DNA from: a virus | Direction: 5' to 3' (one strand) | DNA length: 55,215 nucleotides | Virus record (IMG/VR): IMGVR_UViG_3300002098_000007 | Span: 1 to 55,215 of that record | Shown here: in pieces, positions 1 to 55,215 of the stretch | Layout: every line of letters begins with the position of its first letter | Position numbering within the stretch: the first letter of the stretch is position 1 | Translations under genes and position numbers: made by a program | Notes under the pieces: model-generated | The model's input: only the letters and a program-made list of their open reading frames with translations | The model's database searches: none | Told to the model about the DNA's origin: nothing

Positions 1-79
1 TGCCATACTGGCTAATTTGCAGGCCCAACGCACGGGCTTCGGCCAGTAGCTCTTGAGTGCTTTTACGAGTGCGAGCAGC
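1..79. repeat. Terminal direct repeat, copy 1 (identical to 55137-55215)
   Basis: Bases 1-79 (tgccatactggctaatttgc...gcgagcagc) recur exactly as the last 79 bases. This fits a circular or terminally redundant contig opened at an arbitrary point. Unique length is 55136 bp. Confidence 0.95.
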
Positions 80-178
80 GCGTATGCAAGAGGCCAACCC
101 GCGAGCGGCGATTTCAGGGTGTCCCGCGGCCACGTAGCGACGGCAAAGGGCGACTTCGCGTTGTTCAGATTTTGTCAT
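1..178 (-). CDS. Hypothetical early protein, 5' part of a gene split by the linearisation point (continues at 55136..55081; 77 aa when circularised)
   Basis: ATG at 178-176 is preceded by a GGAG RBS (aactggagtaactcaaATG). It reads MTKSEQREVALCRRYVAAGHPEIAARGL...ISQYG to base 1, and the frame continues through 55136 to TGA at 55083-55081. Each fragment is below the ORF-track size cutoff. Confidence 0.5.
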   Translation of the reverse strand, partial: MTKSEQREVALCRRYVAAGHPEIAARGLASCIRAARTRKSTQELLAEARALGLQISQYG

Positions 179-406
179 TTGAGTTACTCCAGTTAGAAAG
201 TTATTACGCTATTTGCTTACTGCTCAGTGCTTGAACAGTGGATTGAATTTTGGCTGAAAAAACGTTGAAAAACCGTTCATGCCCAAAATATTTTCCAATC
301 ACGTTTTCGGGGCCGATTGGCAAAAGCAATTCTGAAATGTATTTTTCCGTTTTCGCTCGGAATGAGGCAAAATTGCGGGCTCGCGCAACTCAATAACGTA
401 TAACGC
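179..406. promoter_or_regulatory. Divergent intergenic control region between the two genome arms
   Basis: A 228-bp A/T-rich non-coding gap lies between a minus-strand gene (start 178) and the plus-strand helicase (start 407). It contains tandem and inverted short repeats. No convincing sigma70 -35/-10 pair could be fixed by eye. Confidence 0.4.
255..276 (+). repeat. Tandem 11-bp direct repeat TGAAAAAACGT / TGAAAAACCGT
   Basis: Read directly at 255-265 and 266-276. Related inverted copies are acgttttcgg (301-310) and ccgttttcgc (348-357). A near-identical inverted copy, ccgttttcaacgt, lies at 7537-7549. Confidence 0.8.
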
Positions 407-1966
407 ATGCAACTCAGAAACTATCAAACCGACGCCGTAACGGCAATTTACGCCTCGCTTCGCCGAGGGCAGCACCCAGTAGCGCAGCTAGCCACGGGCA
501 CGGGCAAGTCGCTCATCATAGCGGACGTGCTCAGGCAGGAGGCCGAACGGGGACACCGCGCCTGGGTGCTCACTCACGCGCAGCAGCTCGTAAAGCAGAA
601 CGCTGAGACCTACTACCGACACACGCAAACGCAGGCAGGAATAGTCTGCGCAGGGCTCAGCCGTGAGGACTACGGCGCGCGGGTAATCTTCGGCACCATA
701 CAGAGCATGATTGGCCCCGCTATGCGGGGTGAAATAGTTACCCCTGAGCTCATCATAATTGACGAGGCTCACCGCGTGAGCCACAAAACGGGCGAGCAGG
801 GGATGTACGGGAGCATTTTCCACCGTCACGCGGGCTCCCGTCGCCTAGCGATGACCGCTACCCCTTGGCGCACTGACAACGGGCTCATTTACGGTGATGA
901 TCCGGACTATTTTTGGTTCAACTCTCTCGCCTACAAATACACCGTACCGCAGGCCGTGGCGGAGGGCTACCTGAGCCCCCTAGTCGGCGTTGAGACCGAC
1001 GTGCAGTTGGACTTGAAAGGGGTGAGCGAGGACGGCGAGGACTTCAATCAGACCCAAGCCGGTGAGCGCGTGACTAACGAATGGCTCACTGCCGTCGCGG
1101 GCTCGCTGCTCGAGCTGGCGCGCAACCGTAAGCACGTGGCGCTTTACGCACCGACCGTGGCAGCCGCTATGCGCGCCCAGGCCGCCGTTGAGCGCGTAAC
1201 CGGCTGGCGCACAAAGCTGCTCACCGGGGCGCACAAGCAGCGCGAGCGAGAGGAGATGTTTCGCGGCTGGGCCGCCGGTGAGTTCAAAGTTCTTTGCTCG
1301 GTGGACACGCTGACCACCGGGTTTGACTTCCCCGCGCTGGACTGTATTGCCTGCCTCCGGCCCACGCTGTCGTCTTCGCTCTGGGTTCAAATTCAGGGCC
1401 GCGGCACCCGCCTGAGCGAGGGCAAGCGCAACTGCCTGCTGCTCGACTACGCGGGCAACCTGCAGCGGCTGGGCGGGGTGGACATGCTGGAGACTTACGT
1501 CAAGCAGCGTGACCCGCATACGCCGGTCCAGGCCGTTGAGCCGCCCGAAAAGCGCGCTCGCGCACCGCGTCGGTTCCTACCCGGAGTGCGCACTTTGACG
1601 GCCATTGATCCCTTGACGGGCGCTCAGGCCACCGACGGCGCACTGCTCAAAGTCACTCCACACTCGAGCTCAGCCGTAGCGCTACGTATGCGTAACAAAG
1701 TTGGGGCGTTCATGCTCATGCGGACGTTTGAGTGCACCACGCCGGAGGGCGCCCGTATTACCGCCAGCACGTTCATATACCCCGAGCTGCCCGCGGCGAA
1801 AGAACAAACCGAGAAAAAGCTCCGTGAATGGGGTGTTGCGGCTACCTTACCCGTTAAGGCCAAAGTGCTCAGCTGGCAAAGCAAGACGTGGCCTCTGCCC
1901 TCAGCGCTCACGGTAAAAAAGAGCGGTAAGTATTGGAATATAACCACGATGGAGTTTAACAAATGA
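407..1966 (+). CDS. SF2 DEAD/DEAH-box DNA helicase
   Basis: 519 aa. Motifs seen: Walker A ATGTGKS, DEAH box IIIDEAHR, motif III MTATP, motif VI QIQGRGTR. Confidence 0.85.
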   Translation: MQLRNYQTDAVTAIYASLRRGQHPVAQLATGTGKSLIIADVLRQEAERGHRAWVLTHAQQLVKQNAETYYRHTQTQAGIVCAGLSREDYGARVIFGTIQSMIGPAMRGEIVTPELIIIDEAHRVSHKTGEQGMYGSIFHRHAGSRRLAMTATPWRTDNGLIYGDDPDYFWFNSLAYKYTVPQAVAEGYLSPLVGVETDVQLDLKGVSEDGEDFNQTQAGERVTNEWLTAVAGSLLELARNRKHVALYAPTVAAAMRAQAAVERVTGWRTKLLTGAHKQREREEMFRGWAAGEFKVLCSVDTLTTGFDFPALDCIACLRPTLSSSLWVQIQGRGTRLSEGKRNCLLLDYAGNLQRLGGVDMLETYVKQRDPHTPVQAVEPPEKRARAPRRFLPGVRTLTAIDPLTGAQATDGALLKVTPHSSSAVALRMRNKVGAFMLMRTFECTTPEGARITASTFIYPELPAAKEQTEKKLREWGVAATLPVKAKVLSWQSKTWPLPSALTVKKSGKYWNITTMEFNK

Positions 1967-2268
1967 AACCCGGCTACGTAAAACCGCCGCGCATTAAAGC
2001 GCCAAAAGAGATGCCCGTTGAGCATGCCACACGCATTCAGACGTACCTTGACAACGCTGTTCCTCCGTTGCACAGGCTCGTGACTGAGCGCGCCCTCACC
2101 GGACAGCTCGCTCGTGCCGCAGCGGTGAAGGTAAAATGTTTGTCCTGCTGCAATTTTGAGCGGGATGAGGTGAAGCACTGCGCAGTGGTGATTTGCCCGT
2201 TGCACCTAATCCGCCCGTATCAAGGCAAGCACACTATTGAGGACTCTGACGATGACGCCACCGCGTAA
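1963..2268 (+). CDS. Small Cys-rich (putative zinc-binding) protein
   Basis: 101 aa, with ATGA overlap onto the helicase stop. Cysteine cluster KCLSCCNFERDEVKHCAVVICPLH. Confidence 0.5.
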   Translation: MKPGYVKPPRIKAPKEMPVEHATRIQTYLDNAVPPLHRLVTERALTGQLARAAAVKVKCLSCCNFERDEVKHCAVVICPLHLIRPYQGKHTIEDSDDDATA

Positions 2269-4387
2269 GCCTAAACACATGTGGGACGTAAGCGTTGAGT
2301 CGGCGCCCTCGGGCTTAGATTATGCCCTCGCGTACGCTCGGCTCGGCTGGGCCGTGCTACCCGTGTGGTCAGTAGACGACCATGGGCAGTGCCGCTGCGG
2401 GCGGCCTAACGGCGAGAAAGGCCACAAGGCGGGCAAGCACCCACAAACGGCCCTGGCTCCCCGCGGACACCACGACGCCACCACGGATGAGCAGACCATT
2501 CGCGAGTGGTGGGCGGTGGATCCTGACGCGGGCATCGGAATCTCCCTCTCGGACTCCGGACTGCTGGCCCTAGACATTGACCCACAGAACGGCGGACGGG
2601 AGAGCCTAGCCGCGGTAGAGGCCGAACACGGTGTGTTGCACAGCGACTGCACCGCGGCGACGCAGGGCGGCGGGGAGCACCGGCTGTTCCGCGCCGAACC
2701 GGACATGAACTACCCGGCCAAGCTCGGCGCGGGGCTGGACTTGAAGCACCACGGTTATATCTGCGTCGCGCCTACGCTGGGGCCTTCGGGGGCGTACAGC
2801 TGGGTTGCGGGCGGCTCGCCCCTGAGCGCCAGCCGCCCCGCTCAGCCCTCGCCGTTACCCTCGCTCATAGCTAGCAAGGGCCGCTCGGCGGGGGGCTACG
2901 CCCTAACGGAGCGCGGCGGGGTGCCGGTGGCCACTGCGCAGACGTTTGACGATTTGCGCTCCGCGCTCCGGCACGTCGACGCGGATGACTATGATACCTG
3001 GGTCAACGTCGGGGTGGTGCTCAAGCCGTACGGCGAGAACGGCTATCGAGTGTGGACGGAGTGGGCCGCCCGAAGCGACAAATTTGACGCCGCCGCGCAG
3101 CGCCGCAAGTGGGAGCGGGACATTGACGCGCCGCACTCAATCACCTACCGCTCAATCTTCCGCATGGCACTGGACAACGGCTGGGCGGGGAATAACCACA
3201 CCCCGCAGCCTCAAACCGAGCCACCCGCGCCGGGCGAGCATCCGCTCTCGCTCAGCCGCTCGCTGCACTCGGGTGCCGGGGTGGTTGAGTTGTTTGAGTA
3301 CGTATTTGACGACCTGATGAGCACCGGAGTGAACGTAATTGCCGGCGCTCCGGGAGTGGGTAAAACCACTTTGATTGTCCCCCTGGCCTTGGCCGCTGCG
3401 CACCTCTGCTCGAGCGACTACGCCTTAAAGCCCGCCGTGCGCCGCAACGTCATAATCATTACCGAGTCGCCGGTGCAGGTTCAACGTGTGGTGTACTCGG
3501 TGGCGCGCTGGGGTTACACGGGCGAGGGCGCCGCGGAGTTTGAAGCTCGCGTGCGCGTCATTCCCGCTCAACGGCTCCCGCCGGAGTTGGTGGCCGCGGT
3601 GGCCGCGGAGTACGGGGGGTGGACCTGCGACAACGCCACCGCCGACGGCGGAACCTTTAGCGCCCGGCCCCTGGTCGTCTTTGACACTGCCAACGCCGTT
3701 TTTGACCTCGAGAGCGAGAACGACAACGCGGAGGTGGGCCGGGCTATGTCCGCAATTAAGCAGTCTTTTACTGACTTCCCGGTCATAATAGTCGCCCACA
3801 CCGCCAAGGCGCAAGGCACGGGCGAGGTCGACTACTTTACGCCGCGGGGTGCGGGGGCCTGGACTGGGGACGCGCAGGGGGTGTACACAGTGTTTAAAGA
3901 CGGCGAGGCCGAAGAGGCCCCCCGGGTAATGAAGGCCGCAAAGGTGCGCTTCCCCGTCACCCACCCCGAGCTCACGTTTGAACTAGTCAGCAACAAGGAG
4001 ACCCACAAGGACGTGCTGGGGTATCGCAAGGACATCTGGTTCGCGCACTCAGTAGCCCGGCCCCTAAAGCCCGGCGAACGGCGGAAGATTAAGGAAGACA
4101 TTAAGGAACAGAAAGAACAAGGCGACTGGGTTCAGCTCTGTGACGACATGCTGAACTTAATTCGCTCTCAACCGCAACGCTCCCGCTCGTACTACGAACA
4201 ATTAACAGTGATAAAGGGCGGGGCTCGGGGGTCGCAAGACCGCAAAGAGCGCGCGCTGACGAGCTTAATAAACGACGGCTCGGTAGTGCGCGTAGAGTTG
4301 GAAAAACCAGTCGGGCGGGCAAATCACTACCTGCGGGTGGACGAGGCCACCGTGGACTCGATCGAAAAAGGAAGGTACGCGGTATGA
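2252..4387 (+). CDS. Bifunctional primase-polymerase (Prim-Pol) fused to PriCT-like and P-loop RepA/DnaB-like helicase domains
   Basis: The ORF-track start at 2237 is TTG; ATG 2252 follows GAGGA. The N-terminus has GWAVLPV, GKHP, LALDIDP, GGEHRLF and HGYICVAPT. The middle has DDYDTWVNVG (PriCT-like). The C-terminus has Walker A GAPGVGKTT. Confidence 0.85.
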   Translation: MTPPRKPKHMWDVSVESAPSGLDYALAYARLGWAVLPVWSVDDHGQCRCGRPNGEKGHKAGKHPQTALAPRGHHDATTDEQTIREWWAVDPDAGIGISLSDSGLLALDIDPQNGGRESLAAVEAEHGVLHSDCTAATQGGGEHRLFRAEPDMNYPAKLGAGLDLKHHGYICVAPTLGPSGAYSWVAGGSPLSASRPAQPSPLPSLIASKGRSAGGYALTERGGVPVATAQTFDDLRSALRHVDADDYDTWVNVGVVLKPYGENGYRVWTEWAARSDKFDAAAQRRKWERDIDAPHSITYRSIFRMALDNGWAGNNHTPQPQTEPPAPGEHPLSLSRSLHSGAGVVELFEYVFDDLMSTGVNVIAGAPGVGKTTLIVPLALAAAHLCSSDYALKPAVRRNVIIITESPVQVQRVVYSVARWGYTGEGAAEFEARVRVIPAQRLPPELVAAVAAEYGGWTCDNATADGGTFSARPLVVFDTANAVFDLESENDNAEVGRAMSAIKQSFTDFPVIIVAHTAKAQGTGEVDYFTPRGAGAWTGDAQGVYTVFKDGEAEEAPRVMKAAKVRFPVTHPELTFELVSNKETHKDVLGYRKDIWFAHSVARPLKPGERRKIKEDIKEQKEQGDWVQLCDDMLNLIRSQPQRSRSYYEQLTVIKGGARGSQDRKERALTSLINDGSVVRVELEKPVGRANHYLRVDEATVDSIEKGRYAV

Positions 4388-4524
4388 ACGAACTTTTAGT
4401 TTATGTGCTTATATTGGTGCTGGCGTTTTGTGCCGATTACCTGCGGCGGATAGCCCTTGCGCTTGAGCGCCGTAATGAGATTGAGATGCTGCTGCTGAGA
4501 GCCAACAACGGCGTAATCAAGTGA
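4384..4524 (+). CDS. Small membrane protein (46 aa), translationally coupled to the primase
   Basis: Not in the ORF track (<60 aa). Its ATG overlaps the primase stop (ATGA). It reads MNELLVYVLILVLAFCADYLRRIALALERRNEIEMLLLRANNGVIK, with one hydrophobic helix. Confidence 0.4.
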   Translation: MNELLVYVLILVLAFCADYLRRIALALERRNEIEMLLLRANNGVIK

Positions 4525-4732
4525 TCAAGCGGGGTAATGAAGTGGGCCACTTGATCAAACCACTTGATTGCCCCTGTTTGCACCCAGGATCATGCGTAGG
4601 AGGGGGACCTCAGTCCCTCCTCCGCAGCCTGATCAGGGGTCGGTAGGCTTGATTGTAAATTTATTTTTCCGATCGATGAAGTGATGATGTATAATTTGCG
4701 TAGCAAATTCAACTTGATTGAACCACTTGATC
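4516..4732. repeat. Iteron-like CTTGAT array with a GATC cluster (putative replication origin or regulatory region)
   Basis: CCACTTGAT occurs at 4547, 4560 and 4723, and CAACTTGAT at 4710; the two tandem pairs are each 13 bp apart. Further CTTGAT cores lie at 4648 and, inverted, at 4516-4521 and 4524-4529. Six GATC sites lie at 4523, 4553, 4588, 4631, 4671 and 4729. A GC-rich hairpin aggaggg-N10-ccctcct lies at 4598-4621. Confidence 0.55.
4661..4700 (+). promoter_or_regulatory. Candidate promoter for the virion-gene arm
   Basis: A perfect TATAAT at 4690-4695 follows an A/T-rich tract. The -35 is only weak (TTCCGA, 17-bp spacer). It sits about 110 nt upstream of the first gene of the packaging/structural block. 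Confidence 0.35.
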
Positions 4733-4805
4733 GAAATCCGGGGTTCAAACCCCCCCCCGCGGGGTTAGAATTGTGTTGAGCTGTTTTCTAACAGGAGAAG
4801 TAAAA

Positions 4806-5027
4806 ATGAACGCACCCGAATCGTATCGCATGCACGAATGCTGCCCCAAGGACTGGCGTCAGACTCCGGACTTTACGGGCTGTCACGAGCTGGACGCGGT
4901 CATTCACCGTAGCAAGAACGAAAACCTCAAAGCTCGTATGTCGCTGTACGCTGACATGAACAACCGGGATGCCTACGGCCCGGTCACAGCCTACAATGGG
5001 TACTCGAATTACTCCGGAGACTCTTGA
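4806..5027 (+). CDS. Hypothetical protein
   Basis: The ORF-track start at 4773 is GTG; ATG 4806 is preceded by AGGAGA. 73 aa. Confidence 0.6.
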   Translation: MNAPESYRMHECCPKDWRQTPDFTGCHELDAVIHRSKNENLKARMSLYADMNNRDAYGPVTAYNGYSNYSGDS

Positions 5028-5030
5028 ACT

Positions 5031-5261
5031 ATGCCTTGGACTCTAGCCAGTGCCGTCAAGCACACCAAGAAAGCGGATACGCCTGCAAAAAAGGGGCAAT
5101 GGGCCACCACCGCCAACGCGGTGCTTAAGCAATCCGGCGATGAGGGAAAAGCCGTGCGAGTCGCAAACGCGGCAGTAGCTAAGACCCCGGCCAAGGCGAG
5201 CAGGAAGGTCTCCGCTAGCGCTAAAAAGCGCGTGGGCTCTGCGCTCAAAACGGACGTTTGA
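5031..5261 (+). CDS. Basic Lys/Ala-rich hypothetical protein
   Basis: 76 aa, tightly packed upstream of the terminase genes. A faint ChaB-like pattern is unverified. Confidence 0.55.
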   Translation: MPWTLASAVKHTKKADTPAKKGQWATTANAVLKQSGDEGKAVRVANAAVAKTPAKASRKVSASAKKRVGSALKTDV

Positions 5262-5291
5262 GTGTGACATAGGAATCAAAGGAATCAAATC

Positions 5292-5708
5292 ATGTCTAGT
5301 GGTGGTTTACGTAAAGGAGCAGGCCGACCCGCGGGCGCTAAGAACAGCTCCGTGGTGATTGAACCCGCTGCTCGGCGTAAGATTACCGACGCGTTAGTGG
5401 AGAAGGTCGCCGGTATCAACATCACCCCGCTGGAGGTCATGCTCAACGACATGAAGCTCCACCACGACGAAGCGCGTAAGCTGTTGGCCGAGCATGAGCA
5501 CGAGCAAGAGGACGGCGAGCGCAAGGGGCTGCTCATGAAGATGGCTAAGGTGGAGAGCGCGTTGGCTGTTGAGAGCGCGGCCAAGGTAGCGCCTTACATT
5601 CACGCAAAGTTGCAGACCACCACGTTGAAGGGCGACGCCGATAATCCGCTTGAGCTCGCGCTCATGGACGCTTCAACGCTGAAGGCTGCCGTGCGGGGGA
5701 GCAAGTGA
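5292..5708 (+). CDS. terS: Terminase small subunit
   Basis: 138 aa. N-terminal GGLRKGAGRPAGAKN, ITPLEVML and AAKVAPYIHAKL patterns are typical of small terminases. It lies directly upstream of and overlaps the large subunit. Confidence 0.65.
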   Translation: MSSGGLRKGAGRPAGAKNSSVVIEPAARRKITDALVEKVAGINITPLEVMLNDMKLHHDEARKLLAEHEHEQEDGERKGLLMKMAKVESALAVESAAKVAPYIHAKLQTTTLKGDADNPLELALMDASTLKAAVRGSK

Positions 5709-7300
5709 ACACCGTTGCGGCCGAGTATGAGAGCTGCTTGGATGTTCCGTTTGAGGCGGTCATCGACTACTGGGACACGACCACCGCCGGTGGTCGAGAT
5801 TTGAAAATGGTGCGTGCGCTGGCGTTGTGGGATCGTTACTTCCTGCTCGTGCAGATCTTCGGTCGTAAAGACTTGCTGCATCCTTGGCTCTACGCCCGCT
5901 GCCGGGAGGTCGAGCGCGCGCCGGACGGGTACTTGGACATCTATGGACGCGAGCACTACAAGTCCACAATCATCACCTACGCGGGGGTGATTCAGGAGCT
6001 CCTGCGCGACCCGGACATCACGATCGGTATCTTCAGCCACACCAAGGGTATAGCGCGAGCTTTTTTGCGACAGATCAAGGTCGAGCTAGAGAGCAATCAG
6101 CGGTTGAAGACGCTTTTCCCTGATGTACTATACGCCGACCCACAGGAGCAATCCCCTATGTGGTCACTAGACACGGGGCTCATTGTCAAGCGCCGCACTA
6201 ATCCCAAAGAGGCCACGGTTGAGGCCTGGGGCCTGGTCGACGGGCAGCCGACCTCAAAGCACTTTGCGCTCATGGTTTACGACGACGTGGTGACTCGCGA
6301 GTCGGTGAGCACCCCGGAGCAGATAAGTAAGACTACCGAGGCATGGGAGCTCAGTGACAACCTGGGTGCCCAAGGCGGGCGTAAGTGGCACACGGGCACC
6401 CGGTACTCTTACGCAGACACGTATCAAGAGCTGATGAAGCGCGGGGCCGTCAAGCCCCGTATCTACCCGGCGACGGCTGACGGGACTATCACCGGTAAGC
6501 CCGTGTTGTTTGACCAAGACACTTGGAACAAAAAGGTACGCGACCAGGGCGAAGCGACAATCAGCTGCCAGATGCTGGCCAACCCGCTCGCGAGGCACCA
6601 GCGGATGTTTGACGTGCAGGACTTGGTCGACTACGAGGTGCGCCCCGAGACGCTCGCGGTTTACCTGCTGATTGACCCCGCACGTAGCAAGAAAAGCGAC
6701 AGCGACGACACCGCGATGGCGGTAATAGGGCTTGACTACGCAAACAACAAATACCTGCTGGATGGTATGTGCCACAAGATGGATCTGATGGAGCGGTGGC
6801 AGAACACCGCTCGCCTGTACAGCCATTGGAAGACCCAAAGCGGAATTCAGGCAATCTACGTGGGGTACGAGAGCTTTGGTGCTCAGTCGGACTTGGATTA
6901 CTTCCGCGAGCAGCAGAAACTGACCGGCCTCCGTTTTGACATTACCGAGCTGGCTTGGCCCCGCGAGGGTGGAGGCAGCAAGGTCGATCGCGTGCAGCGC
7001 CTGGGCCCCGACTTCCGTAGTCATAAGTTCTACGTGCCGTACAAGACAGATGAGAAGAACCTGACGAGCAACCAGCGTAAAATGGTAGACGGCTACAAGT
7101 ACCGCATTAGCAAACCGATACGGCGCAAAAACGAGAACAACGAGATTTACGACCTCACCGAGCTGCTCAAGTTGCAGGTTCACTATTTCCCCTTTGGGGG
7201 TAAAAAAGACCTGGTGGACGCGGTGAGCCGCATTTACGACATGTCTCCCCGGCCACCCACCTACCGCGAAGCCCGCTACGCCGAGCCCGAATTTGTTTAA
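5705..7300 (+). CDS. terL: Terminase large subunit
   Basis: 531 aa with a GTG start overlapping the terS stop (GTGA). ATPase-like GREHYKST and LMVYDDV motifs are followed by a nuclease-like C-terminal half (LLIDPA...DDTAMAV). Position is immediately before the portal block. Confidence 0.8.
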   Translation: MNTVAAEYESCLDVPFEAVIDYWDTTTAGGRDLKMVRALALWDRYFLLVQIFGRKDLLHPWLYARCREVERAPDGYLDIYGREHYKSTIITYAGVIQELLRDPDITIGIFSHTKGIARAFLRQIKVELESNQRLKTLFPDVLYADPQEQSPMWSLDTGLIVKRRTNPKEATVEAWGLVDGQPTSKHFALMVYDDVVTRESVSTPEQISKTTEAWELSDNLGAQGGRKWHTGTRYSYADTYQELMKRGAVKPRIYPATADGTITGKPVLFDQDTWNKKVRDQGEATISCQMLANPLARHQRMFDVQDLVDYEVRPETLAVYLLIDPARSKKSDSDDTAMAVIGLDYANNKYLLDGMCHKMDLMERWQNTARLYSHWKTQSGIQAIYVGYESFGAQSDLDYFREQQKLTGLRFDITELAWPREGGGSKVDRVQRLGPDFRSHKFYVPYKTDEKNLTSNQRKMVDGYKYRISKPIRRKNENNEIYDLTELLKLQVHYFPFGGKKDLVDAVSRIYDMSPRPPTYREARYAEPEFV

Positions 7301-7311
7301 GGAGAAAGACT

Positions 7312-7521
7312 ATGCCCGCCAACGTACCCAACCCCGTGTCGCAGTCACAGCTGAACAACCTGGGCTACCCGGTAACCACTCGCAGCTACTCGTACCTCGA
7401 CCTCGTCATGCGTCAGTGGGGCTCTGAGTTTAAAGCGCCTGACCACGGTATCTACGAGTTCAGCAACTCTCGCCGCTTTGACAGCACCGACCAAGGCACC
7501 ACCGGGCTGTACTCGCGCTGA
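7312..7521 (+). CDS. Hypothetical protein
   Basis: 69-aa ORF with a GGAGA RBS. Confidence 0.5.
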   Translation: MPANVPNPVSQSQLNNLGYPVTTRSYSYLDLVMRQWGSEFKAPDHGIYEFSNSRRFDSTDQGTTGLYSR

Positions 7522-7573
7522 ACGGGGCTAAAATTTCCGTTTTCAACGTGTATTAACTTTCAGGAGAACCCCC

Positions 7574-7870
7574 ATGAACGAGCTGAACGACTCAGACTTG
7601 GAGAAACTGTACAAAGCTCATCAAGCCGAGAGCCACGATGCCGGACTGCGTGCGGTGTACGCGGCGGGGTTTGCAGCCGGGGCCCACCCCCAGGCCGCGC
7701 AACTTGAGCCCGCAGCCCAAGCACAGGCCCAAGCAACCGAGCTCGCCCCTGAGGAACAAGCCATAGTCGAGACTCTTGACTCAACCGAGCCGGTAACTCC
7801 GACCGAGCTGAGCTCGGGTGGATTGGCCCGGTGGGATACCCTGGCATCAACCACGGAGCCCGCAGCATGA
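7574..7870 (+). CDS. Hypothetical acidic protein
   Basis: 98-aa ORF with an AGGAGA RBS. Confidence 0.5.
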   Translation: MNELNDSDLEKLYKAHQAESHDAGLRAVYAAGFAAGAHPQAAQLEPAAQAQAQATELAPEEQAIVETLDSTEPVTPTELSSGGLARWDTLASTTEPAA

Positions 7871-8256
7871 GCGAAGTGGCAGCCAATTTGGGGCTCGACC
7901 ACTCGATCGACACCCAGCTCATCGAGGCCACACCGGACGTCGAGAACGAGCGTATGCACCTGGTCGCTAAGATGGCTGCCGGTGAGTTGGGTCGGGCCTA
8001 TCCGGGCCATCTGTGGATGATAGGCTGGGCGCCGGGTATGACGTTGGTCATCAAGCATATGTTGGGCGACGCCAAGTACGGCTACACCGTGGACGCTGCT
8101 AAGGCCGCTACTATTAGCGAGCTAGAGCACGCCATCATCATGGGCGGGGGCGAGCTGCTTGAGCGCTTAGGGCTGCCGCGTCGCGCCTGGAACGGTGACC
8201 TGCCTGAGCAAACGTATGACGGCGTCCGCCCGCAAGACCAAATTCAACTCATGTGA
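7867..8256 (+). CDS. Hypothetical protein
   Basis: ATG at 7867 overlaps the upstream stop (ATGA). The ORF-track start at 7831 would overlap the previous gene by 40 nt. Confidence 0.55.
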   Translation: MSEVAANLGLDHSIDTQLIEATPDVENERMHLVAKMAAGELGRAYPGHLWMIGWAPGMTLVIKHMLGDAKYGYTVDAAKAATISELEHAIIMGGGELLERLGLPRRAWNGDLPEQTYDGVRPQDQIQLM

Positions 8257-8267
8257 GGAATCTTAAT

Positions 8268-8477
8268 ATGCCAAAAGAAGCTATGGGCGACACCGAGCGC
8301 AAGATCCGCGAAGAACAGGCCGAAAAGAAAATGCAGGCCGCCACCGACAAAGCCTACAACAAGGCCCTCACCTACCCGGAGAGCACGCCCCCTGCAAAGT
8401 CCGCACCCGTCAAGCCCAAGATGGGCGTCGACAAGGGCGAAGCGGGCAAGCCCTGGGACGCGCTGTTCAGCAAGTGA
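8268..8477 (+). CDS. Hypothetical Lys-rich protein
   Basis: ATG 8268 is preceded by GAGGA. 69 aa. Confidence 0.5.
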   Translation: MPKEAMGDTERKIREEQAEKKMQAATDKAYNKALTYPESTPPAKSAPVKPKMGVDKGEAGKPWDALFSK

Positions 8478-8489
8478 GCGCGCACCCGT

Positions 8490-8843
8490 ATGGTTGAAGA
8501 CAAGCGTAAGCGTGGCGATGGGTGGATAGGCGTAGACCTAGACGGCACGCTCGCGCACTGGGACGGGTTTAAAGGCGAGGACCACGTCGGTAAGCCCGTT
8601 GAACCTATGGTCAAGCGCGTGCGCCAGTGGTTGCGCGAGGGGCGAGATGTTCGCCTGTTTACGGCTCGAAAGCCCCACCCCGCTATTCGTCGTTGGATGG
8701 TGGAGCACCTGGGCGAACAGCTGCCAATCACCAACGTCAAAGACCGACACATGCAGGCGTTTTATGACGACCGCGCCGTGCAAGTAACCCGCAACACGGG
8801 CGAGACCCGTGACACCGATGAAGCTCAAGCCTGGAGTAAATGA
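8490..8843 (+). CDS. Small HAD-superfamily-like phosphatase
   Basis: 117 aa with HAD motif I GVDLDGTLA, followed by FTAR and a YDDR segment. Confidence 0.5.
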   Translation: MVEDKRKRGDGWIGVDLDGTLAHWDGFKGEDHVGKPVEPMVKRVRQWLREGRDVRLFTARKPHPAIRRWMVEHLGEQLPITNVKDRHMQAFYDDRAVQVTRNTGETRDTDEAQAWSK

Positions 8844-11077
8844 TGCCCGCAATGCGCCCCGATCCCCGCAATCATTCGCCGTCGGCGCAGACCGGAGGTA
8901 CGGACTCGGGACTGCCGTCCGCGGAGTCGGATTGGTTGGAGCGCGCGCGTAGCGCGTTTTATTCTTCCACCACGTACGTCGACTCGAACCTGCGCAAGGG
9001 GTGGGACGACTCAATCCGCGCCTTCAACAACCAACACCCCTCCGACAGCAAGTACAACCAGCCCGCTTTTGACAAGCGCAGCAAAGTCTACCGCCCCAAA
9101 CTACGCACGGTAATTCGTAAGAACGAAGCCGCTGCAGCCGCGGCCTTCTTCAGCAACATGGACGTGGTGAGCGTAGACGCGAATGACGCCAGTGACAAGG
9201 CCGAGGTGGCCAGCGCGGACATCATGAAGCAGCTGCTGCAGTACCGCCTGACTAAAACCATCCCCTGGTTCCAGACCGTGCTCGGCGGCCTGCAAGATGC
9301 CCAAAACACTGGCGTCGCTTGCGCCCACATTTACTGGAAGTACGAGGAAGAAAAGCCCGAGGAAGAAGCCAAGGACTTGATGCGGAGCTTCTTTGACGCC
9401 GCCAAGGGCGAGTCCGCCCACCCCGCCCAGGCCGTTGAGCGGGGTGACGAACAGCTAGAAGATAATTCTGAGTATCCCGACCAGAACCCCGCGGGCATGC
9501 CTCGTGGTGCCTTGGTGGCTACCGAGGAAGGCGGACTTGAGGCGCCCTCAGCGGTGCAGGTTGATGCGCTGCTCGTGAGCAACGCCGAGCCCAAGGTTAA
9601 GGTAGACAAACCCTGCATTGACCTAATCCCCGTGGAGAACATCCGTATTGACCCGGGCGCGAGCTGGATAGACCCAATTGGAACCTCGCCCTACGTAATT
9701 CACCTCATGCCGATGTACGTGCAGGACGTTAAAGACCGGATGGAGAGCGGGGAGTGGCGTCAACTGGCGGACTCGGTTATTTCCTCGGCCACCGAAGTCA
9801 AGACCGACTCAACGCGTATAGCGCGACAAAAAGATCGTGATGACCCCTACTCTGCCGATGTGCGTAGCGTTGACGACTACGAGGTAGTCTGGGTTCAGCG
9901 CCACATTCACCGCCGTGACGATCAAGAGTGGGAGTTCTACACCATGGGTGACGTGGCGTTGCTCACCACCCCCAACCCTTTAAAAGAGACCGTATTCCAC
10001 GGCCAGCGACCTTACGTCATGGGGGTGTGTAACCTAGAGGCGCACAAGTTGTTCCCCTCGTCAATACCGGCGCTGGGGCGCGGGTTGGCGGATGAGACTA
10101 ACGAGATTGCCAACCAGCGCATTGACAACATTAAGTTCGTGCTCAACAAGAAGTACTTTGTCAAGCGCGGCAAAGAGGCCGACATCGCGGGTCTAGTTCG
10201 CAACGTGCCCGGTGGGGTGGTGATGCTTGACGACCCACAAACGGACGTCAAGGAGCTGACCTGGCAGGACGTCACTGCCAGCAGCTTTCAAGAGGCCCAG
10301 GGCATCGGCATGGAGTTGGACGAGTTGCTGGGGAACTTTAACCCGGCGAACTTGATGGCCCAGGGCGGTATGAACTCACCCGCGCGCAATATGGCTATGG
10401 TCAGCAACTCGCAGGGTACCCTGGTAGAGTACATGCTGCGTACGTACGTGGAGACCTTTGTTCAGCCTATTTTGCGCCAGCTGGTTAAGTTGGAGCAAGA
10501 GTACGAGACCGACAAAGTGGTGATGAAAATTGCCGCCAAGCGCGCGCAGTTGTTTCAAAAGTACGGTATTGACGAGGTCACGGATGACCTGCTCAACCGG
10601 GAGCTCACCCTGACGGTTAACGTGGGTATGGGCGCCACCGACCCGATGATGCGCTTGAACAAGTTCCTCACGGCGATGAACACCTACACGGCGATGCTAA
10701 AGCAACCCACCCCGGGTATTGACATGAAGGAAGTGGGGCGGGAGATCTTCGGTCACCTAGGTTACGCCGACGGCAGCCGGTTCTTCAGCTCAGAGGACCC
10801 ACAGATCCAGGCGTTGCAGCAGCAACTGCAGCAGGCCCAAGGCGTCATTACACAGCTGCAGCAGAAGGTACAGGAGAAGAAAGAGGCGAACCAGGTCAAA
10901 CTTCAGACCGCACAGATGTCCAACCAGACTAAGGTACAGACCACCGCCATTCACGAGCAAGCGAGCAACCAGCGCGCCCTCGCTACGCATTGGCGTGCGC
11001 TGCACGAGCACCAACTGACCACGGCGCAGAACATCGCCTCCGCGCGGCTCATGCCCCAGCAAGGGAAGACTAAATGA
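8840..11077 (+). CDS. Portal protein with a long Gln-rich C-terminal coiled coil (P22-type barrel-like)
   Basis: 745 aa, placed after terminase and before scaffold/capsid. The C-terminus reads QIQALQQQLQQAQGVITQLQQKVQEKKE. Confidence 0.8.
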   Translation: MMPAMRPDPRNHSPSAQTGGTDSGLPSAESDWLERARSAFYSSTTYVDSNLRKGWDDSIRAFNNQHPSDSKYNQPAFDKRSKVYRPKLRTVIRKNEAAAAAAFFSNMDVVSVDANDASDKAEVASADIMKQLLQYRLTKTIPWFQTVLGGLQDAQNTGVACAHIYWKYEEEKPEEEAKDLMRSFFDAAKGESAHPAQAVERGDEQLEDNSEYPDQNPAGMPRGALVATEEGGLEAPSAVQVDALLVSNAEPKVKVDKPCIDLIPVENIRIDPGASWIDPIGTSPYVIHLMPMYVQDVKDRMESGEWRQLADSVISSATEVKTDSTRIARQKDRDDPYSADVRSVDDYEVVWVQRHIHRRDDQEWEFYTMGDVALLTTPNPLKETVFHGQRPYVMGVCNLEAHKLFPSSIPALGRGLADETNEIANQRIDNIKFVLNKKYFVKRGKEADIAGLVRNVPGGVVMLDDPQTDVKELTWQDVTASSFQEAQGIGMELDELLGNFNPANLMAQGGMNSPARNMAMVSNSQGTLVEYMLRTYVETFVQPILRQLVKLEQEYETDKVVMKIAAKRAQLFQKYGIDEVTDDLLNRELTLTVNVGMGATDPMMRLNKFLTAMNTYTAMLKQPTPGIDMKEVGREIFGHLGYADGSRFFSSEDPQIQALQQQLQQAQGVITQLQQKVQEKKEANQVKLQTAQMSNQTKVQTTAIHEQASNQRALATHWRALHEHQLTTAQNIASARLMPQQGKTK

Positions 11078-11370
11078 ACGACATAGTAAAGCAGGCCGAG
11101 GTGTTGGTTGATACGGCGGTGTTGGGTAAGTTGACGCTGGACTTCCTGCAGAGCGACGTCGGCCGTTACCTCAACAAGTGCATCGACGACGAGTACGCCG
11201 AGGGCCTTGAGCGGTTGAAGCTCGTCGACGCAAACAACGCCGACGCCGTACGCACTGCACAGAATCAAGTCTGGCGCGCGGAGGAGCTCCGCCGCTGGTT
11301 GCAGACCGCCATTCACGCCGGTGTGCGCGCTACTCAGGTGCTTGAGAGCCGTGAAGACGAAGATAACTAA
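11074..11370 (+). CDS. Hypothetical head-module protein
   Basis: 98 aa, with ATGA overlap onto the portal stop. Confidence 0.55.
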   Translation: MNDIVKQAEVLVDTAVLGKLTLDFLQSDVGRYLNKCIDDEYAEGLERLKLVDANNADAVRTAQNQVWRAEELRRWLQTAIHAGVRATQVLESREDEDN

Positions 11371-11410
11371 AATTTCCCCACCAACCCCGCCTTGAATAAG
11401 GAAGAGAGCA

Positions 11411-12466
11411 ATGTTAATTAAGAAACTGGTAGCACAACTTTACCGCAACGCTGACGCAGGCGAAGACTCCGGGGGCGGAATGTCCGTCGCCGAGGACGGT
11501 AGCACGATTGGCACTAACAATGACGCGCGCTTAGCGTTCATGAATCAGATTAACGACGCCAACGACGGCCTCCGCGCTGAGGAGATGGCCGAAATCAACG
11601 ACGACGGCACCACCTCGGAGTTCAAAGTCGACCCCGAAACACAAAAAGAATTTGACCGTTTTAACGCCGAGGCGAACGGCGACGTTGAGGATGAAACTCC
11701 TAAATCCACACCCGATTTGGTCAAGCATAAGCTCAAGGTCAATGGAAAAGAGCTAGAATTGTCAACAGACGAGTTAATTGCTCGTGCGCAGAAAATTGAG
11801 GCCGCTGATCAGTACATCACCGAGGCCGCGCGCATCAAGCGCGAAGCCGAAGCGTATGCCGCTCAGCAGCATCAACAGAACACTCAGCAGCGTGTAGTTA
11901 CTCCCCCGGAGCCTACTCAGGCCGAGCTCCTTGAGGAAAGGAGAGCGCTAGTCCGCGCTATACAAATGGGCACCGAGGATGAGGCAATGGCCGCTCTCGA
12001 AAGACTGCAAGCACCGGTGCAGAAAGGGCTAAACCCCGACGACCTGGCGCGTACAGTGGACGAGCGATTGACCTTTAAAGATGCTGTGCATCGGTTTGAG
12101 ACCGAGTTCAATGACATCACTGGCGACCCGATGTTGCTGCAGTTGGCTTTGCAAAAAGACCAACAGCTGCTCGCCCGGGGCGACAAGCGAGGTTATTGGG
12201 ATCGGTACGCAGAGATCGGCAATGAGTTGCGGAGCTGGAAACAGTCTTTCGCGCCTCAGGTTGATCCCGCCGAAGCGGCCCGAAAAGCCGCCGAAGCCGC
12301 CGCTGCCAGCAAGGCACAGCGTAAAGCTGCAGCACCTAAGACCCCTAACGCTGCCGGGAGTAAAGCCCCCGCGTCGCGTCAGGATGATGAGGGTGATGAG
12401 TCCGTCGGCGATGTGATTGCGTCAATCGCAAAAGCGCGCGGCGGCCCGCAGTGGATGCGCTCTTGA
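11411..12466 (+). CDS. Scaffolding protein
   Basis: 351 aa, acidic and coiled-coil rich with an Ala/Lys-rich C-terminus. It lies immediately upstream of the major capsid gene. Confidence 0.65.
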   Translation: MLIKKLVAQLYRNADAGEDSGGGMSVAEDGSTIGTNNDARLAFMNQINDANDGLRAEEMAEINDDGTTSEFKVDPETQKEFDRFNAEANGDVEDETPKSTPDLVKHKLKVNGKELELSTDELIARAQKIEAADQYITEAARIKREAEAYAAQQHQQNTQQRVVTPPEPTQAELLEERRALVRAIQMGTEDEAMAALERLQAPVQKGLNPDDLARTVDERLTFKDAVHRFETEFNDITGDPMLLQLALQKDQQLLARGDKRGYWDRYAEIGNELRSWKQSFAPQVDPAEAARKAAEAAAASKAQRKAAAPKTPNAAGSKAPASRQDDEGDESVGDVIASIAKARGGPQWMRS

Positions 12467-12514
12467 GTTTGTTGAATTTTTTGTTTTTAAACTTTTCTCA
12501 TTAGGAGTATCGAA

Positions 12515-13486
12515 ATGGCAGGACAAGTCTGGGCCGTAAACTCGCTGGGTGGCTACATGTATAGCCGTCAGCTGTCAAACGTGTTGCGCATGGCCGTGCA
12601 ACCATTGGTAAAGTTCCGTCAGTTTGCTGACGTGCGCGATGCCAGCCAACAGGGTAAAAAGAAGGGTGATATTTTCACTTGGGACGTGTTCTCTGATGTC
12701 GCCACCGCGGGTGGTGCGTTGGTTGAGACTAACACTATGCCTGAGACCAACTTCACAATCGTGCAGGGTACCCTGACGATTACCGAAGCCGGTAACAGCG
12801 TTCCCTACTCGGGTAAGCTGGACAACTTGTCCAAGTTTCCCGTGATGGAGCTCATCCAGAAAGTCTTGAAGAACGACGCCGTCAAGACCTTTGACCGTTT
12901 TGCCTGGAACCAGTTCAACCAGACCGTATTGCGCGCTATCCCCACCGGTGGTACTGACACTGCTGCGGTTACGTTGTACACCAACGGCACCGTGACTGGC
13001 ACAAACAACGTGGCCTTTAACAACGCCCACGCCAAGTCGGTCGTTGACCAGATGAAGGAACGTAACATTCCTGCGTACCTGGGTGATGACTACTACGCGC
13101 TGGCCTGGCCAACTACGTTGCGTTCGTTCAAGAACAACCTTGAGACCATCCACCAGTACTCGGACACTGGTTTCAAGTTGATCATGAACGGCGAAATTGG
13201 TCGTTACGAGAACGTCCGCTACGTCGAGCAAACCAACATCGCCAAGGGTACCGGCACCGACGGTATCACCCAAACGCCTTGGACTAACGGTAAGTCTGAC
13301 TGGATTTACTTCTTCGGCAACGACACCGTGGCTGAGGCCATCGCTGTGCCCGAGGAAATGCGCGGTAAGATTCCGTCTGACTACGGTCGTAGCAAAGGCG
13401 TGGCCTGGTACTACCTGGGCGGCTTTGGTATCGTTCATACTCTTGCTTCCAATGCTCGCATTGTCAAGTGGGACTCACAGGCTTAA
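12515..13486 (+). CDS. Major capsid protein (HK97-fold type)
   Basis: 323 aa with a strong AGGAG RBS. Its position after the scaffold and a composition typical of coat proteins support the call. Confidence 0.8.
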   Translation: MAGQVWAVNSLGGYMYSRQLSNVLRMAVQPLVKFRQFADVRDASQQGKKKGDIFTWDVFSDVATAGGALVETNTMPETNFTIVQGTLTITEAGNSVPYSGKLDNLSKFPVMELIQKVLKNDAVKTFDRFAWNQFNQTVLRAIPTGGTDTAAVTLYTNGTVTGTNNVAFNNAHAKSVVDQMKERNIPAYLGDDYYALAWPTTLRSFKNNLETIHQYSDTGFKLIMNGEIGRYENVRYVEQTNIAKGTGTDGITQTPWTNGKSDWIYFFGNDTVAEAIAVPEEMRGKIPSDYGRSKGVAWYYLGGFGIVHTLASNARIVKWDSQA

Positions 13487-13513
13487 CACTCAAATCGATA
13501 GGAGTAAAAAATC

Positions 13514-13921
13514 ATGGCTACTAAAAACATGGCTTACGACCACCCCGCCTACTTGGCGCGCGTGGGCGCGGCGATGGGCGAAGCCGGGGGCGCCGCCACC
13601 ACTCAGTACGCTAAATTTGCCGCGTTCACCGCGATGCAAGCCTTTAGCGCACAGCTCACCGTCACCACCGCCGGAACGGCTACCGCGCACGGCTTTCAGG
13701 TCGTCAAGATTAGCGGCACCGCGACCACCGCGCTCGGCACCGCCACGCTGGGCACCAGCGCTGCGGGCACGACGCAGAACTTGTTGCTGACCAACGTCAG
13801 CGGCGGGGTTGCGTTGGCGCAGGGCGACATCTTGGCTGCGATCTCGCTCGCGGACGTGGTGGGTAAAGCCGCCATCGCCTACGAGCACGCCGCGCAGCCT
13901 TTGGCTAACGTCACCGCCTAA
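13514..13921 (+). CDS. Ala/Thr-rich head protein (possible decoration protein)
   Basis: 135 aa, directly downstream of the capsid gene with an AGGAG RBS. Confidence 0.5.
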   Translation: MATKNMAYDHPAYLARVGAAMGEAGGAATTQYAKFAAFTAMQAFSAQLTVTTAGTATAHGFQVVKISGTATTALGTATLGTSAAGTTQNLLLTNVSGGVALAQGDILAAISLADVVGKAAIAYEHAAQPLANVTA

Positions 13922-13933
13922 AGGAGAACTAAC

Positions 13934-14356
13934 ATGGCTGGAAACACAACCACCAAGAAGACCTTCAACAGCATTCGCGAAGACGCTGTTGAAAAAGCCC
14001 GTCCCTCCAAGGGCGTCAACTACAGCAATCGCCCTGGCGTCTACGACGGCCAGCTCAGCGGCATGCGCGAGAAATTTGCCGACCCCATGAACATGGGCGC
14101 GCCGGCAAAAATTGGCGGCGGCATTGCCGGCCTGCACAACGACATTGGCGAAATGTCGGGCTTCGTGACCGATGGTTACCTTGACAAAGGCAACACCCCT
14201 TACGGTGAGAACGCCAAGTTCAACTTCATGCCTCCGGGTATGGACATCGGTAACCAGGAGATGGCCGAGATCCACGACATGCCACTGCGCAAACTCGTGG
14301 CCGAGTCTTACCCCGGCGATGGCTGGATGCCCACCCCCCGTGACATCACGGAGTAA
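13934..14356 (+). CDS. Hypothetical virion-module protein, PPGMDI-motif paralogue A
   Basis: 140 aa. It contains KFNFMPPGMDIGNQ...MPL, a motif shared with the next gene. Confidence 0.6.
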   Translation: MAGNTTTKKTFNSIREDAVEKARPSKGVNYSNRPGVYDGQLSGMREKFADPMNMGAPAKIGGGIAGLHNDIGEMSGFVTDGYLDKGNTPYGENAKFNFMPPGMDIGNQEMAEIHDMPLRKLVAESYPGDGWMPTPRDITE

Positions 14357-14384
14357 TTGAACTGCAGTAGTGCAGTTGCCAGTT

Positions 14385-14422
14385 GAGCACAGGTGCCGTA
14401 AAAAAGCCCTGTGCTCTTTTTT
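14385..14422 (+). terminator. Rho-independent terminator
   Basis: A 9-bp stem gagcacagg / cctgtgctc (14385-14393 / 14408-14416) is followed by TTTTTT (14417-14422). A 7-bp hairpin aactgca-gtag-tgcagtt (14360-14377) precedes it. Confidence 0.7.
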
Positions 14423-14437
14423 AATTGGAGAACCAAA

Positions 14438-14851
14438 ATGTCTTTACAAGAGAAATTCCAGATCACCGTACCCCCAACCAAACCCGAGGAGGAGTCTTGG
14501 GTGGGGTTTGGGCAGGTGCGTAACGTGGGCGAGGCGGGCTTCCTGCATCAAAACAACAGCGAGGCCACCGGCCCCCTGGGGCCCAAGTTCAACACTGCCC
14601 CTCCGGGTATGGATATCAGCAACCAGTTGCGTAGTCGAATCCTGCAAATGCCTTTGACCATGGCCGGTGAAACCGACGTCAGCAAGGACACCAACGAACA
14701 GGCTTTTGCGCGAGGCTTTACCCGTCGCGACATGAAGGGCACCGACGACCAATACACCGGCGAACACATGGATCACTTCTACGGCGAGGTGGTTAATGAG
14801 TACGGCGAGGTGGGTTTTATTGAGCGCAACAACTACCTCGACAGGGAGTAA
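14438..14851 (+). CDS. Hypothetical virion-module protein, PPGMDI-motif paralogue B
   Basis: ATG 14438 follows GGAGA (the ORF-track start at 14411 lies inside the terminator). It contains KFNTAPPGMDISNQ...MPL. Confidence 0.6.
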   Translation: MSLQEKFQITVPPTKPEEESWVGFGQVRNVGEAGFLHQNNSEATGPLGPKFNTAPPGMDISNQLRSRILQMPLTMAGETDVSKDTNEQAFARGFTRRDMKGTDDQYTGEHMDHFYGEVVNEYGEVGFIERNNYLDRE

Positions 14852-14856
14852 CTGAA

Positions 14857-15396
14857 ATGGGACAACCCGTAGCCGCGTTCTTACAGAACGTCAACACTGA
14901 GAGTTCAAAGGCCACCTACTCGGCGGTTATTCAGGACTTTGCACCCGCCGCCAACGCCACCGACATTGTCACCTTGACCGGTGCTGCGGGTAAAACCGTA
15001 ACACTAACCAACGTGCGGATCAGCGGCACCGCAACCGCCGCGGCTAGTCAAGATATTTATATTTTTAAAAGAAGCGCGGTAAACACCGGGGGAACTTCGG
15101 CGGCGGTGGTGCCCACCGTGCACGACAGCACAGACCCCGCACCCTCGGGCGCGGTGGTTAAGTACAGCGCCAACCCCTCGGCGCTAGGCGCGGGAACCCT
15201 GTTGCGGGGTGATAGGGTTTCTATTCCGGCCTTGGCCGGAGCTAACGGTACTACGCAGGTTTGGGACTTTGGTGACCGCGCGGGCAAAGCCCCCAAGCTC
15301 CAAAACGCCTCCGAGTCGATTGCTATCAACTGGGGTGGGGCGTCGGTGGCTTCGGGTACCAACCTTTACATCACGCTAGAGTGGACAGAAGAATAA
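14857..15396 (+). CDS. Hypothetical structural protein
   Basis: 179 aa, Ala/Thr/Ser-rich with a beta-rich composition. Confidence 0.55.
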   Translation: MGQPVAAFLQNVNTESSKATYSAVIQDFAPAANATDIVTLTGAAGKTVTLTNVRISGTATAAASQDIYIFKRSAVNTGGTSAAVVPTVHDSTDPAPSGAVVKYSANPSALGAGTLLRGDRVSIPALAGANGTTQVWDFGDRAGKAPKLQNASESIAINWGGASVASGTNLYITLEWTEE

Positions 15397-15501
15397 ACTT
15401 CCCTGCCCGCGCTGTGAAGCGCTAAAATTTGCTTCGCCTACGGGGGTAAAAGCCCGTGGGTGAATCATATAATCTTTTTCCACTCATAAGGAATAACTGG
15501 T

Positions 15502-15711
15502 ATGCAACTCCCTGAAAAATTCAACCTCATCCTCACCCCTCAAGAAGCCGACGCTGTCGTGCTCGCGGTGCGTCGCGCCTTTACGCTTGAGCAGGGCGAA
15601 GAGTTCCTCAACAACATTCGTATGCAGTTAAATGCGCAAGTGGCCGCGGTGAACGCTCCCCCGGCCAACACTGTACCGGTTTCTGAGCCCGAGGCCCCGG
15701 CAGCTGAATAA
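15502..15711 (+). CDS. Hypothetical protein
   Basis: 69 aa with an AAGGA RBS, after a 105-nt structured gap. Confidence 0.5.
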   Translation: MQLPEKFNLILTPQEADAVVLAVRRAFTLEQGEEFLNNIRMQLNAQVAAVNAPPANTVPVSEPEAPAAE

Positions 15712-15726
15712 ACGGGAGAACTCAAA

Positions 15727-16146
15727 ATGAAGTTCAACCCCGGCCAGCCGCACGGCACAATTGTGGGCCACGAGTGGGCCCGCTACGAGCAAAACGGCAT
15801 CCTCTACGACGGCGCGGGGTTGATCCCCGAGGCCGCCGCGGCAATAGACAAAGCCGCCGCGAAACCAGCTAAAAACGCGCCAGCGAGCAAAACAAAAACA
15901 GAAGCCAAGGCCGAGCCCAAGGCCCCCGCTCCGCAGGACGATTTGAAGCTAAAAAACGCCACCGAGTTCTTGACTAATTTGCTCTCCGGCGGGCCAATCG
16001 ACAAATCCGTTGTGTTCAAAGAGTCGGACAGCAACTGCCAAGACTGGGGCACCGTGAAGGCCGCCTTTGCGCAGATGAACGGGGTGAGCTTCAAGCGCGG
16101 GCAGTCTGAAATCTGGCGCCTGAACCCTGAGGAGGTTCAGCAATGA
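15727..16146 (+). CDS. Hypothetical protein
   Basis: 139 aa with a GGAGA RBS and a central Ala/Lys/Pro-rich linker. Confidence 0.55.
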   Translation: MKFNPGQPHGTIVGHEWARYEQNGILYDGAGLIPEAAAAIDKAAAKPAKNAPASKTKTEAKAEPKAPAPQDDLKLKNATEFLTNLLSGGPIDKSVVFKESDSNCQDWGTVKAAFAQMNGVSFKRGQSEIWRLNPEEVQQ

Positions 16147-17717
16147 CATGGGACGCAACTGAGCCGTACATGGCGGAGTCGAAAAAGATCGTCTGGGAGG
16201 TGGCCCCGTACCTACGCGGGCGGGGCTTAGACATTGGCGCGGGGGACTTCAAAGTCCTGCCTCACGTCATCAGCGTGGACAACATGCACCACTCGCAGTT
16301 CGGGTTCAGCGTCAAGCCGGACGTGATGTGCGAGGCGAGCAACTTAGATGTCTTCGGTAGCCAGTCGATGGATTTTGTTTACAGCAGCCATACGCTTGAG
16401 CACATTGCTGACTACGAGAATACGCTTAAAGAATGGTGGCGCGTCATCAAACAAAACGGCTACCTCATACTCTACCTGCCCGATGAGGACGAATACCCCA
16501 AGGTGGGCACCCCACACGCCAATCCTGATCACAAGTGGGACGTCAACTACGACAAAGTAGTTAACGCCATGAGTTGTGTCAAGGGCGGGTGGGATTTGAT
16601 TGACTTTCAGAAACGTAATGCTGACAACGAGTACAGTTTGTATTTTGTGTTTAAAAAGCAGAACTCTGACAAGTTCAAATTCAGTTACAAAAACCCTAAG
16701 CCTGAAAAAACCGCCTGCGTAGTGCGTTACGGCGCGTTCGGAGATATGATGATGGCTTCCTCAGTGTGGGCCGGGCTCAAAAAGCAGGGTTATCACGTCA
16801 CGGTGTTTTGCTCGCGCCCGGGTAGCGATGTTGTCACTAATGATCCCAACATAGACAACCTGGTGCTGTTTGACAAAGACCAAGTGCCTAATGCGAACCT
16901 GGTGGATTTCTGGGGTTATCAGGCCAACAAGTTTGACAAGTTCGTAAATTTGAGCGAGTCGGTTGAGGGTACGTTCCTGGCTATGCCCGGGCGCGCCCCG
17001 CACAAGTGGCCCGCCGCGTTACGCCACAAGCACATGAACGCCAACTACGTTCAGTTCTCACACGAGCTAGCGGGCGTGCCGCACGAGCCGCAGGTGAAGT
17101 TCTACCCCACTACGGAGGAGCTAGACTGGGCCCGTAAAACTCGCGCCAAAATGGGCGACGGGGTCATCATGTGGTCGCTGGCGGGGTCTTCTGTGCACAA
17201 AACCTGGGCCGGACTTGACAACATACTCGCCGCGGTGATGACCAATTTCCCCTCGGTGCATGTGGTATTGGTCGGTGGGCCGGAGTGCGTGATGCTGGAG
17301 GCTGGATGGGAGAACGAACCCCGCGTGCACAAGACCTCGGGCAAGTGGAGCATACGCCAGAGTCTGTCGTTCTTGTACGAGTGCGACCTGGTGATTGGCT
17401 CCGAGACCGGGGTGCTGAACGCGGCGGCCTGTCTCGACGTGCCTAAAATTACGTTGTTGTCACACTCAACACACGAGAACTTGACCCGCGACTGGAAGAA
17501 CGTGATACCGATCGCCTCGGAAAACACCACCTGCCCCGGGCGCGGCAACAACGACGCCCCCGCGTGTCATCAACTGCACTACGGCTGGGTGCACTGCAAA
17601 CAAGACCCCCACCAGGGCGTTGCGCAGTGCCAAGCCGACATCAGCGTCGACACCGTATGGCAGGCCACCTACGGCGTCATCAAAGCTGCGCTCGAGCGCA
17701 ACAGGAAGGTAGCGTAA
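16143..17717 (+). CDS. Fusion protein: class I SAM-dependent methyltransferase (N-terminal) + glycosyltransferase family 9 (heptosyltransferase-like, C-terminal)
   Basis: 524 aa. The N-terminus has GLDIGAGDF (motif I) and FVYSSHTLEHI...NGYLILYLP (Methyltransf_11-like). The C-terminus has VVRYGAFGDMMMAS...HVTVF, VLVGGPEC, SGKWSIRQSLSFLYECDLVIGSETGVLNAAA, the GT9 pattern. Its ATGA overlaps the upstream gene. Confidence 0.8.
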   Translation: MTWDATEPYMAESKKIVWEVAPYLRGRGLDIGAGDFKVLPHVISVDNMHHSQFGFSVKPDVMCEASNLDVFGSQSMDFVYSSHTLEHIADYENTLKEWWRVIKQNGYLILYLPDEDEYPKVGTPHANPDHKWDVNYDKVVNAMSCVKGGWDLIDFQKRNADNEYSLYFVFKKQNSDKFKFSYKNPKPEKTACVVRYGAFGDMMMASSVWAGLKKQGYHVTVFCSRPGSDVVTNDPNIDNLVLFDKDQVPNANLVDFWGYQANKFDKFVNLSESVEGTFLAMPGRAPHKWPAALRHKHMNANYVQFSHELAGVPHEPQVKFYPTTEELDWARKTRAKMGDGVIMWSLAGSSVHKTWAGLDNILAAVMTNFPSVHVVLVGGPECVMLEAGWENEPRVHKTSGKWSIRQSLSFLYECDLVIGSETGVLNAAACLDVPKITLLSHSTHENLTRDWKNVIPIASENTTCPGRGNNDAPACHQLHYGWVHCKQDPHQGVAQCQADISVDTVWQATYGVIKAALERNRKVA

Positions 17718-17720
17718 CTT

Positions 17721-18677
17721 ATGAGCACTTCGGGCTCTTACTCATTCACGGTCAACCGGGATCAAATCATCCGGCAGGCGATGCTTACCATCGGCAAATT
17801 GGACGAGTCCGAAGTGCCCAACGCGCAGGAGGTCTCAGACTGCGCCTTTACGCTCAATCTGCTCATCAAACAGTGGCAGGGGCGCACTGACTTTGCGCCG
17901 GGTCTCAAAGTGTGGACGCGGCGTCGAGGTCACCTGTTTTTGAACGGAGCCTCCGGACAATATAGCGTTGGCCCGTCCGCTGTGGGTTGGACTGAGAACT
18001 ACGTGTACCCGCTCACCACCGCGGGAGCTAACGCTGCTGCCACCGCAGTGGTGGTTAGCTCGGCTTCAGGCATCGCCACGGGTTACAACATCGGCGTGCA
18101 GTTGGACTCGGGGTTGTTGTTCTGGACAACTGTAGCGTCGGTTGCTGGCACTACGGTGAACCTAAACGCCCCGCTGCCTAGTAAGTCTTCCAGCGGGTCG
18201 CAGGTATTTGCGTACCAGACCACTGCTCAGCAACCGTTGACAATTGAGACCGCGGTGTTGCGTGACAATCAGCTGAACGACACCCCGATGAAGATCATGA
18301 CGGTGCAGGACTACGACTACCTGCCTAGCAAAGTTGCGCCGTTGAACATTGGCGACCCCACGGCAATTTACTACGAGTTCCAACTCGGCAACTCTTATCT
18401 CTACACCGACATTGCCGCTGCTCAAGACGTCAGCAAGCATCTGGTGCTCACGTACTTAGAGTCCGTTCAGGATGTGCTTCAGGCATCTGACAACTTTGAG
18501 TACCCGCAGGAGTGGTTCCTGCCGCTCTCGTTAGGACTCGGCAAGCAGATCGCGCCGATGTTTAATGCGAGCTGGACAGCGCTGATGCAGGACAACTACG
18601 TCGAGGCGCTTTCAATCGCCCGACGTAAAGACCCCGAGCGTAGCAGTATGTTCTTTCAACCAGGGGCCGAAGAGTGA
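17721..18677 (+). CDS. Head-to-tail adaptor, P22 gp4-like N-terminus
   Basis: 318 aa. N-terminal RDQIIRQAMLTIGKL...VSDCAFTLNLLIKQWQG parallels the remembered P22 gp4 pattern (LVRAALRKLGV...AVDDLEAMMAEWYQDG). Its position precedes the gp10-like gene. Confidence 0.5.
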   Translation: MSTSGSYSFTVNRDQIIRQAMLTIGKLDESEVPNAQEVSDCAFTLNLLIKQWQGRTDFAPGLKVWTRRRGHLFLNGASGQYSVGPSAVGWTENYVYPLTTAGANAAATAVVVSSASGIATGYNIGVQLDSGLLFWTTVASVAGTTVNLNAPLPSKSSSGSQVFAYQTTAQQPLTIETAVLRDNQLNDTPMKIMTVQDYDYLPSKVAPLNIGDPTAIYYEFQLGNSYLYTDIAAAQDVSKHLVLTYLESVQDVLQASDNFEYPQEWFLPLSLGLGKQIAPMFNASWTALMQDNYVEALSIARRKDPERSSMFFQPGAEE

Positions 18678-20146
18678 AAGCGATACCGCTGTTTGGCGAT
18701 GGGGTCAACGCCTATTCCCCGGTGGTGTCGCGCCAACGGCGCTTGAACTGTTTTTACGACGTACGCAAGGACGGCGACAAGTACAGCTCAATACTCCGCG
18801 GTACGCCGGGTAGCGTTCGTTTTGTGCAGCTGCCCACGTACCCCGTGCGCGGTTGGCGCGTGGTGGGTAGTCTACTCTACGTAGTTGCCGGCTCGGCTCT
18901 CTACTCGGTTAACACTTCGGGTGCGTACACGGTGTTGGGGGCGCTGACAATCTCAAACAGCTCCGTCAGCATGTCTGACAACGGGGTGCAGTTGGGTATG
19001 GTGGACGGGGCGTCGCTTTACTGCTACACGCTGGTGACCGGGAGCTATTCTCAATCGGCTTTGAACACCGCGGGTTCGTTCGGCAAGGTGACCGATGCGA
19101 ACTTCCCCGCCGGGGCTACCTCGTTGGCGTTTCTGGATGGACGCATAATCACCAACCGCCCGAGCTCTCGTCAATTCTACGTCTCTGAGCAGTATGACTT
19201 GACGGCTTGGACAAACGTGAGCTCGCTGCCCACCTACGGCACTAAGGAAAATAGCTCAGACCAGTTGCTAGCGGTTGACGTTCTAAACGGTGCGTTGGTG
19301 TTGTGGGGGGCGCAGTCAATAGAGTTCTGGCAAGACGTCGGCAGCTTCCCGCTACCCTTCCAGCGCATTAACGGCGCTACGCAGACCTGGGGTCTCGCCT
19401 CGGTATACAGCCGGGCGTTCCTCAACAACACGATGATCTTTTTAGGTCAGAACCCCCAGGGCGGCGTTCAGGTCATGCTGCTCAACGGATACGCGCCTCA
19501 GCGGGTGAGCACCTCGGACATTGAGAACATCTTCAGCAGCTTCAGCACCGTGACCGATGCCACCGCGCTGACGTACATTGTTGACGGACACCCGATGTAC
19601 CAGATCAACTTCCCCACCGCGAACCGTTCGTTTTTGTACGATGCGCTTACGGGTATCTGGCAGGAAGTGCAAACTGGCCTCGCCATTCAGGCCCGACACT
19701 ACGGCAACCTCGGGGTGGCTTTCAACGCTGAGAATTACATCTCGGACTACAGCTCGGGCAACATCTATCAACTCCGCACTGATGTCTACACCGACAACGG
19801 TTCACCAATCAAACGTCAAGTCGCCTCGCGCCACATGCACGCCGGGGGTAACGAGCTCGCACTATCGGAGCTCTGGCTTGACATTGAGACCGGTGTAGGG
19901 CTGCAGGCCGGGCAAGGCGTTGACCCCCAGATCATGCTCCAAGTCTCCCGCGACGGGGGGCGCACCTTTGGCGCTGAAAAGTGGGTGTCGATTGGTAAAG
20001 TGGGGCAGTACCTTTCGCCCCGGGCGTATTGGAAGCGTCTCGGCTCTGCAAAAGATTTTGTCTTCCAATGGACGGTGACTGACCCAGTAAAGTTCACAAT
20101 TGTAGGCGGCTCGGCACAGCCCCGGGAAACTACTAACAATGGCTAA
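18674..20146 (+). CDS. Tail hub / tail accessory factor, P22 gp10-like (phage stabilisation protein family)
   Basis: 490 aa with a GTG start overlapping the upstream stop. By eye it is colinear with remembered P22 gp10 blocks (SIEFWQDVG..., MYQINFP...FLYD, LQVSRDGGRTFG...YWKRLG). Confidence 0.6.
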   Translation: MKAIPLFGDGVNAYSPVVSRQRRLNCFYDVRKDGDKYSSILRGTPGSVRFVQLPTYPVRGWRVVGSLLYVVAGSALYSVNTSGAYTVLGALTISNSSVSMSDNGVQLGMVDGASLYCYTLVTGSYSQSALNTAGSFGKVTDANFPAGATSLAFLDGRIITNRPSSRQFYVSEQYDLTAWTNVSSLPTYGTKENSSDQLLAVDVLNGALVLWGAQSIEFWQDVGSFPLPFQRINGATQTWGLASVYSRAFLNNTMIFLGQNPQGGVQVMLLNGYAPQRVSTSDIENIFSSFSTVTDATALTYIVDGHPMYQINFPTANRSFLYDALTGIWQEVQTGLAIQARHYGNLGVAFNAENYISDYSSGNIYQLRTDVYTDNGSPIKRQVASRHMHAGGNELALSELWLDIETGVGLQAGQGVDPQIMLQVSRDGGRTFGAEKWVSIGKVGQYLSPRAYWKRLGSAKDFVFQWTVTDPVKFTIVGGSAQPRETTNNG

Positions 20147-20759
20147 CCTCACGCAGCTACCCCCACCGGTCGGCTCGGGTGTTGACGCCGGAGCGGCTAA
20201 GGTCTCGTGGCCCTGGCTGCAGTGGTTTCAGAACCTGGTCTCAAACCTGAAAGCACTGCTAGGTACGTTGGGCGCGCAGTATTTGAACGCGCCTTACGGA
20301 ATGTTTCAAAGCAACGTGAGTCAGACACTCACCACTGCTAACACTCCCACGCGTGTGGCGCTTGAGGTGACCGACTACGCCAACGGTGTTTACGCCGTAG
20401 TGGGGAACGGGATTCACTTTCCGCAGGCCGGGCTGTATAACCTCACCTACAGTATTCAGTTTGCCAACACTGACAATCAGATACACAACGCGGTGGTGTG
20501 GTTCAGGCAGAACGGCGTTGATGTTGCCGGCTCGGCTAGCAAGTTTGATATCATTGCTCACCACGGCAGCGCTGATGGTTACGTAATTGGGGCTTCGGTC
20601 TTCCCGGTAAAAGCCGCCGCGGACGATTACGTCGAGCTCTGGTGGGCGTGTGACTCGACCACAGTTTACCTTGAGGCTTACACTGCTCAGACTTCGCCTT
20701 ACGCCCGGCCTTCTATCCCTTCGGTTGTAGCTACTGTTCAATTCGTAAGTAACGTTTGA
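20139..20759 (+). CDS. Tail needle / receptor-binding protein candidate with a C1q/TNF-like C-terminal knob
   Basis: 206 aa in the gp26 position after the gp10-like gene. The C-terminal ~130 aa have a jelly-roll-like pattern (GIHFPQAGLYNLTYSIQF...VWFRQNG...YVELWW). Confidence 0.4.
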   Translation: MANLTQLPPPVGSGVDAGAAKVSWPWLQWFQNLVSNLKALLGTLGAQYLNAPYGMFQSNVSQTLTTANTPTRVALEVTDYANGVYAVVGNGIHFPQAGLYNLTYSIQFANTDNQIHNAVVWFRQNGVDVAGSASKFDIIAHHGSADGYVIGASVFPVKAAADDYVELWWACDSTTVYLEAYTAQTSPYARPSIPSVVATVQFVSNV

Positions 20760-20811
20760 GCGGTTTAGGCTTGAACCTGAGTAAAATTCACGGTTGATAA
20801 AGAGGTAAAAC

Positions 20812-23658
20812 ATGGCTGAAAACGCACAAAATTATGGATGGCCTCAAAACGCAGAGCCTTCTACCTATTCTTTGCCAAGTCTTAGCGATATTTCAAAAGC
20901 AAGAACAAATGCTCGTCAGTTTGGTGACGGTACTGCCTATGCGCTTGATTTCAATGTAAACGGTCAAAATTACACGTTTGTGCCTAAAAACGTTGCATCA
21001 AATGGCGGCGTTACTGCTGGAGAAAACACGTATTTGCTGCCTTACTTTACGGACGCAAACAATCAAAAAGACTTTAACAAAAATGCTCAAGCGTTTGATC
21101 TTTCCTCAAACACTGGTTTAGCAAATTACCTTCAAAGCCAAGGTCAATCAACTAATGGTTATTTAATCCCAAGCGACAAAGTATCGTTTGATGGAAATGT
21201 GTTAACCCAACCGACAAGCACTTTGGGCGGTTCATTGTCTGGCCTTAAACAAACAGGCGATGGGTTTTCTTATGGAATTAGTGGCGGTCATGGTCAACGT
21301 TATCTGACTTCTACAGGTGAAGTTCATGACCCTTACGAAACAAAAAGCTCATTACTTGGTGATATTTTTGGTGGTGTTGGACAAAGCATTTCCGATTTTG
21401 CAAACACAGATTTGGGCAAAGCGGCTTTAGCTGCTGCCTCTATTTACGCAGGGCTGCCTCCTGAGGCTTCTGCTTTAGACGTTTCCGGAGCAGATGTTGT
21501 TACTGGAAGCATGGCGGGCGTAGCGCCCACGGCTGAGGCCGTCGCGGCAGGGCAAGCCGCCGCTGATACGACTGCCGAGGCGGCGGGCGTTGCAGCAACG
21601 CCCTCGGCTCCGGCTTTAACGACTTCTGATTTAACTGCTAATGGTGCTGTTTATTCTCCAGATCAAGGCGTTTGGATTGATCCTAAAACCGGGCAGATCG
21701 CGGCAGGCTCAGCCGGGGTTGCTCCGGACGCTTCGTCTTTTATTACGCCGATTGACACTACGAGTTTTCAATACACCCCGCCGAGCGTCGGCCCCGCCGT
21801 TCAAGTCGCTAGCACCGACGCTGGCGCGGGCGTAGCCGAGGCTGCACAAGCCGCACAGCCCAGCACATTGGCTTCTGGGTTGAGCACAGCACCCGAAATG
21901 ACCGCTCAGCAGACCCTAGACGCCATAAACGCGGAACAGCAAGCCGCGGGCGTGACTTCGGCGGCTGCGGCTCCCGCAACTGCGGCTTCAACGCTCAGCC
22001 CCACCACTCAGTCCGCGCTCAGTTCCGCGTTGAAAGGGGCTGCCGTTTCGGGCGGCATAGCCGCGGCTACGGGGGGTGACGTTGCTAAGGCGGCGTTGAC
22101 CGGCGGGGCTGTTGGGGGTGCTGTTGGGGGTGCAGCCCCCGCAATCAGTTCAGCAATTGGGCCAACTATGACAGATACCTTGGGAACCACAGGCGGGCAG
22201 GCCGCCACTTCGGCAATCACTAGCGCGATTCTAGGCGGAACCGTAGCCGCGGTTACGGGCGGTGACTTCCTGAAGGCCGCGCTCACCGCGGGAACCGTGG
22301 GGGGCGTTGCTTCCGCTGCAGGAGCAGTGAGCAACGCTATAAGTTCAGCCCTGGGTGTCACCCCTACAACAAATACAACAGGAGGCAACGTGGCCACAGG
22401 TTCGACTGGGACGACTATGGACGCCTCACAAATTCAGGCCGCGGTGCAGGCCTATGTTGACGCGGGATACTCTCAGGAGCAAGCTGCGCAGTTCGTGGCT
22501 GACGCTACGGGTTCCAACGTCGATGTTGTGAACAACGCGGTCATCAACGGGGTGGGTTCAATCACCACCAGCGACCAAGGCGCTTACACGCTCGCTTCAG
22601 GCGTCTCCCAGGCCGCAGGGGTTAACCCTGCCAACATTACCAACCCCGCCGGCGGAGCTGCCTCAGGAACCAACGTCATTACTGCCGCACTACAGGCCGC
22701 CGCAGCTCAGCAAGCCGGACAGCAACTCGCCGCCGGGGCAACCGGCGCAGCGGGTGTGTTGGCTCCGGCTTACACTGCCGCAGGCGCTAAGCAGGCCGCC
22801 GCACAAACCGGCGCCGCACAGACCCTAGCCAGCGCGTATGGCACGGCAGGGGAGCAACAGATCGCGGGCTTGAAAGACGCTCAGGGCACGGTGGCCAACA
22901 TCTTAGGTGTTGAGACCGCGAATCAACAGCCCTATCAAGCGCTGGGCACCGGAGCGGCTAGTACGCTGGCTGCGGGGCTCGCGCCGGGTGGGCAGTTCAA
23001 CAAACCTTTCAGCACCGCCGACATGGCCAACGTCATGCCTGCGTACACCTTTGCTGAACAACAAGCCCAGGCCGCGATGGCTAACAAAATGGCCGCCGGG
23101 GGACAGAACCTGAGCACCAACGCTGTTCAGGGTGCGGGTACGCTGGCCGCCGGGTTGGCGTCTCAGTACGAACAGCAGGCTTTTAACCAGTGGTTGCAGT
23201 CAAACAACCTGAGCCTAGGCGCGCTGCAGAACGCCGTAGCCACCGGACAGACTTCTACGGCGCAGTTGCAAAGCGCACTACAGCAGGCCGGACTCAGCAG
23301 CGAAGCTATTCAGCAGGCTATTGGGCAGGTCGGCGCTACCTCAACGCTCGGCGCTGCTCAAGCTACGGGTGCGGGGCAAATTGGCGCGGCTAACGCGCTG
23401 GCGGGTGCGGACGTTAACGCCGCGGGGGCTACTGCTTCGGGCATACTTGGGGCTTCTAAGGCTCAGGCCGCAGGCACCACCGGCACAGCCAATGCGCTGA
23501 ACACCGCTATCGGCAATATCAGCACAAATACCGTTCAACAGAACGCCACTACGGCAGCCAACAGCCCGATTAACAACCTGATTGCGCAGAACCCGGCAAA
23601 CACCCTGGCTAGCGGGTTGTCTCAGACCTCAGCTACCGGCGGAACCTTGAAAATTTAA
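20812..23658 (+). CDS. Internal virion / ejection protein candidate, largely Ala/Gly/Thr/Gln low-complexity
   Basis: 948 aa, first of three large ORFs between the tail hub and the fibre. Residues after ~210 are almost entirely A/G/T/S/Q. Confidence 0.5.
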   Translation: MAENAQNYGWPQNAEPSTYSLPSLSDISKARTNARQFGDGTAYALDFNVNGQNYTFVPKNVASNGGVTAGENTYLLPYFTDANNQKDFNKNAQAFDLSSNTGLANYLQSQGQSTNGYLIPSDKVSFDGNVLTQPTSTLGGSLSGLKQTGDGFSYGISGGHGQRYLTSTGEVHDPYETKSSLLGDIFGGVGQSISDFANTDLGKAALAAASIYAGLPPEASALDVSGADVVTGSMAGVAPTAEAVAAGQAAADTTAEAAGVAATPSAPALTTSDLTANGAVYSPDQGVWIDPKTGQIAAGSAGVAPDASSFITPIDTTSFQYTPPSVGPAVQVASTDAGAGVAEAAQAAQPSTLASGLSTAPEMTAQQTLDAINAEQQAAGVTSAAAAPATAASTLSPTTQSALSSALKGAAVSGGIAAATGGDVAKAALTGGAVGGAVGGAAPAISSAIGPTMTDTLGTTGGQAATSAITSAILGGTVAAVTGGDFLKAALTAGTVGGVASAAGAVSNAISSALGVTPTTNTTGGNVATGSTGTTMDASQIQAAVQAYVDAGYSQEQAAQFVADATGSNVDVVNNAVINGVGSITTSDQGAYTLASGVSQAAGVNPANITNPAGGAASGTNVITAALQAAAAQQAGQQLAAGATGAAGVLAPAYTAAGAKQAAAQTGAAQTLASAYGTAGEQQIAGLKDAQGTVANILGVETANQQPYQALGTGAASTLAAGLAPGGQFNKPFSTADMANVMPAYTFAEQQAQAAMANKMAAGGQNLSTNAVQGAGTLAAGLASQYEQQAFNQWLQSNNLSLGALQNAVATGQTSTAQLQSALQQAGLSSEAIQQAIGQVGATSTLGAAQATGAGQIGAANALAGADVNAAGATASGILGASKAQAAGTTGTANALNTAIGNISTNTVQQNATTAANSPINNLIAQNPANTLASGLSQTSATGGTLKI

Positions 23659-23669
23659 GGACTAAACAG

Positions 23670-25325
23670 ATGGCTATCTCACTTTCTTCAGGCCTGCCTG
23701 CGCCTTCTACGCTGCCTACGGGTCTGGCTGAAATACCCATGCAGGGGGACTTTAATGCGCCGCTTAAGGTGCAGGCTCCGGCCACGGTTGACGTTCTGGG
23801 GGAAACCTCACGTGCGTACAAGTTGTCAGATCAGATGATGCAACACCGGGAAAAACAAGAGGAAGAGCAAGACCGGCTGCAGGTCAACGACTACGTCAAA
23901 CAGGGCGGCAACTTCAGCACCCCGGAAGGCATAAACAAAGCCGCGCAGGATTTACGCGGTAAAGTCTCCGCCAAATCGTATCAAGAACTAGTGACCCAGG
24001 CTCAGCAGTCGGCCACGTGGCAAACTAAGATGAACGAGGCGTATGCTAAATTGCCCGAGCAGCAGTTCAAACAGACCGAAGCACAGAACGAACTGGTACT
24101 GCAGCAGCTCGAGCGCGCTAGCATGGCGTACGACGAAGCCGCAAAGACTAAGGGCGAACCCGCAGCAATTGAAGACTTTAACGCTGCTAAAAAGGCCGCT
24201 ATCGCCTACGTCAGCAACCTGAAAACCCCTGACGGCAAGCCCATGCTAGGTGAAGATTTCATTTCTAGCTATTCCGAGATGTCACCCGCGATGGTGAAAT
24301 CGATGCTCGAAACTAGCAAATTTCATCAAGCCCGACTCAGAGACGCTTCAACAATTCGCTTAAACAACGCCAAAGCGCAACAAATCGAGCAGGGCGGGCC
24401 TGAGGTCGCCCGGCTCGCCGCGCTCGAGGAAGAATTCGGAAAGGACAGCCCCGAGTACAAGGCCGCGCTGCTCAAAATGCAGGGTAAAGGCGGCGCGGGC
24501 GGCGCGGGCGGTAAGGGCAACATGAACCCGGACGCGATTGATATTGCCGCCGAGCGGTTGTTGGTGGGTGACACCACCGCGTTGACCAACATCGGACGCG
24601 GGGCACAAGGCGCAGCGGACATCGCAGCCATCAACAACCGCGTGGCCACGCTAGCTAAGGAGCGTTTCGCCAATCCGCAAGAGGCCGCACAGCGCATAAT
24701 GCAGGCTCGGGCTGAACTGCGTTCCGCCAGCAAGGGTCTTGATACACTCGCCAGCCGTAGCGCCAAAATTGACTCCGCAGCGCTTGAGGTTGACAAATTC
24801 GCCGACAACGCGCTCAGCGCGCTTGACAAAGTGTCCCGGGGGGACATTGTTCCGGTTAACAGCATCCTGCGCAAAGTGGCCACTGGCTCGGGCTCGCCTG
24901 AGGAGGTCGCCTTTGCCACCTACGTGCAGTCGCTCTCCGGCGCGTATGCGTCGGTAATCTCACGCGGTAACCCGACTGTGAACTCGCAGCGCGAGGCGGC
25001 GGACATCATCGGCAAAGACATGAGCAAGCCTCAGTTCCGCGCGATGATAGCCGCGCTCAAGAACGAAGCCAAAGCCGTGCAGCAGTCTTCAACCGAGGCG
25101 GCTAAAAACATCAAAGCCGAGGCCTTTAACCCTCAAGGCTCTGAACCCGGTAAAAACGCTACCCCGGCGACCGCTCCGGCCCCGACACCTGGCGGGGGTG
25201 GCCCGGTGAAGATTAATTCTCCCGAGGAGTTAAAAAAGGCAGTGTCTGAGGGCCGTTTAAAAATCGGTGGACATTTTGTGGGGCCTGATGGCGTGGACAG
25301 GGTGCTCAAAAAGGAGCCTAAGTAA
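23670..25325 (+). CDS. Internal virion / ejection protein candidate (coiled-coil rich)
   Basis: 551 aa with a central [12 protein letters not shown] linker. Position is analogous to podovirus ejection proteins. Confidence 0.5.
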
Positions 25326-28300
25326 TGAGCTGGCTTGACGAATACTCGGTGCCGTTTGACCCGGGCACGGGCGGTGACAGCTGGGACAACGCCGGGAGCG
25401 CGGCCTTCGGCGTGTACCCGCAGATGAGCGGACGCCGTAAGGCGCAGACTCCCGAGTCGGTTGAGCAGGCTAAAGCAGTGCCGGTCTCTCTTGCTCGAGG
25501 TTCGGTGGCTTCTGGTCTGGGTCTGCCCGTAGACATTGCCAACGCGATGAGCAACCCTGAGGCGGGCTTGCCTATTTCGCCTGCTGAGGGGGAAGACATT
25601 TTCTCCGGTCAACAGAAGCAACTCCCTTACGGAACTGAGTTCTACCGCAATAATCTACCCCTCAAGCAGGAAGGCCCCGTCAACGTAGCCGCTGAGGAAC
25701 TGGGCACAATGATTCCTGCGACTGAGGCGCTGGCTCAGGGTGCGGTCAAAGCGGGCAGGCTCGCGGGCCAGGGTGCGCGGGCACTCGCCCCCACCGCAGG
25801 CGCCATGGCTATGCGGGCGGCTGAGGTCACCGGCGCCCCCGTGCGCGGGTTGGGGGTGGTTAAAGAAAAGGGCGGCAACTGGCTTGTTAATTCGGTTGAA
25901 GAGGGCGTACAGGGTTTAAAACAAAACGTCTTGAATGAATTAGGTTTGAAAAACCTAGCCGAACGGGCGGGCGCAGACGTTGCTGAAGAAGTAAGAGTTA
26001 GACAACAACCTACAGAGGCTTTAAACAGTTGGATTGACAAAAAACTCACCAAGTACATTAAAAACGAAATGGGCACTGCGGAAGACCCTATTCGCAAATT
26101 GGCCGAGCAGGACATTTTACATGTCAACCCTGACACTTTGAATTTCAACTTAGAAACCTACGGCAAGTACCCGTCTGAAGGTCAAAGGTTTTTAGCCAAA
26201 TCTGACAAAGCTAAAGCATGGGAAGGTGCTTCGGATTTGAAAATTGGCAGCGGTACGCGTGACAACCCTTATCGCCCGGGCGAGCAGATGTTAGAGCACG
26301 GTGTGAACGAGCCCCGCGACCTGCCTGCCGATTTGGGGTTCGATCACGTTATTGACGTTTTGAGGGAAGAACTCGCTTCTGGTAAGCTCAAACCCGCGGA
26401 CTTGGAAAAGATCAGCGTGGCGGATGCCGTCAAACGTACACATGCTTACAACGTAGAGCGCGAAGAGGCTATGCGTAAGGCCGCGTTGCAGAGCATGGAG
26501 GGTATGCCCGTTGCGATGCAGTTTCCCGACAATAGCAAAATTGTACAGCTAACTAAGCCCGGACAGTTCGCTGCCGAGTCTGACGCCATGGGCCACTCGG
26601 TTCGAGGCTACGAACCCGCAAAGGGTTCAACCGACTGGGTTAAAGAGTCTGGCAACTCGGGCAGTGGCAGCTATGGACACGGCGGGTGGGAGGGAGTTAA
26701 GTCAGGTCGAGCTCAGGTTTACTCGGTACGCGGGCCTGAGGGCAAATCGTTCGCTACGATTGAAGCCGGAAGACCTCGGCTTTACGGCGAGACCGCCGTC
26801 GACTACCGAGAGTTGACGCCCGAGAACTTTGACAAAAAGTACGGCGCGGGGTTTCTGGAAAAACAAGCCCATGATGTTACTCAAATCAAAGGGCCTAAAA
26901 ATGAAAAAGTAGACTCTAAAAAAGCCGAACAGATTAAAGATTTTCTCAACTCTAAAGAGTGGGGTAAGGCGAGTGATCTTGACAAAGTGGGCTTGACGGA
27001 CACCAGAAACTTACAAGATTTAAGCAATCTCGCGGGCGATTTGTATGACGTCACCGGCAAACCTCGACATCTGATGGAAGACGTCTTAAAAGAAGCGATT
27101 GAAAGCGCCAATTTGCCTCGTTTTATTTCAAGAAGCGACGCTATAAAAGCGTTGGGCTTAGCCGGAGCAACGGGCGCTGCGGGGGCCGCGCAAGCCGCAC
27201 CTGCTGAGGGCATGCTCGAGCCTGGAAATATTGACCTACACGCGCGCCCCGTAGTTAAGAACAAAGACGGCTCAATCAGCACTGTGCGCTCGATGTCAGT
27301 CAACTTTGACGGCAAAGAGGTGCTCATTCCTACGGTCTCAGACGACGGTAAAATAATGTCTGACCGAGAGGCTATTGAGGTTTACAAAAAGACCGGCAAG
27401 CACCTGGGCAAGTTTAAAACCCCGGCGCAAGCCACCGCCTACGCTCAATCCCTGCACGAGGCGCAGGCTCAAGAATACCTACCTAAAGGTGAAAATAAAA
27501 TGGCAGACAAGAACTGGCTCGACGACGTATCCGCCCCCGCAGCGGACTCGCAATACGACATGGAAGAGTACTCGGCCCCGGCGGGCGAGACCACTGTGCA
27601 GCGTATCAAACGCCTAGGCCGCTCCGCCGCAAAAGAGATGGGCCTCACCGGCGAGCAGTCTGCAAAGAACCAGGGTCGCGTACCGCCCGAGGCGGTTAAA
27701 AAAGCGCTGCTCGGCACGGGCGAGGCGGGCCTGCAAATGCTGACCGGCGGAGTGTCGAGTGCGGTGGGGGGTTTAGCGGGATTGGGCCGCATAGGGTATG
27801 GGTTAGTCACGGGTGAAGGTGGAGAGGCTATGCGTAAAGGCGCCGAAGTGATGACCGCTACGCAGAAAGCAGGCACCTACGAACCCCGCACCGAGACCGG
27901 TAAAGCGATTAGCGAAACCGCAGCGGTGCCTTTCTCGCTGGCTGGCGAGTACGCCGGTAAAGCGCTCAAGCCTGTGGGCGGGGCTATTGGCGAAGCCGTG
28001 GGCGGTGAACGGGGGCGCATTTATGGCGAGGCCGCCGGGCAGGCCGCGGGCGAGTTGGCTCCGCAAGTCGCCCCGGTGCTTTACGGCGGGCGTAAGGCCC
28101 TGACCGAGGCGGGTAAAAAGCCAGTCGCCGTTCAGCCTTCCAATGCGCAAGAAGCTGCGGCTATCAAAGCTCAGCAGACGGGCTACGTGTTGCCGCCCTC
28201 AGAGGCTCGCCCCTCGCTGCTGAATCGCTTTATTACCGGCTACGGCGGCAAGCTCCAGACCCAACAAGAGGCCAGCATCAAGAATCAACCCCTCACCAAT

Positions 28301-29221
28301 ACCCTCACCAAAAAGGCGCTCGGCATCGCAGAAGACGCGGAGCTGTCAACTGAAACCCTCAACGCCGTACGCGCCAAGGCTGGCGAGGCGTATCAAGCTG
28401 TCAAGGACACCAAAGAACCCATTTACAGCAACACCAAATACAAGCAGTCGATTGACGCGCTGAGCAAAGACTGGCAGGCCGCTGAGCGGGACTTTCCGGA
28501 AATCGCCAAAAACAAGGGTGACATCACTGACTTGCAGAACATGATGCGCAAGGCGCAAATCAGTCCCACGGGGGCGATTGAGATGGTTAAGCAGTTGCGC
28601 AGCGAGGCTAAGACTAATTTGAAGGCATTTGACAAGCCCGACAAACAGGCCCTGGGCCGTGCGCAACGCCAGGCGGCTGAGGCGCTTGATCAACTCGTTG
28701 ATGACAACTTGAGCCAGAACACCCTAGTCACCAAAGCCAACCCCGACCTTGTAAAAAATTACCGTCAGGCACGGGAGCTTATCGCCAAGTCTTATGACGT
28801 TGAAACCGCCTTGAATGAGGCTACCGGCAACATCGACGCTGCTCGGCTGGGTCGGTTGTTGTCTAAGAAGCAGCTCACCGGCTACCTCAAAGACATTGCC
28901 GAGTTTCAGCGCGCATTCCCCAAGGCGGCACAGCTGCCTGAGCGTATAGGGGCCGCGCCGGGTATTAGCCCGTTGGACGTTGCTACTGCCGGAATAGAGG
29001 GCACTTCGGCGCTCGCAGCGGGTAAGCCCGGCCTTGCCGCGGGGGCTGTCGGCACTGTGCTAGGCCGTCCGGTTGCGCGCAGTATAGGGCTGAGCGAGAG
29101 ATACCAACGGGGGCCCGGCTCGGCGCAACAGTTTGACCTTTCAGGACGTAAAATTTTACCTAAAGGCGCGCCCCTCGGCGCTGCTGGAGCACAATCAGCT
29201 GTTGAGAGACAAGAACAATGA
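25325..29221 (+). CDS. Large internal virion / ejection protein candidate
   Basis: 1298 aa, the largest ORF of the block. It has several modules separated by Ala/Gly linkers, including [42 protein letters not shown]. Confidence 0.55.
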
Positions 29222-30552
29222 AATTACTCATCATCGATACCGACGGAGTCGGCTTGAGTTTCGCTTTCCGTGCTAGTATAGCGGGTCATCAAGTGCGTTG
29301 GTTTATAGAACCGAAACCTAGCAATAACAAAGCCACCGGCAACGGTTTTAAGGGTATTGAGAAGATCGATAACTGGGTGCCGTCGGTTAAGTGGGCCGAT
29401 CTCATCATCCAGACCAGCAACGACAAATACGTTGAGAAGCTAGACTTCTTCCGCAAGCAGGGGTATCCGGTGTTCGGCCCTACGCCTGAGAGCGCGAAGT
29501 TGGAGATTAGCCGCGGTGACGGTATGAAGTTGATGGAGAAGGTGGGCATTAAGACCGTCCCCTACGAAACGTTCAAAAACATGAACGAAGCTAAGAAGCA
29601 CGTTGAGAAAACGGGTGAGCGCTTTGTCTTCAAAACCCTGGGTGACAACGAGGACAAATCACTCACGTACGTGGCTAAGAGCCCCGCAGACCTGATTGGC
29701 TGGATGGAGCGTCTGATTGCTCGCGGCGAGCAGCCTAAAGGCGACGTCATGCTGCAGACCTTTGTTAAGGGTATCGAGATGGGCGTCAGCCGCTTTATGG
29801 GTAGCAAAGGCTGGGTTGGGCCCTGGAATGAGAGTTTTGAACACAAAAAGCTCATGCCCGGTAACTACGGCCCCAATACCGGCGAGATGGGCACAATTGC
29901 CTACTTCACCGAGGAAAGCAAGTTGGGCGAGGAAACACTGGGCAAGCTAGAAAAAGAGCTGCTCAAACTCGGCCACACCGGCGACGTTGCTCTCGGGTTC
30001 ATGATAGACGAAAAGGGCCAGCCCTGGCCCACGGAGTGGACGTGTCGCTTCGGTTGGCCCATTGCCAACATGATGCTCGGTGCGACCGAGGGCGACCCGG
30101 TTGAGTGGATGCGCGACGCGCTGAACGGTAAGGACACTACGTCCTTCAAAACTGATATCGGCTGCTGCGTGGTGCTGGCGCACGGGGACTTTCCGCACGG
30201 TAATATGACCAAGCGCGAAGTCTCCGGAGTTCCGCTCTACGGAGTTACTAAGGGTAACAAAAAGCACATCCACCCCCAGGCCATCAAGATTGACGTACTG
30301 CCCGATATGGACGGCGAACAGATGACCCGCCGCCCGTTGTGGAACACCTCGGGCGACTACGTAGCGGTGGTCACCGGGTACGGTCGGGACGTAAAGCAGG
30401 CTAGCTCTCGGGCCTACAAGACCGTTGAACAACTGCACATCAGCAATATAATTGTGCGTGATGATATTGGCGAAGAGTTAGAAGAAACCCTGCCCAAGCT
30501 GCACGCTATGGGTTATGCCCAACACTGTGAATTTGATACCGGGAGTAAGTAA
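29218..30552 (+). CDS. PurD-family (phosphoribosylamine-glycine ligase-like) ATP-grasp ligase, divergent
   Basis: 444 aa, colinear by eye with PurD. Matching blocks: VFGPT..SAKLE.S, FVFKT...(A-domain), [20 protein letters not shown] (vs DHKR..D.GPNTGGMG), [22 protein letters not shown] (vs GLMI...P.VIEFNCRFGDP) and a C-terminal ...VRDDIG. The N-terminal GGREHA motif is replaced by [10 protein letters not shown]. Confidence 0.8.
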
Positions 30553-33500
30553 TGAGTGCATTTCTCGCGCCGATGTTCGGCGCAGGCTACCAAGCCTTTA
30601 ATAACCAAGGTTCGGCAGTCCTCTCCGGAGGTAAACTCTACACATATCAGGCGGGCTCCACCGCACCACAAGCCACGTGGACAGACTCTACGCAGTCAGT
30701 GGCTAACGCTAACCCCGTAATCTTGAACTCGGCGGGGCGGCCCGCGAATGAGATCTGGCTGCAAGGGGGGAGCTCTTACAAATTCGTGTTGACTGACGCC
30801 AACGGCACGCAGCTGGGTGCGTGGGACAACATCTCGGGTTTGAACGACGCTAACTACCAGGGCTTCAGTGAGTGGATCCCGTTCACTACGGCGCCTACCT
30901 ACGTTAGCGCTACTACGTTCACCGTGAGCGGTAATCAGGTAAACACCTTCCAGGTGGGACGCCGGGTGCAGGCGTTCATGCTCAGCAAGACTCTTTACGG
31001 CACCATCAACACCGTCACGTACAACTCAGGCGCGGGCACTACCTCAGTCGTCGTTTCGCTTGACAGCGGTAGCTACGACTCAACGCTCTATGCGGTGAGT
31101 TACGGCTTTATGAGCGCGGTCAACACCTCGCTCCCCGTGGCTAGCACCTCTGCGGTTATTCCCGCGAGCCTGCAAGGGCAGACGTACACCACGGCCTCGG
31201 TGTCGGGCACCACAGGCACGTATACGATGTCGCTAGCGCCGTCGTTTACCTTGGCGACCAACTCGCGAGTCTTCGCACGCATGCCCGAAACGCGAACCGG
31301 CGCGGCCACGCTGAACGTGAACGGTGGGGGCGCAGTCGCTATCAAGCAGTACAACGCCGCGGGCAACAAGATTGACCCCGTGTTGTTCATCAATCAGCCA
31401 ACCGACCTAGTTTACGACGGTACTCACTGGGTGTTGATTGACGCCTTTAGCACCGTAGCGGCCTTTACCTCGGGCACTATTGATGGGGTTGTAATCGGCG
31501 GTACGAGTCCGTCCTCGGGGGCGTTTACCTCGTTGAGCGCGAGCGGGTTTACGCTGAACGGTACGCAGACTATGACCGGCGCGGCTATTAATGAGGCGCA
31601 GAGTAGCGCCATAGCCAGCGCTAGCACTGTGGATCTAGGCTCCGCCGCGGGTAACTACGTTCACGTTACGGGTACGACCGCGATTACGGCTGTTACCCTG
31701 GCCCAGGGCAGCTCACGCACCGTAGTGTTTGACGGCGTGTTGACGCTGACTAACGGCGCTTCGCTGATACTGCCTAACGGGGTCAATATTACCACCGCCG
31801 CGGGCGACGTAGCCACGTTCCGGGGCGAGGCCGCGGGCGTTGTACGTTGCGTGGCGTACACCTCGGCCAACGGGGTCTTTAACACGCTGCAGAACCGGGC
31901 GCTGACCTCGGGGCGCGTGACGTATGCGGGCACAGCCGGTCTGCTGCAAGACTCGGCCTCCTTCACTTGGGATGGAACCACCCTCGTAACCCCGTCTCAC
32001 ACGACCAACACCGCAACCACCGGCTCGACCAACAAAGGCCCGTTGAACTACGGCACGTTGAGTTTCAGCGATACCGGGATCGTGCAGTCTGCGCAAACAA
32101 GTGTAAACAGCTACTTCCAGAACGTCATCCAAAACACCAGCGCGGGCACTGCGGCATCGGCTGAGTTCATTGCGTACAACGACCAAGGAACAGCCTCGAC
32201 CAACTACGCTACCGTGGGTATCAACTCAAGCGGTTACAGCGGCACGGGCTCAATTAACGCACCGGGTTATGCTTACTTCCTGTCGGCCAGTACAGACTTG
32301 GTGTTGGGCACTATTGGCGCAAACGGCATCCACTTCACCACGAACTCATCGGCCACGGACGCACTGGCAATCAGCTCTGCGGGTGCGGTATCCCTACCCG
32401 GCGGCGCAGCCAACGGTGTTGCTTACCTCAATAGTTCTAAAGTCCTGACCACTGGTTCTGCGCTGACGTTTGATGGGGCAACACTTGGGGTTAACAGTGT
32501 TTCTGTTGGTCGTGGTGCAGGCGCTGTGTCTACCAACACTGCGGTGGGTGCAAATGCTTTGGCAGCAAATACGACAGGCTCAAGCAATTCTGGTTTTGGT
32601 GTAAATGCGCTGAACTCAAATCAAGACGGTATTCAAAACAGTGCTTTTGGGTATCAAGCGCTCAATGCAAACGTATCTGGTTATTACAACGTAGGGATGG
32701 GCTACCGAGCCCTTTTCAATTCCACAGGTAACAGTAATGTAGGCATAGGAGCACAAGCTCTTCAGGCAAACACCACAGCCTCTAACAACACTGCTGTGGG
32801 TTATCAAACCTCGTACAACAACACCACAGGCGATCAAAACGTAGCAATTGGCAAGTGGGCTCTGCTTACCAATCAAACGGGCGCAAGCAACGTTGCGGTT
32901 GGTGCTAGGGCTCTTGAGGCCAGCACCGCCAACTACAACACGGCCTTGGGGTTTGCTGCCAGTTTCACAAACACGACAGGAACTCGCAACGTAAGTGTGG
33001 GCTATCTTTCCCTGTACACAAACTCTACAGGCACCAGTAACACCTCGGTGGGAGCATCTGCCCTTGTGGCGAACACCACAGGGTCGAACAATACCGCCGT
33101 CGGAGATGGAGCGCTGTCTTCCAACACAACAGCGCTTTACAACACCGCCGTGGGCTATCAAGCAGCCGTCTCAAACACAACTGGGGCAGGAAACACGGCT
33201 GTTGGCAGAACCACACTCAACAGCAATACGACGGGTAGTGGTAATACCGCAGTGGGTGGGTTCGATGGCTCTGTTTTGCCCTCAATGTATTACAACTCAA
33301 CAGGCGCCAACAATACCGCCATGGGTGTTGGCGCTCTTTCAAATAACACAACGGGTAACAATAGCGTAGCAATTGGCTTCCAAGCGGCATATGCAGGTGC
33401 TGGAGCTGCCGTCACTGCTGTTGGCTTTCAAGCCGGGTATGCCAACACCGACAACTCGGGTGGGGTATTTGTGGGTTACCAGTCCGGTAAACTTAATTCA

Positions 33501-34418
33501 ACGGGAAATGGAAATACCGCAGTTGGCACGTTTTCATTGACAACAAATAGTACGGGCGCCTACAACACTGCGGTCGGCTATCAAGCTCTCAACACTAATA
33601 CAGCCTCCAACAACACCGCTGTGGGTTATGAAGCGGGGTATACAGGAACAACTGCAAGTGGCAATACGTTTATTGGTTCTCAAACTGGATACGGCATTAC
33701 AACTGGCACTGGCAATACGTTTATTGGAAACAACGCATTTTCTGCTTCTGGATATTTTGTAACTACTGGTTCTAAGAACACCATTCTTGGCAGCTACTCA
33801 GGCAACCAAGGCGGCCTCGACATTCGCACAGCAAGCAACTTCATCGTGCTGTCTGATGGGGATGGAAACCCACGGGGCTTTTTTGATAGCAACGGCGTTT
33901 ATAGAGTGGGTACACCCGATGCCGCTGGTACATCTGGCGTAGGGGTTTCGATTAACCCAACATCATCAGGTGTGCGTGCTGTTAGCGCCGCATCAACAGG
34001 CGCCACTGAAACATTCTCTATGTATTCAACGGGAGCTTCTGCCTATCGTTTCTATGTGGATTGGGGCGGTACTATTCATGCCACATCTATTGTTATTACT
34101 GCCATTTCCGATCAGCGCCTTAAAGAAAATGTCCGTGACATTGATACAGGACTTGGCGCAATCATGGCGCTTAAACCTCGCCGTTTTGATTGGAAAGAAG
34201 GTAAAGGTCAAGATAAGAAAAATGCTGCTGGTTTTATTGCTCAAGAGTTTGAAACAGTATTTCCAGAATGTGTTAGCACATCAAAGGCTGGTGAAGATGG
34301 CATTGAATACAAGAACATTAACCATGAAACACTGATTCCAACTCTGGTCAAAGCCATCCAAGAGCAACAAGCCATGATTGAACAACTCACCACCCGCCTT
34401 GCAGCAGCAGGCATATAA
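30552..34418 (+). CDS. Tail fibre / tailspike with a repetitive beta-helix region and a C-terminal S74 intramolecular chaperone
   Basis: 1288 aa. The N-terminus reads LSGGKLYTYQAGSTAPQATWTD...NPVILNSAGR. About 25-30 degenerate NTAVG..AL..NTTG repeats follow. The C-terminus is SDQRLKENV...AAGFIAQEFETVFPE...ETLIPTLVKAIQEQ. Confidence 0.85.
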   Translation: MSAFLAPMFGAGYQAFNNQGSAVLSGGKLYTYQAGSTAPQATWTDSTQSVANANPVILNSAGRPANEIWLQGGSSYKFVLTDANGTQLGAWDNISGLNDANYQGFSEWIPFTTAPTYVSATTFTVSGNQVNTFQVGRRVQAFMLSKTLYGTINTVTYNSGAGTTSVVVSLDSGSYDSTLYAVSYGFMSAVNTSLPVASTSAVIPASLQGQTYTTASVSGTTGTYTMSLAPSFTLATNSRVFARMPETRTGAATLNVNGGGAVAIKQYNAAGNKIDPVLFINQPTDLVYDGTHWVLIDAFSTVAAFTSGTIDGVVIGGTSPSSGAFTSLSASGFTLNGTQTMTGAAINEAQSSAIASASTVDLGSAAGNYVHVTGTTAITAVTLAQGSSRTVVFDGVLTLTNGASLILPNGVNITTAAGDVATFRGEAAGVVRCVAYTSANGVFNTLQNRALTSGRVTYAGTAGLLQDSASFTWDGTTLVTPSHTTNTATTGSTNKGPLNYGTLSFSDTGIVQSAQTSVNSYFQNVIQNTSAGTAASAEFIAYNDQGTASTNYATVGINSSGYSGTGSINAPGYAYFLSASTDLVLGTIGANGIHFTTNSSATDALAISSAGAVSLPGGAANGVAYLNSSKVLTTGSALTFDGATLGVNSVSVGRGAGAVSTNTAVGANALAANTTGSSNSGFGVNALNSNQDGIQNSAFGYQALNANVSGYYNVGMGYRALFNSTGNSNVGIGAQALQANTTASNNTAVGYQTSYNNTTGDQNVAIGKWALLTNQTGASNVAVGARALEASTANYNTALGFAASFTNTTGTRNVSVGYLSLYTNSTGTSNTSVGASALVANTTGSNNTAVGDGALSSNTTALYNTAVGYQAAVSNTTGAGNTAVGRTTLNSNTTGSGNTAVGGFDGSVLPSMYYNSTGANNTAMGVGALSNNTTGNNSVAIGFQAAYAGAGAAVTAVGFQAGYANTDNSGGVFVGYQSGKLNSTGNGNTAVGTFSLTTNSTGAYNTAVGYQALNTNTASNNTAVGYEAGYTGTTASGNTFIGSQTGYGITTGTGNTFIGNNAFSASGYFVTTGSKNTILGSYSGNQGGLDIRTASNFIVLSDGDGNPRGFFDSNGVYRVGTPDAAGTSGVGVSINPTSSGVRAVSAASTGATETFSMYSTGASAYRFYVDWGGTIHATSIVITAISDQRLKENVRDIDTGLGAIMALKPRRFDWKEGKGQDKKNAAGFIAQEFETVFPECVSTSKAGEDGIEYKNINHETLIPTLVKAIQEQQAMIEQLTTRLAAAGI
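32529..33745 (+). repeat. Degenerate ~14-15-aa coding repeats (NTAVGxxALxxNTTGxx), YadA-head / beta-roll-like
   Basis: Read in the translation of 30552..34418. The DNA copies are diverged, so this is not a perfect tandem array. Confidence 0.7.
34107..34418 (+). other. Peptidase S74 (endosialidase-type) autocleaving chaperone domain of the tail fibre
   Basis: It starts at Ser1186 in ISDQRLKEN (SDxRxK hallmark) and runs to the stop codon. Confidence 0.75.
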
Positions 34419-34433
34419 CCAAAAGGAAAAAAC

Positions 34434-34847
34434 ATGACAAACTTCACCACCACCATCATCACCCGCATGTACACCCTGCCTCAAGTTGAGGGCAAGACCG
34501 ATGTGGTCGTCAACGCGATGTTCAAGGTTGTAGGCGTGGACGGCGACGTCACCGCTGAGATTGACGGAAGCCAGCAGTTCACACTTCCTGCTGATGACCC
34601 CAGCTTCACCCCTTACGATCAACTGACCCAAGACCAAGTTTTGGGCTGGATTGATCCCAAGACGATCAGCAGCCTTGAGGCATGCGTGCAAGGTCAGATC
34701 GACTCAATCAACAACCCACCTGTCAGCCCATCTGCACAACCTTTGCCTTGGGTTGATAAAGAAGCCACGGAAGCTGCTTTGGCCTCTCAGATTGAGTTAC
34801 TGAAGAACCCTGTGCAAGCTGCTGGCGTTCCTTGGGCGCAAGCATAA
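34434..34847 (+). CDS. Hypothetical protein downstream of the tail fibre
   Basis: 137-aa ORF with an AAGGA RBS. Confidence 0.55.
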   Translation: MTNFTTTIITRMYTLPQVEGKTDVVVNAMFKVVGVDGDVTAEIDGSQQFTLPADDPSFTPYDQLTQDQVLGWIDPKTISSLEACVQGQIDSINNPPVSPSAQPLPWVDKEATEAALASQIELLKNPVQAAGVPWAQA

Positions 34848-34859
34848 TAGAGGTGAATC

Positions 34860-35072
34860 ATGTCAGAAGAACAGATGATTTCTAATACTGAGGCTAAGTT
34901 GATGTCACATGAAGCGGTATGCGCCGAGCGTTACAAAGGAATTAGCGAGTCACTAAACAAAGGCTCCGAGCGCATGACTAAGATCGAGTATTTGCTGTAC
35001 GCGGTGATGGCTTGTGTATTGTTAGGCCCAGGGGTTGCCGCCTCGCTCATACAAAAACTTTTCGGTATCTAA
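34860..35072 (+). CDS. Small membrane protein (holin-class candidate)
   Basis: 70 aa with a GAGGTG RBS and a single C-terminal TM (IEYLLYAVMACVLLGPGVAASLI). Confidence 0.45.
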   Translation: MSEEQMISNTEAKLMSHEAVCAERYKGISESLNKGSERMTKIEYLLYAVMACVLLGPGVAASLIQKLFGI

Positions 35073-35075
35073 GAT

Positions 35076-35804
35076 GTGGATCCCATTAGTCTTCTCCTCA
35101 TGGCTCAGAGCGCGGTCGGTGCGATACGCACCGGCTGCCAGTTCTTGGCAGAGGGTAAGGCTGAAATTGACAAATTTAAAAAGACTGTTGAGGGGGGAGT
35201 TGGGAATGCAAAAGCAATCTACGGAGAAGTCTTGGGGTTCTGGGGTTGGCTTAGAAACCTTTTGCAGCCCAAAAATCCTAACCCTGTTGCGCAAGCGCAG
35301 CCTGCGCCAGCGAGTCAACCGGGAGTATCCAAACCTAGTGCGGTTAAACGCAAAGAGCAAGAACTCAGCTACGAAGAGTACCAAGCACGCGCAGTCCATG
35401 AAATTTGCGAGCATCTCAAAGTCTATTTTGAGGCCATTCGAGCGCTGAAAGCACACTGCCGGGAACTTGAACAGCAATCTCTCACCACCGAGAAAGTTGC
35501 CGACAGTGCGATTGATCGAATTGAACTTGAGTGGCAGATGACACAGTTGTCTACACAGGTACGCGAAGCCATGACCTACACGCCTGAAAAGCTCGGGCTG
35601 CAAGACCTTTACAAACGGTTTCTCAAGATGTACAACCAAATTCTGGAAGAGCAAGAGTTTGCCCGCGACGTCAAGGCAAAGAAAGATCGGGATGAGCAAT
35701 GGCGACACGAACACCGCAGAGAAATCCTAACGTACAAACTGATGTACGCAGTGGTGGTGTTTCTAGGGCTGCTGGAGACAGCGGGACTGTATTTCACTCT
35801 ATGA
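35076..35804 (+). CDS. Coiled-coil protein with a C-terminal transmembrane anchor
   Basis: 242 aa. The start is uncertain (GTG 35076 or ATG 35100, no clear RBS). C-terminal TM: LMYAVVVFLGLLETAGLYF. Confidence 0.45.
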   Translation: MDPISLLLMAQSAVGAIRTGCQFLAEGKAEIDKFKKTVEGGVGNAKAIYGEVLGFWGWLRNLLQPKNPNPVAQAQPAPASQPGVSKPSAVKRKEQELSYEEYQARAVHEICEHLKVYFEAIRALKAHCRELEQQSLTTEKVADSAIDRIELEWQMTQLSTQVREAMTYTPEKLGLQDLYKRFLKMYNQILEEQEFARDVKAKKDRDEQWRHEHRREILTYKLMYAVVVFLGLLETAGLYFTL

Positions 35805-35986
35805 ACGAATTTAAATTTTGGGCAATCATCGTCACACTGTTGATATTCTGCATCATGGTGCTTTCGGCTATGGTGTTGCATGTGGAAAAGCGTATTAACA
35901 AAGCAGACGCTATGATTCTACGTCTTGAAGAAAAGGAAAAGAAACGTGAAAAGCCTCGTATTGATCCTGAGCCTGATGCTGATTAG
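35801..35986 (+). CDS. Small membrane protein (holin/antiholin candidate)
   Basis: ATG 35801 overlaps the upstream stop (ATGA). 61 aa with an N-terminal TM (FWAIIVTLLIFCIMVLSAMVL) and a charged tail. Confidence 0.5.
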   Translation: MNEFKFWAIIVTLLIFCIMVLSAMVLHVEKRINKADAMILRLEEKEKKREKPRIDPEPDAD

Positions 35987-36158
35987 TGGCTGCGAAGACC
36001 GCTACCGGTACTACTGTCAAGACCCTAAGAACTGGCCGCAAAAACGTTGCCAGCGTCCGGATTGTTTGTTCACGCAGGACTGCCCGGATTACCTAGTGGC
36101 GCCCGTGTTGGAGAAACAAATCCCTGCTCAACCCGGTGCATCGGAGCCCGCAAAATGA
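35946..36158 (+). CDS. Cys-rich lipoprotein
   Basis: GTG 35946 follows AAGGA. The signal peptide plus lipobox is MKSLVLILSLMLISGC. The mature part has 6 Cys. The ORF-track start at 35925 is TTG. Confidence 0.55.
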   Translation: MKSLVLILSLMLISGCEDRYRYYCQDPKNWPQKRCQRPDCLFTQDCPDYLVAPVLEKQIPAQPGASEPAK

Positions 36159-36670
36159 AAATGTTTGAGATCAAAACCGTTGACGAGCTCGTTACGCTCA
36201 TTCAGGCGCTGGTCTGGGCCACGGTGGTGGTGGTGTTGATGTTTGTCTTCGGGGGGATTGTCAGCTCTATGATCTACTCGGTCATGTTCGTCAGCCAACC
36301 GATGAAAGGCATGGCCCCGATTGATCAAGCCTTTACTAAAATGCTCAACGACATCGTGCTCATCATGTCGAGCAGTATTACGACAATCGTCAGTATGTTC
36401 GCCGTGAATAAAGGAGCAAAGGCGCTGGCGGAGAAGATTGCGCCTGCGGTGTTAACGCCGCCCCCGACCTCCGCTCCGACGGTTGCGCAACCCAGCGCGG
36501 CGCCTGCTTCCCCAGCTGCGATGCCCGACTTTAACTGGATGGGGTTAGCGCCCACGCTTTACGACGAAGAATGGCGCGCCCCTCCTCCCCCCACCACTCC
36601 GCCGGACTACGTTGACCCTTCGCGGGAAGAAATCGCCAATGAGCGCGCCGCGGCGAGGGCCGAAGCATGA
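36155..36670 (+). CDS. Multi-pass membrane protein with a Pro-rich tail (holin candidate)
   Basis: ATG 36155 overlaps the upstream stop (ATGA). TM segments are WATVVVVLMFVFGGIVSSMIYSVMFV and IVLIMSSSITTIVSMFAV. Confidence 0.5.
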   Translation: MKMFEIKTVDELVTLIQALVWATVVVVLMFVFGGIVSSMIYSVMFVSQPMKGMAPIDQAFTKMLNDIVLIMSSSITTIVSMFAVNKGAKALAEKIAPAVLTPPPTSAPTVAQPSAAPASPAAMPDFNWMGLAPTLYDEEWRAPPPPTTPPDYVDPSREEIANERAAARAEA

Positions 36671-37116
36671 AGTCCGTCGTAGTTGCCCTCATAATCGCTG
36701 TCTGTTTGTACGCTTATGGTCACCATAAGGGTTGGGCCGAGCGCGACTTAGAGATGCAGGCCGAAATTGCAAGCAAGAATGAAGAATCCCGCGCTCGGGA
36801 GCAAAAGCTCAGCGAGCAACTTTACTCCACCTCATCACAGCTGAAGGAGGCTAATGATGCCATTACTGAAAAACAGTCTTCTCTTGACCGCGCTATTCGT
36901 GCTGGGCGGGTGCGCCTCCCCTCCTCAGGTTGCGTACAAACCAGTGCAAGTGCCCCCGCTGCCGCCGGAGATAGCCAAGATGCAAGCGAATCTGACCGAC
37001 AGACTCTCCTCCTTATTGCTCAACTCGCAGCCGAAGGAGACCAAGCCATCAACAGGCTCAACGCCTGCATCGCAGCCTACAACGCCGCCCGGGAGCAAGT
37101 GAATGATCAACGCTGA
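36667..37116 (+). CDS. Rz: i-spanin (Rz-like)
   Basis: 149 aa with an N-terminal TM (VVVALIIAVCLYAYG) and a coiled-coil periplasmic domain. It contains an embedded +1-frame lipoprotein gene. Confidence 0.7.
   Translation: MKSVVVALIIAVCLYAYGHHKGWAERDLEMQAEIASKNEESRAREQKLSEQLYSTSSQLKEANDAITEKQSSLDRAIRAGRVRLPSSGCVQTSASAPAAAGDSQDASESDRQTLLLIAQLAAEGDQAINRLNACIAAYNAAREQVNDQR
36854..37102 (+). CDS. Rz1: o-spanin (Rz1-like), embedded in the i-spanin gene
   Basis: AGGAGG RBS. Lipobox LLLTALFVLGGC, with a Pro-rich mature region (VQVPPLPPE). Confidence 0.75.
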   Translation: MMPLLKNSLLLTALFVLGGCASPPQVAYKPVQVPPLPPEIAKMQANLTDRLSSLLLNSQPKETKPSTGSTPASQPTTPPGSK

Positions 37117-37717
37117 ACAGTTGCAACGGCTTGGAATAGGTCTGGAATGGGTGCCTGCGTTAAATGAGGCTTTTACTCAATTCAACATAGCCACTCCCAG
37201 GCAACAGGCCGCCTTTATCGGCCAGTGTGGTCATGAGTGCGGCAATTTTCGAGTGTTAGAAGAAAACCTGAACTACCGGGCCGCCACGTTGATGAAGCTC
37301 TGGCCCAAACGATTTCCAACACAAGAGGTGGCCAATGCCTACGCCGGAAACCCCAAGAAAATTGCCAACATGGTGTACGCCAACCGCATGGGGAATCGAG
37401 ACGAGACTTCTGGTGATGGCTATCGCTTTCGTGGTCGCGGATGCATTCAGCTCACTGGGCACGCGAATTATTATCATGCCGGGCAGGCTCTGGGCGTTGA
37501 TTTCGTGATGAATCCCGACCTAGTAGCAACGCCTAAGTACGCGGCTCTGACTGCAGCGTGGTTCTGGACAACGCACGGGTGCAACACCCCCGCCGAGTCG
37601 GCTGACTGGGTGGCGTTGACAAAAAAGATCAATGGTGGAACAATCGGCCTTGATGACCGCGTCAAACACACCAACATGGTCTTCGCGGTGTGTGCTGAAT
37701 GTTCCGCCACGGCTTAA
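37103..37717 (+). CDS. Endolysin, glycoside hydrolase family 19 (chitinase-like lysozyme)
   Basis: 204 aa. Motifs: QAAFIGQCGHECGNF, YRFRGRGCIQLTGHANY, LTAAWFW, KKINGG. Confidence 0.85.
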   Translation: MINAEQLQRLGIGLEWVPALNEAFTQFNIATPRQQAAFIGQCGHECGNFRVLEENLNYRAATLMKLWPKRFPTQEVANAYAGNPKKIANMVYANRMGNRDETSGDGYRFRGRGCIQLTGHANYYHAGQALGVDFVMNPDLVATPKYAALTAAWFWTTHGCNTPAESADWVALTKKINGGTIGLDDRVKHTNMVFAVCAECSATA

Positions 37718-37761
37718 TACCAGACATCGACCAAGCCGGTTTCGCTTAATATTGAGCAGGC

Positions 37762-37827
37762 TAGAGCTACAAAAAGCGGCTCTAACAACCACATTGTGAG
37801 CCCGACGTTAAGGGCGTCGGTCATTTT
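37762..37827. terminator. Convergent-arm junction with two weak hairpins
   Basis: The hairpins are tagagc-N11-gctcta (37762-37784) and ccgacg-N7-cgtcgg (37802-37820), the latter followed by tcatttt. They lie between the plus-arm end (37717) and the minus-arm end (37808). Confidence 0.35.
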
Positions 37828-38011
37828 CGCCCGCTATGCACTTGTGTTTGTACTCAGCCTGTTCGGGTGTCAGCGCTCTCACTTCTTTGCGGCACGCTGT
37901 ACACTTGTAAGAGCTCGTGCCGTCGGTGTAACACGCTTCCCATGTCCACCGGGCGTTGCCGGGAATGATAGGAAAAGCTGTGGCGGGATCTTTGTAGTCT
38001 GCAGGGTTCAT
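37808..38011 (-). CDS. Small Cys-containing hypothetical protein
   Basis: 67 aa, last gene of the minus arm, with ATGA overlap onto the upstream gene. Confidence 0.5.
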   Translation of the reverse strand: MNPADYKDPATAFPIIPGNARWTWEACYTDGTSSYKCTACRKEVRALTPEQAEYKHKCIAGENDRRP

Positions 38012-38556
38012 GCTATATGATATCCTAAGCGTGAGATTTCTTCATTCAGATTGAGCAGGTATTTACCCTGCCAGAGCGCATCGGCCAACGCATCGTGGGC
38101 CATTCCGTTTTCTGCAGGTTTTAACTTACCGAGTGGGTCAAAAGTCTTATATAGCGTCATAAGGTCGCGCTCATAATTGTAAAGCCACGGCTTTTCACCG
38201 TTCCAAAGTGAGGTTAGAATCGGCAGGTCAAACATCGCGGGCGAACCCCATACGGTGATATCCGGGTGCGCGTCAACAATTATTTTCAAAGCGTAAAACA
38301 AGTCAATCGCGGGTATACGTCCGTCTTCTTTGAAAACCCCCTCAGCCACTTTGCGGTCTTGACGCATCCACCAACAAAGCGTGCCCCAGTCGATGTGTTG
38401 TTTTTCGGGGTTCACTTCAATTAAATGATTGAAATTCCATTTCTCATCAATAAACCGCCCGTCAAGATTGATTACGCAACCACCCACCTGCGTAACTGCC
38501 GAGTCGGGGCGCAGCCCTAGGGTCTCAATATCCAACATCAAAGCGTAATTTGTCAT
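38008..38556 (-). CDS. DEDDh 3'-5' exonuclease (DnaQ / Rv2179c-like)
   Basis: ATG 38556 follows GGAGGA and overlaps the upstream stop (ATGA). Motifs seen: MLDIETLG, MFDLPIL, HDALADA. The ORF-track N-terminal extension overlaps the RuvC-like gene. Confidence 0.75.
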   Translation of the reverse strand: MTNYALMLDIETLGLRPDSAVTQVGGCVINLDGRFIDEKWNFNHLIEVNPEKQHIDWGTLCWWMRQDRKVAEGVFKEDGRIPAIDLFYALKIIVDAHPDITVWGSPAMFDLPILTSLWNGEKPWLYNYERDLMTLYKTFDPLGKLKPAENGMAHDALADALWQGKYLLNLNEEISRLGYHIA

Positions 38557-39023
38557 TTCATTCCTCCGTATAAACCGATTAAAGCCGCGTCCGCTAGCGC
38601 CTGCCCGTTGCCTTTTTTGTCTAGGTCGCGCCACTCGGGCCAGAGCTGAACGGCTCGCGTGCGCGCAGCGTCTTTGTCCTGACCCATTAACCCTGCGCGC
38701 TTTTTCCAAGCCCGCGGGGTGACCATTGTAACGGGTATCCGCAGCGCGCCGAGCACGCCTGAGACCGTTCCGCAGGAGTGCCCAAAGTTGAACATGCCCG
38801 ACACCCCTTGTCCGGGCATCGCACCCACCTGCTCAAGATAGGCGTCGTACATGTAAAGCTCAGGGTTAAACAGGCTAGCTAACGCGGCGGCGTTAACTCG
38901 CGTGGCTGAACCGACTTTTAGGGTCGGCATCAGCATCCACTCGATAGGCTTACCCCCGTCAAGGAAGACTATCGCCCCCGAGGCGCCGGGGTCTATTCCG
39001 ACGGTCATTTTTATATCACTCAT
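38553..39023 (-). CDS. RuvC-like Holliday junction resolvase
   Basis: GIDPGASGA and LEQV...SGMFNFGHSCG...VTPRAWKK are typical of the phage RuvC family. Its start overlaps the upstream stop (TGATG), with a GAGG RBS. Confidence 0.7.
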   Translation of the reverse strand: MSDIKMTVGIDPGASGAIVFLDGGKPIEWMLMPTLKVGSATRVNAAALASLFNPELYMYDAYLEQVGAMPGQGVSGMFNFGHSCGTVSGVLGALRIPVTMVTPRAWKKRAGLMGQDKDAARTRAVQLWPEWRDLDKKGNGQALADAALIGLYGGMK

Positions 39024-39859
39024 CAAAGCACCTCGTAATGTTGACATGCCGCTTTTTGTTCATCAAGGGAAAGCGGAATACCCTTCAAATTACAAGTCCA
39101 GCTACCGTTCTCTGTCGGCTCAGAGTTACGGCATGATCGACATGTGCGTAGCGGAGCAGCCCGCCCAGTGCACACCTCTTTCATGTCGCAGTACTTGCAG
39201 CCGAAAGCCTCGCCATCGTCGCTTATTCCCGCGGGGCGCAGCCTTGCGTCTACGAGCTTGACTACCCGTTTCAGCATTTCCTCAACATGCGGCTTGTCTG
39301 GGTGAAGACGCTCCACGTAGTACTTCTCGTCGTCTTTGCAGATAGCCGCGTAGAGCCCACGCTCAAAGCCCCCGAGCGCCATCCCCATCTGCGTCTGCGT
39401 GTAGTGCTCGGGTTTGACCTCGAGCACTTTCTTTTTGGCAAACCCGCTAAAGCTGTTCTTGTTGTGGCTCTTGGCCTCAAACAGGTGCGCCTTGCTGCTG
39501 CCCGGAACGCCCGTGACCACGCCGTCCACCTTGGCCACTAAGTGCCCCGTGGGGTCGGTAAAAGCGTATTGGTTGCCCTCGGCGTCCTCGCTAAACACCT
39601 GCAGACCTGCGGAGCGCAAGTCCTGGATGATGCGTTCTTCCTGCCGGTGGCCAGTTTCAAAAAGCCTCAGCATGCGCCCCTCAAAGCTCGGGCGGGCATA
39701 GGCTCGCCAGTCTAGCCATATCATTCTCAAACACTCTTTGCCGATGAACGACGCACCTAGTCGACCTAGGTAGAGCCCGCGCTCTTGCTCCTTGGCTTCA
39801 TACGTGGCGTACACGCGGTTGATGATTTCCTGCTCGGCGTCTGGTGGTATCGCTGCCAT
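39023..39859 (-). CDS. PD-(D/E)XK nuclease, Cas4/RecB-like, with a 4Fe-4S-type cysteine pattern
   Basis: 278 aa. It has VDGVV...LFEAKS (D...ExK). One N-terminal Cys (GKEC) plus CKYCDMKEVC (CX2CX5C) gives the Fe-S pattern. An extra C-terminal CRSC...C...C segment follows. Confidence 0.7.
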   Translation of the reverse strand: MAAIPPDAEQEIINRVYATYEAKEQERGLYLGRLGASFIGKECLRMIWLDWRAYARPSFEGRMLRLFETGHRQEERIIQDLRSAGLQVFSEDAEGNQYAFTDPTGHLVAKVDGVVTGVPGSSKAHLFEAKSHNKNSFSGFAKKKVLEVKPEHYTQTQMGMALGGFERGLYAAICKDDEKYYVERLHPDKPHVEEMLKRVVKLVDARLRPAGISDDGEAFGCKYCDMKEVCTGRAAPLRTCRSCRNSEPTENGSWTCNLKGIPLSLDEQKAACQHYEVL

Positions 39860-40032
39860 CGTTATGTCCTTTGAGTTATACGTTAAGAATTGACCCGTTT
39901 CTGAATTCCGCGTCCCCTGTTCTATGAACCCGTCGTTCGCACAGGCCCCGCCCCCAGAGTTTCGTTCACATTCAGACTTTTTGCCGAGTGGGTCAAGCTC
40001 AGATGAAAGGTCGGGGCGGGCTTTTAGTTAGC

Positions 40033-40530
40033 TTAATCCCAGGGGTTGCCGGACTTGGCAGGAGCGGCAGCAGTCTTGGCGGGGGAGGGCTTAGCCGCGG
40101 GCTTTACCGCGCCCTTAACCTCAGGCAACAAGTAGCCCGTAATCTTGTTACGGTCACCGTAGCCGTTTTGCCCCTTTTCAAGTCCTAGCGTGCAGCTAAA
40201 CTGCACATCAATCAACACGTCGGTGTCATCAGCGTTAGGCTTGCCACATGCGGTGGCCCAGTCCTTCAACTGCGCGCGCCCAATTTGCTGAGCTTTCTCG
40301 CTCGGGTTGTTAATGTTGTAATTGTTCCACACTTTGCGGCCTGCGTGCTCGCCGCGAACGACTTCAAAAGTCGCTGCAATAAAGCTACCGGTGCCCGCTT
40401 TTGTGGGCTTTTCAACTGCCTCGGTTGCCTTCAAGACGTAATCGCCATCGGGCAGGGGCTCGTAGCTACCTCCACCCGAGCCGCCGTTACCTGCTTCTAC
40501 TTCACCGAGATCAAATCCAAATTTAGCCAT
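40033..40530 (-). CDS. DUF669-family protein (phage ssDNA-binding type)
   Basis: 165 aa. PLPDGDYVLK...FEVV.GEHAGRKVW..YNI and an Ala/Pro-rich tail fit the family. It is adjacent to the Sak4-like ATPase, as usual for this family. Confidence 0.6.
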   Translation of the reverse strand: MAKFGFDLGEVEAGNGGSGGGSYEPLPDGDYVLKATEAVEKPTKAGTGSFIAATFEVVRGEHAGRKVWNNYNINNPSEKAQQIGRAQLKDWATACGKPNADDTDVLIDVQFSCTLGLEKGQNGYGDRNKITGYLLPEVKGAVKPAAKPSPAKTAAAPAKSGNPWD

Positions 40531-40560
40531 GTTATATACTCCTGTTTGTGTTGAAAATGT

Positions 40561-41301
40561 TTATTCCGCAATGGGAATGAGTTTCTTGAAGTTCTCAATC
40601 GTCATCTCAGCCGTATCGGGACATGAGTAACGGTTCTTAGCCGCGTACGCAGCGTTCTCCACGAAGTGCAGCAGCCGCTCGCCGGTGCTAGCGCCGCGGG
40701 TGACTTCCTTGTTGAACCCGGCGTCCGCTTTCTTGATGATGACTTTGAAGGCGCAGAACGCCAACACGTCTGCCCATTCCTGCAGCAACGCATTGCAGCG
40801 GTTAGGCAGCTTAGGTGTATAGCGGTCGTAGGGGTCAGTGCGGGGGTCTTCAAACTTCACTACCGAGGCGTGAGCGATGAGCACTACGTTCATATTGCGG
40901 CGAGTGCGTAGGGCGTCTAGGCCCTGCAAGATCTCACGGAACTCTTCAGCTACGTACATTTGGCCCTTGCCGTAGCTTTGTTGTTTCTCGTCGTACTGTT
41001 CGTCTACGCTAGCAGTTATTAAAGGCTCAATTAACCAATCGACCGAGTCTACAACCACGGTGCGGAAGTCGTGTTCCTCCTTGAGCAGGGTTTTGATCGA
41101 TTCGACCACATCCGTGAGCTTTTGCGCCTTGGGAAAGCTCGTCACGTCTAGCGAATCGATGCCGTCCTCCGTGCTGATGAAGATTGGCGCGGGAAACTGA
41201 CTAGCCAGCGTGGACTTGCCGATTCCGTGCCCTCCGTACAAACAGATTCGCGGGGGAACCTGCTGCGGGCCGACCCGCAAAGTATCTTTCCAATTTGACA
41301 T
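40561..41301 (-). CDS. Sak4-like / AAA_24 RecA-fold ATPase (recombination mediator)
   Basis: 246 aa. Walker A LYGGHGIGKSTLA, Walker B VVVDSV. Confidence 0.7.
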   Translation of the reverse strand: MSNWKDTLRVGPQQVPPRICLYGGHGIGKSTLASQFPAPIFISTEDGIDSLDVTSFPKAQKLTDVVESIKTLLKEEHDFRTVVVDSVDWLIEPLITASVDEQYDEKQQSYGKGQMYVAEEFREILQGLDALRTRRNMNVVLIAHASVVKFEDPRTDPYDRYTPKLPNRCNALLQEWADVLAFCAFKVIIKKADAGFNKEVTRGASTGERLLHFVENAAYAAKNRYSCPDTAEMTIENFKKLIPIAE

Positions 41302-41332
41302 GATTTGTTTTCCTTTCTTGGTTAGAGGCGGT

Positions 41333-41680
41333 TCAGTCTTCCGCCGTTAAAAACTCGTTCAGCTCAGCCGCGTCAAAGTCCCAGCGCTGAGGCACGTATT
41401 TGAAGTCCACTTTGTCCCACTTCAACACGTCCACCAGGCCGTGCTTTTCGGCAATCGCAATCATAGCTATACCGCAGAGCGTAGGGTCGCCGCTGATGAG
41501 CAAATAATCGCCCGGAACCCATTCGCCGAGCACCTTGCGAGCGTGAACAATCATCCGGGGGGTGTTATAGTTCCGCGCCACGTTGCCAAAGACATCCCGC
41601 AACGCGCCGTAACGCTCCGCGTCGGAGTAATTCTTGCGGCTGTCGTTATGCACGATGAACACTATACGTTCGTTATTCAT
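41333..41680 (-). CDS. Hypothetical protein
   Basis: 115 aa, overlapping the polymerase gene end by 8 nt. Confidence 0.55.
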   Translation of the reverse strand: MNNERIVFIVHNDSRKNYSDAERYGALRDVFGNVARNYNTPRMIVHARKVLGEWVPGDYLLISGDPTLCGIAMIAIAEKHGLVDVLKWDKVDFKYVPQRWDFDAAELNEFLTAED

Positions 41681-43511
41681 CTTTCTTTTTCCTCTTAGTT
41701 TTCTTTACTTCTACCCGGGCGAGTAGCTCGGGTGTTAAATACTCGGCGCAGCCGATGTCGCAGGAAATCTTAACCGCCTCGGTAATATACCACTCGTAGT
41801 CCAGGTCGGCGGGGTGCTCGCCCTGCGGGTCAATAGTCATACACGCGCGGGCGCCGTCAGACTTAGGCACCTTGTTGCCGTTAGTCTTGTACCGGATAGG
41901 CTCCAGCGCGGGATCATTGCTCTGATACCACCGCACCACCTTGCCCAGGTAGTTACCCATCTGCTCACCACCGCCGGTCACGTTCCGCGCACTTATAAAG
42001 TCCACAAATGGCGCGTTTTTAATGGTTTCAGCAAACGCCGTACCCCGGGCCAGCCACTGGCCTACAGCAGCCGCACAAACTCCCGCGGTGGCGTTCTTTT
42101 TTAGGCTCAGAGGGGCATAAATACCCTTCTCTTTAAGCGAGCGGTCAGGCTTCACCGCGATGTAGTTATTTACGTCCTTCATCGCCAACGCGCGGTAAGG
42201 CGTGAACTCAAAACGCAGCCCGGTGTGGAGCTCAAAAGCCTTTACGACGTTCTTCACCGTTTCTTCAATCTTACGGGGATAGCCTACTGCAATACCGTCA
42301 GTGTTCGCGCTTAAGGTTACGGCCTCAACCTGCTCAAGTCGCTCAATCAACATGAGCAGCGTGAACTGCCCAGTGAGCGTTACGGCGAGCATGAACTCCG
42401 GCGCGTACAGCACCGAGTATTTGCTAGCGAGCTTGCCGAACGTGCCGTTGAGCGAAATCTTCAACGTCTCATTGGTAGCCTTGTCGCCCGTGCGCTTGGC
42501 CTCGATTCGTTTGTCGTAGATCTTGCGGTATTCGTCCAGGAACTTCGACCCCACGGCCTCTGGGTACATACCGGCGAGCAAAATGAGTGAGGGGTAGAAC
42601 GACTCGGCGTCGATGTCGCATATGACATAATCCTCCCCCGCGACGTGACATACCTTACGGTCATGCGCGCTATGAATACCCCCCACGCCGAGCTGATAAA
42701 CACCGCCGTTAAACCCGACGAGCTCTTCCCCCAGGAAGTCCGGCAGTATGACGTGTCCGCTGAGCGGATTCATACGGAACGTGTGCTCGCTCACCCGTTT
42801 GAGCAGCGCACGCAGGTACTCGTTATTAAAGCACAAGAACCCGGGTGGAGCATAGCGAATGGTCTTAGGCACGGGAACATCTTGTCGCTTCAACTTGAGC
42901 GTGGCAATGTACGCCGCCTCTGCCATCTGCGAGTCCGACTTGCTACGCATGTCCACCCCATAACGGCGACTCATATCCACGCGGAGCAGCAGCTCTGAGT
43001 CTAAACGACGTAGCAGCTCTTCAGTCGTGTCTAGGTCGTTCCAGTTGTACTCGTCAATCTGCTGCTTCTGTTCATCGTTGACCTCGGCGTCATGCGCCAA
43101 CGGCATGTCCTGCAACTTGGGCATGTGCATTCGCGCGCCGTAGGCTTTTAAACCTACAAACGAGGGCGCAACTTCAATCAAGTCGATTGAGTCAAACGGC
43201 ACAGGCGCTAAGTTGAACTGTCGGCGCGCAACCCAGGGTTTTAAACGCCGCACGATGAGCGCATCCGCAATGCGTTTGATTTCTAGCTCAGTCCGCCCTG
43301 CGCAGAACGCATCAACAATCACATCGTCAAAAGAATGATTATTGAATCCGACAAAAGTGGTGTCCGGTTGGAGCATGAACTCACGCAGGCGTGCCGGGGC
43401 GTCAGGCTCATTGCGGCGAAACTGCTTACGGCGGCCTGAGTCGACATCCTTAAACCCGACCACTGTGTAATTGGGCAGGGTCTCAAAATCGAATACAAGG
43501 GTAGGCATCAA
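41673..43511 (-). CDS. Family B DNA polymerase with a 3'-5' exonuclease domain
   Basis: 612 aa. Exo motifs: FDFET, NHSFDD, YNWND. Pol motifs: A DIDAESFYPSLI, B KISLNGTFGKL, C SANTDGIAV. Confidence 0.8.
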   Translation of the reverse strand: MMPTLVFDFETLPNYTVVGFKDVDSGRRKQFRRNEPDAPARLREFMLQPDTTFVGFNNHSFDDVIVDAFCAGRTELEIKRIADALIVRRLKPWVARRQFNLAPVPFDSIDLIEVAPSFVGLKAYGARMHMPKLQDMPLAHDAEVNDEQKQQIDEYNWNDLDTTEELLRRLDSELLLRVDMSRRYGVDMRSKSDSQMAEAAYIATLKLKRQDVPVPKTIRYAPPGFLCFNNEYLRALLKRVSEHTFRMNPLSGHVILPDFLGEELVGFNGGVYQLGVGGIHSAHDRKVCHVAGEDYVICDIDAESFYPSLILLAGMYPEAVGSKFLDEYRKIYDKRIEAKRTGDKATNETLKISLNGTFGKLASKYSVLYAPEFMLAVTLTGQFTLLMLIERLEQVEAVTLSANTDGIAVGYPRKIEETVKNVVKAFELHTGLRFEFTPYRALAMKDVNNYIAVKPDRSLKEKGIYAPLSLKKNATAGVCAAAVGQWLARGTAFAETIKNAPFVDFISARNVTGGGEQMGNYLGKVVRWYQSNDPALEPIRYKTNGNKVPKSDGARACMTIDPQGEHPADLDYEWYITEAVKISCDIGCAEYLTPELLARVEVKKTKRKKKDE

Positions 43512-43762
43512 CGATCCTGATTCACGTAACTTGAAGTGGGTTCTTCGCCGTTGTCAAGAATCTTGTTCTGAACCTCGATATATTTCTCCAAGAAATGCAA
43601 CGCCTTCTGCAGGTCGGTAATACCGTTCTTCTTTTTCCAGCGAGTGACGTACTTGGTGATTTGAGCCTGGAAATAGTCAAGATCATTAGCCAGCACGTAG
43701 TCCCAGTGCTGAATGCTAGATTTATAGTGCGAGCCGCCCACTTGTTTGTCATTTGCTTTCAT
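43508..43762 (-). CDS. DUF3310-family protein
   Basis: VGGSHYKSSIQHWDY...ITKYVTRWKKKNGITDLQKALHFLEKY. ATG 43762 was chosen because the ORF-track start at 43780 is TTG. Confidence 0.6.
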   Translation of the reverse strand: MKANDKQVGGSHYKSSIQHWDYVLANDLDYFQAQITKYVTRWKKKNGITDLQKALHFLEKYIEVQNKILDNGEEPTSSYVNQDR

Positions 43763-44252
43763 TTGCGTACATTTCCCCAATCAGTTTAAACAGTTTGTAT
43801 TCTTTGTGCACGGGCATCATGTCCCATGCGTAGGACATATACCGATGATACACATCGGCCATTTTGTGGTTGCCGAGCTGAATTTCACGAATGCAGAACA
43901 GCGCGCCATGGGCAATGTCGGCTAGTTTCAGAGTGCGATATTCCCAGTCTTCCAGGTCAGGTAACGGGAAACCGCCGTCCTTCAGCAGGGACTCCTCAAC
44001 ACGGCTGACTTGATCACCGATGCCGTAGAGACGTTTTGCGGGAGAGGGAATGTCGCCGGTTTTTTGCTCAGCCAGGTCATGAACCAGCGCGGCGGTTAGT
44101 AATTCAGCGGTGGCGTCTGGAACCATGAGTAGGCATAACAACGCAACACCGTGAGAGTGATGCCCCACGGTGTCCGCGGCTAGTGTGCGTACGGTATGAT
44201 ATCGGCGGACATCCGACCCGTTGAGCATAAATTCCAAGTTTGAAAGGTTCAC
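43749..44252 (-). CDS. HD-domain phosphohydrolase, YfbR-like 5'-deoxynucleotidase
   Basis: 167 aa with a GTG start after GGAGA. Motifs: RYHT...TVGHHSHGVA, VHDLAEQKTGDIPSPAK, KLADI. Confidence 0.75.
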   Translation of the reverse strand: MNLSNLEFMLNGSDVRRYHTVRTLAADTVGHHSHGVALLCLLMVPDATAELLTAALVHDLAEQKTGDIPSPAKRLYGIGDQVSRVEESLLKDGGFPLPDLEDWEYRTLKLADIAHGALFCIREIQLGNHKMADVYHRYMSYAWDMMPVHKEYKLFKLIGEMYANESK

Positions 44253-44291
44253 TTCAGTTCTCCAGTTATACAGTTAAAAAGCTATGCTGCG

Positions 44292-44325
44292 AATTTTAGC
44301 CCTGTTTTTACGCAGGGCTAAAATT
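44292..44325. other. Perfect 13-bp inverted repeat (aattttagccctg / cagggctaaaatt) forming a stem-loop
   Basis: Stem 44292-44304 / 44313-44325 with an 8-nt loop. It lies in the 72-nt gap between the ThyA-like and HD genes, and the right arm abuts the ThyA-like stop codon. Confidence 0.8.
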
Positions 44326-45311
44326 TATTTTTCTGCCAGTGCGAGCTCCCGGCGATGAATCCAATCGTTAGCGGCGCGGCGAATGTCTTCATGAGTGATT
44401 TTGGCAGCCCAAGCGGAACCGTCACCGGCTTTAGTCTTACGGGTGTGGCTGATCATAGCGAGGGGGTAGGCCACGTTGGTGAAGAACGGGTGAGAGTAAC
44501 GGCGGATTTTAATCGGATCATCGCAGAACAACTCACACTCTTCAAGAAACGTGCGGTAGCTACCCGCACCGAGTATAGGCGCCGGGCGCACCAGGCACGC
44601 TGAATACAAGTCGTAGTCCTCGGCCACCGGGGGGTTCTCAATATACTTAGTCGCTGAGTACAACTCAGTATACAAGTGCAGGTTGGTACTGAAGGTGCGG
44701 TACACCCCCAAGTTGACACACACCGCGGAGGCTACAAACTCCTGCACAACGCTGAAGTGAACGATATTAGCCCCGGCGTAACCCCACCACGCATCGTTGC
44801 TACGGTTAATCACCGTCATGTTGAGCTTTTCGTTCTGAATTTCAAAGATGAGCTGCATGTTGCAGGCTTTGTCTTTAGTGTTTTTGGTCAAATCTTCCGG
44901 GGCCCACATCTGCACCACGGCCTGGCGGGTGTCGTGGTTCTTGCGCAGTTGTTGAATGACCTCAATCAACTGATCGTTTCCAAAGTGATGACGCCAGCGG
45001 TAACCATAGGCAGCGTTAAAAATCTTCCCGTTGTCCGAGTACGCCCCAATCTTGCTGTTGAAGCGCTTCAAAAACGCGACGTCGCGCCGCCCGGCGAGCA
45101 TCCAAATCGGCTCCAACATGTGGAAAATGGGGTTAGCGTCTCGCCCATGGTGAAACAAGATACGCTCCTGAGGATACTTTACAGTTGTCATTACAGGCTC
45201 GGGGATGCGCAGGGCAGGGCCATTGCGCGTTTCAACCGGAATGCCAGAGGTCTTCAAACGCCAGAACATATCTTGAAACATTGTATTTGCGTTACGTGTG
45301 GTGATTTCCAT
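44325..45311 (-). CDS. Divergent thymidylate synthase (ThyA)-family enzyme; candidate dUMP hydroxymethylase
   Basis: 328 aa. Motifs: YGYRWR, DQLIEVIQQLRKNHDTRQAVVQMW, KACNMQ (Cys nucleophile retained; PCH->ACN), RSNDAWWGYAGANIVHF, STNLHLY. A ~60-aa C-terminal extension is present. Confidence 0.7.
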   Translation of the reverse strand: MEITTRNANTMFQDMFWRLKTSGIPVETRNGPALRIPEPVMTTVKYPQERILFHHGRDANPIFHMLEPIWMLAGRRDVAFLKRFNSKIGAYSDNGKIFNAAYGYRWRHHFGNDQLIEVIQQLRKNHDTRQAVVQMWAPEDLTKNTKDKACNMQLIFEIQNEKLNMTVINRSNDAWWGYAGANIVHFSVVQEFVASAVCVNLGVYRTFSTNLHLYTELYSATKYIENPPVAEDYDLYSACLVRPAPILGAGSYRTFLEECELFCDDPIKIRRYSHPFFTNVAYPLAMISHTRKTKAGDGSAWAAKITHEDIRRAANDWIHRRELALAEK

Positions 45312-45313
45312 CT

Positions 45314-46171
45314 TCAGAACTCCGTCTCAGGTTTGTAAAGTGTTCTAGGGGCGCCTTCGTTAAAGATCACCTTGCAGTATTTACTATACTCGCAAAGGCA
45401 ATTCTGTACGTCATGTAGTGTCAGGTCGGTTATACTCAACTTGTCAACGATTTCAGCCCTTATTTTGATGAGCGCCGCGTTGAATGAGTCTTGATTCCAC
45501 GTGTGATACGGCTTGAACCCGTAGACGTAATTCAGCCCGCGTTGGCTACCGGGGCCTAAGGGCGCAAAGGTATGCAAGTCCGGCGCCCGGCCCAGTTGCC
45601 GCCGCATATAGGTCAAATCTGCTGCGACCTGCCCCGCGATGAAGGTGCTGACGCCGAAACACTTAGACATTTCATGCACAAAGCCCTCAATTCGACCGGC
45701 GCGCAGCGCCATACGGATGAGCGGGGCGCGCTTAATCACGTCGCTAATTATGTGCTCACACATAGCCTCAGCTTTACCGCGGCCCTTGTTCTTTGTCGGA
45801 AAGACCATATACGCGCCCGAATAGACTTTGCCGTGTGTTTTAGCGTCCTCAACAACTTTTATGAACCCCGCAGCGTTGAAACCCTCCGCGTAGGTTGGCA
45901 ACACCTTGGCATCAATCAGCCGCTGCAGAGTCGGCGGCCAGTTGATTAACCGAGCCAGGAACAGCGTGAACCACAAGTCCGGTGCGTCAGCCTGGGGGGC
46001 GATTAGGTGATCGATGATCCACTTTGAAACCCTATCGTCTTTGCGACGGATATTAGTGAATTTGTACTTCTGTAGAACTAAGTCTTTAGTCCATGGGGCG
46101 GGCGCCCCGGCCTCGCGCTTCAAGCGAATTGACTCGCGCTCAAACACAAACTCTAACAACATGTCATTCAT
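45314..46171 (-). CDS. Candidate aGPT-Pplase-type DNA base hypermodification transferase (285 aa)
   Basis: The N-terminal ERESIRLKREAGAPAPWTKDLVLQKYKFTNIRRKDDRVS motif is recalled for alpha-glutamyl/putrescinyl thymine pyrophosphorylase-like proteins. The gene is sandwiched between the ThyA-like gene and the P-loop kinase. Not verified by search. Confidence 0.45.
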   Translation of the reverse strand: MNDMLLEFVFERESIRLKREAGAPAPWTKDLVLQKYKFTNIRRKDDRVSKWIIDHLIAPQADAPDLWFTLFLARLINWPPTLQRLIDAKVLPTYAEGFNAAGFIKVVEDAKTHGKVYSGAYMVFPTKNKGRGKAEAMCEHIISDVIKRAPLIRMALRAGRIEGFVHEMSKCFGVSTFIAGQVAADLTYMRRQLGRAPDLHTFAPLGPGSQRGLNYVYGFKPYHTWNQDSFNAALIKIRAEIVDKLSITDLTLHDVQNCLCEYSKYCKVIFNEGAPRTLYKPETEF

Positions 46172-46749
46172 TGCTCGAACTCCCAGAAGACCTGCACCAG
46201 CGAAGGATGCGGGTCGGTGTAATTGATCACGCGTACATCAAACCCCCCGGCAGCTTTCAGGTTACGGTAGCAGTTCACCACGCTTTTGAACTTGTCTACT
46301 AGGTTCACAGGGTCAAAAGGTTTAGCGTTACCCGCAGCGGCCCGGCGGCCTTTTACGCGCTCGATGCACAACTCCTCAGGGGTGTTCAAAAACGCGTACA
46401 CATCGCACCCCGTGGGGTGAATAGACTGCGTAACCGCACCCGCGAGCCCCGAGGCTGAGACAAGGGCGCCCTCGAACAAAACATGCCCCCGGGCGTGCGC
46501 CTTGTGTATACGCTCGGCAATCTCGTCCTGAGTCTTGATTGAATCCGTCCCACCGCAGACGTTGTCGTATTTGCCGACTATAAAGATCGGCTGCTGTACG
46601 AGCGCCGCGCTCGCGTCACACTTGTAACCCATGATTTTACCCGCCGAGTTGCGCAGTTCGGTAGTGGGGTATCGAGTCATGAACTCGCGCACCGCGGTGG
46701 TCTTACCCGAACCGAACGTACCGCGAACTGAGAGTATGGCTCGCCTCAT
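46168..46749 (-). CDS. P-loop kinase; candidate 5-hmdU DNA kinase
   Basis: 193 aa. Walker A RGTFGSGKTT. Small size and ATGA coupling on both sides fit the call. Confidence 0.55.
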   Translation of the reverse strand: MRRAILSVRGTFGSGKTTAVREFMTRYPTTELRNSAGKIMGYKCDASAALVQQPIFIVGKYDNVCGGTDSIKTQDEIAERIHKAHARGHVLFEGALVSASGLAGAVTQSIHPTGCDVYAFLNTPEELCIERVKGRRAAAGNAKPFDPVNLVDKFKSVVNCYRNLKAAGGFDVRVINYTDPHPSLVQVFWEFEQ

Positions 46750-46925
46750 TTCTCACCCCCGAACGCCAAGTGCAGCAACAAATACCACATCGCTAAATGT
46801 GCGGCGTCAGATCTGCCCGTTTTATTGAACACTTCCGCGTAGTGTTTGTGCCAACCGTAGTTGTCGCTGCCGAGGGGTAAATTGCTCAGCCGCTTAAGCG
46901 CATGCTGCCGTTGCTTGGGTGTCAT
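46746..46925 (-). CDS. Small hypothetical protein (59 aa)
   Basis: Not in the ORF track. It reads MTPKQRQHALKRLSNLPLGSDNYGWHKHYAEVFNKTGRSDAAHLAMWYLLLHLAFGGEK. Its stop overlaps the kinase ATG (ATGA), and it starts 3 nt after the upstream stop. Confidence 0.45.
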   Translation of the reverse strand: MTPKQRQHALKRLSNLPLGSDNYGWHKHYAEVFNKTGRSDAAHLAMWYLLLHLAFGGEK

Positions 46926-46928
46926 TTG

Positions 46929-47954
46929 TTATTCCTTTACGTTATAGCGCTCGGGCCGGTACTCACCAAGCCTGATGAGCGAACCCGTCGCGGGGAAAAT
47001 TTTAGCCTTTTCCGCAACGCTGCGGTATTTATTTTCGCACTCAGCGCGGAGCCAGTTTGGCAGCCTATCGGAGCGTATGTCTTTGAATACTTCGGTATAT
47101 TCCTGCAGGTTGCGTTCATCTGCCCATAGGATCCGCTCCCAGGCCATATCAGCGTAAACCCCAGGGTAACGACGACCGAAGAAGTGATTCTTAAACGTGC
47201 ACAAGTTGCTCTCAAGTGTGAATAGAGAGGCGCCGGTCAGCTCGGGGTGTTGAGACTTGAACAGATCGAGCCAAATGTCCGCCCCCGCGGCTAAGAAGGC
47301 ACACATCGGTTTGAAGTTATTGTATTCACCGGTCTGCCCGTTAGGTAGCCGCTTGTCCCACACGAGATCATCTTTACCGAGCAGGAACAGCATTCCGTTA
47401 CGGTGCGACTTGCTGCCCGACTTGTCCTCAAACAACAGACTGTCACAGTCCGCGCCGAACCCCTTCAGGTAGACATACTCCAAGTAGCTGAATGAGGACA
47501 ACCGTCCGAATGAGTAGTAATTCCCGCGCACCAGCGTCCAGAGCTGTGAGTACGTTTTACCGCTCAGCATTCCCTCCTGAGAGCCATGACTATCAACCAG
47601 TTCAGCGTATCTCTTTATAGCTATTACGGTTTCTTTTTTCTGATACCTGCGGTCTGTATCGAATTGCAATGTGTCCCATTCGCTGTTGAACCACTCTTCA
47701 AACTTGCTGAGTGTTGAGCCCGCGGGCGGACACTCGGGCAGGCGTTCAAACAGCCTGAGAGAGGTGATAGGGTTCTGCGTCATGCCGTTGAGGAACGCGA
47801 ACCATAACTTCTGCTCAGCGCCCCACCCGTTACGCTGCGCCAGCTCGGGCATGTACAAGTATACCAGGCCGGGCATAATCCGGTGCTCTAGGTTCATAGC
47901 GTACAAATCCGTAAAGAACTGATTTCGGTTTTCCGGCAGTCGGTAGTCAATCAT
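46929..47954 (-). CDS. Candidate second DNA-hypermodification transferase (aGPT-Pplase clade-2 / amino-acid:DNA-transferase-like), 341 aa
   Basis: A large helical protein with no motif I can place in a housekeeping family. Its position inside the kinase/ThyA/PLP cluster supports the call, but the family assignment rests on context and memory only. Confidence 0.35.
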   Translation of the reverse strand: MIDYRLPENRNQFFTDLYAMNLEHRIMPGLVYLYMPELAQRNGWGAEQKLWFAFLNGMTQNPITSLRLFERLPECPPAGSTLSKFEEWFNSEWDTLQFDTDRRYQKKETVIAIKRYAELVDSHGSQEGMLSGKTYSQLWTLVRGNYYSFGRLSSFSYLEYVYLKGFGADCDSLLFEDKSGSKSHRNGMLFLLGKDDLVWDKRLPNGQTGEYNNFKPMCAFLAAGADIWLDLFKSQHPELTGASLFTLESNLCTFKNHFFGRRYPGVYADMAWERILWADERNLQEYTEVFKDIRSDRLPNWLRAECENKYRSVAEKAKIFPATGSLIRLGEYRPERYNVKE

Positions 47955-48084
47955 TCAAACTCTCCATTATTCCAAGCGCGGCAATGTACATAAAAAGCAA
48001 CCCGACTAAAGCCACAACCCCCACCCCAAGCAGTGCGCAAAGGACAAAGACGTTAGCAACGTCTTCAAATATAACAATATTCAT
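47947..48084 (-). CDS. Small membrane protein (45 aa)
   Basis: Not in the ORF track. It reads MNIVIFEDVANVFVLCALLGVGVVALVGLLFMYIAALGIMESLND and overlaps the downstream start by 8 nt. Confidence 0.4.
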   Translation of the reverse strand: MNIVIFEDVANVFVLCALLGVGVVALVGLLFMYIAALGIMESLND

Positions 48085-48086
48085 AC

Positions 48087-48299
48087 TCACCACCTTACGT
48101 CAGATTCAAGTCTGCGATCAACCGCGAACCCGAGCGCTAAGCCGAAAACCACGGTAAAGTAACGCGCCGACCATGCCCAATCTACCGGATTACGCGACCA
48201 TTCCACAAATGCACCTAAGGCGTAAGCAAACGCTAAGGTGCTGGCAAAGGGCATAAACCAGTACAATACGTGCCCCAGGTCGGTTGCGAGTTTTTTCAT
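48087..48299 (-). CDS. Membrane protein (70 aa, two predicted TM segments)
   Basis: ATG 48299 follows GGAGA and overlaps the upstream stop (ATGA). It reads MKKLATDLGHVLYWFMPFASTLAFAYALGAFV...YFTVVFGLALGFAV. Confidence 0.5.
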   Translation of the reverse strand: MKKLATDLGHVLYWFMPFASTLAFAYALGAFVEWSRNPVDWAWSARYFTVVFGLALGFAVDRRLESDVRW

Positions 48300-48484
48300 T
48301 TCGCTTCTCCAGTTATGTTGTGATAGACCTCCACCCAGCGTACGATTTGTTCTAGGCTCTGCCATGGGCCGTAGTTCTTCTGTATAACCTGCGCGGGCAT
48401 GGGCTCAATAATTTTGGCGTCAACAATCACGCCCTCGTGGTCTCGAATCAAAGTTACCGCCTGCGCGGTTGAGGCGTTGCTCAT
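48296..48484 (-). CDS. Hypothetical protein
   Basis: 62 aa, ATGA-coupled to the PLP-enzyme gene. Confidence 0.5.
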   Translation of the reverse strand: MSNASTAQAVTLIRDHEGVIVDAKIIEPMPAQVIQKNYGPWQSLEQIVRWVEVYHNITGEAK

Positions 48485-49440
48485 ACGGGCTCCTTGTGCG
48501 TGTAGAAAGGTTCAATCACTTTAGGGTTAGGGGTCGAGCCTACAATCCAGAACCCGGCTTTGTCATCAAAATTGAGCTCATTATTTTGTCTCAAATAACG
48601 CCAAATTTTTGCCTCGTACGTGGGATGAAAATGAATACCGTCATGGCTCTCCCCTTTGAACTTGTCGCTGTACGCGCTAAACTTCATGTCGTGCAGGCTG
48701 ACATGAGACCAGTGGAAAGGGAGATGATCAATATTAACCCCCATAATCGCCATTCTCTCACGCACCCACTTGCGCTTGTCGGGGCCGATTCCGTAGGTCA
48801 TCAGAAAGTCTACATTTTTAGGGTCTCGGCTCAGGCCGAGCAGGATGCTGCAAAGCGAGTTACACGAGCCCGCGGGCGCTATCAACGTGCGGAGCTCGAG
48901 CGGCAGGTTGCGCACCTGATTGGCACCGACCTCATGAAACTTGAGCACATCCTCCGCGGGGTAGCGGTCATGCGGAACGGTGATGCCGTACTCAACCACT
49001 AGCGAGGCGGGCTTAGTCAGGTCGGCCACGCGGCGTTGAATGATCGGGTTGTACGGCCCATTTACATACTCAAAGTGCGCGCCGAACCCCGCTGCAATAC
49101 GTGGGTTCTCGTGCGTGAGCAGGGTGTGTGGCCTGCTGTAGACCACCTGCCGAGCGATGAGCCCATAGTGTGCTCCTACAATCGCGGACATGCTCAGCTG
49201 CGGGCTCTGCACACTTGCTCCGGTGAGTATGTGAGTCTTCTGCGCTCTGTATCTATTAATGTACCAGATGAGCTGGCGCATCTTGCTGCCGTTGGGGCCG
49301 CCATAGCCTAGCGGCGCAAAGTAATCCTCACGTTTGAACCAGAGCCCCTGGTGATTCTCCCACGGGGTGAACTCGCCCAGGCTCTTCTCCCAATGAACCT
49401 GAGCGCGATCAAGCGTGTGAACAGGAAAAATGCTGCTCAT
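48481..49440 (-). CDS. Fold-type II PLP-dependent enzyme (ACC deaminase / D-cysteine desulfhydrase / Trp-synthase-beta-like)
   Basis: WFKREDYFAPLGYGGPNGSKMRQLIWYI matches the KRED...GGNKxRKL lysine motif region. ATG 49440 follows GGAG. The longer ORF-track start (49596) would overlap the upstream gene by 80 nt. Confidence 0.65.
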   Translation of the reverse strand: MSSIFPVHTLDRAQVHWEKSLGEFTPWENHQGLWFKREDYFAPLGYGGPNGSKMRQLIWYINRYRAQKTHILTGASVQSPQLSMSAIVGAHYGLIARQVVYSRPHTLLTHENPRIAAGFGAHFEYVNGPYNPIIQRRVADLTKPASLVVEYGITVPHDRYPAEDVLKFHEVGANQVRNLPLELRTLIAPAGSCNSLCSILLGLSRDPKNVDFLMTYGIGPDKRKWVRERMAIMGVNIDHLPFHWSHVSLHDMKFSAYSDKFKGESHDGIHFHPTYEAKIWRYLRQNNELNFDDKAGFWIVGSTPNPKVIEPFYTHKEPV

Positions 49441-49516
49441 TTCAAATACTCCAGTATTCCCGTAATAGTGTCTACCACTGAACAAATGGTCATTAGGATG
49501 ATCATTCCTCTGATTT

Positions 49517-49738
49517 TCATGTGTGCTTCTCCCAAAGTTTTTCAAAACACGGTTTGCAACAATCAAATGTGCCATATTCACCACCTGAGCCATCAATAGA
49601 CATAATTGTTGTCACGTTTTCACAAATTTCGCATGTGTATGTACCAATTTCAATACCTACACTTCGACCATAAACAGGTTTTTCAGAATCAAACACTGAT
49701 TTTCTTGTAGCCATCCACGTTTTCCATAATTCAGACAT
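49517..49738 (-). CDS. Zinc-ribbon-like small protein
   Basis: 73 aa with CEIC...CCKPC. Confidence 0.5.
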   Translation of the reverse strand: MSELWKTWMATRKSVFDSEKPVYGRSVGIEIGTYTCEICENVTTIMSIDGSGGEYGTFDCCKPCFEKLWEKHT

Positions 49739-50009
49739 TGTTCTTCTCCAATAAGCTCTTTACCATTAGATAAACGTCATTCCTTGCGGCGTTGTCGACC
49801 TCCAGCTTGTCAAACCCTGCGTAGCGCATCTCGTTCTCGCAGCGTTGCAGCAGCTCATACATCTCGCGCAAACAGTCTGCAGCCTTTCCATGCAAGGGCC
49901 ACTGCATGGTCTTTTCCAACATAGCTGCAAGGCTTAGAGGCTTTGGTAGTTTTCCAACACGCATCAGTTCTGCGGTGTCTTCTTCGGCGCTGTAGTTTTC
50001 TTCAATCAT
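49731..50009 (-). CDS. Hypothetical protein
   Basis: 92-aa ORF. Its start follows the conserved AAGGAGTAA junction. Confidence 0.55.
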   Translation of the reverse strand: MIEENYSAEEDTAELMRVGKLPKPLSLAAMLEKTMQWPLHGKAADCLREMYELLQRCENEMRYAGFDKLEVDNAARNDVYLMVKSLLEKNNV

Positions 50010-50012
50010 GTT

Positions 50013-50591
50013 TTACTCCTTAATGCCGTGGGCGGCTTTGTACCCTGCATAAATAGGCGTTCTGCCTTCTGGCACTTCTTCGCCATATCCGTTGAAGATG
50101 TAAATGTTGTTGATGGCAAGGTCAGCGTGACCAATCAATTCCAATCGCTCATCGGTCAGCGGCTTGCGCTGTGGTGGGGTGGTGTACAAACCAACGTCAC
50201 CTTCTTCGGGTTCAAGCCCAAGGTTTACACGCCAATCTTTTGCGCCCGCATACGCATTGCTTCGCATTACCAAAAGTTCTTTGGGGCTAATCCACGCCAC
50301 GGGTTCCTGATCTGGCTCTTTGTGCAACAACTCAAACAACTCTGCAACCTGCTCGTTTGTATAAACACCAACATGTGAATCAGGAAACTTAACCCATTGT
50401 CGGTCTGTTCCTGAAATATGAATAACGCAATATTCCTCTGTCTCAAGGCATATCAACCTGTCGCCACGGCGATACTTGCGCTGTGCCAACAAATCAGCCG
50501 CCGCTTTTAATGCTTCGCTATCCCTCGGCAATGTGACTGTTGGATACTTCGCCATTTCGCGCAATGCTTTAATAATTTCTTCTGTGTTCAT
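50013..50591 (-). CDS. Accessory protein, EPVAW/LYTTPPQRKPLT/AAHGIKE paralogue family
   Basis: 192 aa. It contains DQEPVAW, LYTTPPQRKPLT and the C-terminal AAHGIKE. Confidence 0.6.
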   Translation of the reverse strand: MNTEEIIKALREMAKYPTVTLPRDSEALKAAADLLAQRKYRRGDRLICLETEEYCVIHISGTDRQWVKFPDSHVGVYTNEQVAELFELLHKEPDQEPVAWISPKELLVMRSNAYAGAKDWRVNLGLEPEEGDVGLYTTPPQRKPLTDERLELIGHADLAINNIYIFNGYGEEVPEGRTPIYAGYKAAHGIKE

Positions 50592-50594
50592 GTC

Positions 50595-50825
50595 TTACTC
50601 CTTTATGCCTTGGGCGGCTTCTCGCAGCCCTTGAAATTTAAGTTGACTGAGAGCTTCGCAGCGTTCGCAACGATGGCGCAGCGCGATTGACCCCGCGTTG
50701 TACAGATCGTTGTCGTTGCAGCTTGTGCGGTCATGCTCAGGCCACACGGCATCAATCTTTTCGCGGTCGGTCAAGTTGGTTAGCTCAGTGCTCCACCAAG
50801 TAACTTCTTTTTTCTTTTTACCCAT
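50595..50825 (-). CDS. Accessory protein ending in AAQGIKE
   Basis: 76 aa. It shares the family C-terminus and junction sequence. Confidence 0.55.
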   Translation of the reverse strand: MGKKKKEVTWWSTELTNLTDREKIDAVWPEHDRTSCNDNDLYNAGSIALRHRCERCEALSQLKFQGLREAAQGIKE

Positions 50826-50828
50826 TTC

Positions 50829-50933
50829 TTACTCCTTTATGCCGTGTGCGGCTTCGCTGGCAAAAATTTGCCAACAACGTTTGCAGATAATCCAATCACG
50901 CATTGCGGGTCTGCCGCAGTGTTCGCATTTCAT
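50829..50933 (-). CDS. Mini zinc-ribbon protein (34 aa) ending in AAHGIKE
   Basis: Not in the ORF track. It reads MKCEHCGRPAMRDWIICKRCWQIFASEAAHGIKE. Its ATG overlaps the upstream stop (ATGA), and it has the same C-terminal junction cassette. Confidence 0.45.
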   Translation of the reverse strand: MKCEHCGRPAMRDWIICKRCWQIFASEAAHGIKE

Positions 50934-51310
50934 GCTTCCCCCTTGATGCCGTGGGCTGCTTTTTCAATTGCTCGGTATTCCGCAAAACTGATGCTCAATG
51001 CAGCTTCTGCCAGTGCGTCTGTCTTAAATAACGGGCGTATTGCGGCATACATTTCATCTCTCGTAAGCGGCTTGCGCTGTGGTGGGGTGGTGTAGAGAGG
51101 CACAGTGTGCAATGGCCCGCCGTTTGTCCGCACCTTCATGTCAAAGTTTTGCAAGTCGTTTGGGTTAGCCCACGCCACAGGCTCTTGCTCTGGCTGTTCT
51201 GGAACCATCTTGGTGACGGTCACATCATTAGGTAGGTCATACGGCTGCTCAAATTCAAACCATCTTGCTTGTTCGTTCTCGCACATCCAGATTTCTTTTG
51301 GTAGTTTCAT
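50930..51310 (-). CDS. Accessory protein, EPVAW/LYTTPPQRKPLT paralogue
   Basis: 126 aa with EQEPVAW, LYTTPPQRKPLT and the C-terminal AAHGIKGEA. Confidence 0.6.
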   Translation of the reverse strand: MKLPKEIWMCENEQARWFEFEQPYDLPNDVTVTKMVPEQPEQEPVAWANPNDLQNFDMKVRTNGGPLHTVPLYTTPPQRKPLTRDEMYAAIRPLFKTDALAEAALSISFAEYRAIEKAAHGIKGEA

Positions 51311-51313
51311 GTC

Positions 51314-52147
51314 TTACTCCTTAATGCCGTGGGCCGCTTCGATGGCTCGGGCAAAGCAAACCAATTCAAAGTCAGGCGCGGCAATAGTCGGCCCGTTTTC
51401 TTCGCCATCTGGGTAATTGGCTTCAAGAATCTGCTCGTTCGTTAGTTGGTTACGGATTGGATTGTTGATGTAATGACTGCATCCTTCTTGATGTCCGTTG
51501 TACGTCAAACACTCACGGCAATAACTTGCCACAGGCTCCTGTTCTGGCTCTTTGGGTTGTGCCTTCACATAACCCCATGCAGTAGCAAGACGGGCTTGGG
51601 TTGATTTGCAATTTAAGTTTTGCTCTGGTTGTGGTGGGGTGGTGTAGAGCGCCTGAACTTCTTTAGCAATTGCCACAGCCAAGTCGCTGTCCATTGTCTT
51701 GTTTGCGTTTTCCTCGTAGCACCAGCCACGGGCAACAGCGCCAAGTAAACTTTCCCACGCCACAGGCTTTTGTTCTGGCTTGCCTATGCCAACGCCAGTC
51801 TGCACAAGTTTTATGCGCTCTAAATCGCCTTGTGCGTTCTCCATCAACTGATAGTCTGATGTGGCGTTGTATTGCTGTGCCCCGCAGTTGCACTCACCCT
51901 TTGGATACGCTGGCTCGTTGTGAACAGCGCAGTCGCTTGCGTGCAAAGTCACTTTGCAATTTGGGCATTGACACGGCTCTGGCTGTGCCAAGGCTTTTTC
52001 GATGGCGGTAATGGCAGGGCCGCAAGCGTTTGAAGCCTCCAGCACATGATGAAGCGGTGGGTCAATGTCCCAAGCCATAAGTTCTTCTGCCAGCGCAGAG
52101 TCACACTTCTTCAACGCCTCAAGCGCCAGCTTCAATGCTTCTTTCAT
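51314..52147 (-). CDS. Accessory protein, multi-module EPVAW/LYTTPPQ paralogue with Cys clusters
   Basis: 277 aa with EQKPVAW, LYTTPPQPEQ, EQEPVAS, CQCPNC...C..H...CNC and the C-terminal AAHGIKE. Confidence 0.6.
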   Translation of the reverse strand: MKEALKLALEALKKCDSALAEELMAWDIDPPLHHVLEASNACGPAITAIEKALAQPEPCQCPNCKVTLHASDCAVHNEPAYPKGECNCGAQQYNATSDYQLMENAQGDLERIKLVQTGVGIGKPEQKPVAWESLLGAVARGWCYEENANKTMDSDLAVAIAKEVQALYTTPPQPEQNLNCKSTQARLATAWGYVKAQPKEPEQEPVASYCRECLTYNGHQEGCSHYINNPIRNQLTNEQILEANYPDGEENGPTIAAPDFELVCFARAIEAAHGIKE

Positions 52148-52389
52148 GCTTCACCTCTTGCTCGGATTGCTTTAGCTGCGGCAGTTCCATAAATCCTCAC
52201 GCCTGTTGGAATATGCGTATCGCAAACCGTCTTTTGAGCAAGAATTGCACACGCCTCACGCTCGGCCTCTGCTACCAGTTTGGCAAAGCGGCTCAAATCA
52301 TGTTTGTCACATTGAAAAAATAAACCATTTGTTGAGTTGTTGATTCCAGCTTGTCTAGCCATTTCAATGATTTCTGTTTGTGTTGTCAT
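52144..52389 (-). CDS. Accessory protein, MARQAG...EREACA...IRARGxA family, copy 1
   Basis: 81 aa. It reads EIIEMARQAG...FAKLVAEAEREACA...AIRARGEA. Confidence 0.6.
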   Translation of the reverse strand: MTTQTEIIEMARQAGINNSTNGLFFQCDKHDLSRFAKLVAEAEREACAILAQKTVCDTHIPTGVRIYGTAAAKAIRARGEA

Positions 52390-53015
52390 GGCTGAACTCC
52401 AAAGTTATATCCAATCAACTGACAGAACAAACGGTATTGCTCTAAATGCTCTTTGTTTTCTTTATGAGATTTTTCGATTTGTTTTGAAAACTCTGCAACC
52501 GTTCCAGTAAAGCAACCACAAACAACTCGAACACCGATTTTTTCATCCATAAAAGCCGTGGTGAATCTGCCTGACGATTTGGCAGGGCCGATCAGTAGCC
52601 AATGAGTTCTATCAGACACTTGAGCATTGCCAGACACCTGAGCATTGCCAGACACCTGAGCATTGCCAGACACCCGAGCATCGCCATACACCCGAGCATC
52701 GCCAGACACCCGAGCATCGCCAGACACCCGAGCATTGCCAGACACCCAAGCATTGCCAGACACCCAAGCATCGCCATACACCCAAGCATTGCCAGACACC
52801 CAAGCATTGTCATACACCCGAGCATTGCCAGACACCCAAGCATTGCCAGACACCCAAGCATCGCCAGACACTTGAGAAAGATTTTTCTCTGATTCAATAT
52901 ATCCACCCAAATCATTAGGCGTTACCAATGAACCAATTGCAACAAGTGCGCGAATTCGGTACAAAGTTTTTCCAAAAACCTGCTTTGTGTCTGTTTTTAC
53001 AAGTTCATATTTCAT
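52386..53015 (-). CDS. Hexapeptide-repeat (left-handed beta-helix-like) protein
   Basis: ATG 53015 follows AGAGGA (MKYELVKTD...). It carries about 15 consecutive 6-aa units, (G/Y)(N/D)A(W/R/Q)VS. The ORF-track start at 53069 lies in a duplicated gene-start remnant. Confidence 0.65.
   Translation of the reverse strand: MKYELVKTDTKQVFGKTLYRIRALVAIGSLVTPNDLGGYIESEKNLSQVSGDAWVSGNAWVSGNARVYDNAWVSGNAWVYGDAWVSGNAWVSGNARVSGDARVSGDARVYGDARVSGNAQVSGNAQVSGNAQVSDRTHWLLIGPAKSSGRFTTAFMDEKIGVRVVCGCFTGTVAEFSKQIEKSHKENKEHLEQYRLFCQLIGYNFGVQP
52613..52876. repeat. 18-bp tandem repeat array, 14 full units plus one partial (cagacacc[c/t][g/a]agcat[t/c]gc)
   Basis: Units start every 18 bp from 52613 to 52865 (counted individually). 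They encode the hexapeptide repeats on the minus strand. Confidence 0.9.
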
Positions 53016-53054
53016 AACAATGCGTCCTCTGTTTGTGCGCGTTGTTGTTGCGCG

Positions 53055-53079
53055 TATCCATGATTTCATCTTGTGTCAT
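53055..53079. repeat. 25-bp direct repeat, copy 1 (tatccatgatttcatcttgtgtcat)
   Basis: Identical to 53279-53303. It carries a second, orphan copy of the MTQDEIMD gene start. Confidence 0.9.
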
Positions 53080-53303
53080 GCTTTACCTCTTGCTCGAATC
53101 ATGGTGGCAAACCTTCTAGGCCATTGACTTTGACTTTCTTTGTCAACTTCATCACACAAGTTTGCACACGCCTCACGCTCTTTAGCTGCTACCAGTTGGG
53201 CAAAGGCTTCAATCATGGCGTAATTGGTTCCAATCGGGTCGCCAATGTGCGTCACCACAAATCCAGCCTGTCTAGCCATATCCATGATTTCATCTTGTGT
53301 CAT
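53076..53303 (-). CDS. Accessory protein, MARQAG...EREACA...IRARGxA family, copy 2
   Basis: 75 aa. It reads EIMDMARQAG...FAQLVAAKEREACA...MIRARGKA. Confidence 0.6.
   Translation of the reverse strand: MTQDEIMDMARQAGFVVTHIGDPIGTNYAMIEAFAQLVAAKEREACANLCDEVDKESQSQWPRRFATMIRARGKA
53279..53303. repeat. 25-bp direct repeat, copy 2
   Basis: Identical to 53055-53079. It covers the true start of gene 53076..53303. Confidence 0.9.
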
Positions 53304-53488
53304 ACATCCTCCAATGCTTCTTTAATGACGGCTTGAGCAAACTTAGCCACGGGAAATGGCATCGCTTTGTCAATCATTTCCAACGACTCCAACACTTGTT
53401 CCAGTTTGGCCCGATCAATCGTGACCTTGCTGCCATCTGTCACGCCATGCGCCACTCTGAGCTGCTGCTGTTTTTCTGCATCATTCAT
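53300..53488 (-). CDS. Hypothetical protein
   Basis: ATG 53488 (MNDAEKQQQL...) overlaps the upstream stop (ATGA). The ORF-track start at 53500 is TTG. Confidence 0.5.
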   Translation of the reverse strand: MNDAEKQQQLRVAHGVTDGSKVTIDRAKLEQVLESLEMIDKAMPFPVAKFAQAVIKEALEDV

Positions 53489-53652
53489 GTCAGCACCCAA
53501 AACACTAAGACTAAACTCAACACCGAGAGCATGTAGATGATCTTGTCGGCAGGATGAGTTTTTTCAACCTCGGGACGAATCAGCGGATCTGCCCATGAGT
53601 AGAAAGTAGCATCATCAAGAGTGCGCGGAGTTTCAAAATAGGACGGTTTCAT
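53485..53652 (-). CDS. Small protein (55 aa) with a C-terminal TM
   Basis: Not in the ORF track. It reads MKPSYFETPRTLDDATFYSWADPLIRPEVEKTHPADKIIYMLSVLSLVLVFWVLT and is ATGA-coupled at both ends. Confidence 0.45.
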   Translation of the reverse strand: MKPSYFETPRTLDDATFYSWADPLIRPEVEKTHPADKIIYMLSVLSLVLVFWVLT

Positions 53653-53840
53653 TTCTTTGCCCCTTTGTACGTTATACGCGATTCACCAACCAAGCTAGGG
53701 TGAGCAAAAGCATCATATGCGCCGGGGCGCAGGCAGGTCTGTTTCAGCTCTTCTCCTTTATAACGCTGATTTAAAGGCACATAACTTGAAACCGGGACGC
53801 GCTGCACGCGACGAGTGAGGCGGCTAATCATAGAATTCAT
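53649..53840 (-). CDS. Hypothetical protein
   Basis: 63-aa ORF. Confidence 0.5.
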   Translation of the reverse strand: MNSMISRLTRRVQRVPVSSYVPLNQRYKGEELKQTCLRPGAYDAFAHPSLVGESRITYKGAKK

Positions 53841-53843
53841 AGT

Positions 53844-54311
53844 TCAAATCTCCTTTACGTTGACAAGCATAAAATCACGACCGTTCACCCCTACAACAGC
53901 GCGCTCGCCGGCCTTTGCCGCGCGGTAGAGCTGCAGCGTCAAGCGGTCTTGCTGTGCAGTGGTCATCCAGTCGGGGTTGGCCTTCCACATTGCGTGCGCG
54001 TTGGCCCAAACCTCTTTGGTATCCAGACACGTAATTGTGCGGTCGAGCTTAAGCGAGCTGGACACCTGCGGACGGATCATCTGCGGGTTAGCGGGCTGCA
54101 GCGCCCGAGCTATAGCGTTCATAGTCTTTTCTTTCTGCGTTAAGTTGCTGCGGTCTGCCCAGAGCACAGCGAGCAGGTTCTTCACTGCTCGTTCGGCCTC
54201 GGGGCGATCCTTAAACCGGGCGGCTTTCTTCTCTTTTGCGTGAAGGTTGTAAAAGTCCCACAGCTCGCGGTTGGTGGCGAGGCCGACGTTGATTTGTGGT
54301 TTTGTGCTCAT
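53844..54311 (-). CDS. Hypothetical early protein
   Basis: 155-aa ORF. Confidence 0.55.
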   Translation of the reverse strand: MSTKPQINVGLATNRELWDFYNLHAKEKKAARFKDRPEAERAVKNLLAVLWADRSNLTQKEKTMNAIARALQPANPQMIRPQVSSSLKLDRTITCLDTKEVWANAHAMWKANPDWMTTAQQDRLTLQLYRAAKAGERAVVGVNGRDFMLVNVKEI

Positions 54312-54481
54312 CTGTTACCCCAAAGCATGTGCTCTTTAAAGTCTTCGTAATATACGCTGTCTTCCATCAACCGAACCAACCGGTGACCATTACCCACGGG
54401 GAGCCGATCACACAAATAGTCCGAGTACTCGTTGTCAAATTCGCCGCGGTCAAACCGCTCTTCAAACTCTTGTTCTGTCAT
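54308..54481 (-). CDS. Small acidic hypothetical protein (57 aa)
   Basis: Not in the ORF track. It reads MTEQEFEERFDRGEFDNEYSDYLCDRLPVGNGHRLVRLMEDSVYYEDFKEHMLWGNR, has a GGAG RBS, and its stop overlaps the downstream ATG (ATGA). Confidence 0.45.
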   Translation of the reverse strand: MTEQEFEERFDRGEFDNEYSDYLCDRLPVGNGHRLVRLMEDSVYYEDFKEHMLWGNR

Positions 54482-54584
54482 AAGGGGGACTCCGGTAACT
54501 GTTGACGTTGCTGCCGAGCGTATTCGCTCTTTTGTTTATTTGTCCAGGGCACAGGGCCTAGGGGCGAGGGGAAAGGCCAAGTGT

Positions 54585-54794
54585 TCACACCGCCCCCTCT
54601 TTCACTTCTCGACGTATCAATCGGCAGCCGAAGTTGTCTTCGTAGTACTTAGCTAGCGAGCGAGCCCGAGCCGGATTAAAGGTGAACTCACCTACAGCGA
54701 AAGGCTCAGCGTCTTCGTCAATCAGCTCACCTTTAAGCTCGTAAGAGAACAGGCCGTACTGGTCAACCGTGGTTATAAACTCTAGTTCGTTCAC
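54585..54794 (-). CDS. Hypothetical early protein
   Basis: 69-aa ORF overlapping the upstream stop. Confidence 0.5.
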   Translation of the reverse strand: MNELEFITTVDQYGLFSYELKGELIDEDAEPFAVGEFTFNPARARSLAKYYEDNFGCRLIRREVKEGAV

Positions 54795-55075
54795 AGCGCA
54801 ACCTCCGCTTCGAGTTGTAGGTAAATTTCAACATCCCGCAGGCAGGAGTTGTACTCCTTCGCGCTCAGCAGGTGTGTTATGTCTTCCCACTCCGCGTCGC
54901 CCGTGACGCGAGCCAGCGCAAAGACATCTAACCCGCCGTAAAGACCGACCGAAGGGTCGTAGGGCGCGTAATTAAACACCAACGCCAGTTCGCGCTCGCC
55001 CAGGACCTCGTCAAGGCTCATGGGGAACTCGTCGGTCAAAAAGCAACCGTCATAGTGTGTGAGTTGATTAGTCAT
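54791..55075 (-). CDS. Hypothetical early protein
   Basis: ATG 55075 (MTNQLTHYDG...) lies 10 nt after GGAGG. The ORF-track start at 55084 is TTG. Confidence 0.5.
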   Translation of the reverse strand: MTNQLTHYDGCFLTDEFPMSLDEVLGERELALVFNYAPYDPSVGLYGGLDVFALARVTGDAEWEDITHLLSAKEYNSCLRDVEIYLQLEAEVAL

Positions 55076-55080
55076 AGTCT

Positions 55081-55215
55081 TCAAGCCTCCACAAAAGCCA
55101 CTGCACCCGCACCCAGGGGCAACTCTCGCAGCACGCTGCCATACTGGCTAATTTGCAGGCCCAACGCACGGGCTTCGGCCAGTAGCTCTTGAGTGCTTTT
55201 ACGAGTGCGAGCAGC
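55081..55215 (-). CDS. 3' part of the gene split across the contig ends (same gene as 1..178)
   Basis: In frame to TGA at 55083-55081. Bases 55137-55215 duplicate 1-79. Confidence 0.5.
   Translation of the reverse strand, partial: AARTRKSTQELLAEARALGLQISQYGSVLRELPLGAGAVAFVEA
55137..55215. repeat. Terminal direct repeat, copy 2 (identical to 1-79)
   Basis: Exact 79-nt match to the window start, checked base by base. Confidence 0.95.

Follow-up and report, generated by a model that had tools for sequence, protein, structure and literature searches.

A methyltransferase-GT9-like glycosyltransferase fusion in phage head modules: a candidate late enzyme for virion-protein glycosylation

In this study, we examined a 524-amino-acid open reading frame on the plus strand (16143..17717) of a 55,215-nucleotide viral stretch (IMG/VR record IMGVR_UViG_3300002098_000007; the window), which joins a methyltransferase (MT) to a glycosyltransferase (GT) of GT9 type. 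Both domains score above the curated Pfam cutoffs, and the motifs quoted in a first-pass annotation of the sequence (GLDIGAGDF, SSHTLEHI, NGYLILYLP, VVRYGAFGDMMMAS, VLVGGPEC and SGKWSIRQSLSFLYECDLVIGSETGVLNAAA) are all found in the translation. The gene is tightly packed. Its ATG (16143-16145) overlaps the TGA of the upstream gene (16144-16146) as ATGA, confirming the translational coupling noted earlier, its TAA ends at 17717, leaving the reported 3 nt before the next ATG at 17721, and a Shine-Dalgarno-like AGGAGG (16130..16135, plus strand) lies 7 nt 5′ of the start, within the end of the upstream gene. Flanking the gene, no plus-strand promoter-like or terminator-like sites were found, counts being those of the shuffle background. 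Judged from this anatomy, the fusion is predicted to be co-transcribed with the structural genes and expressed late. The AlphaFold2 model (mean pLDDT 88.1, pTM 0.83) places a Rossmann-type MT ahead of a two-lobe GT-B, and Pfam, the model and Foldseek agree with the original call of a class I MT and a GT9-like GT-B domain.

The MT domain covers approximately residues 1-176 (16143..16670, plus strand), with limits taken from the DSSP assignment of the model and from split forms in homologous loci. Pfam Methyltransf_11 matches residues 61-110 (37.9 bits, above the 21.2 cutoff). Motif I reads GLDIGAG, in which G26, G28, D30, G32 and G34 are invariant among 68 close homologs, and the close homologs also conserve SSHxLEH, N127/H130 and D46/N47. 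By sequence the domain matches PDB entry 1vlm, and by fold 1vlm, 3l8d and 8ys9, the best of which are class I MTs of the small-molecule type. On profile, motif I and Rossmann-like fold, as read from sequence and model, this half is a class I SAM-dependent methyltransferase with predicted SAM binding.

The GT9-like GT-B domain covers approximately residues 186-524 (16698..17714, plus strand), as delimited by Pfam, Foldseek and hhalign against E. coli WaaF. Glyco_transf_9 (PF01075) scores 28.7 bits (cutoff 22) over residues 295-460, covering positions 61-229 of the 247 in the profile; many homologs carry this partial match as a precomputed one. Two of the checks that had been proposed, profile searching and fold modeling, place the C-terminal half inside GT9, as a two-lobe GT-B whose best PDB matches are GT9 enzymes. 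The top folds are 3tov (E 1.6e-13), WaaF 1psw (3.6e-12), WaaC 2h1h (5e-8) and TibC 4rap (2e-6), with 3tov and WaaF filling ranks 1-3 at a target-relative TM-score of 0.65 (E 1.6e-13 to 3.6e-12). The alignment to E. coli WaaF is colinear over 297 columns, that to WaaC is a local match of 37 columns only, and the family profile matches 3tov weakly by sequence. The domain therefore shares with WaaF/WaaC and 3tov the GT-B fold, PF01075, the G-D motif, the C-lobe Lys and D/E-T/S-G, but it is merely 12-17% identical to them and forms a separate clade.

Three candidate catalytic elements stand out from the alignments. Asp201 (16743..16745, plus strand), within GAFGD(201)MMM and aligned with GDMMM of WaaF, is the candidate catalytic base and is Asp in 136/136 representatives; we take it to be the equivalent of WaaC Asp13. 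It would likewise be the counterpart of TibC Asp110 (PMC4358343). Lys353 (17199..17201, plus strand), within SSVHK(353)TW and aligned with AKRW of WaaF, is a candidate donor-phosphate ligand (Lys in 150 of 151 representatives). Glu421-Thr422-Gly423 (17403..17411, plus strand) corresponds by hhalign to the D-T/S-G sugar-binding motif of GT9, GSETGVLNAAA aligning with NDSGLMHVAAA of WaaF and VDTGLSHLTAA of WaaC, with Glu in place of Asp; position 421 is Glu in 143 of 149 representatives and Asp in 4 more. These residue counts come from approximately 150 distant representatives, just 35-63% identical, in which D201, K353 and E421-T-G are kept in 96-100%. Near-absolute conservation of the Asp, the Lys, the Glu-Thr-Gly and SAM motif I across such deep divergence argues for catalysis. 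Family membership alone suggests ADP-heptose as the probable donor, although the Asp-to-Glu and His-to-Asn changes in the sugar-binding motif mean that the donor might be another. A conserved N-lobe loop, residues 274-284 (16962..16994, plus strand), is the sole segment of the model with pLDDT < 50; E272, E275, G276, L279, R284 and R294 in and around it are invariant in the close family, and it may bind the acceptor.

The C-lobe further carries a Cys/His cluster (C464, C475, H476, H479, C485 and C496; 17532..17630, plus strand), which alignments and model DSSP show to be inserted after the last C-lobe strand and ahead of the C-terminal helix. It is invariant in the 68 close homologs and 85-99% conserved in 150 distant representatives, is matched by no Cys in the aligned stretch of E. 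coli WaaF, and presumably binds metal. The Cys-rich C-terminal segment alone gave no match to the PDB by sequence.

The earlier statement that GT9 enzymes transfer heptose from ADP-heptose to the LPS inner core is true of part of the family and incomplete, because GT9 also contains TibC/AAH, cytoplasmic enzymes that use ADP-heptose to O-heptosylate proteins (PMC4358343). Membership of GT9 therefore does not imply an LPS acceptor. TibC requires an N-terminal flattened beta-barrel for activity and carries a four-Cys iron finger (339/342/358/370), and these bacterial autotransporter heptosyltransferases (BAHT) form a dodecameric ring and have an adjacent autotransporter substrate gene (PMC4358343). 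With TibC/AAH (4rap/4rb4) the fusion has in common the GT9 domain (fold match E 2e-6). Its four invariant Cys lie, like the TibC finger, in a C-lobe insertion at a similar place before the C-terminal segment, so far as positions along the sequence go, but their spacing (464/475/485/496 plus His) is different, and they may or may not be the counterpart of that finger. The fusion further differs in that its N-terminal 176 residues are a methyltransferase where the beta-barrel sits, in its neighbors, which are phage structural genes with no adjacent autotransporter gene, and in a fold match weaker than that to WaaF. This greater structural nearness to the LPS enzymes 3tov and WaaF than to TibC, the want of a TibC-type barrel and the GDMMM held in common with WaaF are observations that weigh against a virion protein as acceptor.

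The fusion lies in a head module. In the clade of the window, the order is capsid gene, MT-GT, then adaptor and nozzle genes, and the window's own major capsid protein is encoded at 12515..13486 (plus strand; phrog_1357, major head protein). The upstream, translationally coupled gene (15727..16146, plus strand) encodes a 139-aa member of a small-protein family found in 34 of 53 loci and marked at the N terminus by a conserved motif of approximately 30 aa, PYG..G..A.YEQDG.LFD. We considered it as a dedicated MT-GT partner and rejected it: Vibrio phage D65, which lacks MT-GT, keeps the gene (E 7.5e-12), so that it is better regarded as a general head-module gene. The 318-aa gene that begins 3 nt downstream (17721..18677, plus strand; phrog_12985, unknown function) is syntenic with MT-GT in the close clade; its product has no Pfam, PHROG-function or PDB match and may, by position only, be a gp4-like adaptor. 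It is followed by the gene for a 490-aa tail hub/nozzle ("stabilization") protein (18674..20146, plus strand; phrog_578) with a precomputed Pfam match to Phage_stabilise (PF11134), which we equate with P22 gp10, and PDB matches to 9vyg (E 5e-23) and 7eeq (E 1.6e-15).

This arrangement is not peculiar to the window. In 53 loci including it, MT-GT follows a capsid gene of one and the same family at a distance of 0.5-4.6 kb, with capsid proteins 60-95% identical to the window's, and the linkage holds at MT-GT identities down to 31%, even without detectable adaptor or nozzle homologs. At one locus with MT-GT next to adaptor and nozzle genes (L013), no capsid gene was detected within 8 kb upstream. 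More divergent members of the GT clade occur in four or more further, unrelated head modules: an HK97-like one with a protease gene, phrog_10 capsid gene, 134-aa gene, MT-GT and Ad1 adaptor (L062); an SU10-like one with a Phage_capsid_4 capsid gene, two small genes, an FkbM-GT and Gp80 (L238; its GT 29% identical to that of the window, E 5e-43); a lambda-like one with a GpA terminase gene, FkbM-GT and portal, and capsid and Phage_cement_2 genes beyond (L236); and one in which a Phage_capsid_3 capsid gene comes two genes after an FkbM-GT (L235). Relatives are also found in prophages of Betaproteobacteria isolates (Paraburkholderia, Aromatoleum and Pseudothauera), where MT-GT stands between the capsid and downstream structural genes and not in a lysogeny or moron position. 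The expectation that such a fusion does not belong in a virion operon is contradicted on two counts, by its conservation in a very large group of uncultured phages and by the recurrence of the GT clade within several unrelated head modules.

Homologs of the fusion numbered 3374, the best 120 being full length at 61-80% identity. One and the same GT clade is fused to Methyltransf_11, to a distinct FkbM-type Methyltransf_21, or to both, and its MT partner may also be split off, with MT and GT as adjacent genes in some loci, or lost. That the same GT pairs with different MTs, or with an MT in a neighboring gene, indicates that MT and GT act on one product, and the swapping is an argument that the enzyme makes a chemical product requiring methylation. 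Such swapping, together with the conservation of catalytic residues and SAM motif I, speaks against a structural or assembly factor with an enzyme fold, or a maker of a free small molecule without relation to the virion, a role that we regard as most improbable despite the presence of plant NDH subunits (9grx, 7wff, 7f9o), which are structural GT9-like folds, among the fold matches. Against 50,697 GenBank phage records, tblastn returned no homolog of the fusion at E<=1e-5 and nothing for the GT domain even at E<=1, while the MT half found generic Methyltransf_11 genes only; matches of an E. coli WaaF probe to these records were confined to entries resembling host-DNA contamination and were discarded. 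A cellular GT9-FkbM beside a Nif11 peptide gene (L239) was likewise dropped as evidence, its GT9 being dissimilar to that of the window.

The first-pass annotation had left three functions side by side as indistinguishable: modification of virion proteins, remodeling of host LPS and decoration of modified DNA bases. Comparative context now separates them in part, favoring the first and disfavoring the other two, short of experimental exclusion. In the second of these, the enzyme would work on the envelope of lysogens or of cells late in infection, attaching heptose or methylheptose to a glycan such as the LPS inner core, and so mask receptors, exclude other phages or prevent the adhesion of progeny to debris. 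Temperate phages are well known for seroconverting GTs, the closest solved structures of the fusion GT are LPS heptosyltransferases with GDMMM common to WaaF, and JGI labels the homologs ADP-heptose:LPS heptosyltransferase. A prophage survey also places P. aeruginosa prophage GT9 and SAM-methyltransferase genes under viral defense proteins, the GT9 gene filed as glycosyltransferase defense and the SAM-methyltransferase gene separately as anti-restriction (PMC10449497). Nevertheless, we consider envelope remodeling unlikely. Neither a promoter nor a terminator belongs to the gene alone; it is translationally coupled within a virion operon and, even in prophages, sits in the late operon among structural genes, unlinked to lysogeny modules, so that it would be silent in lysogens; the window phage itself looks lytic. 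Recurrence in several unrelated head modules is not predicted by LPS conversion, and a late cytoplasmic enzyme would reach newly made LPS only. In contrast to WaaF/WaaC, the fusion carries an MT and the Cys/His insertion and resides in head modules rather than LPS core clusters: every examined locus is one of head morphogenesis, with no LPS genes adjacent. The family is also well separated from cellular GT9, since phmmer, run with the GT domain at E<=1e-3, gave no more than 914 clusters at 50% identity and failed to connect the clade to the bulk of it. A lipid-anchored core appears an unlikely acceptor.

As for DNA, the window does contain at 43.5-49.4 kb the thymidine-hypermodification cluster described before, with a thymidylate synthase-like gene, a 5-hmdU DNA kinase and an amino acid:DNA transferase, and a methylated sugar could be added to the hypermodified thymidines that the genes at 43.7-48 kb produce. 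Heptose does occur on phage DNA as 5-Hep-mC (bioRxiv 10.1101/2023.12.21.572611). Known DNA GTs, however, are T4 beta-GT-like or GT-A enzymes encoded beside base-modification genes, clustering of intact pathways being the rule (bioRxiv 10.1101/2023.12.21.572611). The T4 beta-glucosyltransferase-like enzymes are phage GT-Bs, some of which install heptose, but they belong to a different GT-B family, and the MT-GT gene, unlike theirs, lies 26 kb from the modification cluster, on the opposite strand and in the virion operon. Most of 80 DNA-polymerase relatives carry the hypermodification cluster and four do not; none is an MT-GT contig, and the replication and hypermodification module is common to phages with an unrelated head module and without MT-GT in the examined stretch. 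On a 53.8-kb contig lacking the cluster, the terminase is unrelated, and no window-type capsid gene or MT-GT was found within 10 kb downstream of it. Read from gene content, this comparison points to mosaicism of the replication/DNA-modification module and is no clean presence/absence test. DNA decoration is disfavored because the GT tracks head genes (lambda-like, HK97-like and SU10-like modules as well as prophages) and not this mosaic module. The absence of homologs from GenBank phages, assuming that the collection contains the known thymidine-hypermodifying phages, and an MT half of Methyltransf_11 type with small-molecule folds point the same way, leaving the DNA role highly improbable in our judgment. 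At a separate locus (L110), genes that by eye resembled DpdA and QueC had no Pfam support, and just a Vut_1/YhhQ transporter was confirmed.

Head-module position and late co-expression would fit equally well with a packaged, ejected enzyme, an ambiguity that counts against the virion-protein interpretation. Such an enzyme, or one acting late in the cytoplasm, would glycosylate and methylate a protein or metabolite of the host, which might serve to disarm a defense system. Proteins can be GT9 targets (PMC4358343), and strong purifying selection on catalytic residues fits any enzymatic role. Even so, we hold such an effector to be improbable, since no capsid-targeting or cleavage signal is evident in the fusion and we know of no precedent for ejected glycosyltransferases of such type. 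A head-protein substrate accounts more simply for the repeated placement beside capsid and decoration-like genes, given that the modules concerned have different ejection and tail proteins.

The explanation that we favor, in which we place about as much belief as doubt, is of a late enzyme with two steps: a virion protein receives a sugar, probably heptose donated by host ADP-heptose, and this sugar is then O-methylated. The fusion would be a soluble, bifunctional enzyme whose GT-B domain places the sugar, most likely L-glycero-D-manno-heptose from the host ADP-heptose pool, on a virion-protein hydroxyl in the cytoplasm during assembly. The fused SAM-dependent MT would then O-methylate the added sugar, giving a capped, altered surface chemistry, and the virion may profit through surface masking, stability or adsorption properties. 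A protein acceptor, its identity and a methyl group on the sugar are what we infer from apparently competent enzymes, late co-expression, head-gene linkage, the coupling of MT and GT, precedents and host ADP-heptose. With regard to the last, a spanin gene in the window indicates a Gram-negative host, the prophage relatives reside in Betaproteobacteria, and such hosts make ADP-heptose. No integrase was seen in the window, which encodes its own polymerase, primase and helicase, consistent with a lytic phage.

The acceptor would most likely be a head protein, either the capsid protein or the product of a gene directly after it (13514..13921, plus strand), a Thr/Ala-rich protein of 135 aa. AlphaFold2 models the latter as an all-beta sandwich (pLDDT 90.3) of jelly-roll type, and Foldseek gives as best TM-score match the trimeric cement protein of phage KHP40 (7dou; TM 0.60/0.65, E 1.5e-2), a weak indication that it may be a putative capsid decoration or cement protein; its use as a sugar acceptor is speculative. 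Its family, which was detected in 38 of the 53 loci, conserves Thr-rich motifs as well as PLANVTA at the C terminus. This limited distribution and the undetected capsid gene at L013 weigh against the virion-protein interpretation. Comparing 47 MT-GT-positive capsids with that of Vibrio phage D65, we found no convincing clade-specific Ser/Thr site; the alignment does show an insertion of 9 residues and five Thr columns specific to the clade, but these carry no statistical weight.

Besides protein heptosylation by TibC/AAH, two viral systems offer precedents. Chlorovirus PBCV-1 A064R combines two GT domains with an MT, which acts on a capsid glycan by methylating its terminal rhamnose (PMC9614988). 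Like the fusion, it is a viral, soluble, multidomain protein of GT and SAM MT, and it methylates the sugar that its GT has just added; it differs in its unrelated GTs (GT-A-like and a new family), its eukaryotic giant virus, its N-linked glycan and its GT-GT-MT order. In cluster O mycobacteriophages, according to PMC11600133 (citing Freeman 2023), an O-methyltransferase gene is followed by three GT genes, and capsid and tail tube proteins are modified. On that account, phage GTs act there together with an O-methyltransferase, a direct precedent for phage virion glycosylation, although from separate genes and in actinobacterial hosts. The GT families that modify mycobacteriophage virions are not known to include GT9, and this glycosylation alters antibody recognition. 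To our knowledge, mycobacteriophages are the only phages in which virion glycosylation has been shown experimentally.

GT9 enzymes and virus-encoded virion glycosylation are thus known already, while glycosylation of Gram-negative phage virions is, as far as we know, yet to be demonstrated. We tentatively suggest, as a possibility held less firmly than the reading of the window itself, that the clade constitutes a third branch of GT9: phage-specific, with a Cys/His finger and an interchangeable MT, O-(methyl)heptosylating capsid or decoration proteins, and thereby the first and a widespread case of virion glycosylation in phages of Gram-negative bacteria. Since relatives reside in prophages of cultured strains and E. 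coli makes ADP-heptose, this is testable by co-expression and mass spectrometry. If true, the branch would span thousands of uncultured phages, at least five head-module types and prophages of cultured Betaproteobacteria. GT9 would gain a new acceptor class, the routine mis-annotation of such genes as LPS heptosyltransferases would be corrected, and views of the virion surface, stability, adsorption and immune recognition of Proteobacteria phages would change.

The first-pass annotation had described, at 16143-17717, a 524-aa open reading frame joining a class I SAM methyltransferase (MT) to a GT9-like GT-B glycosyltransferase (GT), and our re-examination of this plus-strand gene, MT-GT, bears that out, its translation containing all the motifs then quoted. 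The ATG overlaps the stop codon of the upstream 139-aa gene (ATGA, 16143-16146), with AGGAGG read in the window sequence 7 nt 5′ of it, and the TAA (17715-17717) lies, as reported, 3 nt before the ATG of the next gene. That next gene had been called a gp4-like adaptor; a 318-aa gene does adjoin MT-GT there, and it is an adaptor by position only. We found no promoter- or terminator-like plus-strand sites flanking MT-GT, counts being those of the shuffle background, and its G+C content is similar to that of the adjoining genes. In Pfam, residues 61-110 matched Methyltransf_11 (37.9 bits against a cutoff of 21.2) and residues 295-460 matched Glyco_transf_9 (28.7 bits against 22), while the PHROGs match covered the methyltransferase part only.

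An AlphaFold2 model built from a 68-homologue alignment (mean pLDDT 88.1, pTM 0.83) comprises a Rossmann-type domain (~12-172) that a short linker connects to a GT-B of two lobes (190-335 and 340-457), with a long helix at the C-terminus (502-523) closing the latter. Against the PDB, Foldseek matched the N-terminal half to small-molecule-type class I methyltransferases, and GT9 enzymes topped its ranking (3tov, 1.6e-13; the LPS heptosyltransferases WaaF, 1psw, 3.6e-12, and WaaC, 5e-8; the protein heptosyltransferase TibC, 2e-6). In profile comparison, E. coli WaaF was colinear with MT-GT across 297 columns, aligning SWVGDMMM, GPAKRWP and NDSGLMHVAAA with GAFGD201MMM, SSVHK353TW and GSE421TGVLNAAA, respectively; WaaC aligned locally, at the last of these motifs. 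Among 150 GT representatives (35-63% identical), D201 is kept in 136/136, K353 in 150/151 and R405 in 149/149; E421 is kept in 143/149, and four others have Asp there; SAM motif I, GLDIGAG, shows no variation in the close family represented by the 68-homologue alignment. The Pfam match, the Foldseek ranking, the WaaF alignment and the kept residues thus all place the C-terminal half within GT9/GT-B, and, judged by sequence and model, both halves look catalytically competent.

Between the last C-lobe strand (454-457) and the C-terminal helix, the model has a poorly structured insertion. It holds a Cys/His cluster (C464, C475, H476, H479, C485 and C496) that is invariant in close homologues and present in 85-99% of distant representatives, whereas E. 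coli WaaF has no cysteines in the aligned stretch. In position it resembles the iron finger of TibC, a C-lobe insertion with four cysteines (Cys339/342/358/370 of 406 residues) that is required for oligomerisation and protein-substrate recognition (PMC4358343), and this positional likeness is suggestive.

The metagenome protein collection held 3374 homologues of the MT-GT protein at E<=1e-3; the best 120 of these are full length, 61-80% identical and on contigs that reach about 50-62 kb, and six contigs, from several samples, encode the identical protein. Searched alone, the GT domain gave 914 clusters at 50% identity (E<=1e-3), or 327 at E<=1e-30. By phmmer it forms a discrete family with no connection to the bulk of cellular GT9, and among deposited phage genomes it had no relatives even at E<=1. 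Homologues are found, evidently in prophages, on large contigs from the cultured strains Paraburkholderia sp. C35, P. rhynchosiae WSM 3937, Aromatoleum anaerobium LuFRes1 and Pseudothauera rhizosphaerae CC-YHH848, and in many MAGs, mostly of Proteobacteria.

The window, a complete contig of 55,215 bp, is a podovirus-like genome. Its plus strand runs from helicase, primase, large terminase, portal and capsid protein (12515-13486) through six small genes to MT-GT, and on through the 318-aa gene, a 490-aa nozzle/stabilisation protein, giant virion proteins, tail spike/fibre and lysis genes; the minus strand carries recombination genes, DNA polymerase and a thymidine-hypermodification cluster. A second enzyme within the structural operon, a PurD-like ATP-grasp protein (29218-30549, plus strand; Pfam GARS_A 52.8 and GARS_C 35.3 bits, both above cutoffs; no PHROGs matches), is encoded between giant virion proteins of 1298 and 1288 aa. 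Also on the plus strand, 20812-23658 encodes a 948-aa low-complexity protein, extremely rich in Ala/Gly/Thr/Ser, which had no family matches and of which parts are kept in relatives.

The place of MT-GT is kept in the 27 IMG/VR loci and in 37 of those from the genome collection. Fifty-three loci, the window among them, have it 0.5-4.6 kb 3′ of a gene of one capsid family, with MT-GT identity as low as 31%, and this linkage persists where adaptor/nozzle homologues are undetectable and other structural genes lie downstream. An exception is locus L013, where MT-GT is accompanied by adaptor and nozzle genes and preceded by three large ORFs instead of the capsid block. These ORFs (790, 618 and 1021 aa; L013:694-7981) stand directly 5′ of MT-GT in a rearranged module order and had no PHROG matches. 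The GT clade has members in very different head modules as well. In an HK97-like locus (L062), MT-GT follows terminase, portal, protease, a phrog_10 capsid gene and a 134-aa gene, and precedes an Ad1 adaptor. The same GT clade joined to an FkbM-type Methyltransf_21 (FkbM-GT) lies in SU10-like L238 between two small genes, themselves preceded by an SU10 portal and a Phage_capsid_4 capsid gene, and Gp80, its GT being 29% identical to that of the window over 362 aa (E 5e-43) with motifs retained; in lambda-like L236 between a GpA terminase and a 68-aa gene followed by Phage_portal_2, with a capsid gene and Phage_cement_2 farther on; and in L235 two genes 5′ of a capsid gene of the Phage_capsid_3 type, beyond which come SU10-type adaptors. 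Judged by capsid protein, the closest relatives in culture are Vibrio phages such as D65 (55% identity); they are without MT-GT and keep the family of its preceding gene directly before their next structural gene. MT-GT is therefore a cassette added at the head/connector gene junction.

This context partly separates three roles that had been called indistinguishable, favouring modification of virion proteins over that of LPS or DNA. Remodelling of LPS by the GT9 domain draws mainly on the fold, which is closer to WaaF/WaaC, but it leaves unexplained both the linkage to head modules and the missing independent expression signals, even in prophages. Decoration of DNA is likewise disfavoured. The window does encode a thymidine-hypermodification cluster (43749-47954, minus strand), consisting of an HD/YfbR-like nucleotidase, a thymidylate synthase-like protein, a 5-hmdU DNA kinase (helical and kinase parts) and an amino acid:DNA transferase, with which an unassigned 371-aa gene (48481-49596) co-occurs in relatives; however, known DNA glycosyltransferases come from different families and lie in clusters with base-modification genes, and the replication/hypermodification and head modules assort independently within the group. 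Four DNA-polymerase relatives (L076, L103, L104 and L110) share the replication module, with helicase, primase and polymerase all on one strand, and lack the thymidine cluster. At its place (L110:704-2926) L110 has a Vut_1/YhhQ-family transporter (Pfam) and may have swapped to a different DNA-modification system; DpdA-like and QueC/PAPS-reductase-like genes read there by eye gained no confirmation from Pfam. The early region of the window also encodes a 227-aa protein (52386-53069, minus strand) that has beta-solenoid repeats of the YdcK kind and weakly matches bactofilin.

As a partner of the GT, the METHYLTRANSFERASE is interchangeable. The majority of loci have true fusions with linkers of 16-55 nt, and a few, such as L063, lack the MT altogether. 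In L023 and L043, insertions of ~470-560 nt split the fusion into two genes exactly at the domain junction; that of L023 (L023:8444-8969) contains two small basic ORFs (79 and 93 aa) without Pfam matches, and could be a small mobile cassette. Representatives carry the one GT fused to Methyltransf_11, to Methyltransf_21 (FkbM-type) or, in P0193 and P0233, to both; that different methyltransferase families were recruited independently is an argument for methylation acting on the GT product. By analogy with PBCV-1 A064R, in which the MT domain adds a methyl group to O-2 of the rhamnose that ends the capsid glycan (PMC9614988), that product would be an O-methyl sugar. A cellular GT9 and FkbM-methyltransferase fusion, its GT9 not detectably related to the window clade by comparison, was seen at 8001-9794 of L239 (ENA contig_229004, 54 kb), directly after a Nif11-domain small protein and before a PhyH-type dioxygenase. 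Nif11 domains are leaders of ribosomal peptides, and L239 may be a system that glycosylates and methylates one. Cellular P0437, P0452 and P0464, for example from an Oscillatoria MAG, combine TPR repeats, FkbM methyltransferase and GT9 domain, and a TPR protein of cyanophage S-SRM01 also matched the GT fold; the TPR and GT combination is reminiscent of protein-directed glycosyltransferases.

Two small-gene families, named by window gene starts, are retained in the interval from the capsid gene to MT-GT. The 15727 family (15727-16146; 34/53 loci) is not specific to MT-GT, since D65 retains it. The 13514 family (13514-13921; 38/53 loci), directly after the capsid gene, is Thr/Ala-rich and keeps VTTAGT, TLGT.AAG and a C-terminal PLANVTA. 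Its model is a confident jelly-roll (pLDDT 90.3) without PDB matches at E<=1e-3, the highest TM-score (0.60/0.65) coming from the phage KHP40 capsid cement protein, a trimer, and it is a plausible but weakly supported candidate for a decoration/cement protein and acceptor. Comparison of capsid proteins for Ser/Thr sites peculiar to the clade yielded no convincing candidate. Adjacent paralogous small genes at 13934-14356 and 14411-14851 (plus strand) share a PPGMDI.NQ motif; their family, with 38 members in 23 related loci, had no Pfam or PHROG matches.

GT9, class I MT and virus-encoded virion glycosylation are each of known kinds. As far as we searched the literature, the GT9 clade, its Cys/His module, the fusion to interchangeable methyltransferases and the systematic head-module placement are undescribed. 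What comes closest is a table that files 'glycosyltransferase family 9' and 'SAM-dependent methyltransferase' from three P. aeruginosa prophages among defence functions (PMC10449497), and those genes are possible members of the clade. A packaged or ejected effector is a possible further role. We favour modification of the virion, while judging it about evenly poised between right and wrong: the GT and MT would glyco-methylate a virion protein, for which there are precedents in phages (PMC11600133), a giant virus (PMC9614988) and GT9 (PMC4358343). Within this reading the sugar could equally be heptose or another, given a sugar-binding motif of ETGxxN rather than DTGxxH. Modification of a virion protein would explain the late coupled expression, the association with several unrelated head modules, the swapping of methyltransferases and the protein-directed GT9 branch.

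Follow-up and report, generated by a model that had tools for sequence, protein, structure and literature searches.

A 55,215-nucleotide stretch of viral DNA (IMG/VR record IMGVR_UViG_3300002098_000007, positions 1 to 55,215; "the window" denotes this whole stretch) encodes, between its ejection-type genes and its tail fiber, a 444-residue ATP-grasp protein that resembles PurD, the phosphoribosylamine-glycine ligase or GAR synthetase (EC 6.3.4.13). The locus raises the question of whether this protein is a GAR synthetase at all and, if it is not, what a PurD-like ligase might join within a phage late operon.

The PurD-like gene and its fold

The gene occupies positions 29218..30552 of the plus strand and, as the first-pass annotation described, overlaps both of its neighbors. 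Its ATG (29218-29220) forms an ATGA with the TGA (29219-29221) of the 1298-aa ORF upstream, and base 30552 is common to its TAA stop codon (30550-30552) and the ATG of the 1288-aa tail-fiber ORF downstream. Promoter-like sites occur at chance level (8 found, 7.8 expected). The encoded protein, delineated from the ORF, Pfam GARS_A and GARS_C, PurD structures and an AlphaFold model, comprises four domains in the order N-B-A-C and ends in a C-terminal helix and tail that are specific to the family and absent from PurD. Residue G432 in this tail is invariant in the family.

Resemblance to PurD far exceeds chance. Pfam GARS_A matches with E = 6e-14 (52.8 bits; gathering score 27), GARS_C is borderline (35.3 bits; gathering score 34.8), and the PurD entry 2ip4 of the PDB aligns across residues 46-420 with E = 1.4e-27. 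The AlphaFold model of the 444-aa protein (pLDDT 92.9, pTM 0.90) shows the four-domain N-B-A-C fold of PurD, and its top 15 Foldseek matches in the PDB are all PurD chains with TM scores of 0.66-0.79; PurD structures considered include 2yw2, 2ip4, 1gso and 2qk4. The proposed full-length colinearity with PurD is thus borne out by both alignment and fold. PurT and PurK share the superfamily and the overall domain order, but their N/B-domain matches are weak (E about 0.02-0.08), the structural match is much weaker (TM below 0.65) and they lack a GARS_C-type C domain. A search of BFVD found no close viral structure, the best match being to generic ATP-grasp proteins at TM 0.45, and searches of PHROGs and PADLOC found no family for the protein.

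The signatures specific to PurD give a different result. The TIGR00877 match (E = 2e-35, 122.4 bits) remains far below the equivalog cut-off of 288 bits, a test in which Salmonella PurD scores 619 bits and the homologues MW202796.1, P0122 and cellular members score 73-110 bits. GARS_N reaches 12.9 bits against a gathering score of 29.5. The PROSITE PS00184 signature, quoted as R-[LF]-G-D-P-E-x-[EQIM] (PMC3261824), is broken by RFGWPIAN in the window protein. An ordinary auxiliary metabolic gene, that is, a divergent but genuine GAR synthetase boosting purine synthesis, would account for the full-length colinearity and fold, and for the name phosphoribosylamine-glycine ligase that JGI automatic annotation gives to the homologues. 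These failed profile tests speak against it, as do the replacement of the Arg and Glu of GGREHA, of the glycine-site Asp/Asp/Glu and of the C-domain Arg (described below), a Pfam scan of the 39 larger ORFs that found no other purine-pathway gene, and the fact that the NCBI pipeline does not apply the purD name to the cellular homologues. We consider this explanation exceedingly improbable. Judged by its profiles and residues, the window protein is a PurD paralogue and not a GAR synthetase, which strengthens the earlier argument that it is no ordinary purD auxiliary gene.

Retained catalytic residues and replaced substrate pockets

Residue frequencies were counted over 82 family members and invariance over 44 diverse members of 27-51% identity. 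Ten positions are invariant among the 44, including E96, R99, E187, E273 and R277. Each of the residues expected of a working ATP-grasp enzyme (K139, K147, E187, K210, E273 and R277) is found in 58-78 of the 82 members. The four motif groups noted at first reading, comprising the replaced N-terminal loop, residues 207-226, EWTCRFGWP and VRDDIG, were all found as quoted. Overall identity to PurD is 20-26%.

The ATP-binding elements are largely those of PurD. The segment LEISR (residues 95-99; 29500..29514, plus strand) corresponds to PurD LEGSK, and its E96 and R99 are invariant in the diverse set; Glu100 and Lys103 of PurD have been given ATP/Mg roles (PMC8880213). The next segment (29632..29661, plus strand) contains the strand lysine K139 and the B-loop GDNEDKS in place of PurD GLAAGKG, with both ATP lysines kept: K139 is found in 77/82 members and K147 in 58/82, with Arg at the latter position in nine more. 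D146 is present in 45/82, and an acidic B-loop is typical of the phage clade. The GPNTG loop, the hinge and Mg-site Glu, the acyl-phosphate Arg and the RxDIG motif are also common to PurD and the window protein, and acyl-phosphate chemistry is presumed for both.

The substrate-binding elements are altered, beginning with the N-domain loop at residues 7-16 (29236..29265, plus strand), which stands in place of PurD GNGGREHALA in the alignment to Salmonella PurD. The PurD loop VIGNGGREHALAW aligns with a different 13-residue N-terminal loop in the window protein. Across the family there is no conserved Arg or Glu at the GGREHA positions, and the loop is instead acid-rich (D7, D/E9, D/S14). In PurD, Arg13 and Glu14 of GGREHA have been assigned to the PRA/acyl-phosphate site (PMC2978367).

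Residues 207-226 (29836..29895, plus strand), placed by alignment to PurD, family frequencies and intein junctions, include E208, which replaces the glycine-site Asp of PurD QDHK in 76/82 members, the retained K210, and GPNTGEMG, in which E223 (72/82) alters PurD GPNTGGMG. The segment at residues 273-282 (30034..30063, plus strand), equivalent to PurD EFNCRFGDPE and containing EWTCRFGWP at 273-281, was defined by alignment, family frequencies, PROSITE PS00184 and inteins. Its Mg-site Glu (E273, 77/82) and acyl-phosphate Arg (R277, 78/82) are as in PurD. Three substitutions set it apart: T275 replaces the Asn of E-x-N, the second Mg ligand of ATP-grasp enzymes, in 76/82 members; position 280 is aromatic (W/Y) in 76/82, with W280 in place of the PurD Asp; and I282 takes the place of the PurD Glu. 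The GDPE of PurD is thus represented in the family by G(W/Y)P and a hydrophobic residue. In the C domain, GDYV (residues 379-382; 30352..30363, plus strand) aligns with PurD GGRV, and Y381 (58/82) replaces a conserved Arg; Arg385 has been proposed to bind the PRA phosphate (PMC2978367). The last PurD-like element, RDDIG (PurD RNDIG), lies within VRDDIG at residues 413-418 and is followed by the family-specific helix and tail (30457..30549, plus strand; alignments and AlphaFold model).

Set against human PurD, residues D217, R292, D295, E297 and R385 correspond to E208, R277, W280, I282 and Y381, and the Arg at R277 alone is kept. With the glycine-site roles assigned previously (PMC8880213, PMC2978367), scoring of the two pockets as the first-pass annotation proposed indicates that both PRA arginines are gone, along with three of four residues of the glycine site. 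By these counts the replacements are themselves family-conserved (E208, E223, T275, W/Y280, Y381) and define a PurD paralogue family.

The Thr in place of the Mg-site Asn may mean altered chemistry or a kinase-like reaction. Together with the unusually acidic B-loop and the location inside a structural operon, it would also suit a structural or adaptor protein that has lost catalysis and reuses the PurD fold. Such a protein would hardly be expected to keep its ATP-binding lysines, Mg-site Glu and acyl-phosphate Arg near-invariant over 27-90% identity, to be far better conserved than the neighboring structural genes, to have conserved cellular homologues or to carry inteins targeted to its catalytic motifs, and we give this explanation very little credence. 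In some homologues, inteins interrupt the two catalytic motifs at three sites (before T221, before residue 226 and before C276), as expected for sites that are unable to vary.

The wider family in phages and cells

The family signature comprises EHK[KR], GPxTGE[MQ]G[TS], E-x-T-x-R-x-G-[WYF]-P, RxDIG and a C-terminal LxxxGY, with no GGREHA, and the window protein shows all of these features. The combination of the Thr and the aromatic residue is present in 221 of 283 retrieved proteins, and GGREH in none of them. The family extends to 858 clusters in one count, to at least 186 clusters when grouped at 50% identity with E <= 1e-30, and to 454 IMG/VR loci. Scans of loci used the narrower alignment A3, the diverse alignment A2 being too variable. 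Among loci, the closest (L003) excepted, the PurD-like protein is 65-88% identical, in comparison with 23-58% for the flanking ejection genes; on these identities, purifying selection on the gene is strong.

Two unusual architectures were observed. In P0193 the homologue has a fused N-terminal region of 395 aa, rich in Gly, Ala and Ser, that resembles ejection-protein tails and contains no recognisable domain; the C-terminus of P0193 looks frameshifted, and the fusion may therefore reflect misassembly or a frameshift artefact. P0255 and P0258 have a C-terminal extension that by eye is HAD phosphatase-like (FDLDKTLA), for which searches of Pfam and of PDB sequences gave no support.

The same pocket signature is found in a cellular clade of more than 7,000 archaeal (DPANN) and bacterial members, which are encoded by solitary chromosomal genes. 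They derive from DPANN archaea, Bacteroidota, Omnitrophota, Acidobacteriota and other taxa (e.g. P0277, P0298, P0351, P0395). An HMM of the phage family scores this cellular clade at 300 bits and Salmonella PurD at 134; conversely, an HMM of the cellular clade scores the window protein at 210 bits and Salmonella PurD at 79. The cellular members, named phosphoribosylglycinamide synthetase C domain-containing proteins, have the pocket signature of the window protein in the form EHKK, GPxTGEMGT, EFTxRFGYP, YRTDIG and a C-terminal LHxWGY, with no GGREHA, but they are ~30% identical to it and their B-loop is not acidic. Identity among them is 67-81% across two domains of life. Their neighborhoods in four DPANN-type archaeal MAG contigs, a Chitinophagales MAG, an Omnitrophota MAG and a bacterial-type soil contig have no partner in common.

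A precedent comes from the haloarchaeal "extra" PurD-like proteins Hlac_1553 and rrnAC0307, which were judged not to be real GAR synthetases (PMC3261824). Compared by their published description, these proteins, like the window family, are without GARS_N, have a divergent N-terminal loop and have lost the Asp of R[LF]GDPE (PMC3261824).

The explanation that we favor, with moderate confidence, is that the window protein is a competent ATP-grasp carboxylate-amine ligase of a PurD-derived paralogous family, which would not make GAR, has rebuilt substrate pockets, probably uses substrates common to cells and has become a fixed late gene of these phages. On the basis of the retained residues, ATP-Mg would be bound in the grasp by E96, R99, K139, K147, E187, K210 and E273. 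A carboxylate would then be phosphorylated to an acyl phosphate stabilized by R277, and attack by an amine would yield an amide. Both pockets would have been rebuilt, with the phosphate arginines and the Asp/Asp/Glu glycine cage giving way to an acidic and aromatic set consisting of D7, D/E9, E208, E223, W/Y280 and Y381. Such a set, its residues placed by homology alone, suggests a non-phosphorylated and probably cationic amine; our guess is that it may be of the polyamine or basic amino-acid type. As the same pocket occurs in DPANN archaea and several bacterial phyla, the substrates are most likely common cell constituents, and a phage-specific DNA base or protein appears less favored. This bears on the proposal of the first-pass annotation that a virion protein, a cell-envelope component or a modified base might be the acceptor; of these, the virion protein and the envelope component are still candidates.

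Position in the late operon and possible roles

The gene lies in a late block transcribed on the plus strand. At the head of the block is a methyltransferase-GT9 fusion (16143..17717; Pfam), followed by tail-hub genes (17721..20146) encoding a 318-aa protein (phrog_12985) and a 490-aa P22 gp10-like "packaged DNA stabilization" protein (phrog_578). Next come two large genes, of 948 and 551 aa (20812..25325), whose conservation among relatives is weak (23-75% identity). The 1298-aa gene (25325..29221), which has no match in Pfam or PHROG, appears to be the last large ejection or DNA-transfer-type gene, judging from its location, which corresponds to that of the "DNA transfer proteins" in the cultured relative DSL-LC05. 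Downstream of the PurD-like gene, the tail fiber (30552..34418) ends in a Peptidase_S74 chaperone domain, and its conserved N-terminal domain lies directly downstream in most relatives.

This arrangement is widespread. Among 81 related loci, the 4-nt overlap with the upstream gene is present in 53 and the upstream ORF is at least 450 aa long in 72. In the main lineage the gene keeps its place behind large ejection-type genes, usually with a tail fiber next, and the same placement recurs in distant phages whose replication modules differ (MW202796.1, P0271, P0258, P0280 and P0283). In P0271 the ligase gene follows SU10_adaptor and a 1034-aa gene, and in P0258 it follows Phage_stabilise; in the MW202796.1 and P0271 contexts the fiber is not adjacent. 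The suggested pairing with the methyltransferase-GT9 fusion is real: the two co-occur in the main lineage, all 51 loci in which the fusion was found also carry the PurD-like gene, and the fusion has no match among cultured phages.

In the phage-database search the only PurD-like relative was the metagenomic MW202796.1; no cultured phage carries the gene, and it is missing from cultured relatives that have the same tail genes. On contigs of the cultured strains Paraburkholderia rhynchosiae WSM 3937 and Paraburkholderia sp. C35, however, there are relatives that share the tail-gene order. Cultured Rhodanobacteraceae ZG21-1 also has a PurD-like relative, for which the upstream gp10-like match is weak. 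The late-operon position is that of the accessory genes located between the last ejection gene and a P22-like tailspike. Enzymes and accessory genes at the podovirus ejection position include cell-wall hydrolases, polymerases and immunity or exclusion genes; we know of no ATP-grasp ligase reported there. A search of the literature for ATP-grasp or PurD enzymes in connection with hypermodification, tail fibers or virion proteins found nothing relevant.

By gene order and by the ATGA overlap, the gene is placed among ejection genes and would be co-expressed with them; translational coupling to the last ejection-type gene of P22/SU10-like podoviruses suggests that the ligase is made together with ejection and tail proteins. 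Strict adjacency and ATGA coupling are a better fit to a virion-linked role than to a free metabolic enzyme, but such a role sits awkwardly with the solitary cellular homologues.

One virion-linked role would be maturation, in which tail, fiber or ejection proteins are modified as the particle is assembled; the enzyme would, for example, attach an amino acid or an amine to a carboxylate or create an isopeptide bond. The conserved place between the last ejection-type gene and the fiber, the frequent overlap, the retention of this position despite unrelated replication modules and the co-occurrence of a second enzyme in the block would all fit, and protein-modifying ATP-grasp enzymes exist in RimK, the tubulin ligases and the graspetide cyclases. 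However, we know of no PurD-type enzyme that acts on proteins, and homologues with the same pocket occur as lone genes in archaeal and bacterial cells where these phage proteins are absent, which makes a phage-specific protein target less likely. A conserved C-terminal motif was sought in the upstream ejection protein, and none was present beyond the last-codon bias that the ATGA overlap forces; moreover, the fiber is not always the neighbor, as noted for MW202796.1 and P0271. Maturation is on balance unlikely, although it deserves consideration.

Alternatively, the ligase may be an effector that is packaged with the ejection proteins, delivered with the DNA and active as infection begins, when it would ligate a host molecule. 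Ejection proteins are known to carry enzymes into the cell, as in the T7 gp16 transglycosylase and the N4 vRNAP, and the gene occupies the podovirus internal or ejection-protein position and is translationally coupled to the last such gene. The P0193 fusion would be in keeping with this role, but it may be an assembly error. The compact, confidently folded four-domain enzyme is unlike typical helical ejection proteins, and cultured relatives manage with the same tail genes and no ligase. We regard delivery of this kind as quite unlikely.

The window also encodes a TS / 5-HMUDK / AADT thymidine-hypermodification cluster at 43.7-48 kb, and the first-pass annotation offered an amino-bearing base produced by the 43.5-49.4 kb cluster as one possible acceptor. 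In such DNA tailoring the ligase would acylate or extend the hypermodified thymidine. An amide ligase is chemically compatible with an amino-bearing base, and an aminated nucleotide would be a plausible substrate since PRA resembles a base-less nucleotide amine. Known tailoring enzymes include 5-HMUDK, AADT, PLP decarboxylases, radical SAM isomerases and acetyltransferases (PMC8989533, PMC5889632), and unassigned genes of the amidoligase type occur in hypermodification clusters from metaviromes (PMC8989533). In some ten related contigs the PurD-like gene lies within 7-15 kb of an HMUDK/TS cluster. Unlike those tailoring enzymes, however, the PurD-like gene is never inside the cluster or co-inherited with it. 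In the window it is 13 kb away, on the opposite strand, and it travels with the tail and ejection block.

The association was tested in both directions. MW202796.1, the one whole genome with a PurD-like gene that was examined (other lineage members were seen to 10 kb on either side), has the ligase and lacks TS, HMUDK and AADT. Conversely, 28 loci with the window-type hypermodification module beside a different late module contain no PurD-like gene in the 10-22 kb covered for each, and none of 164 cultured phages with an HMUDK-type gene is among the PurD-like matches. An AADT match is present or absent according to cluster type, while the ligase stays 68-73% identical, and the pocket is common to homologues in archaeal and bacterial cells without the cluster. 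The partial association is consistent with genome layout and lineage, not function. These observations tell against the modified base as acceptor, and DNA tailoring is very unlikely.

The analysis delineates a large, strongly conserved enzyme family that is fixed beside the ejection genes of widespread uncultured podoviruses and also present in thousands of archaeal and bacterial genomes, and a competent ligase acting on common cell constituents is the preferred explanation. As a speculation, and a long shot, a capsid-loaded ligase injected with the DNA could make an amide on a host molecule early in infection, with the cellular clade performing the same undescribed reaction on a common metabolite; if so, it would be the first case of an ATP-grasp enzyme being carried into a cell by a virion. 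The PurD-like gene is now separated from the thymidine-hypermodification cluster, to which proximity might otherwise link it. Taken at face value, the automatic phosphoribosylamine-glycine ligase label would mistakenly attribute a step of purine synthesis to hundreds of phages and to DPANN archaea with their reduced genomes. The relatives on contigs of cultured strains make the question testable, and identifying the substrates would extend the ATP-grasp repertoire by a new reaction and could bring to light a new step of virion assembly or of host take-over.

Fold and substrate residues of the PurD-like ligase

The PurD-like ligase gene (29218-30552, + strand) is an ORF of 444 amino acids whose ATG overlaps the TGA of a 1298-aa ORF upstream (ATGA), and the last base of its TAA, 30552, also opens the start codon (ATG) of the 1288-aa tail-fibre ORF. 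ORF calling and sequence reading bear out the ORF, coordinates, overlaps and motifs quoted in the first-pass annotation. The resemblance to PurD (GAR synthetase, phosphoribosylamine-glycine ligase) is more than chance. Pfam GARS_A (E = 6e-14) and GARS_C (E = 1.5e-8) match the ligase, as do TIGR00877 (E = 2e-35) and the PDB PurD entry 2ip4 (E = 1.4e-27). The top 15 Foldseek matches of its AlphaFold model (pLDDT 92.9, pTM 0.90) in the PDB are PurD throughout (TM 0.66-0.79), with biotin carboxylases and PurK scoring far lower. The N-terminal loop diverges in the alignment from that of Salmonella PurD, which there has VIGNGGREHALAW.

The ligase is not a GAR synthetase by any curated membership test. 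With TIGR00877 it reaches 122 bits where 288 are required (619 bits for Salmonella PurD in the same test), Pfam GARS_N is not reached (12.9 bits versus 29.5 required), and RFGWPI stands where PROSITE expects R-[LF]-G-D-P-E for GARS (pattern as given in PMC3261824).

Substrate residues taken from structural papers (PMC2978367, PMC8880213) were mapped onto the ligase-PurD alignment. The Arg and Glu of the PurD GGREHA loop, assigned to phosphoribosylamine (PRA) or the acyl phosphate, are replaced by Val and Gly. At the glycine site, the QDHK Asp becomes E208, and the GDPE Asp and Glu become W280 and I282. The C-domain Arg of GGRV, proposed to bind the PRA phosphate, is Y381, a Gly of GPNTGGMG in the loop beside the active site is E223, and the Asn of E-x-N, the second Mg ligand, is T275. 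The ATP/Mg and acyl-phosphate residues are retained (E96, R99, K139, K147, E187, K210, E273, R277 and RxDIG), E96 and R99 corresponding to LEGSK of PurD in the alignment. Scoring of the PRA- and glycine-binding residues, the check proposed in the first-pass annotation, thus finds most substrate residues replaced and the ATP core kept. Its argument against simple purine boosting is supported, since the curated PurD tests fail and the substrate residues are replaced. Taken together, the model and alignment show a PurD fold in which the ATP-grasp catalytic core is intact and the substrate sites are rebuilt.

A paralogue family in phages and cells

Retained and replaced residues alike are conserved among 82 full-length relatives (75 cluster representatives at 50% identity, together with close homologues). 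The replacements recur at E208 (76 of 82), E223 (72), T275 (76), position 280 (aromatic in 76) and Y381 (58), and the retained residues at K139 (77), E273 (77) and R277 (78). Ten positions are invariant among 44 family members sharing 27-51% identity; the Thr plus aromatic motif occurs in 221 of the 283 fetched proteins, and GGREH in none. On these alignments, the substitutions relative to PurD define a protein family. A word search returned 858 family clusters at 90% identity; the family representatives number 3360 at E <= 1e-3, 1232 at E <= 1e-10 and 186 at E <= 1e-30, and 454 IMG/VR loci carry a PurD-like gene. No PHROG was found for the ligase, BFVD held no close structure, and the phage database contained no relative from a cultured phage, its sole entry being the metagenomic genome MW202796.1 (38% identity).

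About 16 fetched homologues longer than 700 aa align to the ligase in two blocks split at the catalytic motifs. LAGLIDADG domains were detected in all four scanned (P0008, P0121, P0136 and P0149). Every intein junction that was read lies within the two catalytic motifs, at one of three sites (GPN^T221, G225^T/S226 and EWT^C276), a placement consistent with invariable sites. The intein of P0167 was called from junctions only, and P0195 carries a shorter insert that opens identically (CYSEDTEVLT) and gives no LAGLIDADG match.

Two odd homologues led to cellular proteins that share the pocket signature of the ligase, namely the absence of GGREHA together with NFEHKKLFPGNLGPSTGEMGT, EFTARFGYPT, YRTDIG and a C-terminal LHSWGY. 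This clade comprises at least 7699 clusters, 67-81% mutually identical, with named sources in Woesearchaeota, Nanoarchaeota, Diapherotrites, Chitinophagales, Bacteroidia, Omnitrophota, Acidobacteriota and Deltaproteobacteria. The NCBI pipeline gives many members no name beyond [quoted passage not shown], and labels others "phosphoribosylamine--glycine ligase". On the contigs examined (L192-L203) each is a lone chromosomal gene and no neighbour recurs; the settings include adjacent SOD and V-ATPase genes, an adjacent radical SAM gene and an overlap with MgtE. They score ~110 bits with TIGR00877. The phage-clade HMM gives them ~300 bits and Salmonella PurD 134; conversely, the cellular-clade HMM gives the window ligase 210 bits and Salmonella PurD 79. 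These reciprocal scores indicate that the phage and cellular proteins form one paralogue family distinct from PurD. Haloarchaeal "extra" PurD-like proteins were previously flagged as not being real GAR synthetases (PMC3261824).

Late-operon position and the hypermodification cluster

An SU10-type portal and a tail hub like P22 gp10 mark the window phage as a podovirus. Down to ~40% ligase identity, ~100 related loci keep a constant order: a methyltransferase-GT9 (heptosyltransferase-like) fusion, a 318-aa gene, a gp10-like gene, large weakly conserved genes, the PurD-like gene and the fibre N-terminal domain. Except in the closest locus, L003, ligase identity is 65-88% and that of the flanking ejection-type genes 23-58%. 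Of 81 loci, 72 have an upstream ORF of 450 aa or more, and in 53 of the 81 this ORF and the start of the ligase share 4 nt. The cultured relative DSL-LC05 encodes, in order, an adaptor, gp10 and three "DNA transfer" proteins ahead of its lysis genes and has no PurD-like enzyme there, which identifies the upstream genes of the window by position and marks the ligase as an addition.

Distant members keep the late position despite other replication modules. The gene follows two ~500-aa proteins in MW202796.1 (a PolB/RNR phage), SU10_adaptor and a 1034-aa gene in P0271 (a Pol A phage), and Phage_stabilise, a P22 gp10-like gene, immediately in P0258; P0280 and P0283 sit amid large late genes. Among cultured strains, Paraburkholderia rhynchosiae WSM 3937 and Paraburkholderia sp. 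C35 have relatives on genome contigs with the same flanking tail genes; another relative is on a Rhodanobacteraceae ZG21-1 contig, where the upstream gp10-like match is weak.

Several variants were observed. P0193 (745 aa) carries a 395-aa Gly/Ala/Ser/Pro-rich region N-terminal to its PurD-like domain. Because the C-terminus of P0193 has the look of a frameshift, misassembly across the usual ATGA junction may have produced this apparent joining to an ejection protein. The distant members P0255 and P0258 (locus L190) have a ~100-aa C-terminal extension with a DxDxT-like motif (WIGFDLDKTLA), whose likeness to small HAD phosphatases found no support in Pfam or PDB sequence searches. Among sigma-70-like sites of this region, the strongest match (30425-30452, + strand; TTGAAC, 16 nt, TATAAT; 10/12) lies within the ligase 3' end, 100 nt 5' of the fibre start; such sites occur at chance level overall (8 versus 7.8 expected).

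The methyltransferase-GT9 fusion (16143-17717, + strand) has no match in cultured phages and, across all the fetched loci, occurs only where the PurD-like gene is present (51 of 51). In the tail fibre (30552-34418, + strand), the N-terminal domain is conserved (GGKLYTYQAGSTAPQATWTD) and the C-terminal one is a Peptidase_S74 chaperone; the fibre also has a long run of NTAVGYQA-type repeats, which by eye resemble trimeric-autotransporter head repeats. Heptosyltransferase-type enzymes heptosylate autotransporter adhesins, and by analogy the upstream GT9 fusion might glycosylate the fibre.

Domain and family searches place a thymidine hypermodification module at 43749-49596 (- strand throughout): an HD/YfbR-like phosphohydrolase (43749-44252), a thymidylate-synthase-like enzyme (TS, 44325-45311), the helical (45314-46171) and kinase (46168-46749) parts of a split 5-hmdU DNA kinase (HMUDK), an amino acid:DNA transferase (AADT, PF18724, 46929-47954) and a conserved 371-aa gene (48481-49596) that accompanies the module at 61-75% identity. 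The first-pass annotation had offered a modified DNA base from this cluster as a possible acceptor. Ligase and cluster do lie together on about ten contigs, and second-type TS and HMUDK-helical clusters are found 5-10 kb from PurD-like genes (L004, L005, L015, L025, L053/L218, L206, L207, L211 and L212). These clusters have no AADT match; in lineage members they are 27-44% identical to that of the window, with the ligase at 68-73%, and in four such contigs the PurD-like gene is merely 29-32% identical. This partial co-occurrence is consistent with genome layout, as nucleotide-metabolism genes adjoin the late operon where it ends. The complete circular genome MW202796.1 has the ligase and none of the HD, TS, HMUDK and AADT genes. 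Conversely, 28 IMG/VR loci carry the window-type cluster and replication genes (55-80% identity); their late module is of another kind altogether, and the 10-22 kb fetched per locus contain no ligase. Likewise, none of the 164 cultured phage records with an HMUDK-helical/aGPT-type gene is among the ligase matches. The ligase is not tied to the cluster, and their independent occurrence disfavours the modified-base acceptor.

In a comparison with L026-L034 and L109-L183, window 38008-49596 (612-aa gene, AAA_24, DUF669, 278-aa gene, HD, TS, HMUDK and AADT) is 55-80% identical in ~28 IMG/VR contigs whose late genes have no similarity to those of the window. The comparison points clearly to exchange of a replication and hypermodification module between phage lineages.

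Proposed chemistry and role

The ligase would activate a carboxylate as an acyl phosphate and would then hand the acyl group to an amine. Acidic or aromatic residues (D7, D/E9, D/S14, E208, E223, W/Y280 and Y381) occupy positions homologous to the PurD substrate sites. This set, with the loss of the PRA-phosphate arginines, suggests an amine that probably bears no phosphate and is cationic; the best guess, at low confidence, is a group like a polyamine or a basic amino acid. Since the pocket is common to the cellular homologues, the substrates are probably ordinary cell constituents.

The conserved coupling to the ejection genes says that the phage requires the ligase while the ejection and tail proteins are produced. 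The enzyme may modify an ejection or tail protein, may be packaged with them, or may make a small molecule for that stage.

The ligase is a variant enzyme from a large, unstudied family, and its place in phage genomes is unusual and conserved. The cross-domain conservation of the cellular clade merits separate study, and the chemistry of the ligase is now open to test in cultured hosts.

Follow-up and report, generated by a model that had tools for sequence, protein, structure and literature searches.

A predicted 5-hmdU-based thymidine hypermodification operon with the enzyme classes of phage ViI in a 55-kb viral genome

Does the block of minus-strand genes at positions 43508-49440 of IMG/VR virus record IMGVR_UViG_3300002098_000007 direct the hypermodification of thymidine in viral DNA, and if so, is the system a known one or a new one? 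The window referred to below is the whole stretch of 55,215 nucleotides that was analysed. An earlier reading, made from the sequence only, regarded the block as a thymidine hypermodification cluster based on 5-hmdU, with an enzyme combination matching no described pathway. All the minus-strand ORFs that it listed are present and tightly coupled, and the polymerase gene that it placed next to the DUF3310 end does encode family-B motifs. The genes are as follows.

41673-43508, minus strand: family-B DNA polymerase with translational coupling to the cluster (phrog_1252)
43508-43762 (alternative end 43780), minus strand: DUF3310 protein, 84 aa from ATG (PF11753)
43749-44252, minus strand: HD-domain YfbR-like 5'-deoxynucleotidase, 167 aa (PF12917)
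44291..44326, no strand: hairpin with a 15-bp stem, immediately past the ThyA stop codon
44325-45311, minus strand: ThyA-family enzyme, predicted dUMP 5-hydroxymethylase, 328 aa (PF00303)
45314-46171, minus strand: HMUDK_hel (formerly aGPT-Pplase1) paralogue, 285 aa (PF18723)
46168-46749, minus strand: P-loop 5-hmdU DNA kinase (5-HMUDK), 193 aa (PF18748)
46746-46925, minus strand: 59-aa small protein, directly upstream of the kinase (no family match)
46929-47954, minus strand: amino acid:DNA transferase (ADDT, formerly aGPT-Pplase2), 341 aa (PF18724)
47947-48084, minus strand: 45-aa micro-ORF with one hydrophobic segment (hydropathy)
48087-48299, minus strand: 70-aa protein with two hydrophobic segments (conserved in a subclade)
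48296-48484, minus strand: 62-aa soluble small ORF (no family match)
48481-49440, minus strand: fold-type-II PLP enzyme, predicted decarboxylase, 319 aa (ViI gp226 homologue, phrog_3650)

Four junctions are ATGA overlaps (kinase/Pplase1, 59-aa/kinase, 62-aa/70-aa and PLP/62-aa), and the others overlap by 1-14 nt or are separated by 2-3 nt. The only sizeable gap, 72 nt between the ThyA and HD genes, contains the hairpin. At least 85 related metagenomic loci were found, and the order PLP-ADDT-kinase-Pplase1-ThyA-HD-DUF3310-Pol is kept in most of 85 such loci at 45-80% identity. With a Pfam or PHROG match for each enzyme gene and a gene order recurring in 85 related metagenomic loci, the cluster is far more than a chance assembly. 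The data, which cover protein families, folds, the retention of catalytic residues, synteny and conservation, together support 43508-49440 as a genuine 5-hmdU-based thymidine hypermodification gene cluster.

The ThyA-family enzyme matches PF00303 (E=2e-21) and phrog_5131 (3e-99), and its full-length identity is 39% to YuA gp17 and 38% to PaMx11 gp51. As this Pfam family is that of thymidylate synthases in general, the protein might be a normal thymidylate synthase, with the remaining genes inactive or engaged in nucleotide metabolism and no DNA hypermodification at all. We consider this extremely improbable. Among solved homologues, the CMP hydroxymethylase MilA is nearest (8e-18) and comes before any thymidylate synthase, and dozens of relatives at 60-80% identity keep the ADDT catalytic residues, the kinase P-loop and the PLP lysine without change, a pattern that points to purifying selection on active enzymes. 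The catalytic Cys aligns with that of MilA, and Asn replaces the Asp of this cytosine-specific enzyme; judged from the alignment, the Asn is the uracil-type residue.

The neighbouring genes belong to the same backbone. The HD protein (PF12917, E=7e-10) shares 33-36% identity with YuA gp18 and PaMx11 gp52, which likewise come after the ThyA homologue. The DUF3310 protein (PF11753, E=3e-6; phrog_5839, 7e-27) shares 42-43% identity with PaMx11 gp53 and YuA gp20; its gene is found in nearly all related loci, and it is a conserved member of the operon backbone. The polymerase carries the motifs DxxSxYPS, KxxxNGxFG and NTDG and matches phrog_1252 (6e-162), Sulfolobus PolB1 (1s5j) being its sole PDB sequence match; its gene is kept downstream of DUF3310 in the relatives.

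Profile searches, suggested by the sequence-only reading as a check on the kinase, 285-aa and 341-aa ORFs, did not place these proteins in unrelated families, and the 5-hmdU-based reading is borne out by matches to the families of the pathway. The kinase matches PF18748 HMUDK_HMUD1 (7e-8; 32.7 bits at a gathering cut-off of 27), has the Walker A motif GTFGSGKT and is 36% identical to PaMx11 gp49, 30% to YuA gp13 and 29% to ViI gp67. The 285-aa protein matches PF18723 HMUDK_hel (3e-43), with 33% identity to YuA gp14 and further similarity to PaMx11 gp50 and ViI gp160. Its motifs GPG..G and C-E..KY are invariant, and four residues before the Cys it has Gln, whereas YuA, PaMx11 and ViI have Glu.

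The 341-aa ADDT matches PF18724 (1e-14) and is 26% identical to the ViI serine:DNA transferase gp247 (E=3e-24 to 7e-23). BLAST gave no match to its counterparts in M6/YuA, PaMx11 or phiW-14, which are glycine and diamine enzymes (phiW-14 gp109, E=5.4). The motif E248-S249-N-L-C252 aligns with E243-T244-x-x-C247 of PaMx11 gp46 and is invariant among 28 relatives, as is ExxxC with the following Lys. An AF2 model (pLDDT 88.1) had 8z2m/8z2n, structures of PaMx11 gp46, as its sole real Foldseek matches (8z2m: probability 1.00, TM 0.55-0.63).

Which amino acid this enzyme would use is less evident. Two positions close to the catalytic Cys reportedly determine the donor, and Li et al. (PMC13458397) showed that two such pocket residues suffice to switch it; at the similarity-network cut-off of 1e-50 used in the same study, ADDT would not join gp247. 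The positions beside the Cys are Thr253/Asn256 in ADDT, versus W/K in ViI, K/S in YuA and G/H in phiW-14, and the glycine-binding lysines of the glycine transferases are absent (PaMx11 K150 corresponds to Ser156 and K248 to Thr253). Because T/N stands in place of the W/K of ViI where the donor is chosen, serine is not confidently transferable by homology. The same logic could operate with threonine, cysteine, homoserine, ornithine or lysine, attached via the side chain, and would lead after decarboxylation to an undescribed thymidine derivative. The differing pocket residues and the position of the ADDT clade apart from every characterised cluster speak for such a donor, yet we regard it as doubtful: FGRLS, a GSxSxRNG insertion and an RY motif are common to the ADDT clade and ViI and missing in the N-linking enzymes, ADDT is partnered by a gp226-type PLP enzyme, and serine alone has been demonstrated as donor in the subfamily of ADDT. 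The serine hydroxyl is the most parsimonious candidate and would give O-serinyl-thymidine. A new thymidine derivative as the final base, as proposed earlier, is a tentative possibility because of the low identity to gp247 and the two differing specificity positions.

The PLP enzyme is similar only to ViI gp226, with 33% identity over nearly the full length (E=2e-55 to 4e-54), and had no match to M6/YuA, PaMx11 or phiW-14 counterparts; it also matches phrog_3650 (8e-74). The gene callers took the ATG start, and a 371-aa version from TTG, which overlaps the upstream ORF, was rejected. Lys53 (motif NGSKMRQ) aligns with gp226 Lys92 and is invariant in 27 relatives. In a PDB profile search the region of this lysine aligned to 4d8t, and the lysine also aligns with that of D-cysteine desulfhydrase. 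The AF2 model (pLDDT 83.8) had 1j0a and D-cysteine desulfhydrase as best Foldseek matches. Fold-type-II PLP enzymes usually carry out beta-elimination or replacement rather than decarboxylation. With ACC deaminase and D-cysteine desulfhydrase as the nearest solved folds and such modest identity to gp226, the enzyme might instead catalyse beta-elimination or replacement, deamination or donor synthesis, with either the adduct or a free metabolite as substrate. This seems unlikely, as biochemical work has demonstrated that gp226, for which the same template 1j0a was reported, decarboxylates O-SerT in DNA (PMC8989533), the two proteins align from end to end, the Lys included, and the gene adjoins ADDT in most relatives. 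Decarboxylation of an amino-acid:thymine adduct is predicted solely from the 33% identity to gp226. Another point against the ViI-type reading is that at least five related loci lack a PLP gene within 7-8 kb of ADDT. No radical-SAM, FAD or acetyltransferase domain was detected in about 45 window ORFs scanned against Pfam. In the absence of a radical-SAM isomerase, the PLP enzyme would need a side-chain-linked adduct with a free alpha-amine, as in ViI (logic of PMC8989533).

Additional tailoring steps could be provided by the small ORFs or by two genes of the virion/tail module, which would make the base more elaborate than that of ViI. The latter are:

16143-17717, opposite strand to the cluster: MTase-GT9 fusion
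29218-30552, opposite strand to the cluster: ATP-grasp protein (GARS_A/GARS_C)

Translational coupling of the small ORFs within the operon, the conservation of the 70-aa and 59-aa proteins in a subclade (59-70% and 69-78% identity, respectively, in L013, L015, L028, L031, L035 and L039) and the amidoligase-like genes near some metagenomic clusters (Lee et al.) speak in favour of extra tailoring. Most relatives, however, retain all the enzymes without the small ORFs, with PLP directly beside ADDT and ADDT directly beside the kinase. The small ORFs encode 45-70 aa with no family match, the 59-aa ORF among them in family-profile searches. Of 85 related loci, just six or seven carry the 70-aa and 59-aa ORFs; the 45-aa ORF had no match in any of the 85, nor had the 62-aa ORF by tblastn. 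Because two recur so rarely and the other two not at all, the small ORFs are not core. By these comparisons the 62-aa ORF is lineage-specific, with unrelated small ORFs at its position in L013 and L015, and the 70-aa and 59-aa ORFs are subclade-specific. Two of the three small ORFs between ADDT and PLP, those of 45 and 70 aa, are indeed hydrophobic, in line with the membrane micro-ORFs noted before (peak 19-residue Kyte-Doolittle hydropathy of the 45-aa ORF, 2.93); at the position of the 45-aa ORF, L013 and L015 have 35-aa ORFs with a single hydrophobic segment and no significant sequence similarity. The ATP-grasp and MTase-GT9 genes pointed out previously do exist; they lie 13-27 kb off, on the opposite strand, and no tie between them and DNA modification turned up. 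Among the IMG/VR matches listed, in a pattern-limited search that is weak evidence, ATP-grasp contigs did not overlap with ADDT or PLP contigs. Extra tailoring is very unlikely.

The operon probably encodes post-replicative thymidine hypermodification of the 5-hmdU/5-PmdU type with the ViI enzyme classes, for which we infer all the chemical steps and the donor as follows. The ThyA-family enzyme would convert dUMP to 5-hmdUMP, while the HD nucleotidase may deplete dTMP or other competing nucleotides. After phosphorylation, 5-hmdU would be placed in phage DNA by the adjacent family-B polymerase, which presumably incorporates 5-hmdUTP. The P-loop kinase would convert a subset of the 5-hmdU bases in DNA to 5-PmdU. 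The base would then flip out and be attacked at C6 by Cys252 of ADDT, Glu248 and Ser249 lying at the metal site; the phosphate would depart, and a free amino acid would add to the exocyclic methylene through its side-chain nucleophile, most parsimoniously the serine hydroxyl. Finally, through a Lys53-mediated Schiff base with the free alpha-amine, the PLP enzyme would decarboxylate the adduct to 5-(2-aminoethoxy)methyl-dU (5-NeOmdU) or a close analogue. We assign the Pplase1 paralogue a putative accessory role and regard the small ORFs as accessory genes of a single subclade.

Judged from its genes, the cluster is a further example of a known system and not a new one, because the enzyme set matches the worked-out pathway of Salmonella phage ViI (Kuttervirus). 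That no described pathway has this combination is not borne out: the ViI 5-NeOmdU set comprises a ThyA-like hydroxymethylase, 5-HMUDK, Pplase1, Pplase2 and a gp226-type PLP enzyme without radical-SAM (PMC5889632 Table 3; PMC8989533 Table 1). Nor are two dissimilar candidate transferases distinctive, as they are the usual Pplase1/Pplase2 paralogue pair, found in three of the four founding hypermodifying phages (phiW-14, ViI and M6). In ViI the classes are represented by the hydroxymethylase, 5-HMUDK gp67/gp243, Pplase1 gp160, serine:DNA transferase gp247 and PLP decarboxylase gp226; among the phages compared, gp247 and gp226 are the only detectable relatives of ADDT and the PLP enzyme. The catalytic Cys, Glu and PLP lysine and the fold template 1j0a are common to both, radical-SAM is absent from both, and the identities of ADDT and the PLP enzyme are low. 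ViI has two kinases and this virus one, the ViI genes are dispersed across a 157-kb myovirus genome whereas here they form one 6-kb operon in 55 kb, and the family-B polymerase is of another type than that of ViI.

The operon has the architecture of the Pseudomonas phages M6/YuA (5-NedU) and PaMx11 (5-NmdU or its acetylated form) of the Mesyanzhinovviridae, with the order Pplase2, tailoring, kinase, Pplase1, ThyA, HD, small proteins including DUF3310, and polymerase. The backbone proteins of YuA and PaMx11 are 28-43% identical to those described here. The radical-SAM isomerase of YuA, the M6-type PLP enzyme and the FAD lyase and acetyltransferase of PaMx11 are absent, and the polymerase has no BLAST similarity to that of YuA or PaMx11 (YuA gp21 is annotated as putative DNA polymerase A). 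Delftia phage phiW-14 and Acinetobacter phage SH-Ab 15599 share the 5-hmdU, 5-PmdU and Pplase2 logic and the ExxxC-then-Lys motif (PMC13458397), but their diamine:DNA transferases form alpha-putrescinyl- and alpha-diaminopropanyl-thymine from amine donors, for which, unlike here, a PLP step is not needed. Uncultivated viral contigs described in 2021 (Figure 2) carry 5-HMUDK, Pplase2, a PLP enzyme and a dUMP hydroxymethylase beside a polymerase, as does the present locus.

An exact 79-bp direct repeat is found at positions 1-79 and 55137-55215 of the window, and therefore the assembly is considered circular and the genome complete, with approximately 55,136 bp of unique sequence. The phage is known from metagenomes only. 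Megablast against the phage collection gave no match, so that no cultured close relative was found, and blastn against the collection returned short patches in the thymidylate synthase and PLP enzyme genes only. Also, a 100% identical copy of the PLP enzyme is present on a JGI/Logan contig, and unchanged copies of the amino acid:DNA transferase (ADDT, formerly aGPT-Pplase2 or Pplase2) are present on four other metagenome contigs. The virion module on the plus strand encodes the large terminase, an SU10-type portal, the major head protein, tail proteins and a tail fibre bearing an S74 chaperone domain. The replication module is located on the minus strand and encodes an Rv2179c-type exonuclease, a Cas4-like exonuclease, DUF669, AAA_24 and Pam3_gp32-like proteins and a family-B polymerase, which is at most 40% identical to the polymerase of any deposited or cultured phage. 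Identities of 37-40% were observed to Pseudomonas phage 73-like phages and to Escherichia phages of approximately 59 kb (SLUR75, SeppeHuegi). The latter presumably belong to the Seuratvirus/Nonagvirus group, whose members carry 7-deazaguanine DNA modifications. If this identification is true, one replication chassis would be combined with different DNA-modification cassettes depending on the lineage. Elsewhere on the minus strand (50013-52147), four consecutive ORFs of 192, 76, 126 and 277 aa share a near-identical C-terminal motif, A-A-H/Q-G-I-K-E, and three of them have the internal motifs EQEPVAW and LYTTPPQ(RKPLT) in common. None of the four has a Pfam match, and judged by these motifs they look like a tandem paralogue family.

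The minus-strand genes between 43508 and 49440 form the modification cluster, and every ORF that the sequence-only reading had assigned to it was recovered in its proposed place.

Replication module and cluster, in coordinate order
38008-41680, minus strand: replication module
41673-43508, minus strand: family-B polymerase (phrog_1252)
adjoining the polymerase, minus strand: DUF3310 protein, 84-90 aa (DUF3310, Pfam)
between the DUF3310 gene and the ThyA homologue, minus strand: HD protein, 167 aa (YfbR-like HD nucleotidases, Pfam)
44291-44326: hairpin with a perfect 15-bp stem and a 6-nt loop
44325-45311, minus strand: ThyA homologue, 328 aa (PF00303 thymidylate synthase, 2e-21; 39% identical to YuA gp17)
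45314-46171, minus strand: Pplase1 (aGPT-Pplase clade 1 in the older naming), 285 aa (PF18723 HMUDK_hel, 3e-43)
46168-46749, minus strand: P-loop kinase, 193 aa, with a Walker A motif (PF18748 5-hmdU DNA kinase, 32.7 bits against a gathering cut-off of 27)
46746-46925, minus strand: 59-aa protein with the motif LGSDNYGWHKHYAEVFNKT, directly upstream of the kinase
46929-47954, minus strand: ADDT, 341 aa (PF18724, 1e-14)
48481-49440, minus strand: PLP enzyme, 319 aa

Four of the junctions between the genes are ATGA overlaps; at several others the genes overlap by 1-14 nt, and there are also gaps of 2-3 nt. The only sizeable gap, of 72 nt, separates the ThyA homologue from the HD gene and contains the hairpin, which begins one base past the stop codon of the ThyA homologue. 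No T-run directly follows the hairpin on the transcribed strand; it could act in attenuation, RNA processing or RNA stability. For the PLP gene, the ATG at 49440 is the most probable start, as had been assumed earlier, and the gene callers chose it as well.

Hypermodification starting from 5-hmdU is recognized by a ThyA-family dUMP hydroxymethylase (or a TET/JBP dioxygenase), a P-loop 5-hmdU DNA kinase (5-HMUDK), a clade-2 aGPT-Pplase/ADDT with an essential Cys and a neighbouring Glu, and a non-canonical thymidine derivative in the virion DNA (Iyer 2013; Lee 2018, 2021). The cluster encodes all three enzymes: a predicted source of 5-hmdU, a 5-HMUDK and an ADDT with both the Cys and the Glu. 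The sequence-only reading had proposed that family profiles should decide whether the 285-aa, 341-aa and kinase ORFs belong here, and in Pfam all three fall into hypermodification families. The kinase is 36% identical to PaMx11 gp49 and 29% to ViI gp67. For the ThyA homologue the best solved match is the CMP hydroxymethylase MilA (8e-18), the best thymidylate synthase reaching only 1e-11. Its catalytic Cys is aligned with that of MilA, and an Asn stands in place of the Asp of the cytosine-specific MilA; the closeness to MilA together with this Asn fits a predicted uracil-specific hydroxymethylase.

When the ADDT, the PLP enzyme and Pplase1 were searched against the PDB as single sequences, no meaningful match appeared, and the structural matches for the first two came via profiles and structure models. 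The only real structural neighbours of the ADDT model (AlphaFold, pLDDT 88.1) are 8z2m and 8z2n (probability 1.00, TM 0.55-0.63), the solved structures of PaMx11 gp46, a 5-PmdU glycinyltransferase in which E243 and T244 are metal ligands and C247 is the catalytic cysteine (PMC11472151). The window residues E248-S249-N-L-C252 are aligned with E243-T244-x-x-C247 of gp46 and are invariant in 28 relatives. At the sequence level ViI gp247 is the only characterized homologue detectable (26% identity, E about 1e-23).

The PLP enzyme, which has no Pfam match, is 33% identical to ViI gp226 from end to end (E=2e-55), and its Lys53 is opposite gp226 Lys92, the proposed internal-aldimine residue (Lee et al., PMC8989533). 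On these grounds it is a predicted gp226-type decarboxylase. The first Foldseek match of its AlphaFold model (pLDDT 83.8) is the ACC-deaminase homologue 1j0a, which Lee et al. gave as the structural template for gp226 (PMC8989533), followed by D-cysteine desulfhydrases; 1j0a and 4d8t were both matched with E=2e-11, probability 1.00 and TM of about 0.55-0.59. A profile search against the PDB also aligns the lysine motif. The model thus places the enzyme in fold type II (TrpB-like, two-domain), in the ACC deaminase/D-cysteine desulfhydrase branch, with the lysine in an N-terminal GxxK motif.

The 285-aa protein had been regarded as a second, dissimilar transferase that made the cluster unusual. 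This view was abandoned, as the Pplase1/Pplase2 pair is standard, being present in phiW-14, ViI and M6. In M6, glycine transfer in vitro did not require Pplase1 (clade 1). The window clade retains the invariant Cys of Pplase1 (motif C-E-x-x-K-Y). Four residues before it, all five clade members (the window and the related loci L006, L008, L013 and L015) have Gln, whereas YuA gp14, PaMx11 gp50 and ViI gp160 have Glu at this position, the counterpart of the essential Glu in Pplase2.

At least 85 related loci were tabulated by tblastn. The genes for the kinase, Pplase1, ThyA homologue, HD protein, DUF3310 protein and polymerase follow in the same order wherever the flank of the locus suffices. In general the PLP gene is located 0-1.2 kb upstream of the ADDT gene, and in most relatives it abuts the ADDT gene, which in turn abuts the kinase gene. 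The small ORFs are distributed differently. The 59-aa protein, which has no family match (69-78% identity to its homologues), and a 70-aa protein with two hydrophobic segments were found at 59-78% identity in six or seven of the 85 loci, all in one subclade, and tblastn detected no homologue of the 62-aa and 45-aa ORFs in these loci. The small ORFs are not part of the core, and their distribution speaks against the small membrane proteins as pathway members. In five loci (L059, L062, L064, L065 and L076) no PLP gene was found within the 7-8 kb upstream flank. These have the full backbone and an ADDT about 68% identical to that of the window; upstream of the ADDT gene there is a 167-171-aa ORF without a family match and a YuA_Gp49-like protein. 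The L065 contig, of 101.8 kb and maybe a chimaera or concatemer, has a PLP homologue (L139) approximately 58 kb away. This PLP-less sister group might retain an undecarboxylated amino-acid adduct. Contigs of PLP-less relatives include IMGVR_UViG_3300016474_000496, 3300034020_000673 and 3300047121_000347. In the databases the ADDT matches 888 clusters at E<=1e-5, with best identities of 60-73% and many members on contigs of 54-63 kb, and the PLP enzyme matches 612 clusters at the same threshold.

Two further genes had been brought into connection with the cluster.

Genes outside the cluster
16143-17717, plus strand: MTase-GT9 fusion with class-I methyltransferase and GT9 heptosyltransferase-like domains
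29218-30552, plus strand: PurD-like ATP-grasp protein (GARS_A 6e-14, GARS_C 1.5e-8)

Both genes exist. They are on the plus strand, in the virion/tail module and 13-27 kb off, and a search for a link to the cluster found none. The MTase-GT9 gene belongs to the head and neck module, where a head-closure (Hc3) gene closely follows it, and its product may modify a virion protein. The ATP-grasp gene is flanked by the genes for a tail protein (1298 aa) and for the tail fibre with the S74 chaperone domain (1288 aa). The ORF at 17721-18677 was also tested as an ATP-grasp protein and is not one. Relatives of the ATP-grasp protein with 54-88% identity were found on at least 23 IMG/VR contigs, and the best match in deposited phage records (38%) is an uncultured Caudoviricetes sequence from Manatee Spring. 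Among the matches listed in pattern-limited searches, none of these contigs coincided with a contig carrying the ADDT or the PLP enzyme, which weakly counts against a link between the ATP-grasp gene and the cluster.

Guided by the biochemistry established for ViI and M6 (PMC8989533) and by the structures of gp46 and from YuA (PMC11472151, PMC13458397), we infer all chemical steps of the pathway as follows. dUMP would be hydroxymethylated, the phage polymerase would incorporate 5-hmdU, and 5-hmdU in DNA would be phosphorylated to 5-PmdU. Cys252 of the ADDT would then attack C6, the phosphate would be lost and an amino-acid nucleophile added, followed by PLP-dependent decarboxylation. No Pfam domain of a radical-SAM isomerase, FAD lyase or acetyltransferase was detected in approximately 45 window ORFs scanned, including every enzyme-sized ORF of the cluster. 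Since there is no radical-SAM isomerase and the PLP enzyme requires a free alpha-amine (PMC8989533), the link would run through the side chain of the amino acid, like that of serine in ViI and unlike the alpha-amine linkage of glycine in M6.

Serine, with 5-NeOmdU as the product, is the most parsimonious predicted donor. An FGRLS motif, a GSxSxRNG insertion and an RY motif are common to the window clade and ViI and are absent from the N-linking enzymes. Donor choice is reported to depend on two cluster-specific residues next to the catalytic Cys (PMC13458397). At positions one and four after this Cys the window has Thr253 and Asn256, ViI Trp and Lys, YuA Lys and Ser, and phiW-14 Gly and His; K150 and K248 of PaMx11 are opposite Ser156 and Thr253 of the window. 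Pocket mapping in the N-terminal half (equivalents of PaMx11 D24 and E92) is unreliable, and the profile-profile match of the window clade to YuA/PaMx11 is weak (E=0.11), with the same register at the catalytic motif as in MAFFT. With Thr and Asn near the Cys, instead of the Trp and Lys of ViI, the window clade may form a specificity cluster of its own. It is conceivable, if rather unlikely, that its phages use another donor than ViI and thereby carry another final base, a non-serine amino acid being attached via its side chain and then decarboxylated to an undescribed thymidine derivative. This uncharacterized candidate cluster is flagged here as a possible origin of a new base.

All proteins of ViI, YuA, PaMx11 and phiW-14 were compared with those of the window. 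YuA gp13-gp21 and PaMx11 gp49-gp55 have the same order as the window, namely kinase, Pplase1, ThyA homologue, HD protein, DUF3310 protein and polymerase, with 28-43% identity between the backbone enzymes and their YuA/PaMx11 counterparts; between the polymerases no similarity was detectable. For the ADDT and the PLP enzyme no similarity to the counterparts in YuA, PaMx11 and phiW-14 could be detected; they match ViI gp247 and gp226 only. Specifically, they show no BLAST similarity to YuA gp10, gp11 and gp12. The features of 5-NedU synthesis in M6/YuA (glycine-binding lysines, radical-SAM isomerase and M6 gp52-type PLP enzyme) were not found in the window. Neither comparison with the cluster proteins nor Pfam scanning of the window revealed a homologue of PaMx11 gp47 (FAD-dependent lyase) or gp48 (acetyltransferase), which belong to 5-NmdU synthesis. 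With a backbone syntenic with YuA/PaMx11 and cassette genes matching ViI only, the cluster is a YuA/PaMx11-type operon with a ViI-type cassette. Its architecture fits a permutation pattern described earlier in metaviromes.

If the prediction is true, ViI-type chemistry, in which an amino acid is attached by its side chain and then decarboxylated, extends beyond the large Ackermannviridae and also travels as a compact, mobile two-gene cassette on a YuA/PaMx11 operon backbone. The carriers are abundant uncultivated phages of 54-63 kb (over 800 distinct ADDT clusters and over 100 contigs in IMG/VR). On the same condition the cluster would support a modular picture of phage DNA-modification diversification by cassette swapping, and as a compact operon it could be used to make modified DNA in a heterologous host. 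It does not represent a new kind of biology, the families and the pathway logic all having been described between 2013 and 2026. Enzyme families, residues, fold, synteny and conservation agree that it is a genuine thymidine hypermodification cluster, as the sequence-only reading had suspected. The accompanying claim that its enzyme combination matches no described pathway finds no support: the set of hydroxymethylase, 5-HMUDK, Pplase1, Pplase2 and gp226-type PLP enzyme, in which a radical-SAM enzyme is lacking, is exactly the one listed for ViI (Table 3 of PMC5889632; Table 1 of PMC8989533), and it is the described ViI pathway that the cluster matches.

Follow-up and report, generated by a model that had tools for sequence, protein, structure and literature searches.

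The ThyA homologue encoded in the window, the whole stretch of DNA analysed here (55,215 nucleotides, a complete 55-kb genome with a 79-bp terminal repeat), is very probably a dUMP hydroxymethylase that makes 5-hmdUMP and not thymidylate. We infer this product from homology and genomic context, that is, from the signature residues, clade membership and synteny observed for the gene and its protein. An earlier note on this DNA had proposed dUMP as the substrate, a proposal supported here by the uracil and deoxyribose determinants Asn182, Arg129 and Ser171. It had also favoured a hydroxymethylase yielding 5-hmdUMP, and the same preference is well supported by Asp147, by the missed cut-offs of the NCBIfam thymidylate synthase families, by a clade with 100% bootstrap support and by neighbouring genes associated with 5-hmdU. 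Enzymes of this class, the reaction they catalyse and their occurrence with 5-hmdU DNA kinase (5-HMUDK) clusters have already been published, and the target is a further example of a known enzyme.

The open reading frame and its active site

The ThyA homologue that the earlier note had placed at 44325-45311 was recovered as a 328-aa open reading frame with exactly these ends; its strand, left unstated there, is minus, and the plus-strand reading of the interval contains many stops. All the motifs quoted in that note are present in the translation, namely YGYRWR (residues 102-107), DQLIEVIQQLRKNHDTRQAVVQMWA (residues 113-137), KACNMQLIF (residues 148-156) and INRSNDAWWGYAGANIVHF (residues 168-186). 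The homology of the protein is far above chance: Pfam PF00303 (Thymidylat_synt) matches residues 67-220 with E=2.4e-21 (76.5 bits, against a gathering cut-off of 24.3) and PHROG 5131 matches the full length with E=3.4e-99. A megablast search with positions 41000-49000 found no near-identical DNA in cultured phages, so that no annotated close relative could serve as a guide. Most relatives of the protein in public records are named 'thymidylate synthase', and its matches in a viral predicted-structure library carry only generic labels of that name.

Residue equivalences to E. coli ThyA, which is 20% identical to the target in alignment, were taken from a MAFFT alignment and the codons were checked. 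By this alignment, Arg29, Glu67, Trp70 and Tyr102 of the target correspond to Arg21, Glu58, Trp61 and Tyr94 of ThyA, Arg129/Gln130 to Arg126/Arg127, Arg170/Ser171 to Arg166/Ser167, Asp173 to Asp169 and His212/Tyr214 to His207/Tyr209. As the earlier note had read, the Cys is kept (Cys150, equivalent to Cys146), the adjoining His is lost (Asn151 stands at the position of His147) and the uracil-type Asn is retained with no Asp in its place (Asn182, equivalent to Asn177). The superfamily active-site set is complete in the target (Cys150, Glu67, Tyr102, Arg170-Ser171, Asp173 and His212-x-Tyr214) and invariant across the family. E. coli ThyA and T4-type td have the same fold and hold the Cys, Glu58, Tyr94, Arg166/Ser167, Asp169, Asn177 and His207/Tyr209 in common with the target. 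A degenerate or inactive homologue was rejected, since the catalytic residues are all invariant over hundreds of relatives.

The most diagnostic residue, overlooked in the earlier note, is Asp147, which occupies the Cys-3 position where E. coli ThyA has Leu143; it was read directly, as MAFFT misplaced the Leu143 column among indels before the Cys. A water-activating Asp at Cys-3 is the signature of pyrimidine hydroxymethylases, derived from the ternary complex of T4 dCMP hydroxymethylase, whereas synthases have Leu, and the D145N variant of the T4 enzyme is inactive (PMC6400193). The target and every dUMP hydroxymethylase homologue share K-D-x-x-C-N at this site, where synthases have L-x-P-C-H. 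At E<=1e-30 the family comprises 1577 clusters at 50% identity, of which the best 150 were inspected together with the target; Asp147 is present in 150 of these 151 representatives and in all 120 of 120 close homologues, Asn182 likewise in 150 of the 151, and both residues, along with Arg129 and Ser171, are essentially invariant over the 120 close homologues and the 151 representatives. Asn182, Arg129 and Ser171 belong to the uracil and deoxyribose determinants set out in work on MilA (PMC5175136). The published dCMP hydroxymethylase signature has a second half, a Ser at Tyr-2, and the S94A variant of the T4 enzyme retains ~25% activity (PMC6400193). Here the target has Ala100 (A100-A-Y102) and not Ser/Thr as in T4 (S94-x-Y96), and at Tyr-2 every one of the dUMP hydroxymethylase homologues has Ala or Gly, those of SP8 and PhiW-14 included.

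Fold, family placement and alternative products

The earlier note had described a C-terminal extension of ~60 residues replacing the normal C-terminus. As to length this stands: 114 residues follow the tyrosine of the HxY motif in the target and 55 in E. coli ThyA, a net gain of 59, and the synthase tail is absent. The extension itself is, as modelled, a conserved MilA-type helical domain and no idiosyncratic tail. Its 114 residues are unalignable with the synthase tail and helical in an AlphaFold2 model of the target (pLDDT 95.6; helices at 252-264, 275-292, 299-303 and 308-327), and Pro283, Asp309 and Trp317 are conserved in this region across the family. We assign the domain type from the model because, at this confidence, it matches MilA, the CMP 5-hydroxymethylase of Streptomyces rimofaciens (5jnh, 5b6d), along its full length. 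The Foldseek alignment with 5jnh spans 331 columns and the whole 328-aa model (TM 0.79/0.82), against a TMq of only 0.50-0.59 for synthases. Foldseek also recovers the TS fold, matching MilA and dozens of synthase structures with a probability of 1.00. This C-terminal likeness holds at the level of fold only, as the sequence profile ends at residue 216. In MilA the extra C-terminal domain consists of five helices (PMC5175136). Since the MilA domain sits away from the active site, the absent synthase tail, and not the extension, is the informative point. MilA is also the best solved match by sequence (E=8e-18, profile E=8e-29; synthases 1e-11 or worse), and it was the nearest structure in searches by sequence and by fold, which found no solved dUMP hydroxymethylase.

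The missing tail (residues 258-264 of E. coli ThyA) closes over the cofactor in synthases, in which its role and that of Trp80/Trp83 have been described (PMC6400193). The equivalents of these two tryptophans in the target are Ile88 and Tyr91, a loss that had likewise escaped the earlier note. It bears on the idea of a dual-output enzyme that would release some dTMP along with 5-hmdUMP and so explain why related phages contain thymine alongside its hypermodified form. In such phages only some thymidines are modified (PMC5889632, PMC8989533), and ordinary thymidine persists in virions of M6-like and ViI-like phages, its origin being given as unknown in PMC5889632; the exocyclic methylene intermediate is, moreover, shared by both reactions. 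A dual output is nevertheless very unlikely, as the elements for hydride transfer (the C-terminal tail, Trp80/Trp83 and a hydrophobic residue at Cys-3) are missing, no sequence feature points specifically to two products, and the literature already offers host dTTP or conversion of 5-hmdU at the polymer level as sources of thymine.

That the protein is a bona fide thymidylate synthase, converting dUMP to dTMP with methylene-THF as donor of both carbon and hydride, is most improbable. Asp stands at Cys-3, where synthases have a hydrophobic Leu (PMC6400193), and Asn151 follows the Cys in place of His147; with the Trp80/Trp83 equivalents and the cofactor-sealing tail also gone, what remains in favour of a synthase is the Pfam Thymidylat_synt membership, the retained Cys, Glu, Tyr, Arg/Ser, Asp, His/Tyr and uracil-type Asn, and the label carried by most database relatives. 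The cut-offs of the NCBIfam thymidylate synthase equivalogs are all missed, the scores lying at least two-fold below each of them (TIGR03283, 78.7 vs 174.55; NF002497, 63.2 vs 327; TIGR03284, 48.6 vs 108.35). In a neighbour-joining tree of a small sample (14 sequences, 173 core columns, 200 bootstraps), the target falls outside the synthases, in a clade with 100% bootstrap support that holds the enzymes of SP8, PhiW-14, SH-Ab 15599, Cba120, ZC01, Bhz59 and RHph_I65 and leaves out the synthases and the dCMP and CMP hydroxymethylases. SP8, whose DNA carries 5-hmdU, belongs to the SPO1 group. Phage records matching at E<=1e-30 number 403 and come mainly from ViI-like, M6-like and SPO1-like groups. 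Six-frame phmmer and hmmsearch searches of the complete 55-kb genome found no second Thy homologue, and Pfam scans of the larger ORFs gave no match to ThyX, TET/JBP or DHFR, so that no other enzyme able to supply dTMP or 5-hmdU was recognised there. The last of the three families, DHFR, would recycle the dihydrofolate left by a synthase, and phage Mallos and the T4-like OE5505, in contrast, each have a DHFR gene near the Thy gene. The neighbouring enzymes, for their part, require 5-hmdU, not T.

A cytosine-nucleotide hydroxymethylase that would act on dCMP or CMP, like T4 gp42 or MilA, to give a 5-hmC nucleotide is extremely unlikely and was rejected on Asn182, Arg129 and Ser171: although MilA, a CMP enzyme, is the closest match among solved structures, C-terminal domain included, and the Asp at Cys-3 is common to the cytosine enzymes, the specificity residue is Asn and not Asp (Asp179 in T4 gp42, Asp186 in MilA), Arg129 and Ser171 are as in deoxy-specific enzymes and not the Lys133/Ala176 of MilA that suit ribose (PMC5175136), the neighbours are 5-hmdU-specific, and tailoring genes of a MilA-like or 5-hmC-specific kind were not recognised. 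MilA, which resembles the target in its Cys-3 Asp (D-V-A-C) and in hydroxymethylation chemistry, lies outside the dUMP hydroxymethylase clade of the 14-sequence neighbour-joining tree. T4 gp42 (18% identical to the target in alignment) groups with the hydroxymethylases at 92% bootstrap and shares the superfamily core, the Asp at Cys-3 (D145) and the lack of a synthase tail; it differs in its specificity residue, in having Ser94 at Tyr-2, in keeping Trp82 and in having 28 residues after HxY and no helical domain. We retain the dUMP hydroxymethylase reading in what follows.

Neighbouring genes and related phages

The neighbourhood of DNA-kinase and transferase genes on which the earlier note had drawn is borne out: a PF18748 5-hmdU DNA kinase, a PF18723 protein, a PF18724 amino acid:DNA transferase and a gp226-like PLP enzyme are encoded at most 4.3 kb from the hydroxymethylase gene and on the same strand (Table 1). 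Co-localisation of dUMP hydroxymethylase with 5-HMUDK, to which it feeds substrate, has been described (PMC5889632, PMC8989533). The PF18723 gene has its stop 2 nt ahead of the hydroxymethylase start and takes the position of M6 gp55, with homologues likewise placed in ZC01, Bhz59 and RHph_I65. The 5-HMUDK gene has a 4-nt overlap with the next gene, and its product is 35% identical to the ZC01 kinase. Among the tailoring enzymes, the transferase is 26% identical (BLASTP, E=3e-24) to ViI gp247, a serine:DNA transferase (PMC8989533), and the PLP enzyme is 33% identical (BLASTP, E=2e-55) to ViI gp226, a decarboxylase (PMC8989533); Lys105 of the PLP enzyme, which also has weak fold-type-II PLP matches, aligns with Lys92, the predicted PLP lysine of gp226. 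Sequence searches of a PDB copy from which the recently reported YuA structures are apparently absent gave no matches for the kinase, for the transferase or for the PF18723 protein.

Table 1. Features of the hydroxymethylase gene and its surroundings (positions in the window).
Feature	Position	Strand	Details
Phage DNA polymerase, 612 aa	41673..43511	minus	PHROG 1252, E=6e-162; position conserved in relatives
DUF3310 protein, 90 aa	43508..43780	minus	PF11753, E=3e-06; PHROGs 'nucleotide kinase' also match; syntenic in relatives
HD-domain phosphohydrolase, 167 aa, YfbR/DatZ-like	43749..44252	minus	Pfam YfbR-like, E=6.9e-10
Perfect stem-loop	44291..44326	minus	starts at hydroxymethylase stop codon, in 72-nt gap before HD gene
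Predicted dUMP hydroxymethylase (ThyA superfamily)	44325..45311	minus	328 aa, ATG to TAA; predicted source of 5-hmdUMP
C-terminal region, residues 215-328, MilA-type helical domain as modelled	44328..44669	minus	takes the place of the synthase tail
Asn182 codon, uracil-specifying	44766..44768	minus	Asp in dCMP and CMP enzymes
Asn151 codon, in place of synthase His	44859-44861	minus	
D147-K-A-C150 codons	44862..44873	minus	Asp at Cys-3, hydroxymethylase signature; codons verified
PF18723 ('5-hmdU DNA kinase, helical domain') protein, 285 aa	45314..46171	minus	E=3.2e-43
P-loop 5-hmdU DNA kinase (5-HMUDK), 193 aa	46168..46749	minus	PF18748, E=6.8e-08, above cut-off
Amino acid:DNA transferase (PF18724), 341 aa	46929..47954	minus	Pfam E=1.1e-14
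PLP-dependent enzyme, 371 aa	48481..49596	minus	homologue of ViI gp226 decarboxylase; just upstream of the conserved block

On the other side of the hydroxymethylase gene lie the stem-loop (RNA fold -19 kcal/mol, z=-3.4) and the gene for the HD protein, which is syntenic in all relatives examined. The best PDB match of the HD protein is DatZ (6zpa, E=1.5e-4) and PHROG 7076 'dATP triphosphohydrolase' also matches it; as a candidate hydrolase of dTTP or dTMP, it would draw down the thymidine nucleotides. The DUF3310 protein is a candidate nucleotide (5-hmdUMP) kinase, the domain having been linked to kinase activity in T7 gp1.7 (PMC10700055), and the phage polymerase would be expected to incorporate 5-hmdUTP. 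The conserved block comprises the transferase, the 5-hmdU DNA kinase, the PF18723 protein, the hydroxymethylase, the HD hydrolase and the DUF3310 protein. Its order kinase - PF18723 - Thy - HD - DUF3310 is collinear with that in ZC01, Bhz59 and RHph_I65, and the kinase-to-DUF3310 block together with the PF18724 transferase gene recurs in metagenomic relatives.

The closest cultured relatives are thymidine-hypermodifying Mesyanzhinovviridae (Pseudomonas phages M6, YuA, Ab18 and ZC01, Bordetella phage CN1 and Stenotrophomonas phage Bhz59) and Rhizobium phage RHph_I65, whose enzymes are 36-40% identical to the target over 96-99% of its length, C-terminal domain included; the M6, YuA and Ab18 homologues are 39% identical, that of M6 over 98% of the protein. 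The enzymes of M6-like phages and RHph_I65 have the K-D-x-x-C-N motif and the uracil Asn of the target, and their genes follow the same order, kinase - PF18723 - Thy - HD - DUF3310 - polymerase, although the DNA polymerase of the present genome belongs to a different family from that of the M6-like relatives, with no match between them. ZC01, Bhz59 and RHph_I65 encode a dCMP deaminase, whereas none was found in the present genome. The tailoring genes also differ: M6 combines a PLP decarboxylase with a radical-SAM isomerase, and PaMx11 carries FAD and acetyltransferase enzymes, whereas the gp247-like and gp226-like pair in the present genome is of the ViI type. The role of the M6 hydroxymethylase was itself inferred from the chemistry of its DNA, and biochemical or heterologous evidence is cited for the enzymes of SP8 (SPO1 group), PhiW-14 and 15599.

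The SP8 enzyme, from the same 100% clade, is 35% identical to the target over target residues 7-265 and shares with it the Asp at Cys-3, the C-N pair, R-Q as the second phosphate-binding pair, the specificity Asn and Ala at Tyr-2; at 383 aa it is longer, and the 157 residues that follow HxY are poorly alignable. In SPO1-type phages 5-hmdU is the final base, and to our knowledge these phages are without the kinase/transferase cluster. The deoxyuridylate hydroxymethylase of SPO1 (gp29) and SP8 is the classical enzyme for which characterisation is on record (Wilhelm & Ruger 1992, cited by PMC6400193 and PMC5175136). PhiW-14 gp230 and the dUMP hydroxymethylase of Acinetobacter phage SH-Ab 15599 belong to the same clade, carry the KD-x-P-C-N motif as the target does and likewise feed a 5-HMUDK and a transferase; they are 32% and 29% identical to the target, respectively, over the core only, and form a separate sub-clade with ViI-like enzymes. 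The 15599 enzyme has been used for reconstitution of dapT/putT in E. coli (PMC13458397). The dTTPase/dUTPase of 15599 has a dUTPase-like fold, whereas the present genome has the HD protein.

Proposed reaction and wider meaning

Judged by the conserved residues and by how the ThyA superfamily and T4 dCMP hydroxymethylase are known to work, catalysis would begin with attack of Cys150 on C6 of dUMP, after which C5 would add to the iminium form of 5,10-methylene-tetrahydrofolate, which Glu67 would help to form. Removal of the C5 proton, with Tyr102 and water involved, and elimination of THF would leave an exocyclic 5-methylene intermediate, to which a water activated by Asp147 would add to give 5-hmdUMP and THF, without hydride transfer from the cofactor. 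Asn182 would select uracil, and Arg129 and Ser171 would suit a 2'-deoxyribonucleotide. The 5-hmdUMP would then be phosphorylated, possibly with help from the DUF3310 protein, and the 5-hmdU nucleotide incorporated into DNA by the phage polymerase, while the adjoining HD hydrolase may deplete thymidine nucleotides. Once in DNA, the hydroxymethyl group would be phosphorylated by the neighbouring 5-hmdU DNA kinase, and the gp247-like transferase and the gp226-like PLP decarboxylase could go on to produce a ViI-type hypermodified thymine.

While nothing about the enzyme itself is out of the ordinary, its gene module may be. The present genome joins an M6-type core (5-HMUDK, PF18723 and dUMP hydroxymethylase) to tailoring genes that resemble gp247 and gp226 of ViI, and genes for an HD hydrolase and a minimal DUF3310 protein are tightly linked to that of the hydroxymethylase. 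DatZ is a dATPase by which phages with 2-aminoadenine DNA remove the canonical nucleotide. It is conceivable, and we put it forward tentatively, that the HD protein is a dedicated dTTP- or dTMP-clearing hydrolase and the DUF3310 protein a 5-hmdUMP kinase, the two forming with the hydroxymethylase a three-gene cassette that replaces T with 5-hmdU. If so, this cassette would be common to M6-like, Rhizobium and the present uncultured phages, and the end product could be an undescribed hypermodification of thymine.

The assignment as a dUMP hydroxymethylase adds to known biology and raises no new question. Synthase and hydroxymethylase can be told apart at three positions, Leu or Asp at Cys-3, His or Asn at Cys+1, and the synthase tail present or absent, and this rule could relabel a very large family (1577 clusters at 50% identity, the best 150 and the target having been checked). 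For the 55-kb phage itself, the assignment implies that its DNA would contain a hypermodified thymine derived from 5-hmdU, a modification that bears on sequencing, amplification, restriction sensitivity and the evasion of host defences.

Active-site residues and conservation

The 328-aa ThyA-superfamily ORF very probably encodes a dUMP hydroxymethylase. The plus-strand frame of its span contains many stops, GGAG lies nine bases upstream of its start codon, the stop codon of the preceding gene lies 2 nt before it, and all of the motifs quoted in the earlier note are found in its translation. Its match to the superfamily is much too strong to be due to chance, Pfam PF00303 covering residues 67-220 only (E=2.4e-21) and PHROG 5131 the full length (E=3.4e-99).

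Alignment with E. coli ThyA, a T4-like td, T4 gp42 (dCMP hydroxymethylase) and phage homologues, with codons verified, revealed that superfamily core residues are kept: R29, E67, W70, Y102, R129, C150, R170/S171, D173, N182 and H212/Y214 correspond to R21, E58, W61, Y94, R126, C146, R166/S167, D169, N177 and H207/Y209 of E. coli ThyA. Compared with the synthases, I88 and Y91 replace W80 and W83, Q130 replaces R127 and N151 replaces H147. The most important of the compared positions, overlooked in the earlier note, lies three residues before the catalytic Cys150 (Cys-3), where synthase Leu143 is replaced by Asp147. In the ternary complex of T4 dCMP hydroxymethylase, D145 activates the water molecule that adds to the exocyclic methylene, the D145N variant is inactive, and Asp at Cys-3, as opposed to Leu in synthases, has been proposed to distinguish hydroxymethylases (PMC6400193). 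The motif K-D-x-x-C-N is common to our protein and all dUMP-hydroxymethylase homologues examined (SP8, PhiW-14, Cba120, ZC01, Bhz59, RHph_I65 and SH-Ab 15599); in its place, L-x-P-C-H is seen in E. coli ThyA and the T4-like td. The second half of the proposed signature, Ser at Tyr-2, is Ala100 here; since this position is Ala or Gly in all dUMP enzymes compared, Ser appears specific to the dCMP enzymes.

Work on the Streptomyces CMP hydroxymethylase MilA assigned base specificity to Asn (uracil) or Asp (cytosine) and sugar specificity to Arg and Ser (2'-deoxyribose) or Lys and Ala (ribose) (PMC5175136). N182, R129 and S171 form the dUMP combination, in keeping with the predicted substrate in the earlier note. 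In two annotated 'thymidylate synthases', Xanthomonas phage Mallos gp60 (L008:5797-6657) and Achromobacter phage 83-24 thyA (L009:2803-3663), the base-specificity residue is Asp, Asn occupies Cys-3 and Pro follows the Cys. Next to each lies a gene for a cytidine/dCMP-type deaminase (tadA in the 83-24 annotation), and next to Mallos gp60 also a DHFR gene; the two may be dCMP-directed methylases instead.

The family is very large, with 917 matches among candidates in a first search and 1577 50%-identity clusters (E<=1e-30) in an exhaustive one. None of D147, C150, N151, R129, S171 and N182 varies among 120 close homologues; across a diverse set of 151 sequences (our protein plus the best 150 of the 1577 cluster representatives), R129, S171 and N151 show no variation and each of D147, C150 and N182 is found in 150. 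In five homologues of 558-682 aa (P0121, P0166, P0210, P0218 and P0250), an insertion of ~235-330 aa lies exactly at the catalytic Cys; the P0121 junctions (...TKDKA/CLAGHT...VVHN/CNTQLMF) show the pattern of a putative intein with this Cys as its +1 residue.

Predicted structure and phylogeny

An AlphaFold2 model built from 120 sequences (pLDDT 95.6, pTM 0.93) matched MilA (5jnh) best in a Foldseek search of the PDB, over its full length (331 columns, TM 0.79/0.82), whereas thymidylate synthases aligned over the core only (TMq 0.50-0.59). Sequence searches of the PDB likewise gave E=8e-18 for MilA (profile 8e-29) and 1e-11 for the best synthase (profile 9e-17). MilA carries an additional five-helix C-terminal domain (PMC5175136), and since the model matches it throughout, the ~60-aa C-terminal extension described in the earlier note is indeed present but is better regarded as this known helical domain. 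Conservation extends to the C-terminal 114 residues (P283, D309 and W317 among others), arguing for a functional segment, not a random extension. What matters for the mechanism is the loss of the tail with which synthases seal the cofactor for hydride transfer; T4 gp42 similarly has no such tail (PMC6400193).

All NCBIfam thymidylate-synthase equivalog models scored far below their curated cut-offs. In a neighbour-joining tree (14 sequences, 173 core columns, 200 bootstraps), the protein falls in a 100%-bootstrap clade with SP8, a SPO1-group phage whose deoxyuridylate hydroxymethylase is characterised, PhiW-14, SH-Ab 15599, Cba120, ZC01, Bhz59 and RHph_I65. Its sister group comprises the Mesyanzhinovviridae and Rhizobium-phage enzymes (80%), and all hydroxymethylases, including MilA and T4 gp42, group at 92%, separate from the synthases. 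Phage records at E<=1e-30 belong mainly to ViI-like, M6-like and SPO1-like groups; the M6 homologue shares 39% identity across 98% of the protein.

Gene neighbourhood and genome

Features of the phage genome
Feature	Position	Strand	Evidence or remark
ViI gp226-like PLP enzyme	48481-49596	(-)	33% identity, E=2e-55, PLP lysine aligned
ViI gp247-like amino acid:DNA transferase	46929-47954	(-)	PF18724; 26% identity
5-hmdU DNA kinase	next after transferase gene	(-)	PF18748
PF18723 protein, M6 gp55 position	between kinase and hydroxymethylase	(-)	Pfam and synteny
Predicted dUMP hydroxymethylase, 328 aa	44325-45311	(-)	ATG to TAA; sole ORF of span
Site equivalent to homologues' insertion point	44862-44864
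Stem-loop	44291-44326		perfect, 13-15 bp
HD hydrolase	43749-44252	(-)	after hydroxymethylase
DUF3310 protein, 90 aa	43508-43780	(-)	after HD gene
DNA polymerase	after DUF3310 gene	(-)	PHROG match
SNF2/DEAD-type helicase	407-1966	(+)	first large plus-strand ORF
Primase-polymerase	2237-4387	(+)	second large plus-strand ORF; PriCT-2 and AAA
Methyltransferase-glycosyltransferase fusion, 524 aa	16143-17717	(+)	downstream of portal gene
PurD-like ATP-grasp protein	29218-30552	(+)	GARS_A E=6e-14, GARS_C E=1.5e-08
YdcK beta-solenoid repeat protein	52386-53069	(-)	early region
Direct repeat, 79 bp	1-79 and 55137-55215		exact

The eight genes from the PLP enzyme to the polymerase follow one another on the same strand as tabulated, bearing out the DNA-kinase/transferase neighbourhood claimed earlier. 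From kinase to polymerase they overlap or abut, save a 72-nt gap 3' of the hydroxymethylase gene. The kinase to DUF3310 block is collinear with ZC01, Bhz59 and RHph_I65 and also found in metagenomic relatives. dUMP hydroxymethylase genes co-localise with that of 5-hmdU DNA kinase, whose substrate they supply (PMC5889632, PMC8989533), and in ViI gp247 is a serine:DNA transferase and gp226 a PLP decarboxylase (PMC8989533). By homology this is a hybrid cluster, with a core resembling that of M6-type phages and tailoring genes resembling those of ViI; no radical-SAM, FAD or acetyltransferase genes were seen. The tailoring genes suggest that serine would be attached and then decarboxylated, making a ViI-like 5-(2-aminoethoxy)methyl-dU product plausible. 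In a related 64-kb contig (L011, carrying P0093), a dCTP deaminase (DCD) gene (3030-3575) upstream of the same block would contribute to dUMP synthesis; neither a DCD equivalent nor a dCMP deaminase is present in the window.

The best solved relative of the HD protein is DatZ (6zpa, E=1.5e-4), followed among annotated matches, behind a hypothetical protein, by YfbR. DatZ is a dATP triphosphohydrolase that clears the canonical nucleotide in 2-aminoadenine phages. Synteny between the HD and hydroxymethylase genes is seen in M6-like, Rhizobium and metagenomic relatives, and the HD product is a candidate dTTP or dTMP hydrolase. The next protein is a DUF3310 domain and little else, its gene, conserved in relatives, overlapping both the HD and polymerase genes; in T7 gp1.7 this domain has been linked to nucleotide kinase activity (PMC10700055), and the protein may be a 5-hmdUMP kinase. 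The stem-loop starts at the hydroxymethylase stop codon within the 72-nt gap (-19 kcal/mol, z=-3.4), with no U-run directly after it on the coding strand. The hydroxymethylase and HD starts share the upstream sequence GGAGnnCTGAAG(A/G)TG.

The terminal direct repeat implies a complete phage genome of ~55 kb and indicates that it is circular, circularly permuted or terminally redundant. The genome is of metagenomic origin, an identical protein being encoded on a 55,215-bp contig and on shorter ones, and megablast of 41000-49000 gave no DNA match to cultured phages. The first two large plus-strand ORFs encode the helicase and the primase-polymerase, not terminase or portal proteins. The 524-aa fusion joins SAM methyltransferase and family-9 (heptosyltransferase-like) glycosyltransferase domains. 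The PurD-like gene is flanked by two ~1290-aa proteins, the downstream one ending in Peptidase_S74, an endosialidase chaperone domain characteristic of tail fibres or spikes; a glycine-ligase-like enzyme is unusual at such a site.

Assignment of the enzyme

Searched in all six frames, the complete genome showed no second Thy homologue, and Pfam scans of its larger ORFs found no ThyX, DHFR, dCMP deaminase, dUTPase or TET/JBP; no source of 5-hmdU other than the putative hydroxymethylase is therefore visible. The lack of DHFR is more readily reconciled with a hydroxymethylase, which releases THF, than with a synthase, which releases DHF. A dual-output enzyme is improbable, and a true thymidylate synthase, despite the retained core, slightly more so: Asp147 and the lost tail contradict both, and the gene context the synthase. 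A cytosine-nucleotide hydroxymethylase, expected to have Asp at the base-specificity position as in T4 gp42, is hardly credible given N182. Asp147, the N182/R129/S171 combination, tail loss, the 100% clade and the 5-hmdU gene context agree with the hydroxymethylase favoured earlier. The enzyme would thus feed a thymidine-hypermodification pathway of an already published type, and in practice the assignment is useful for annotation and marks out a phage with modified DNA.
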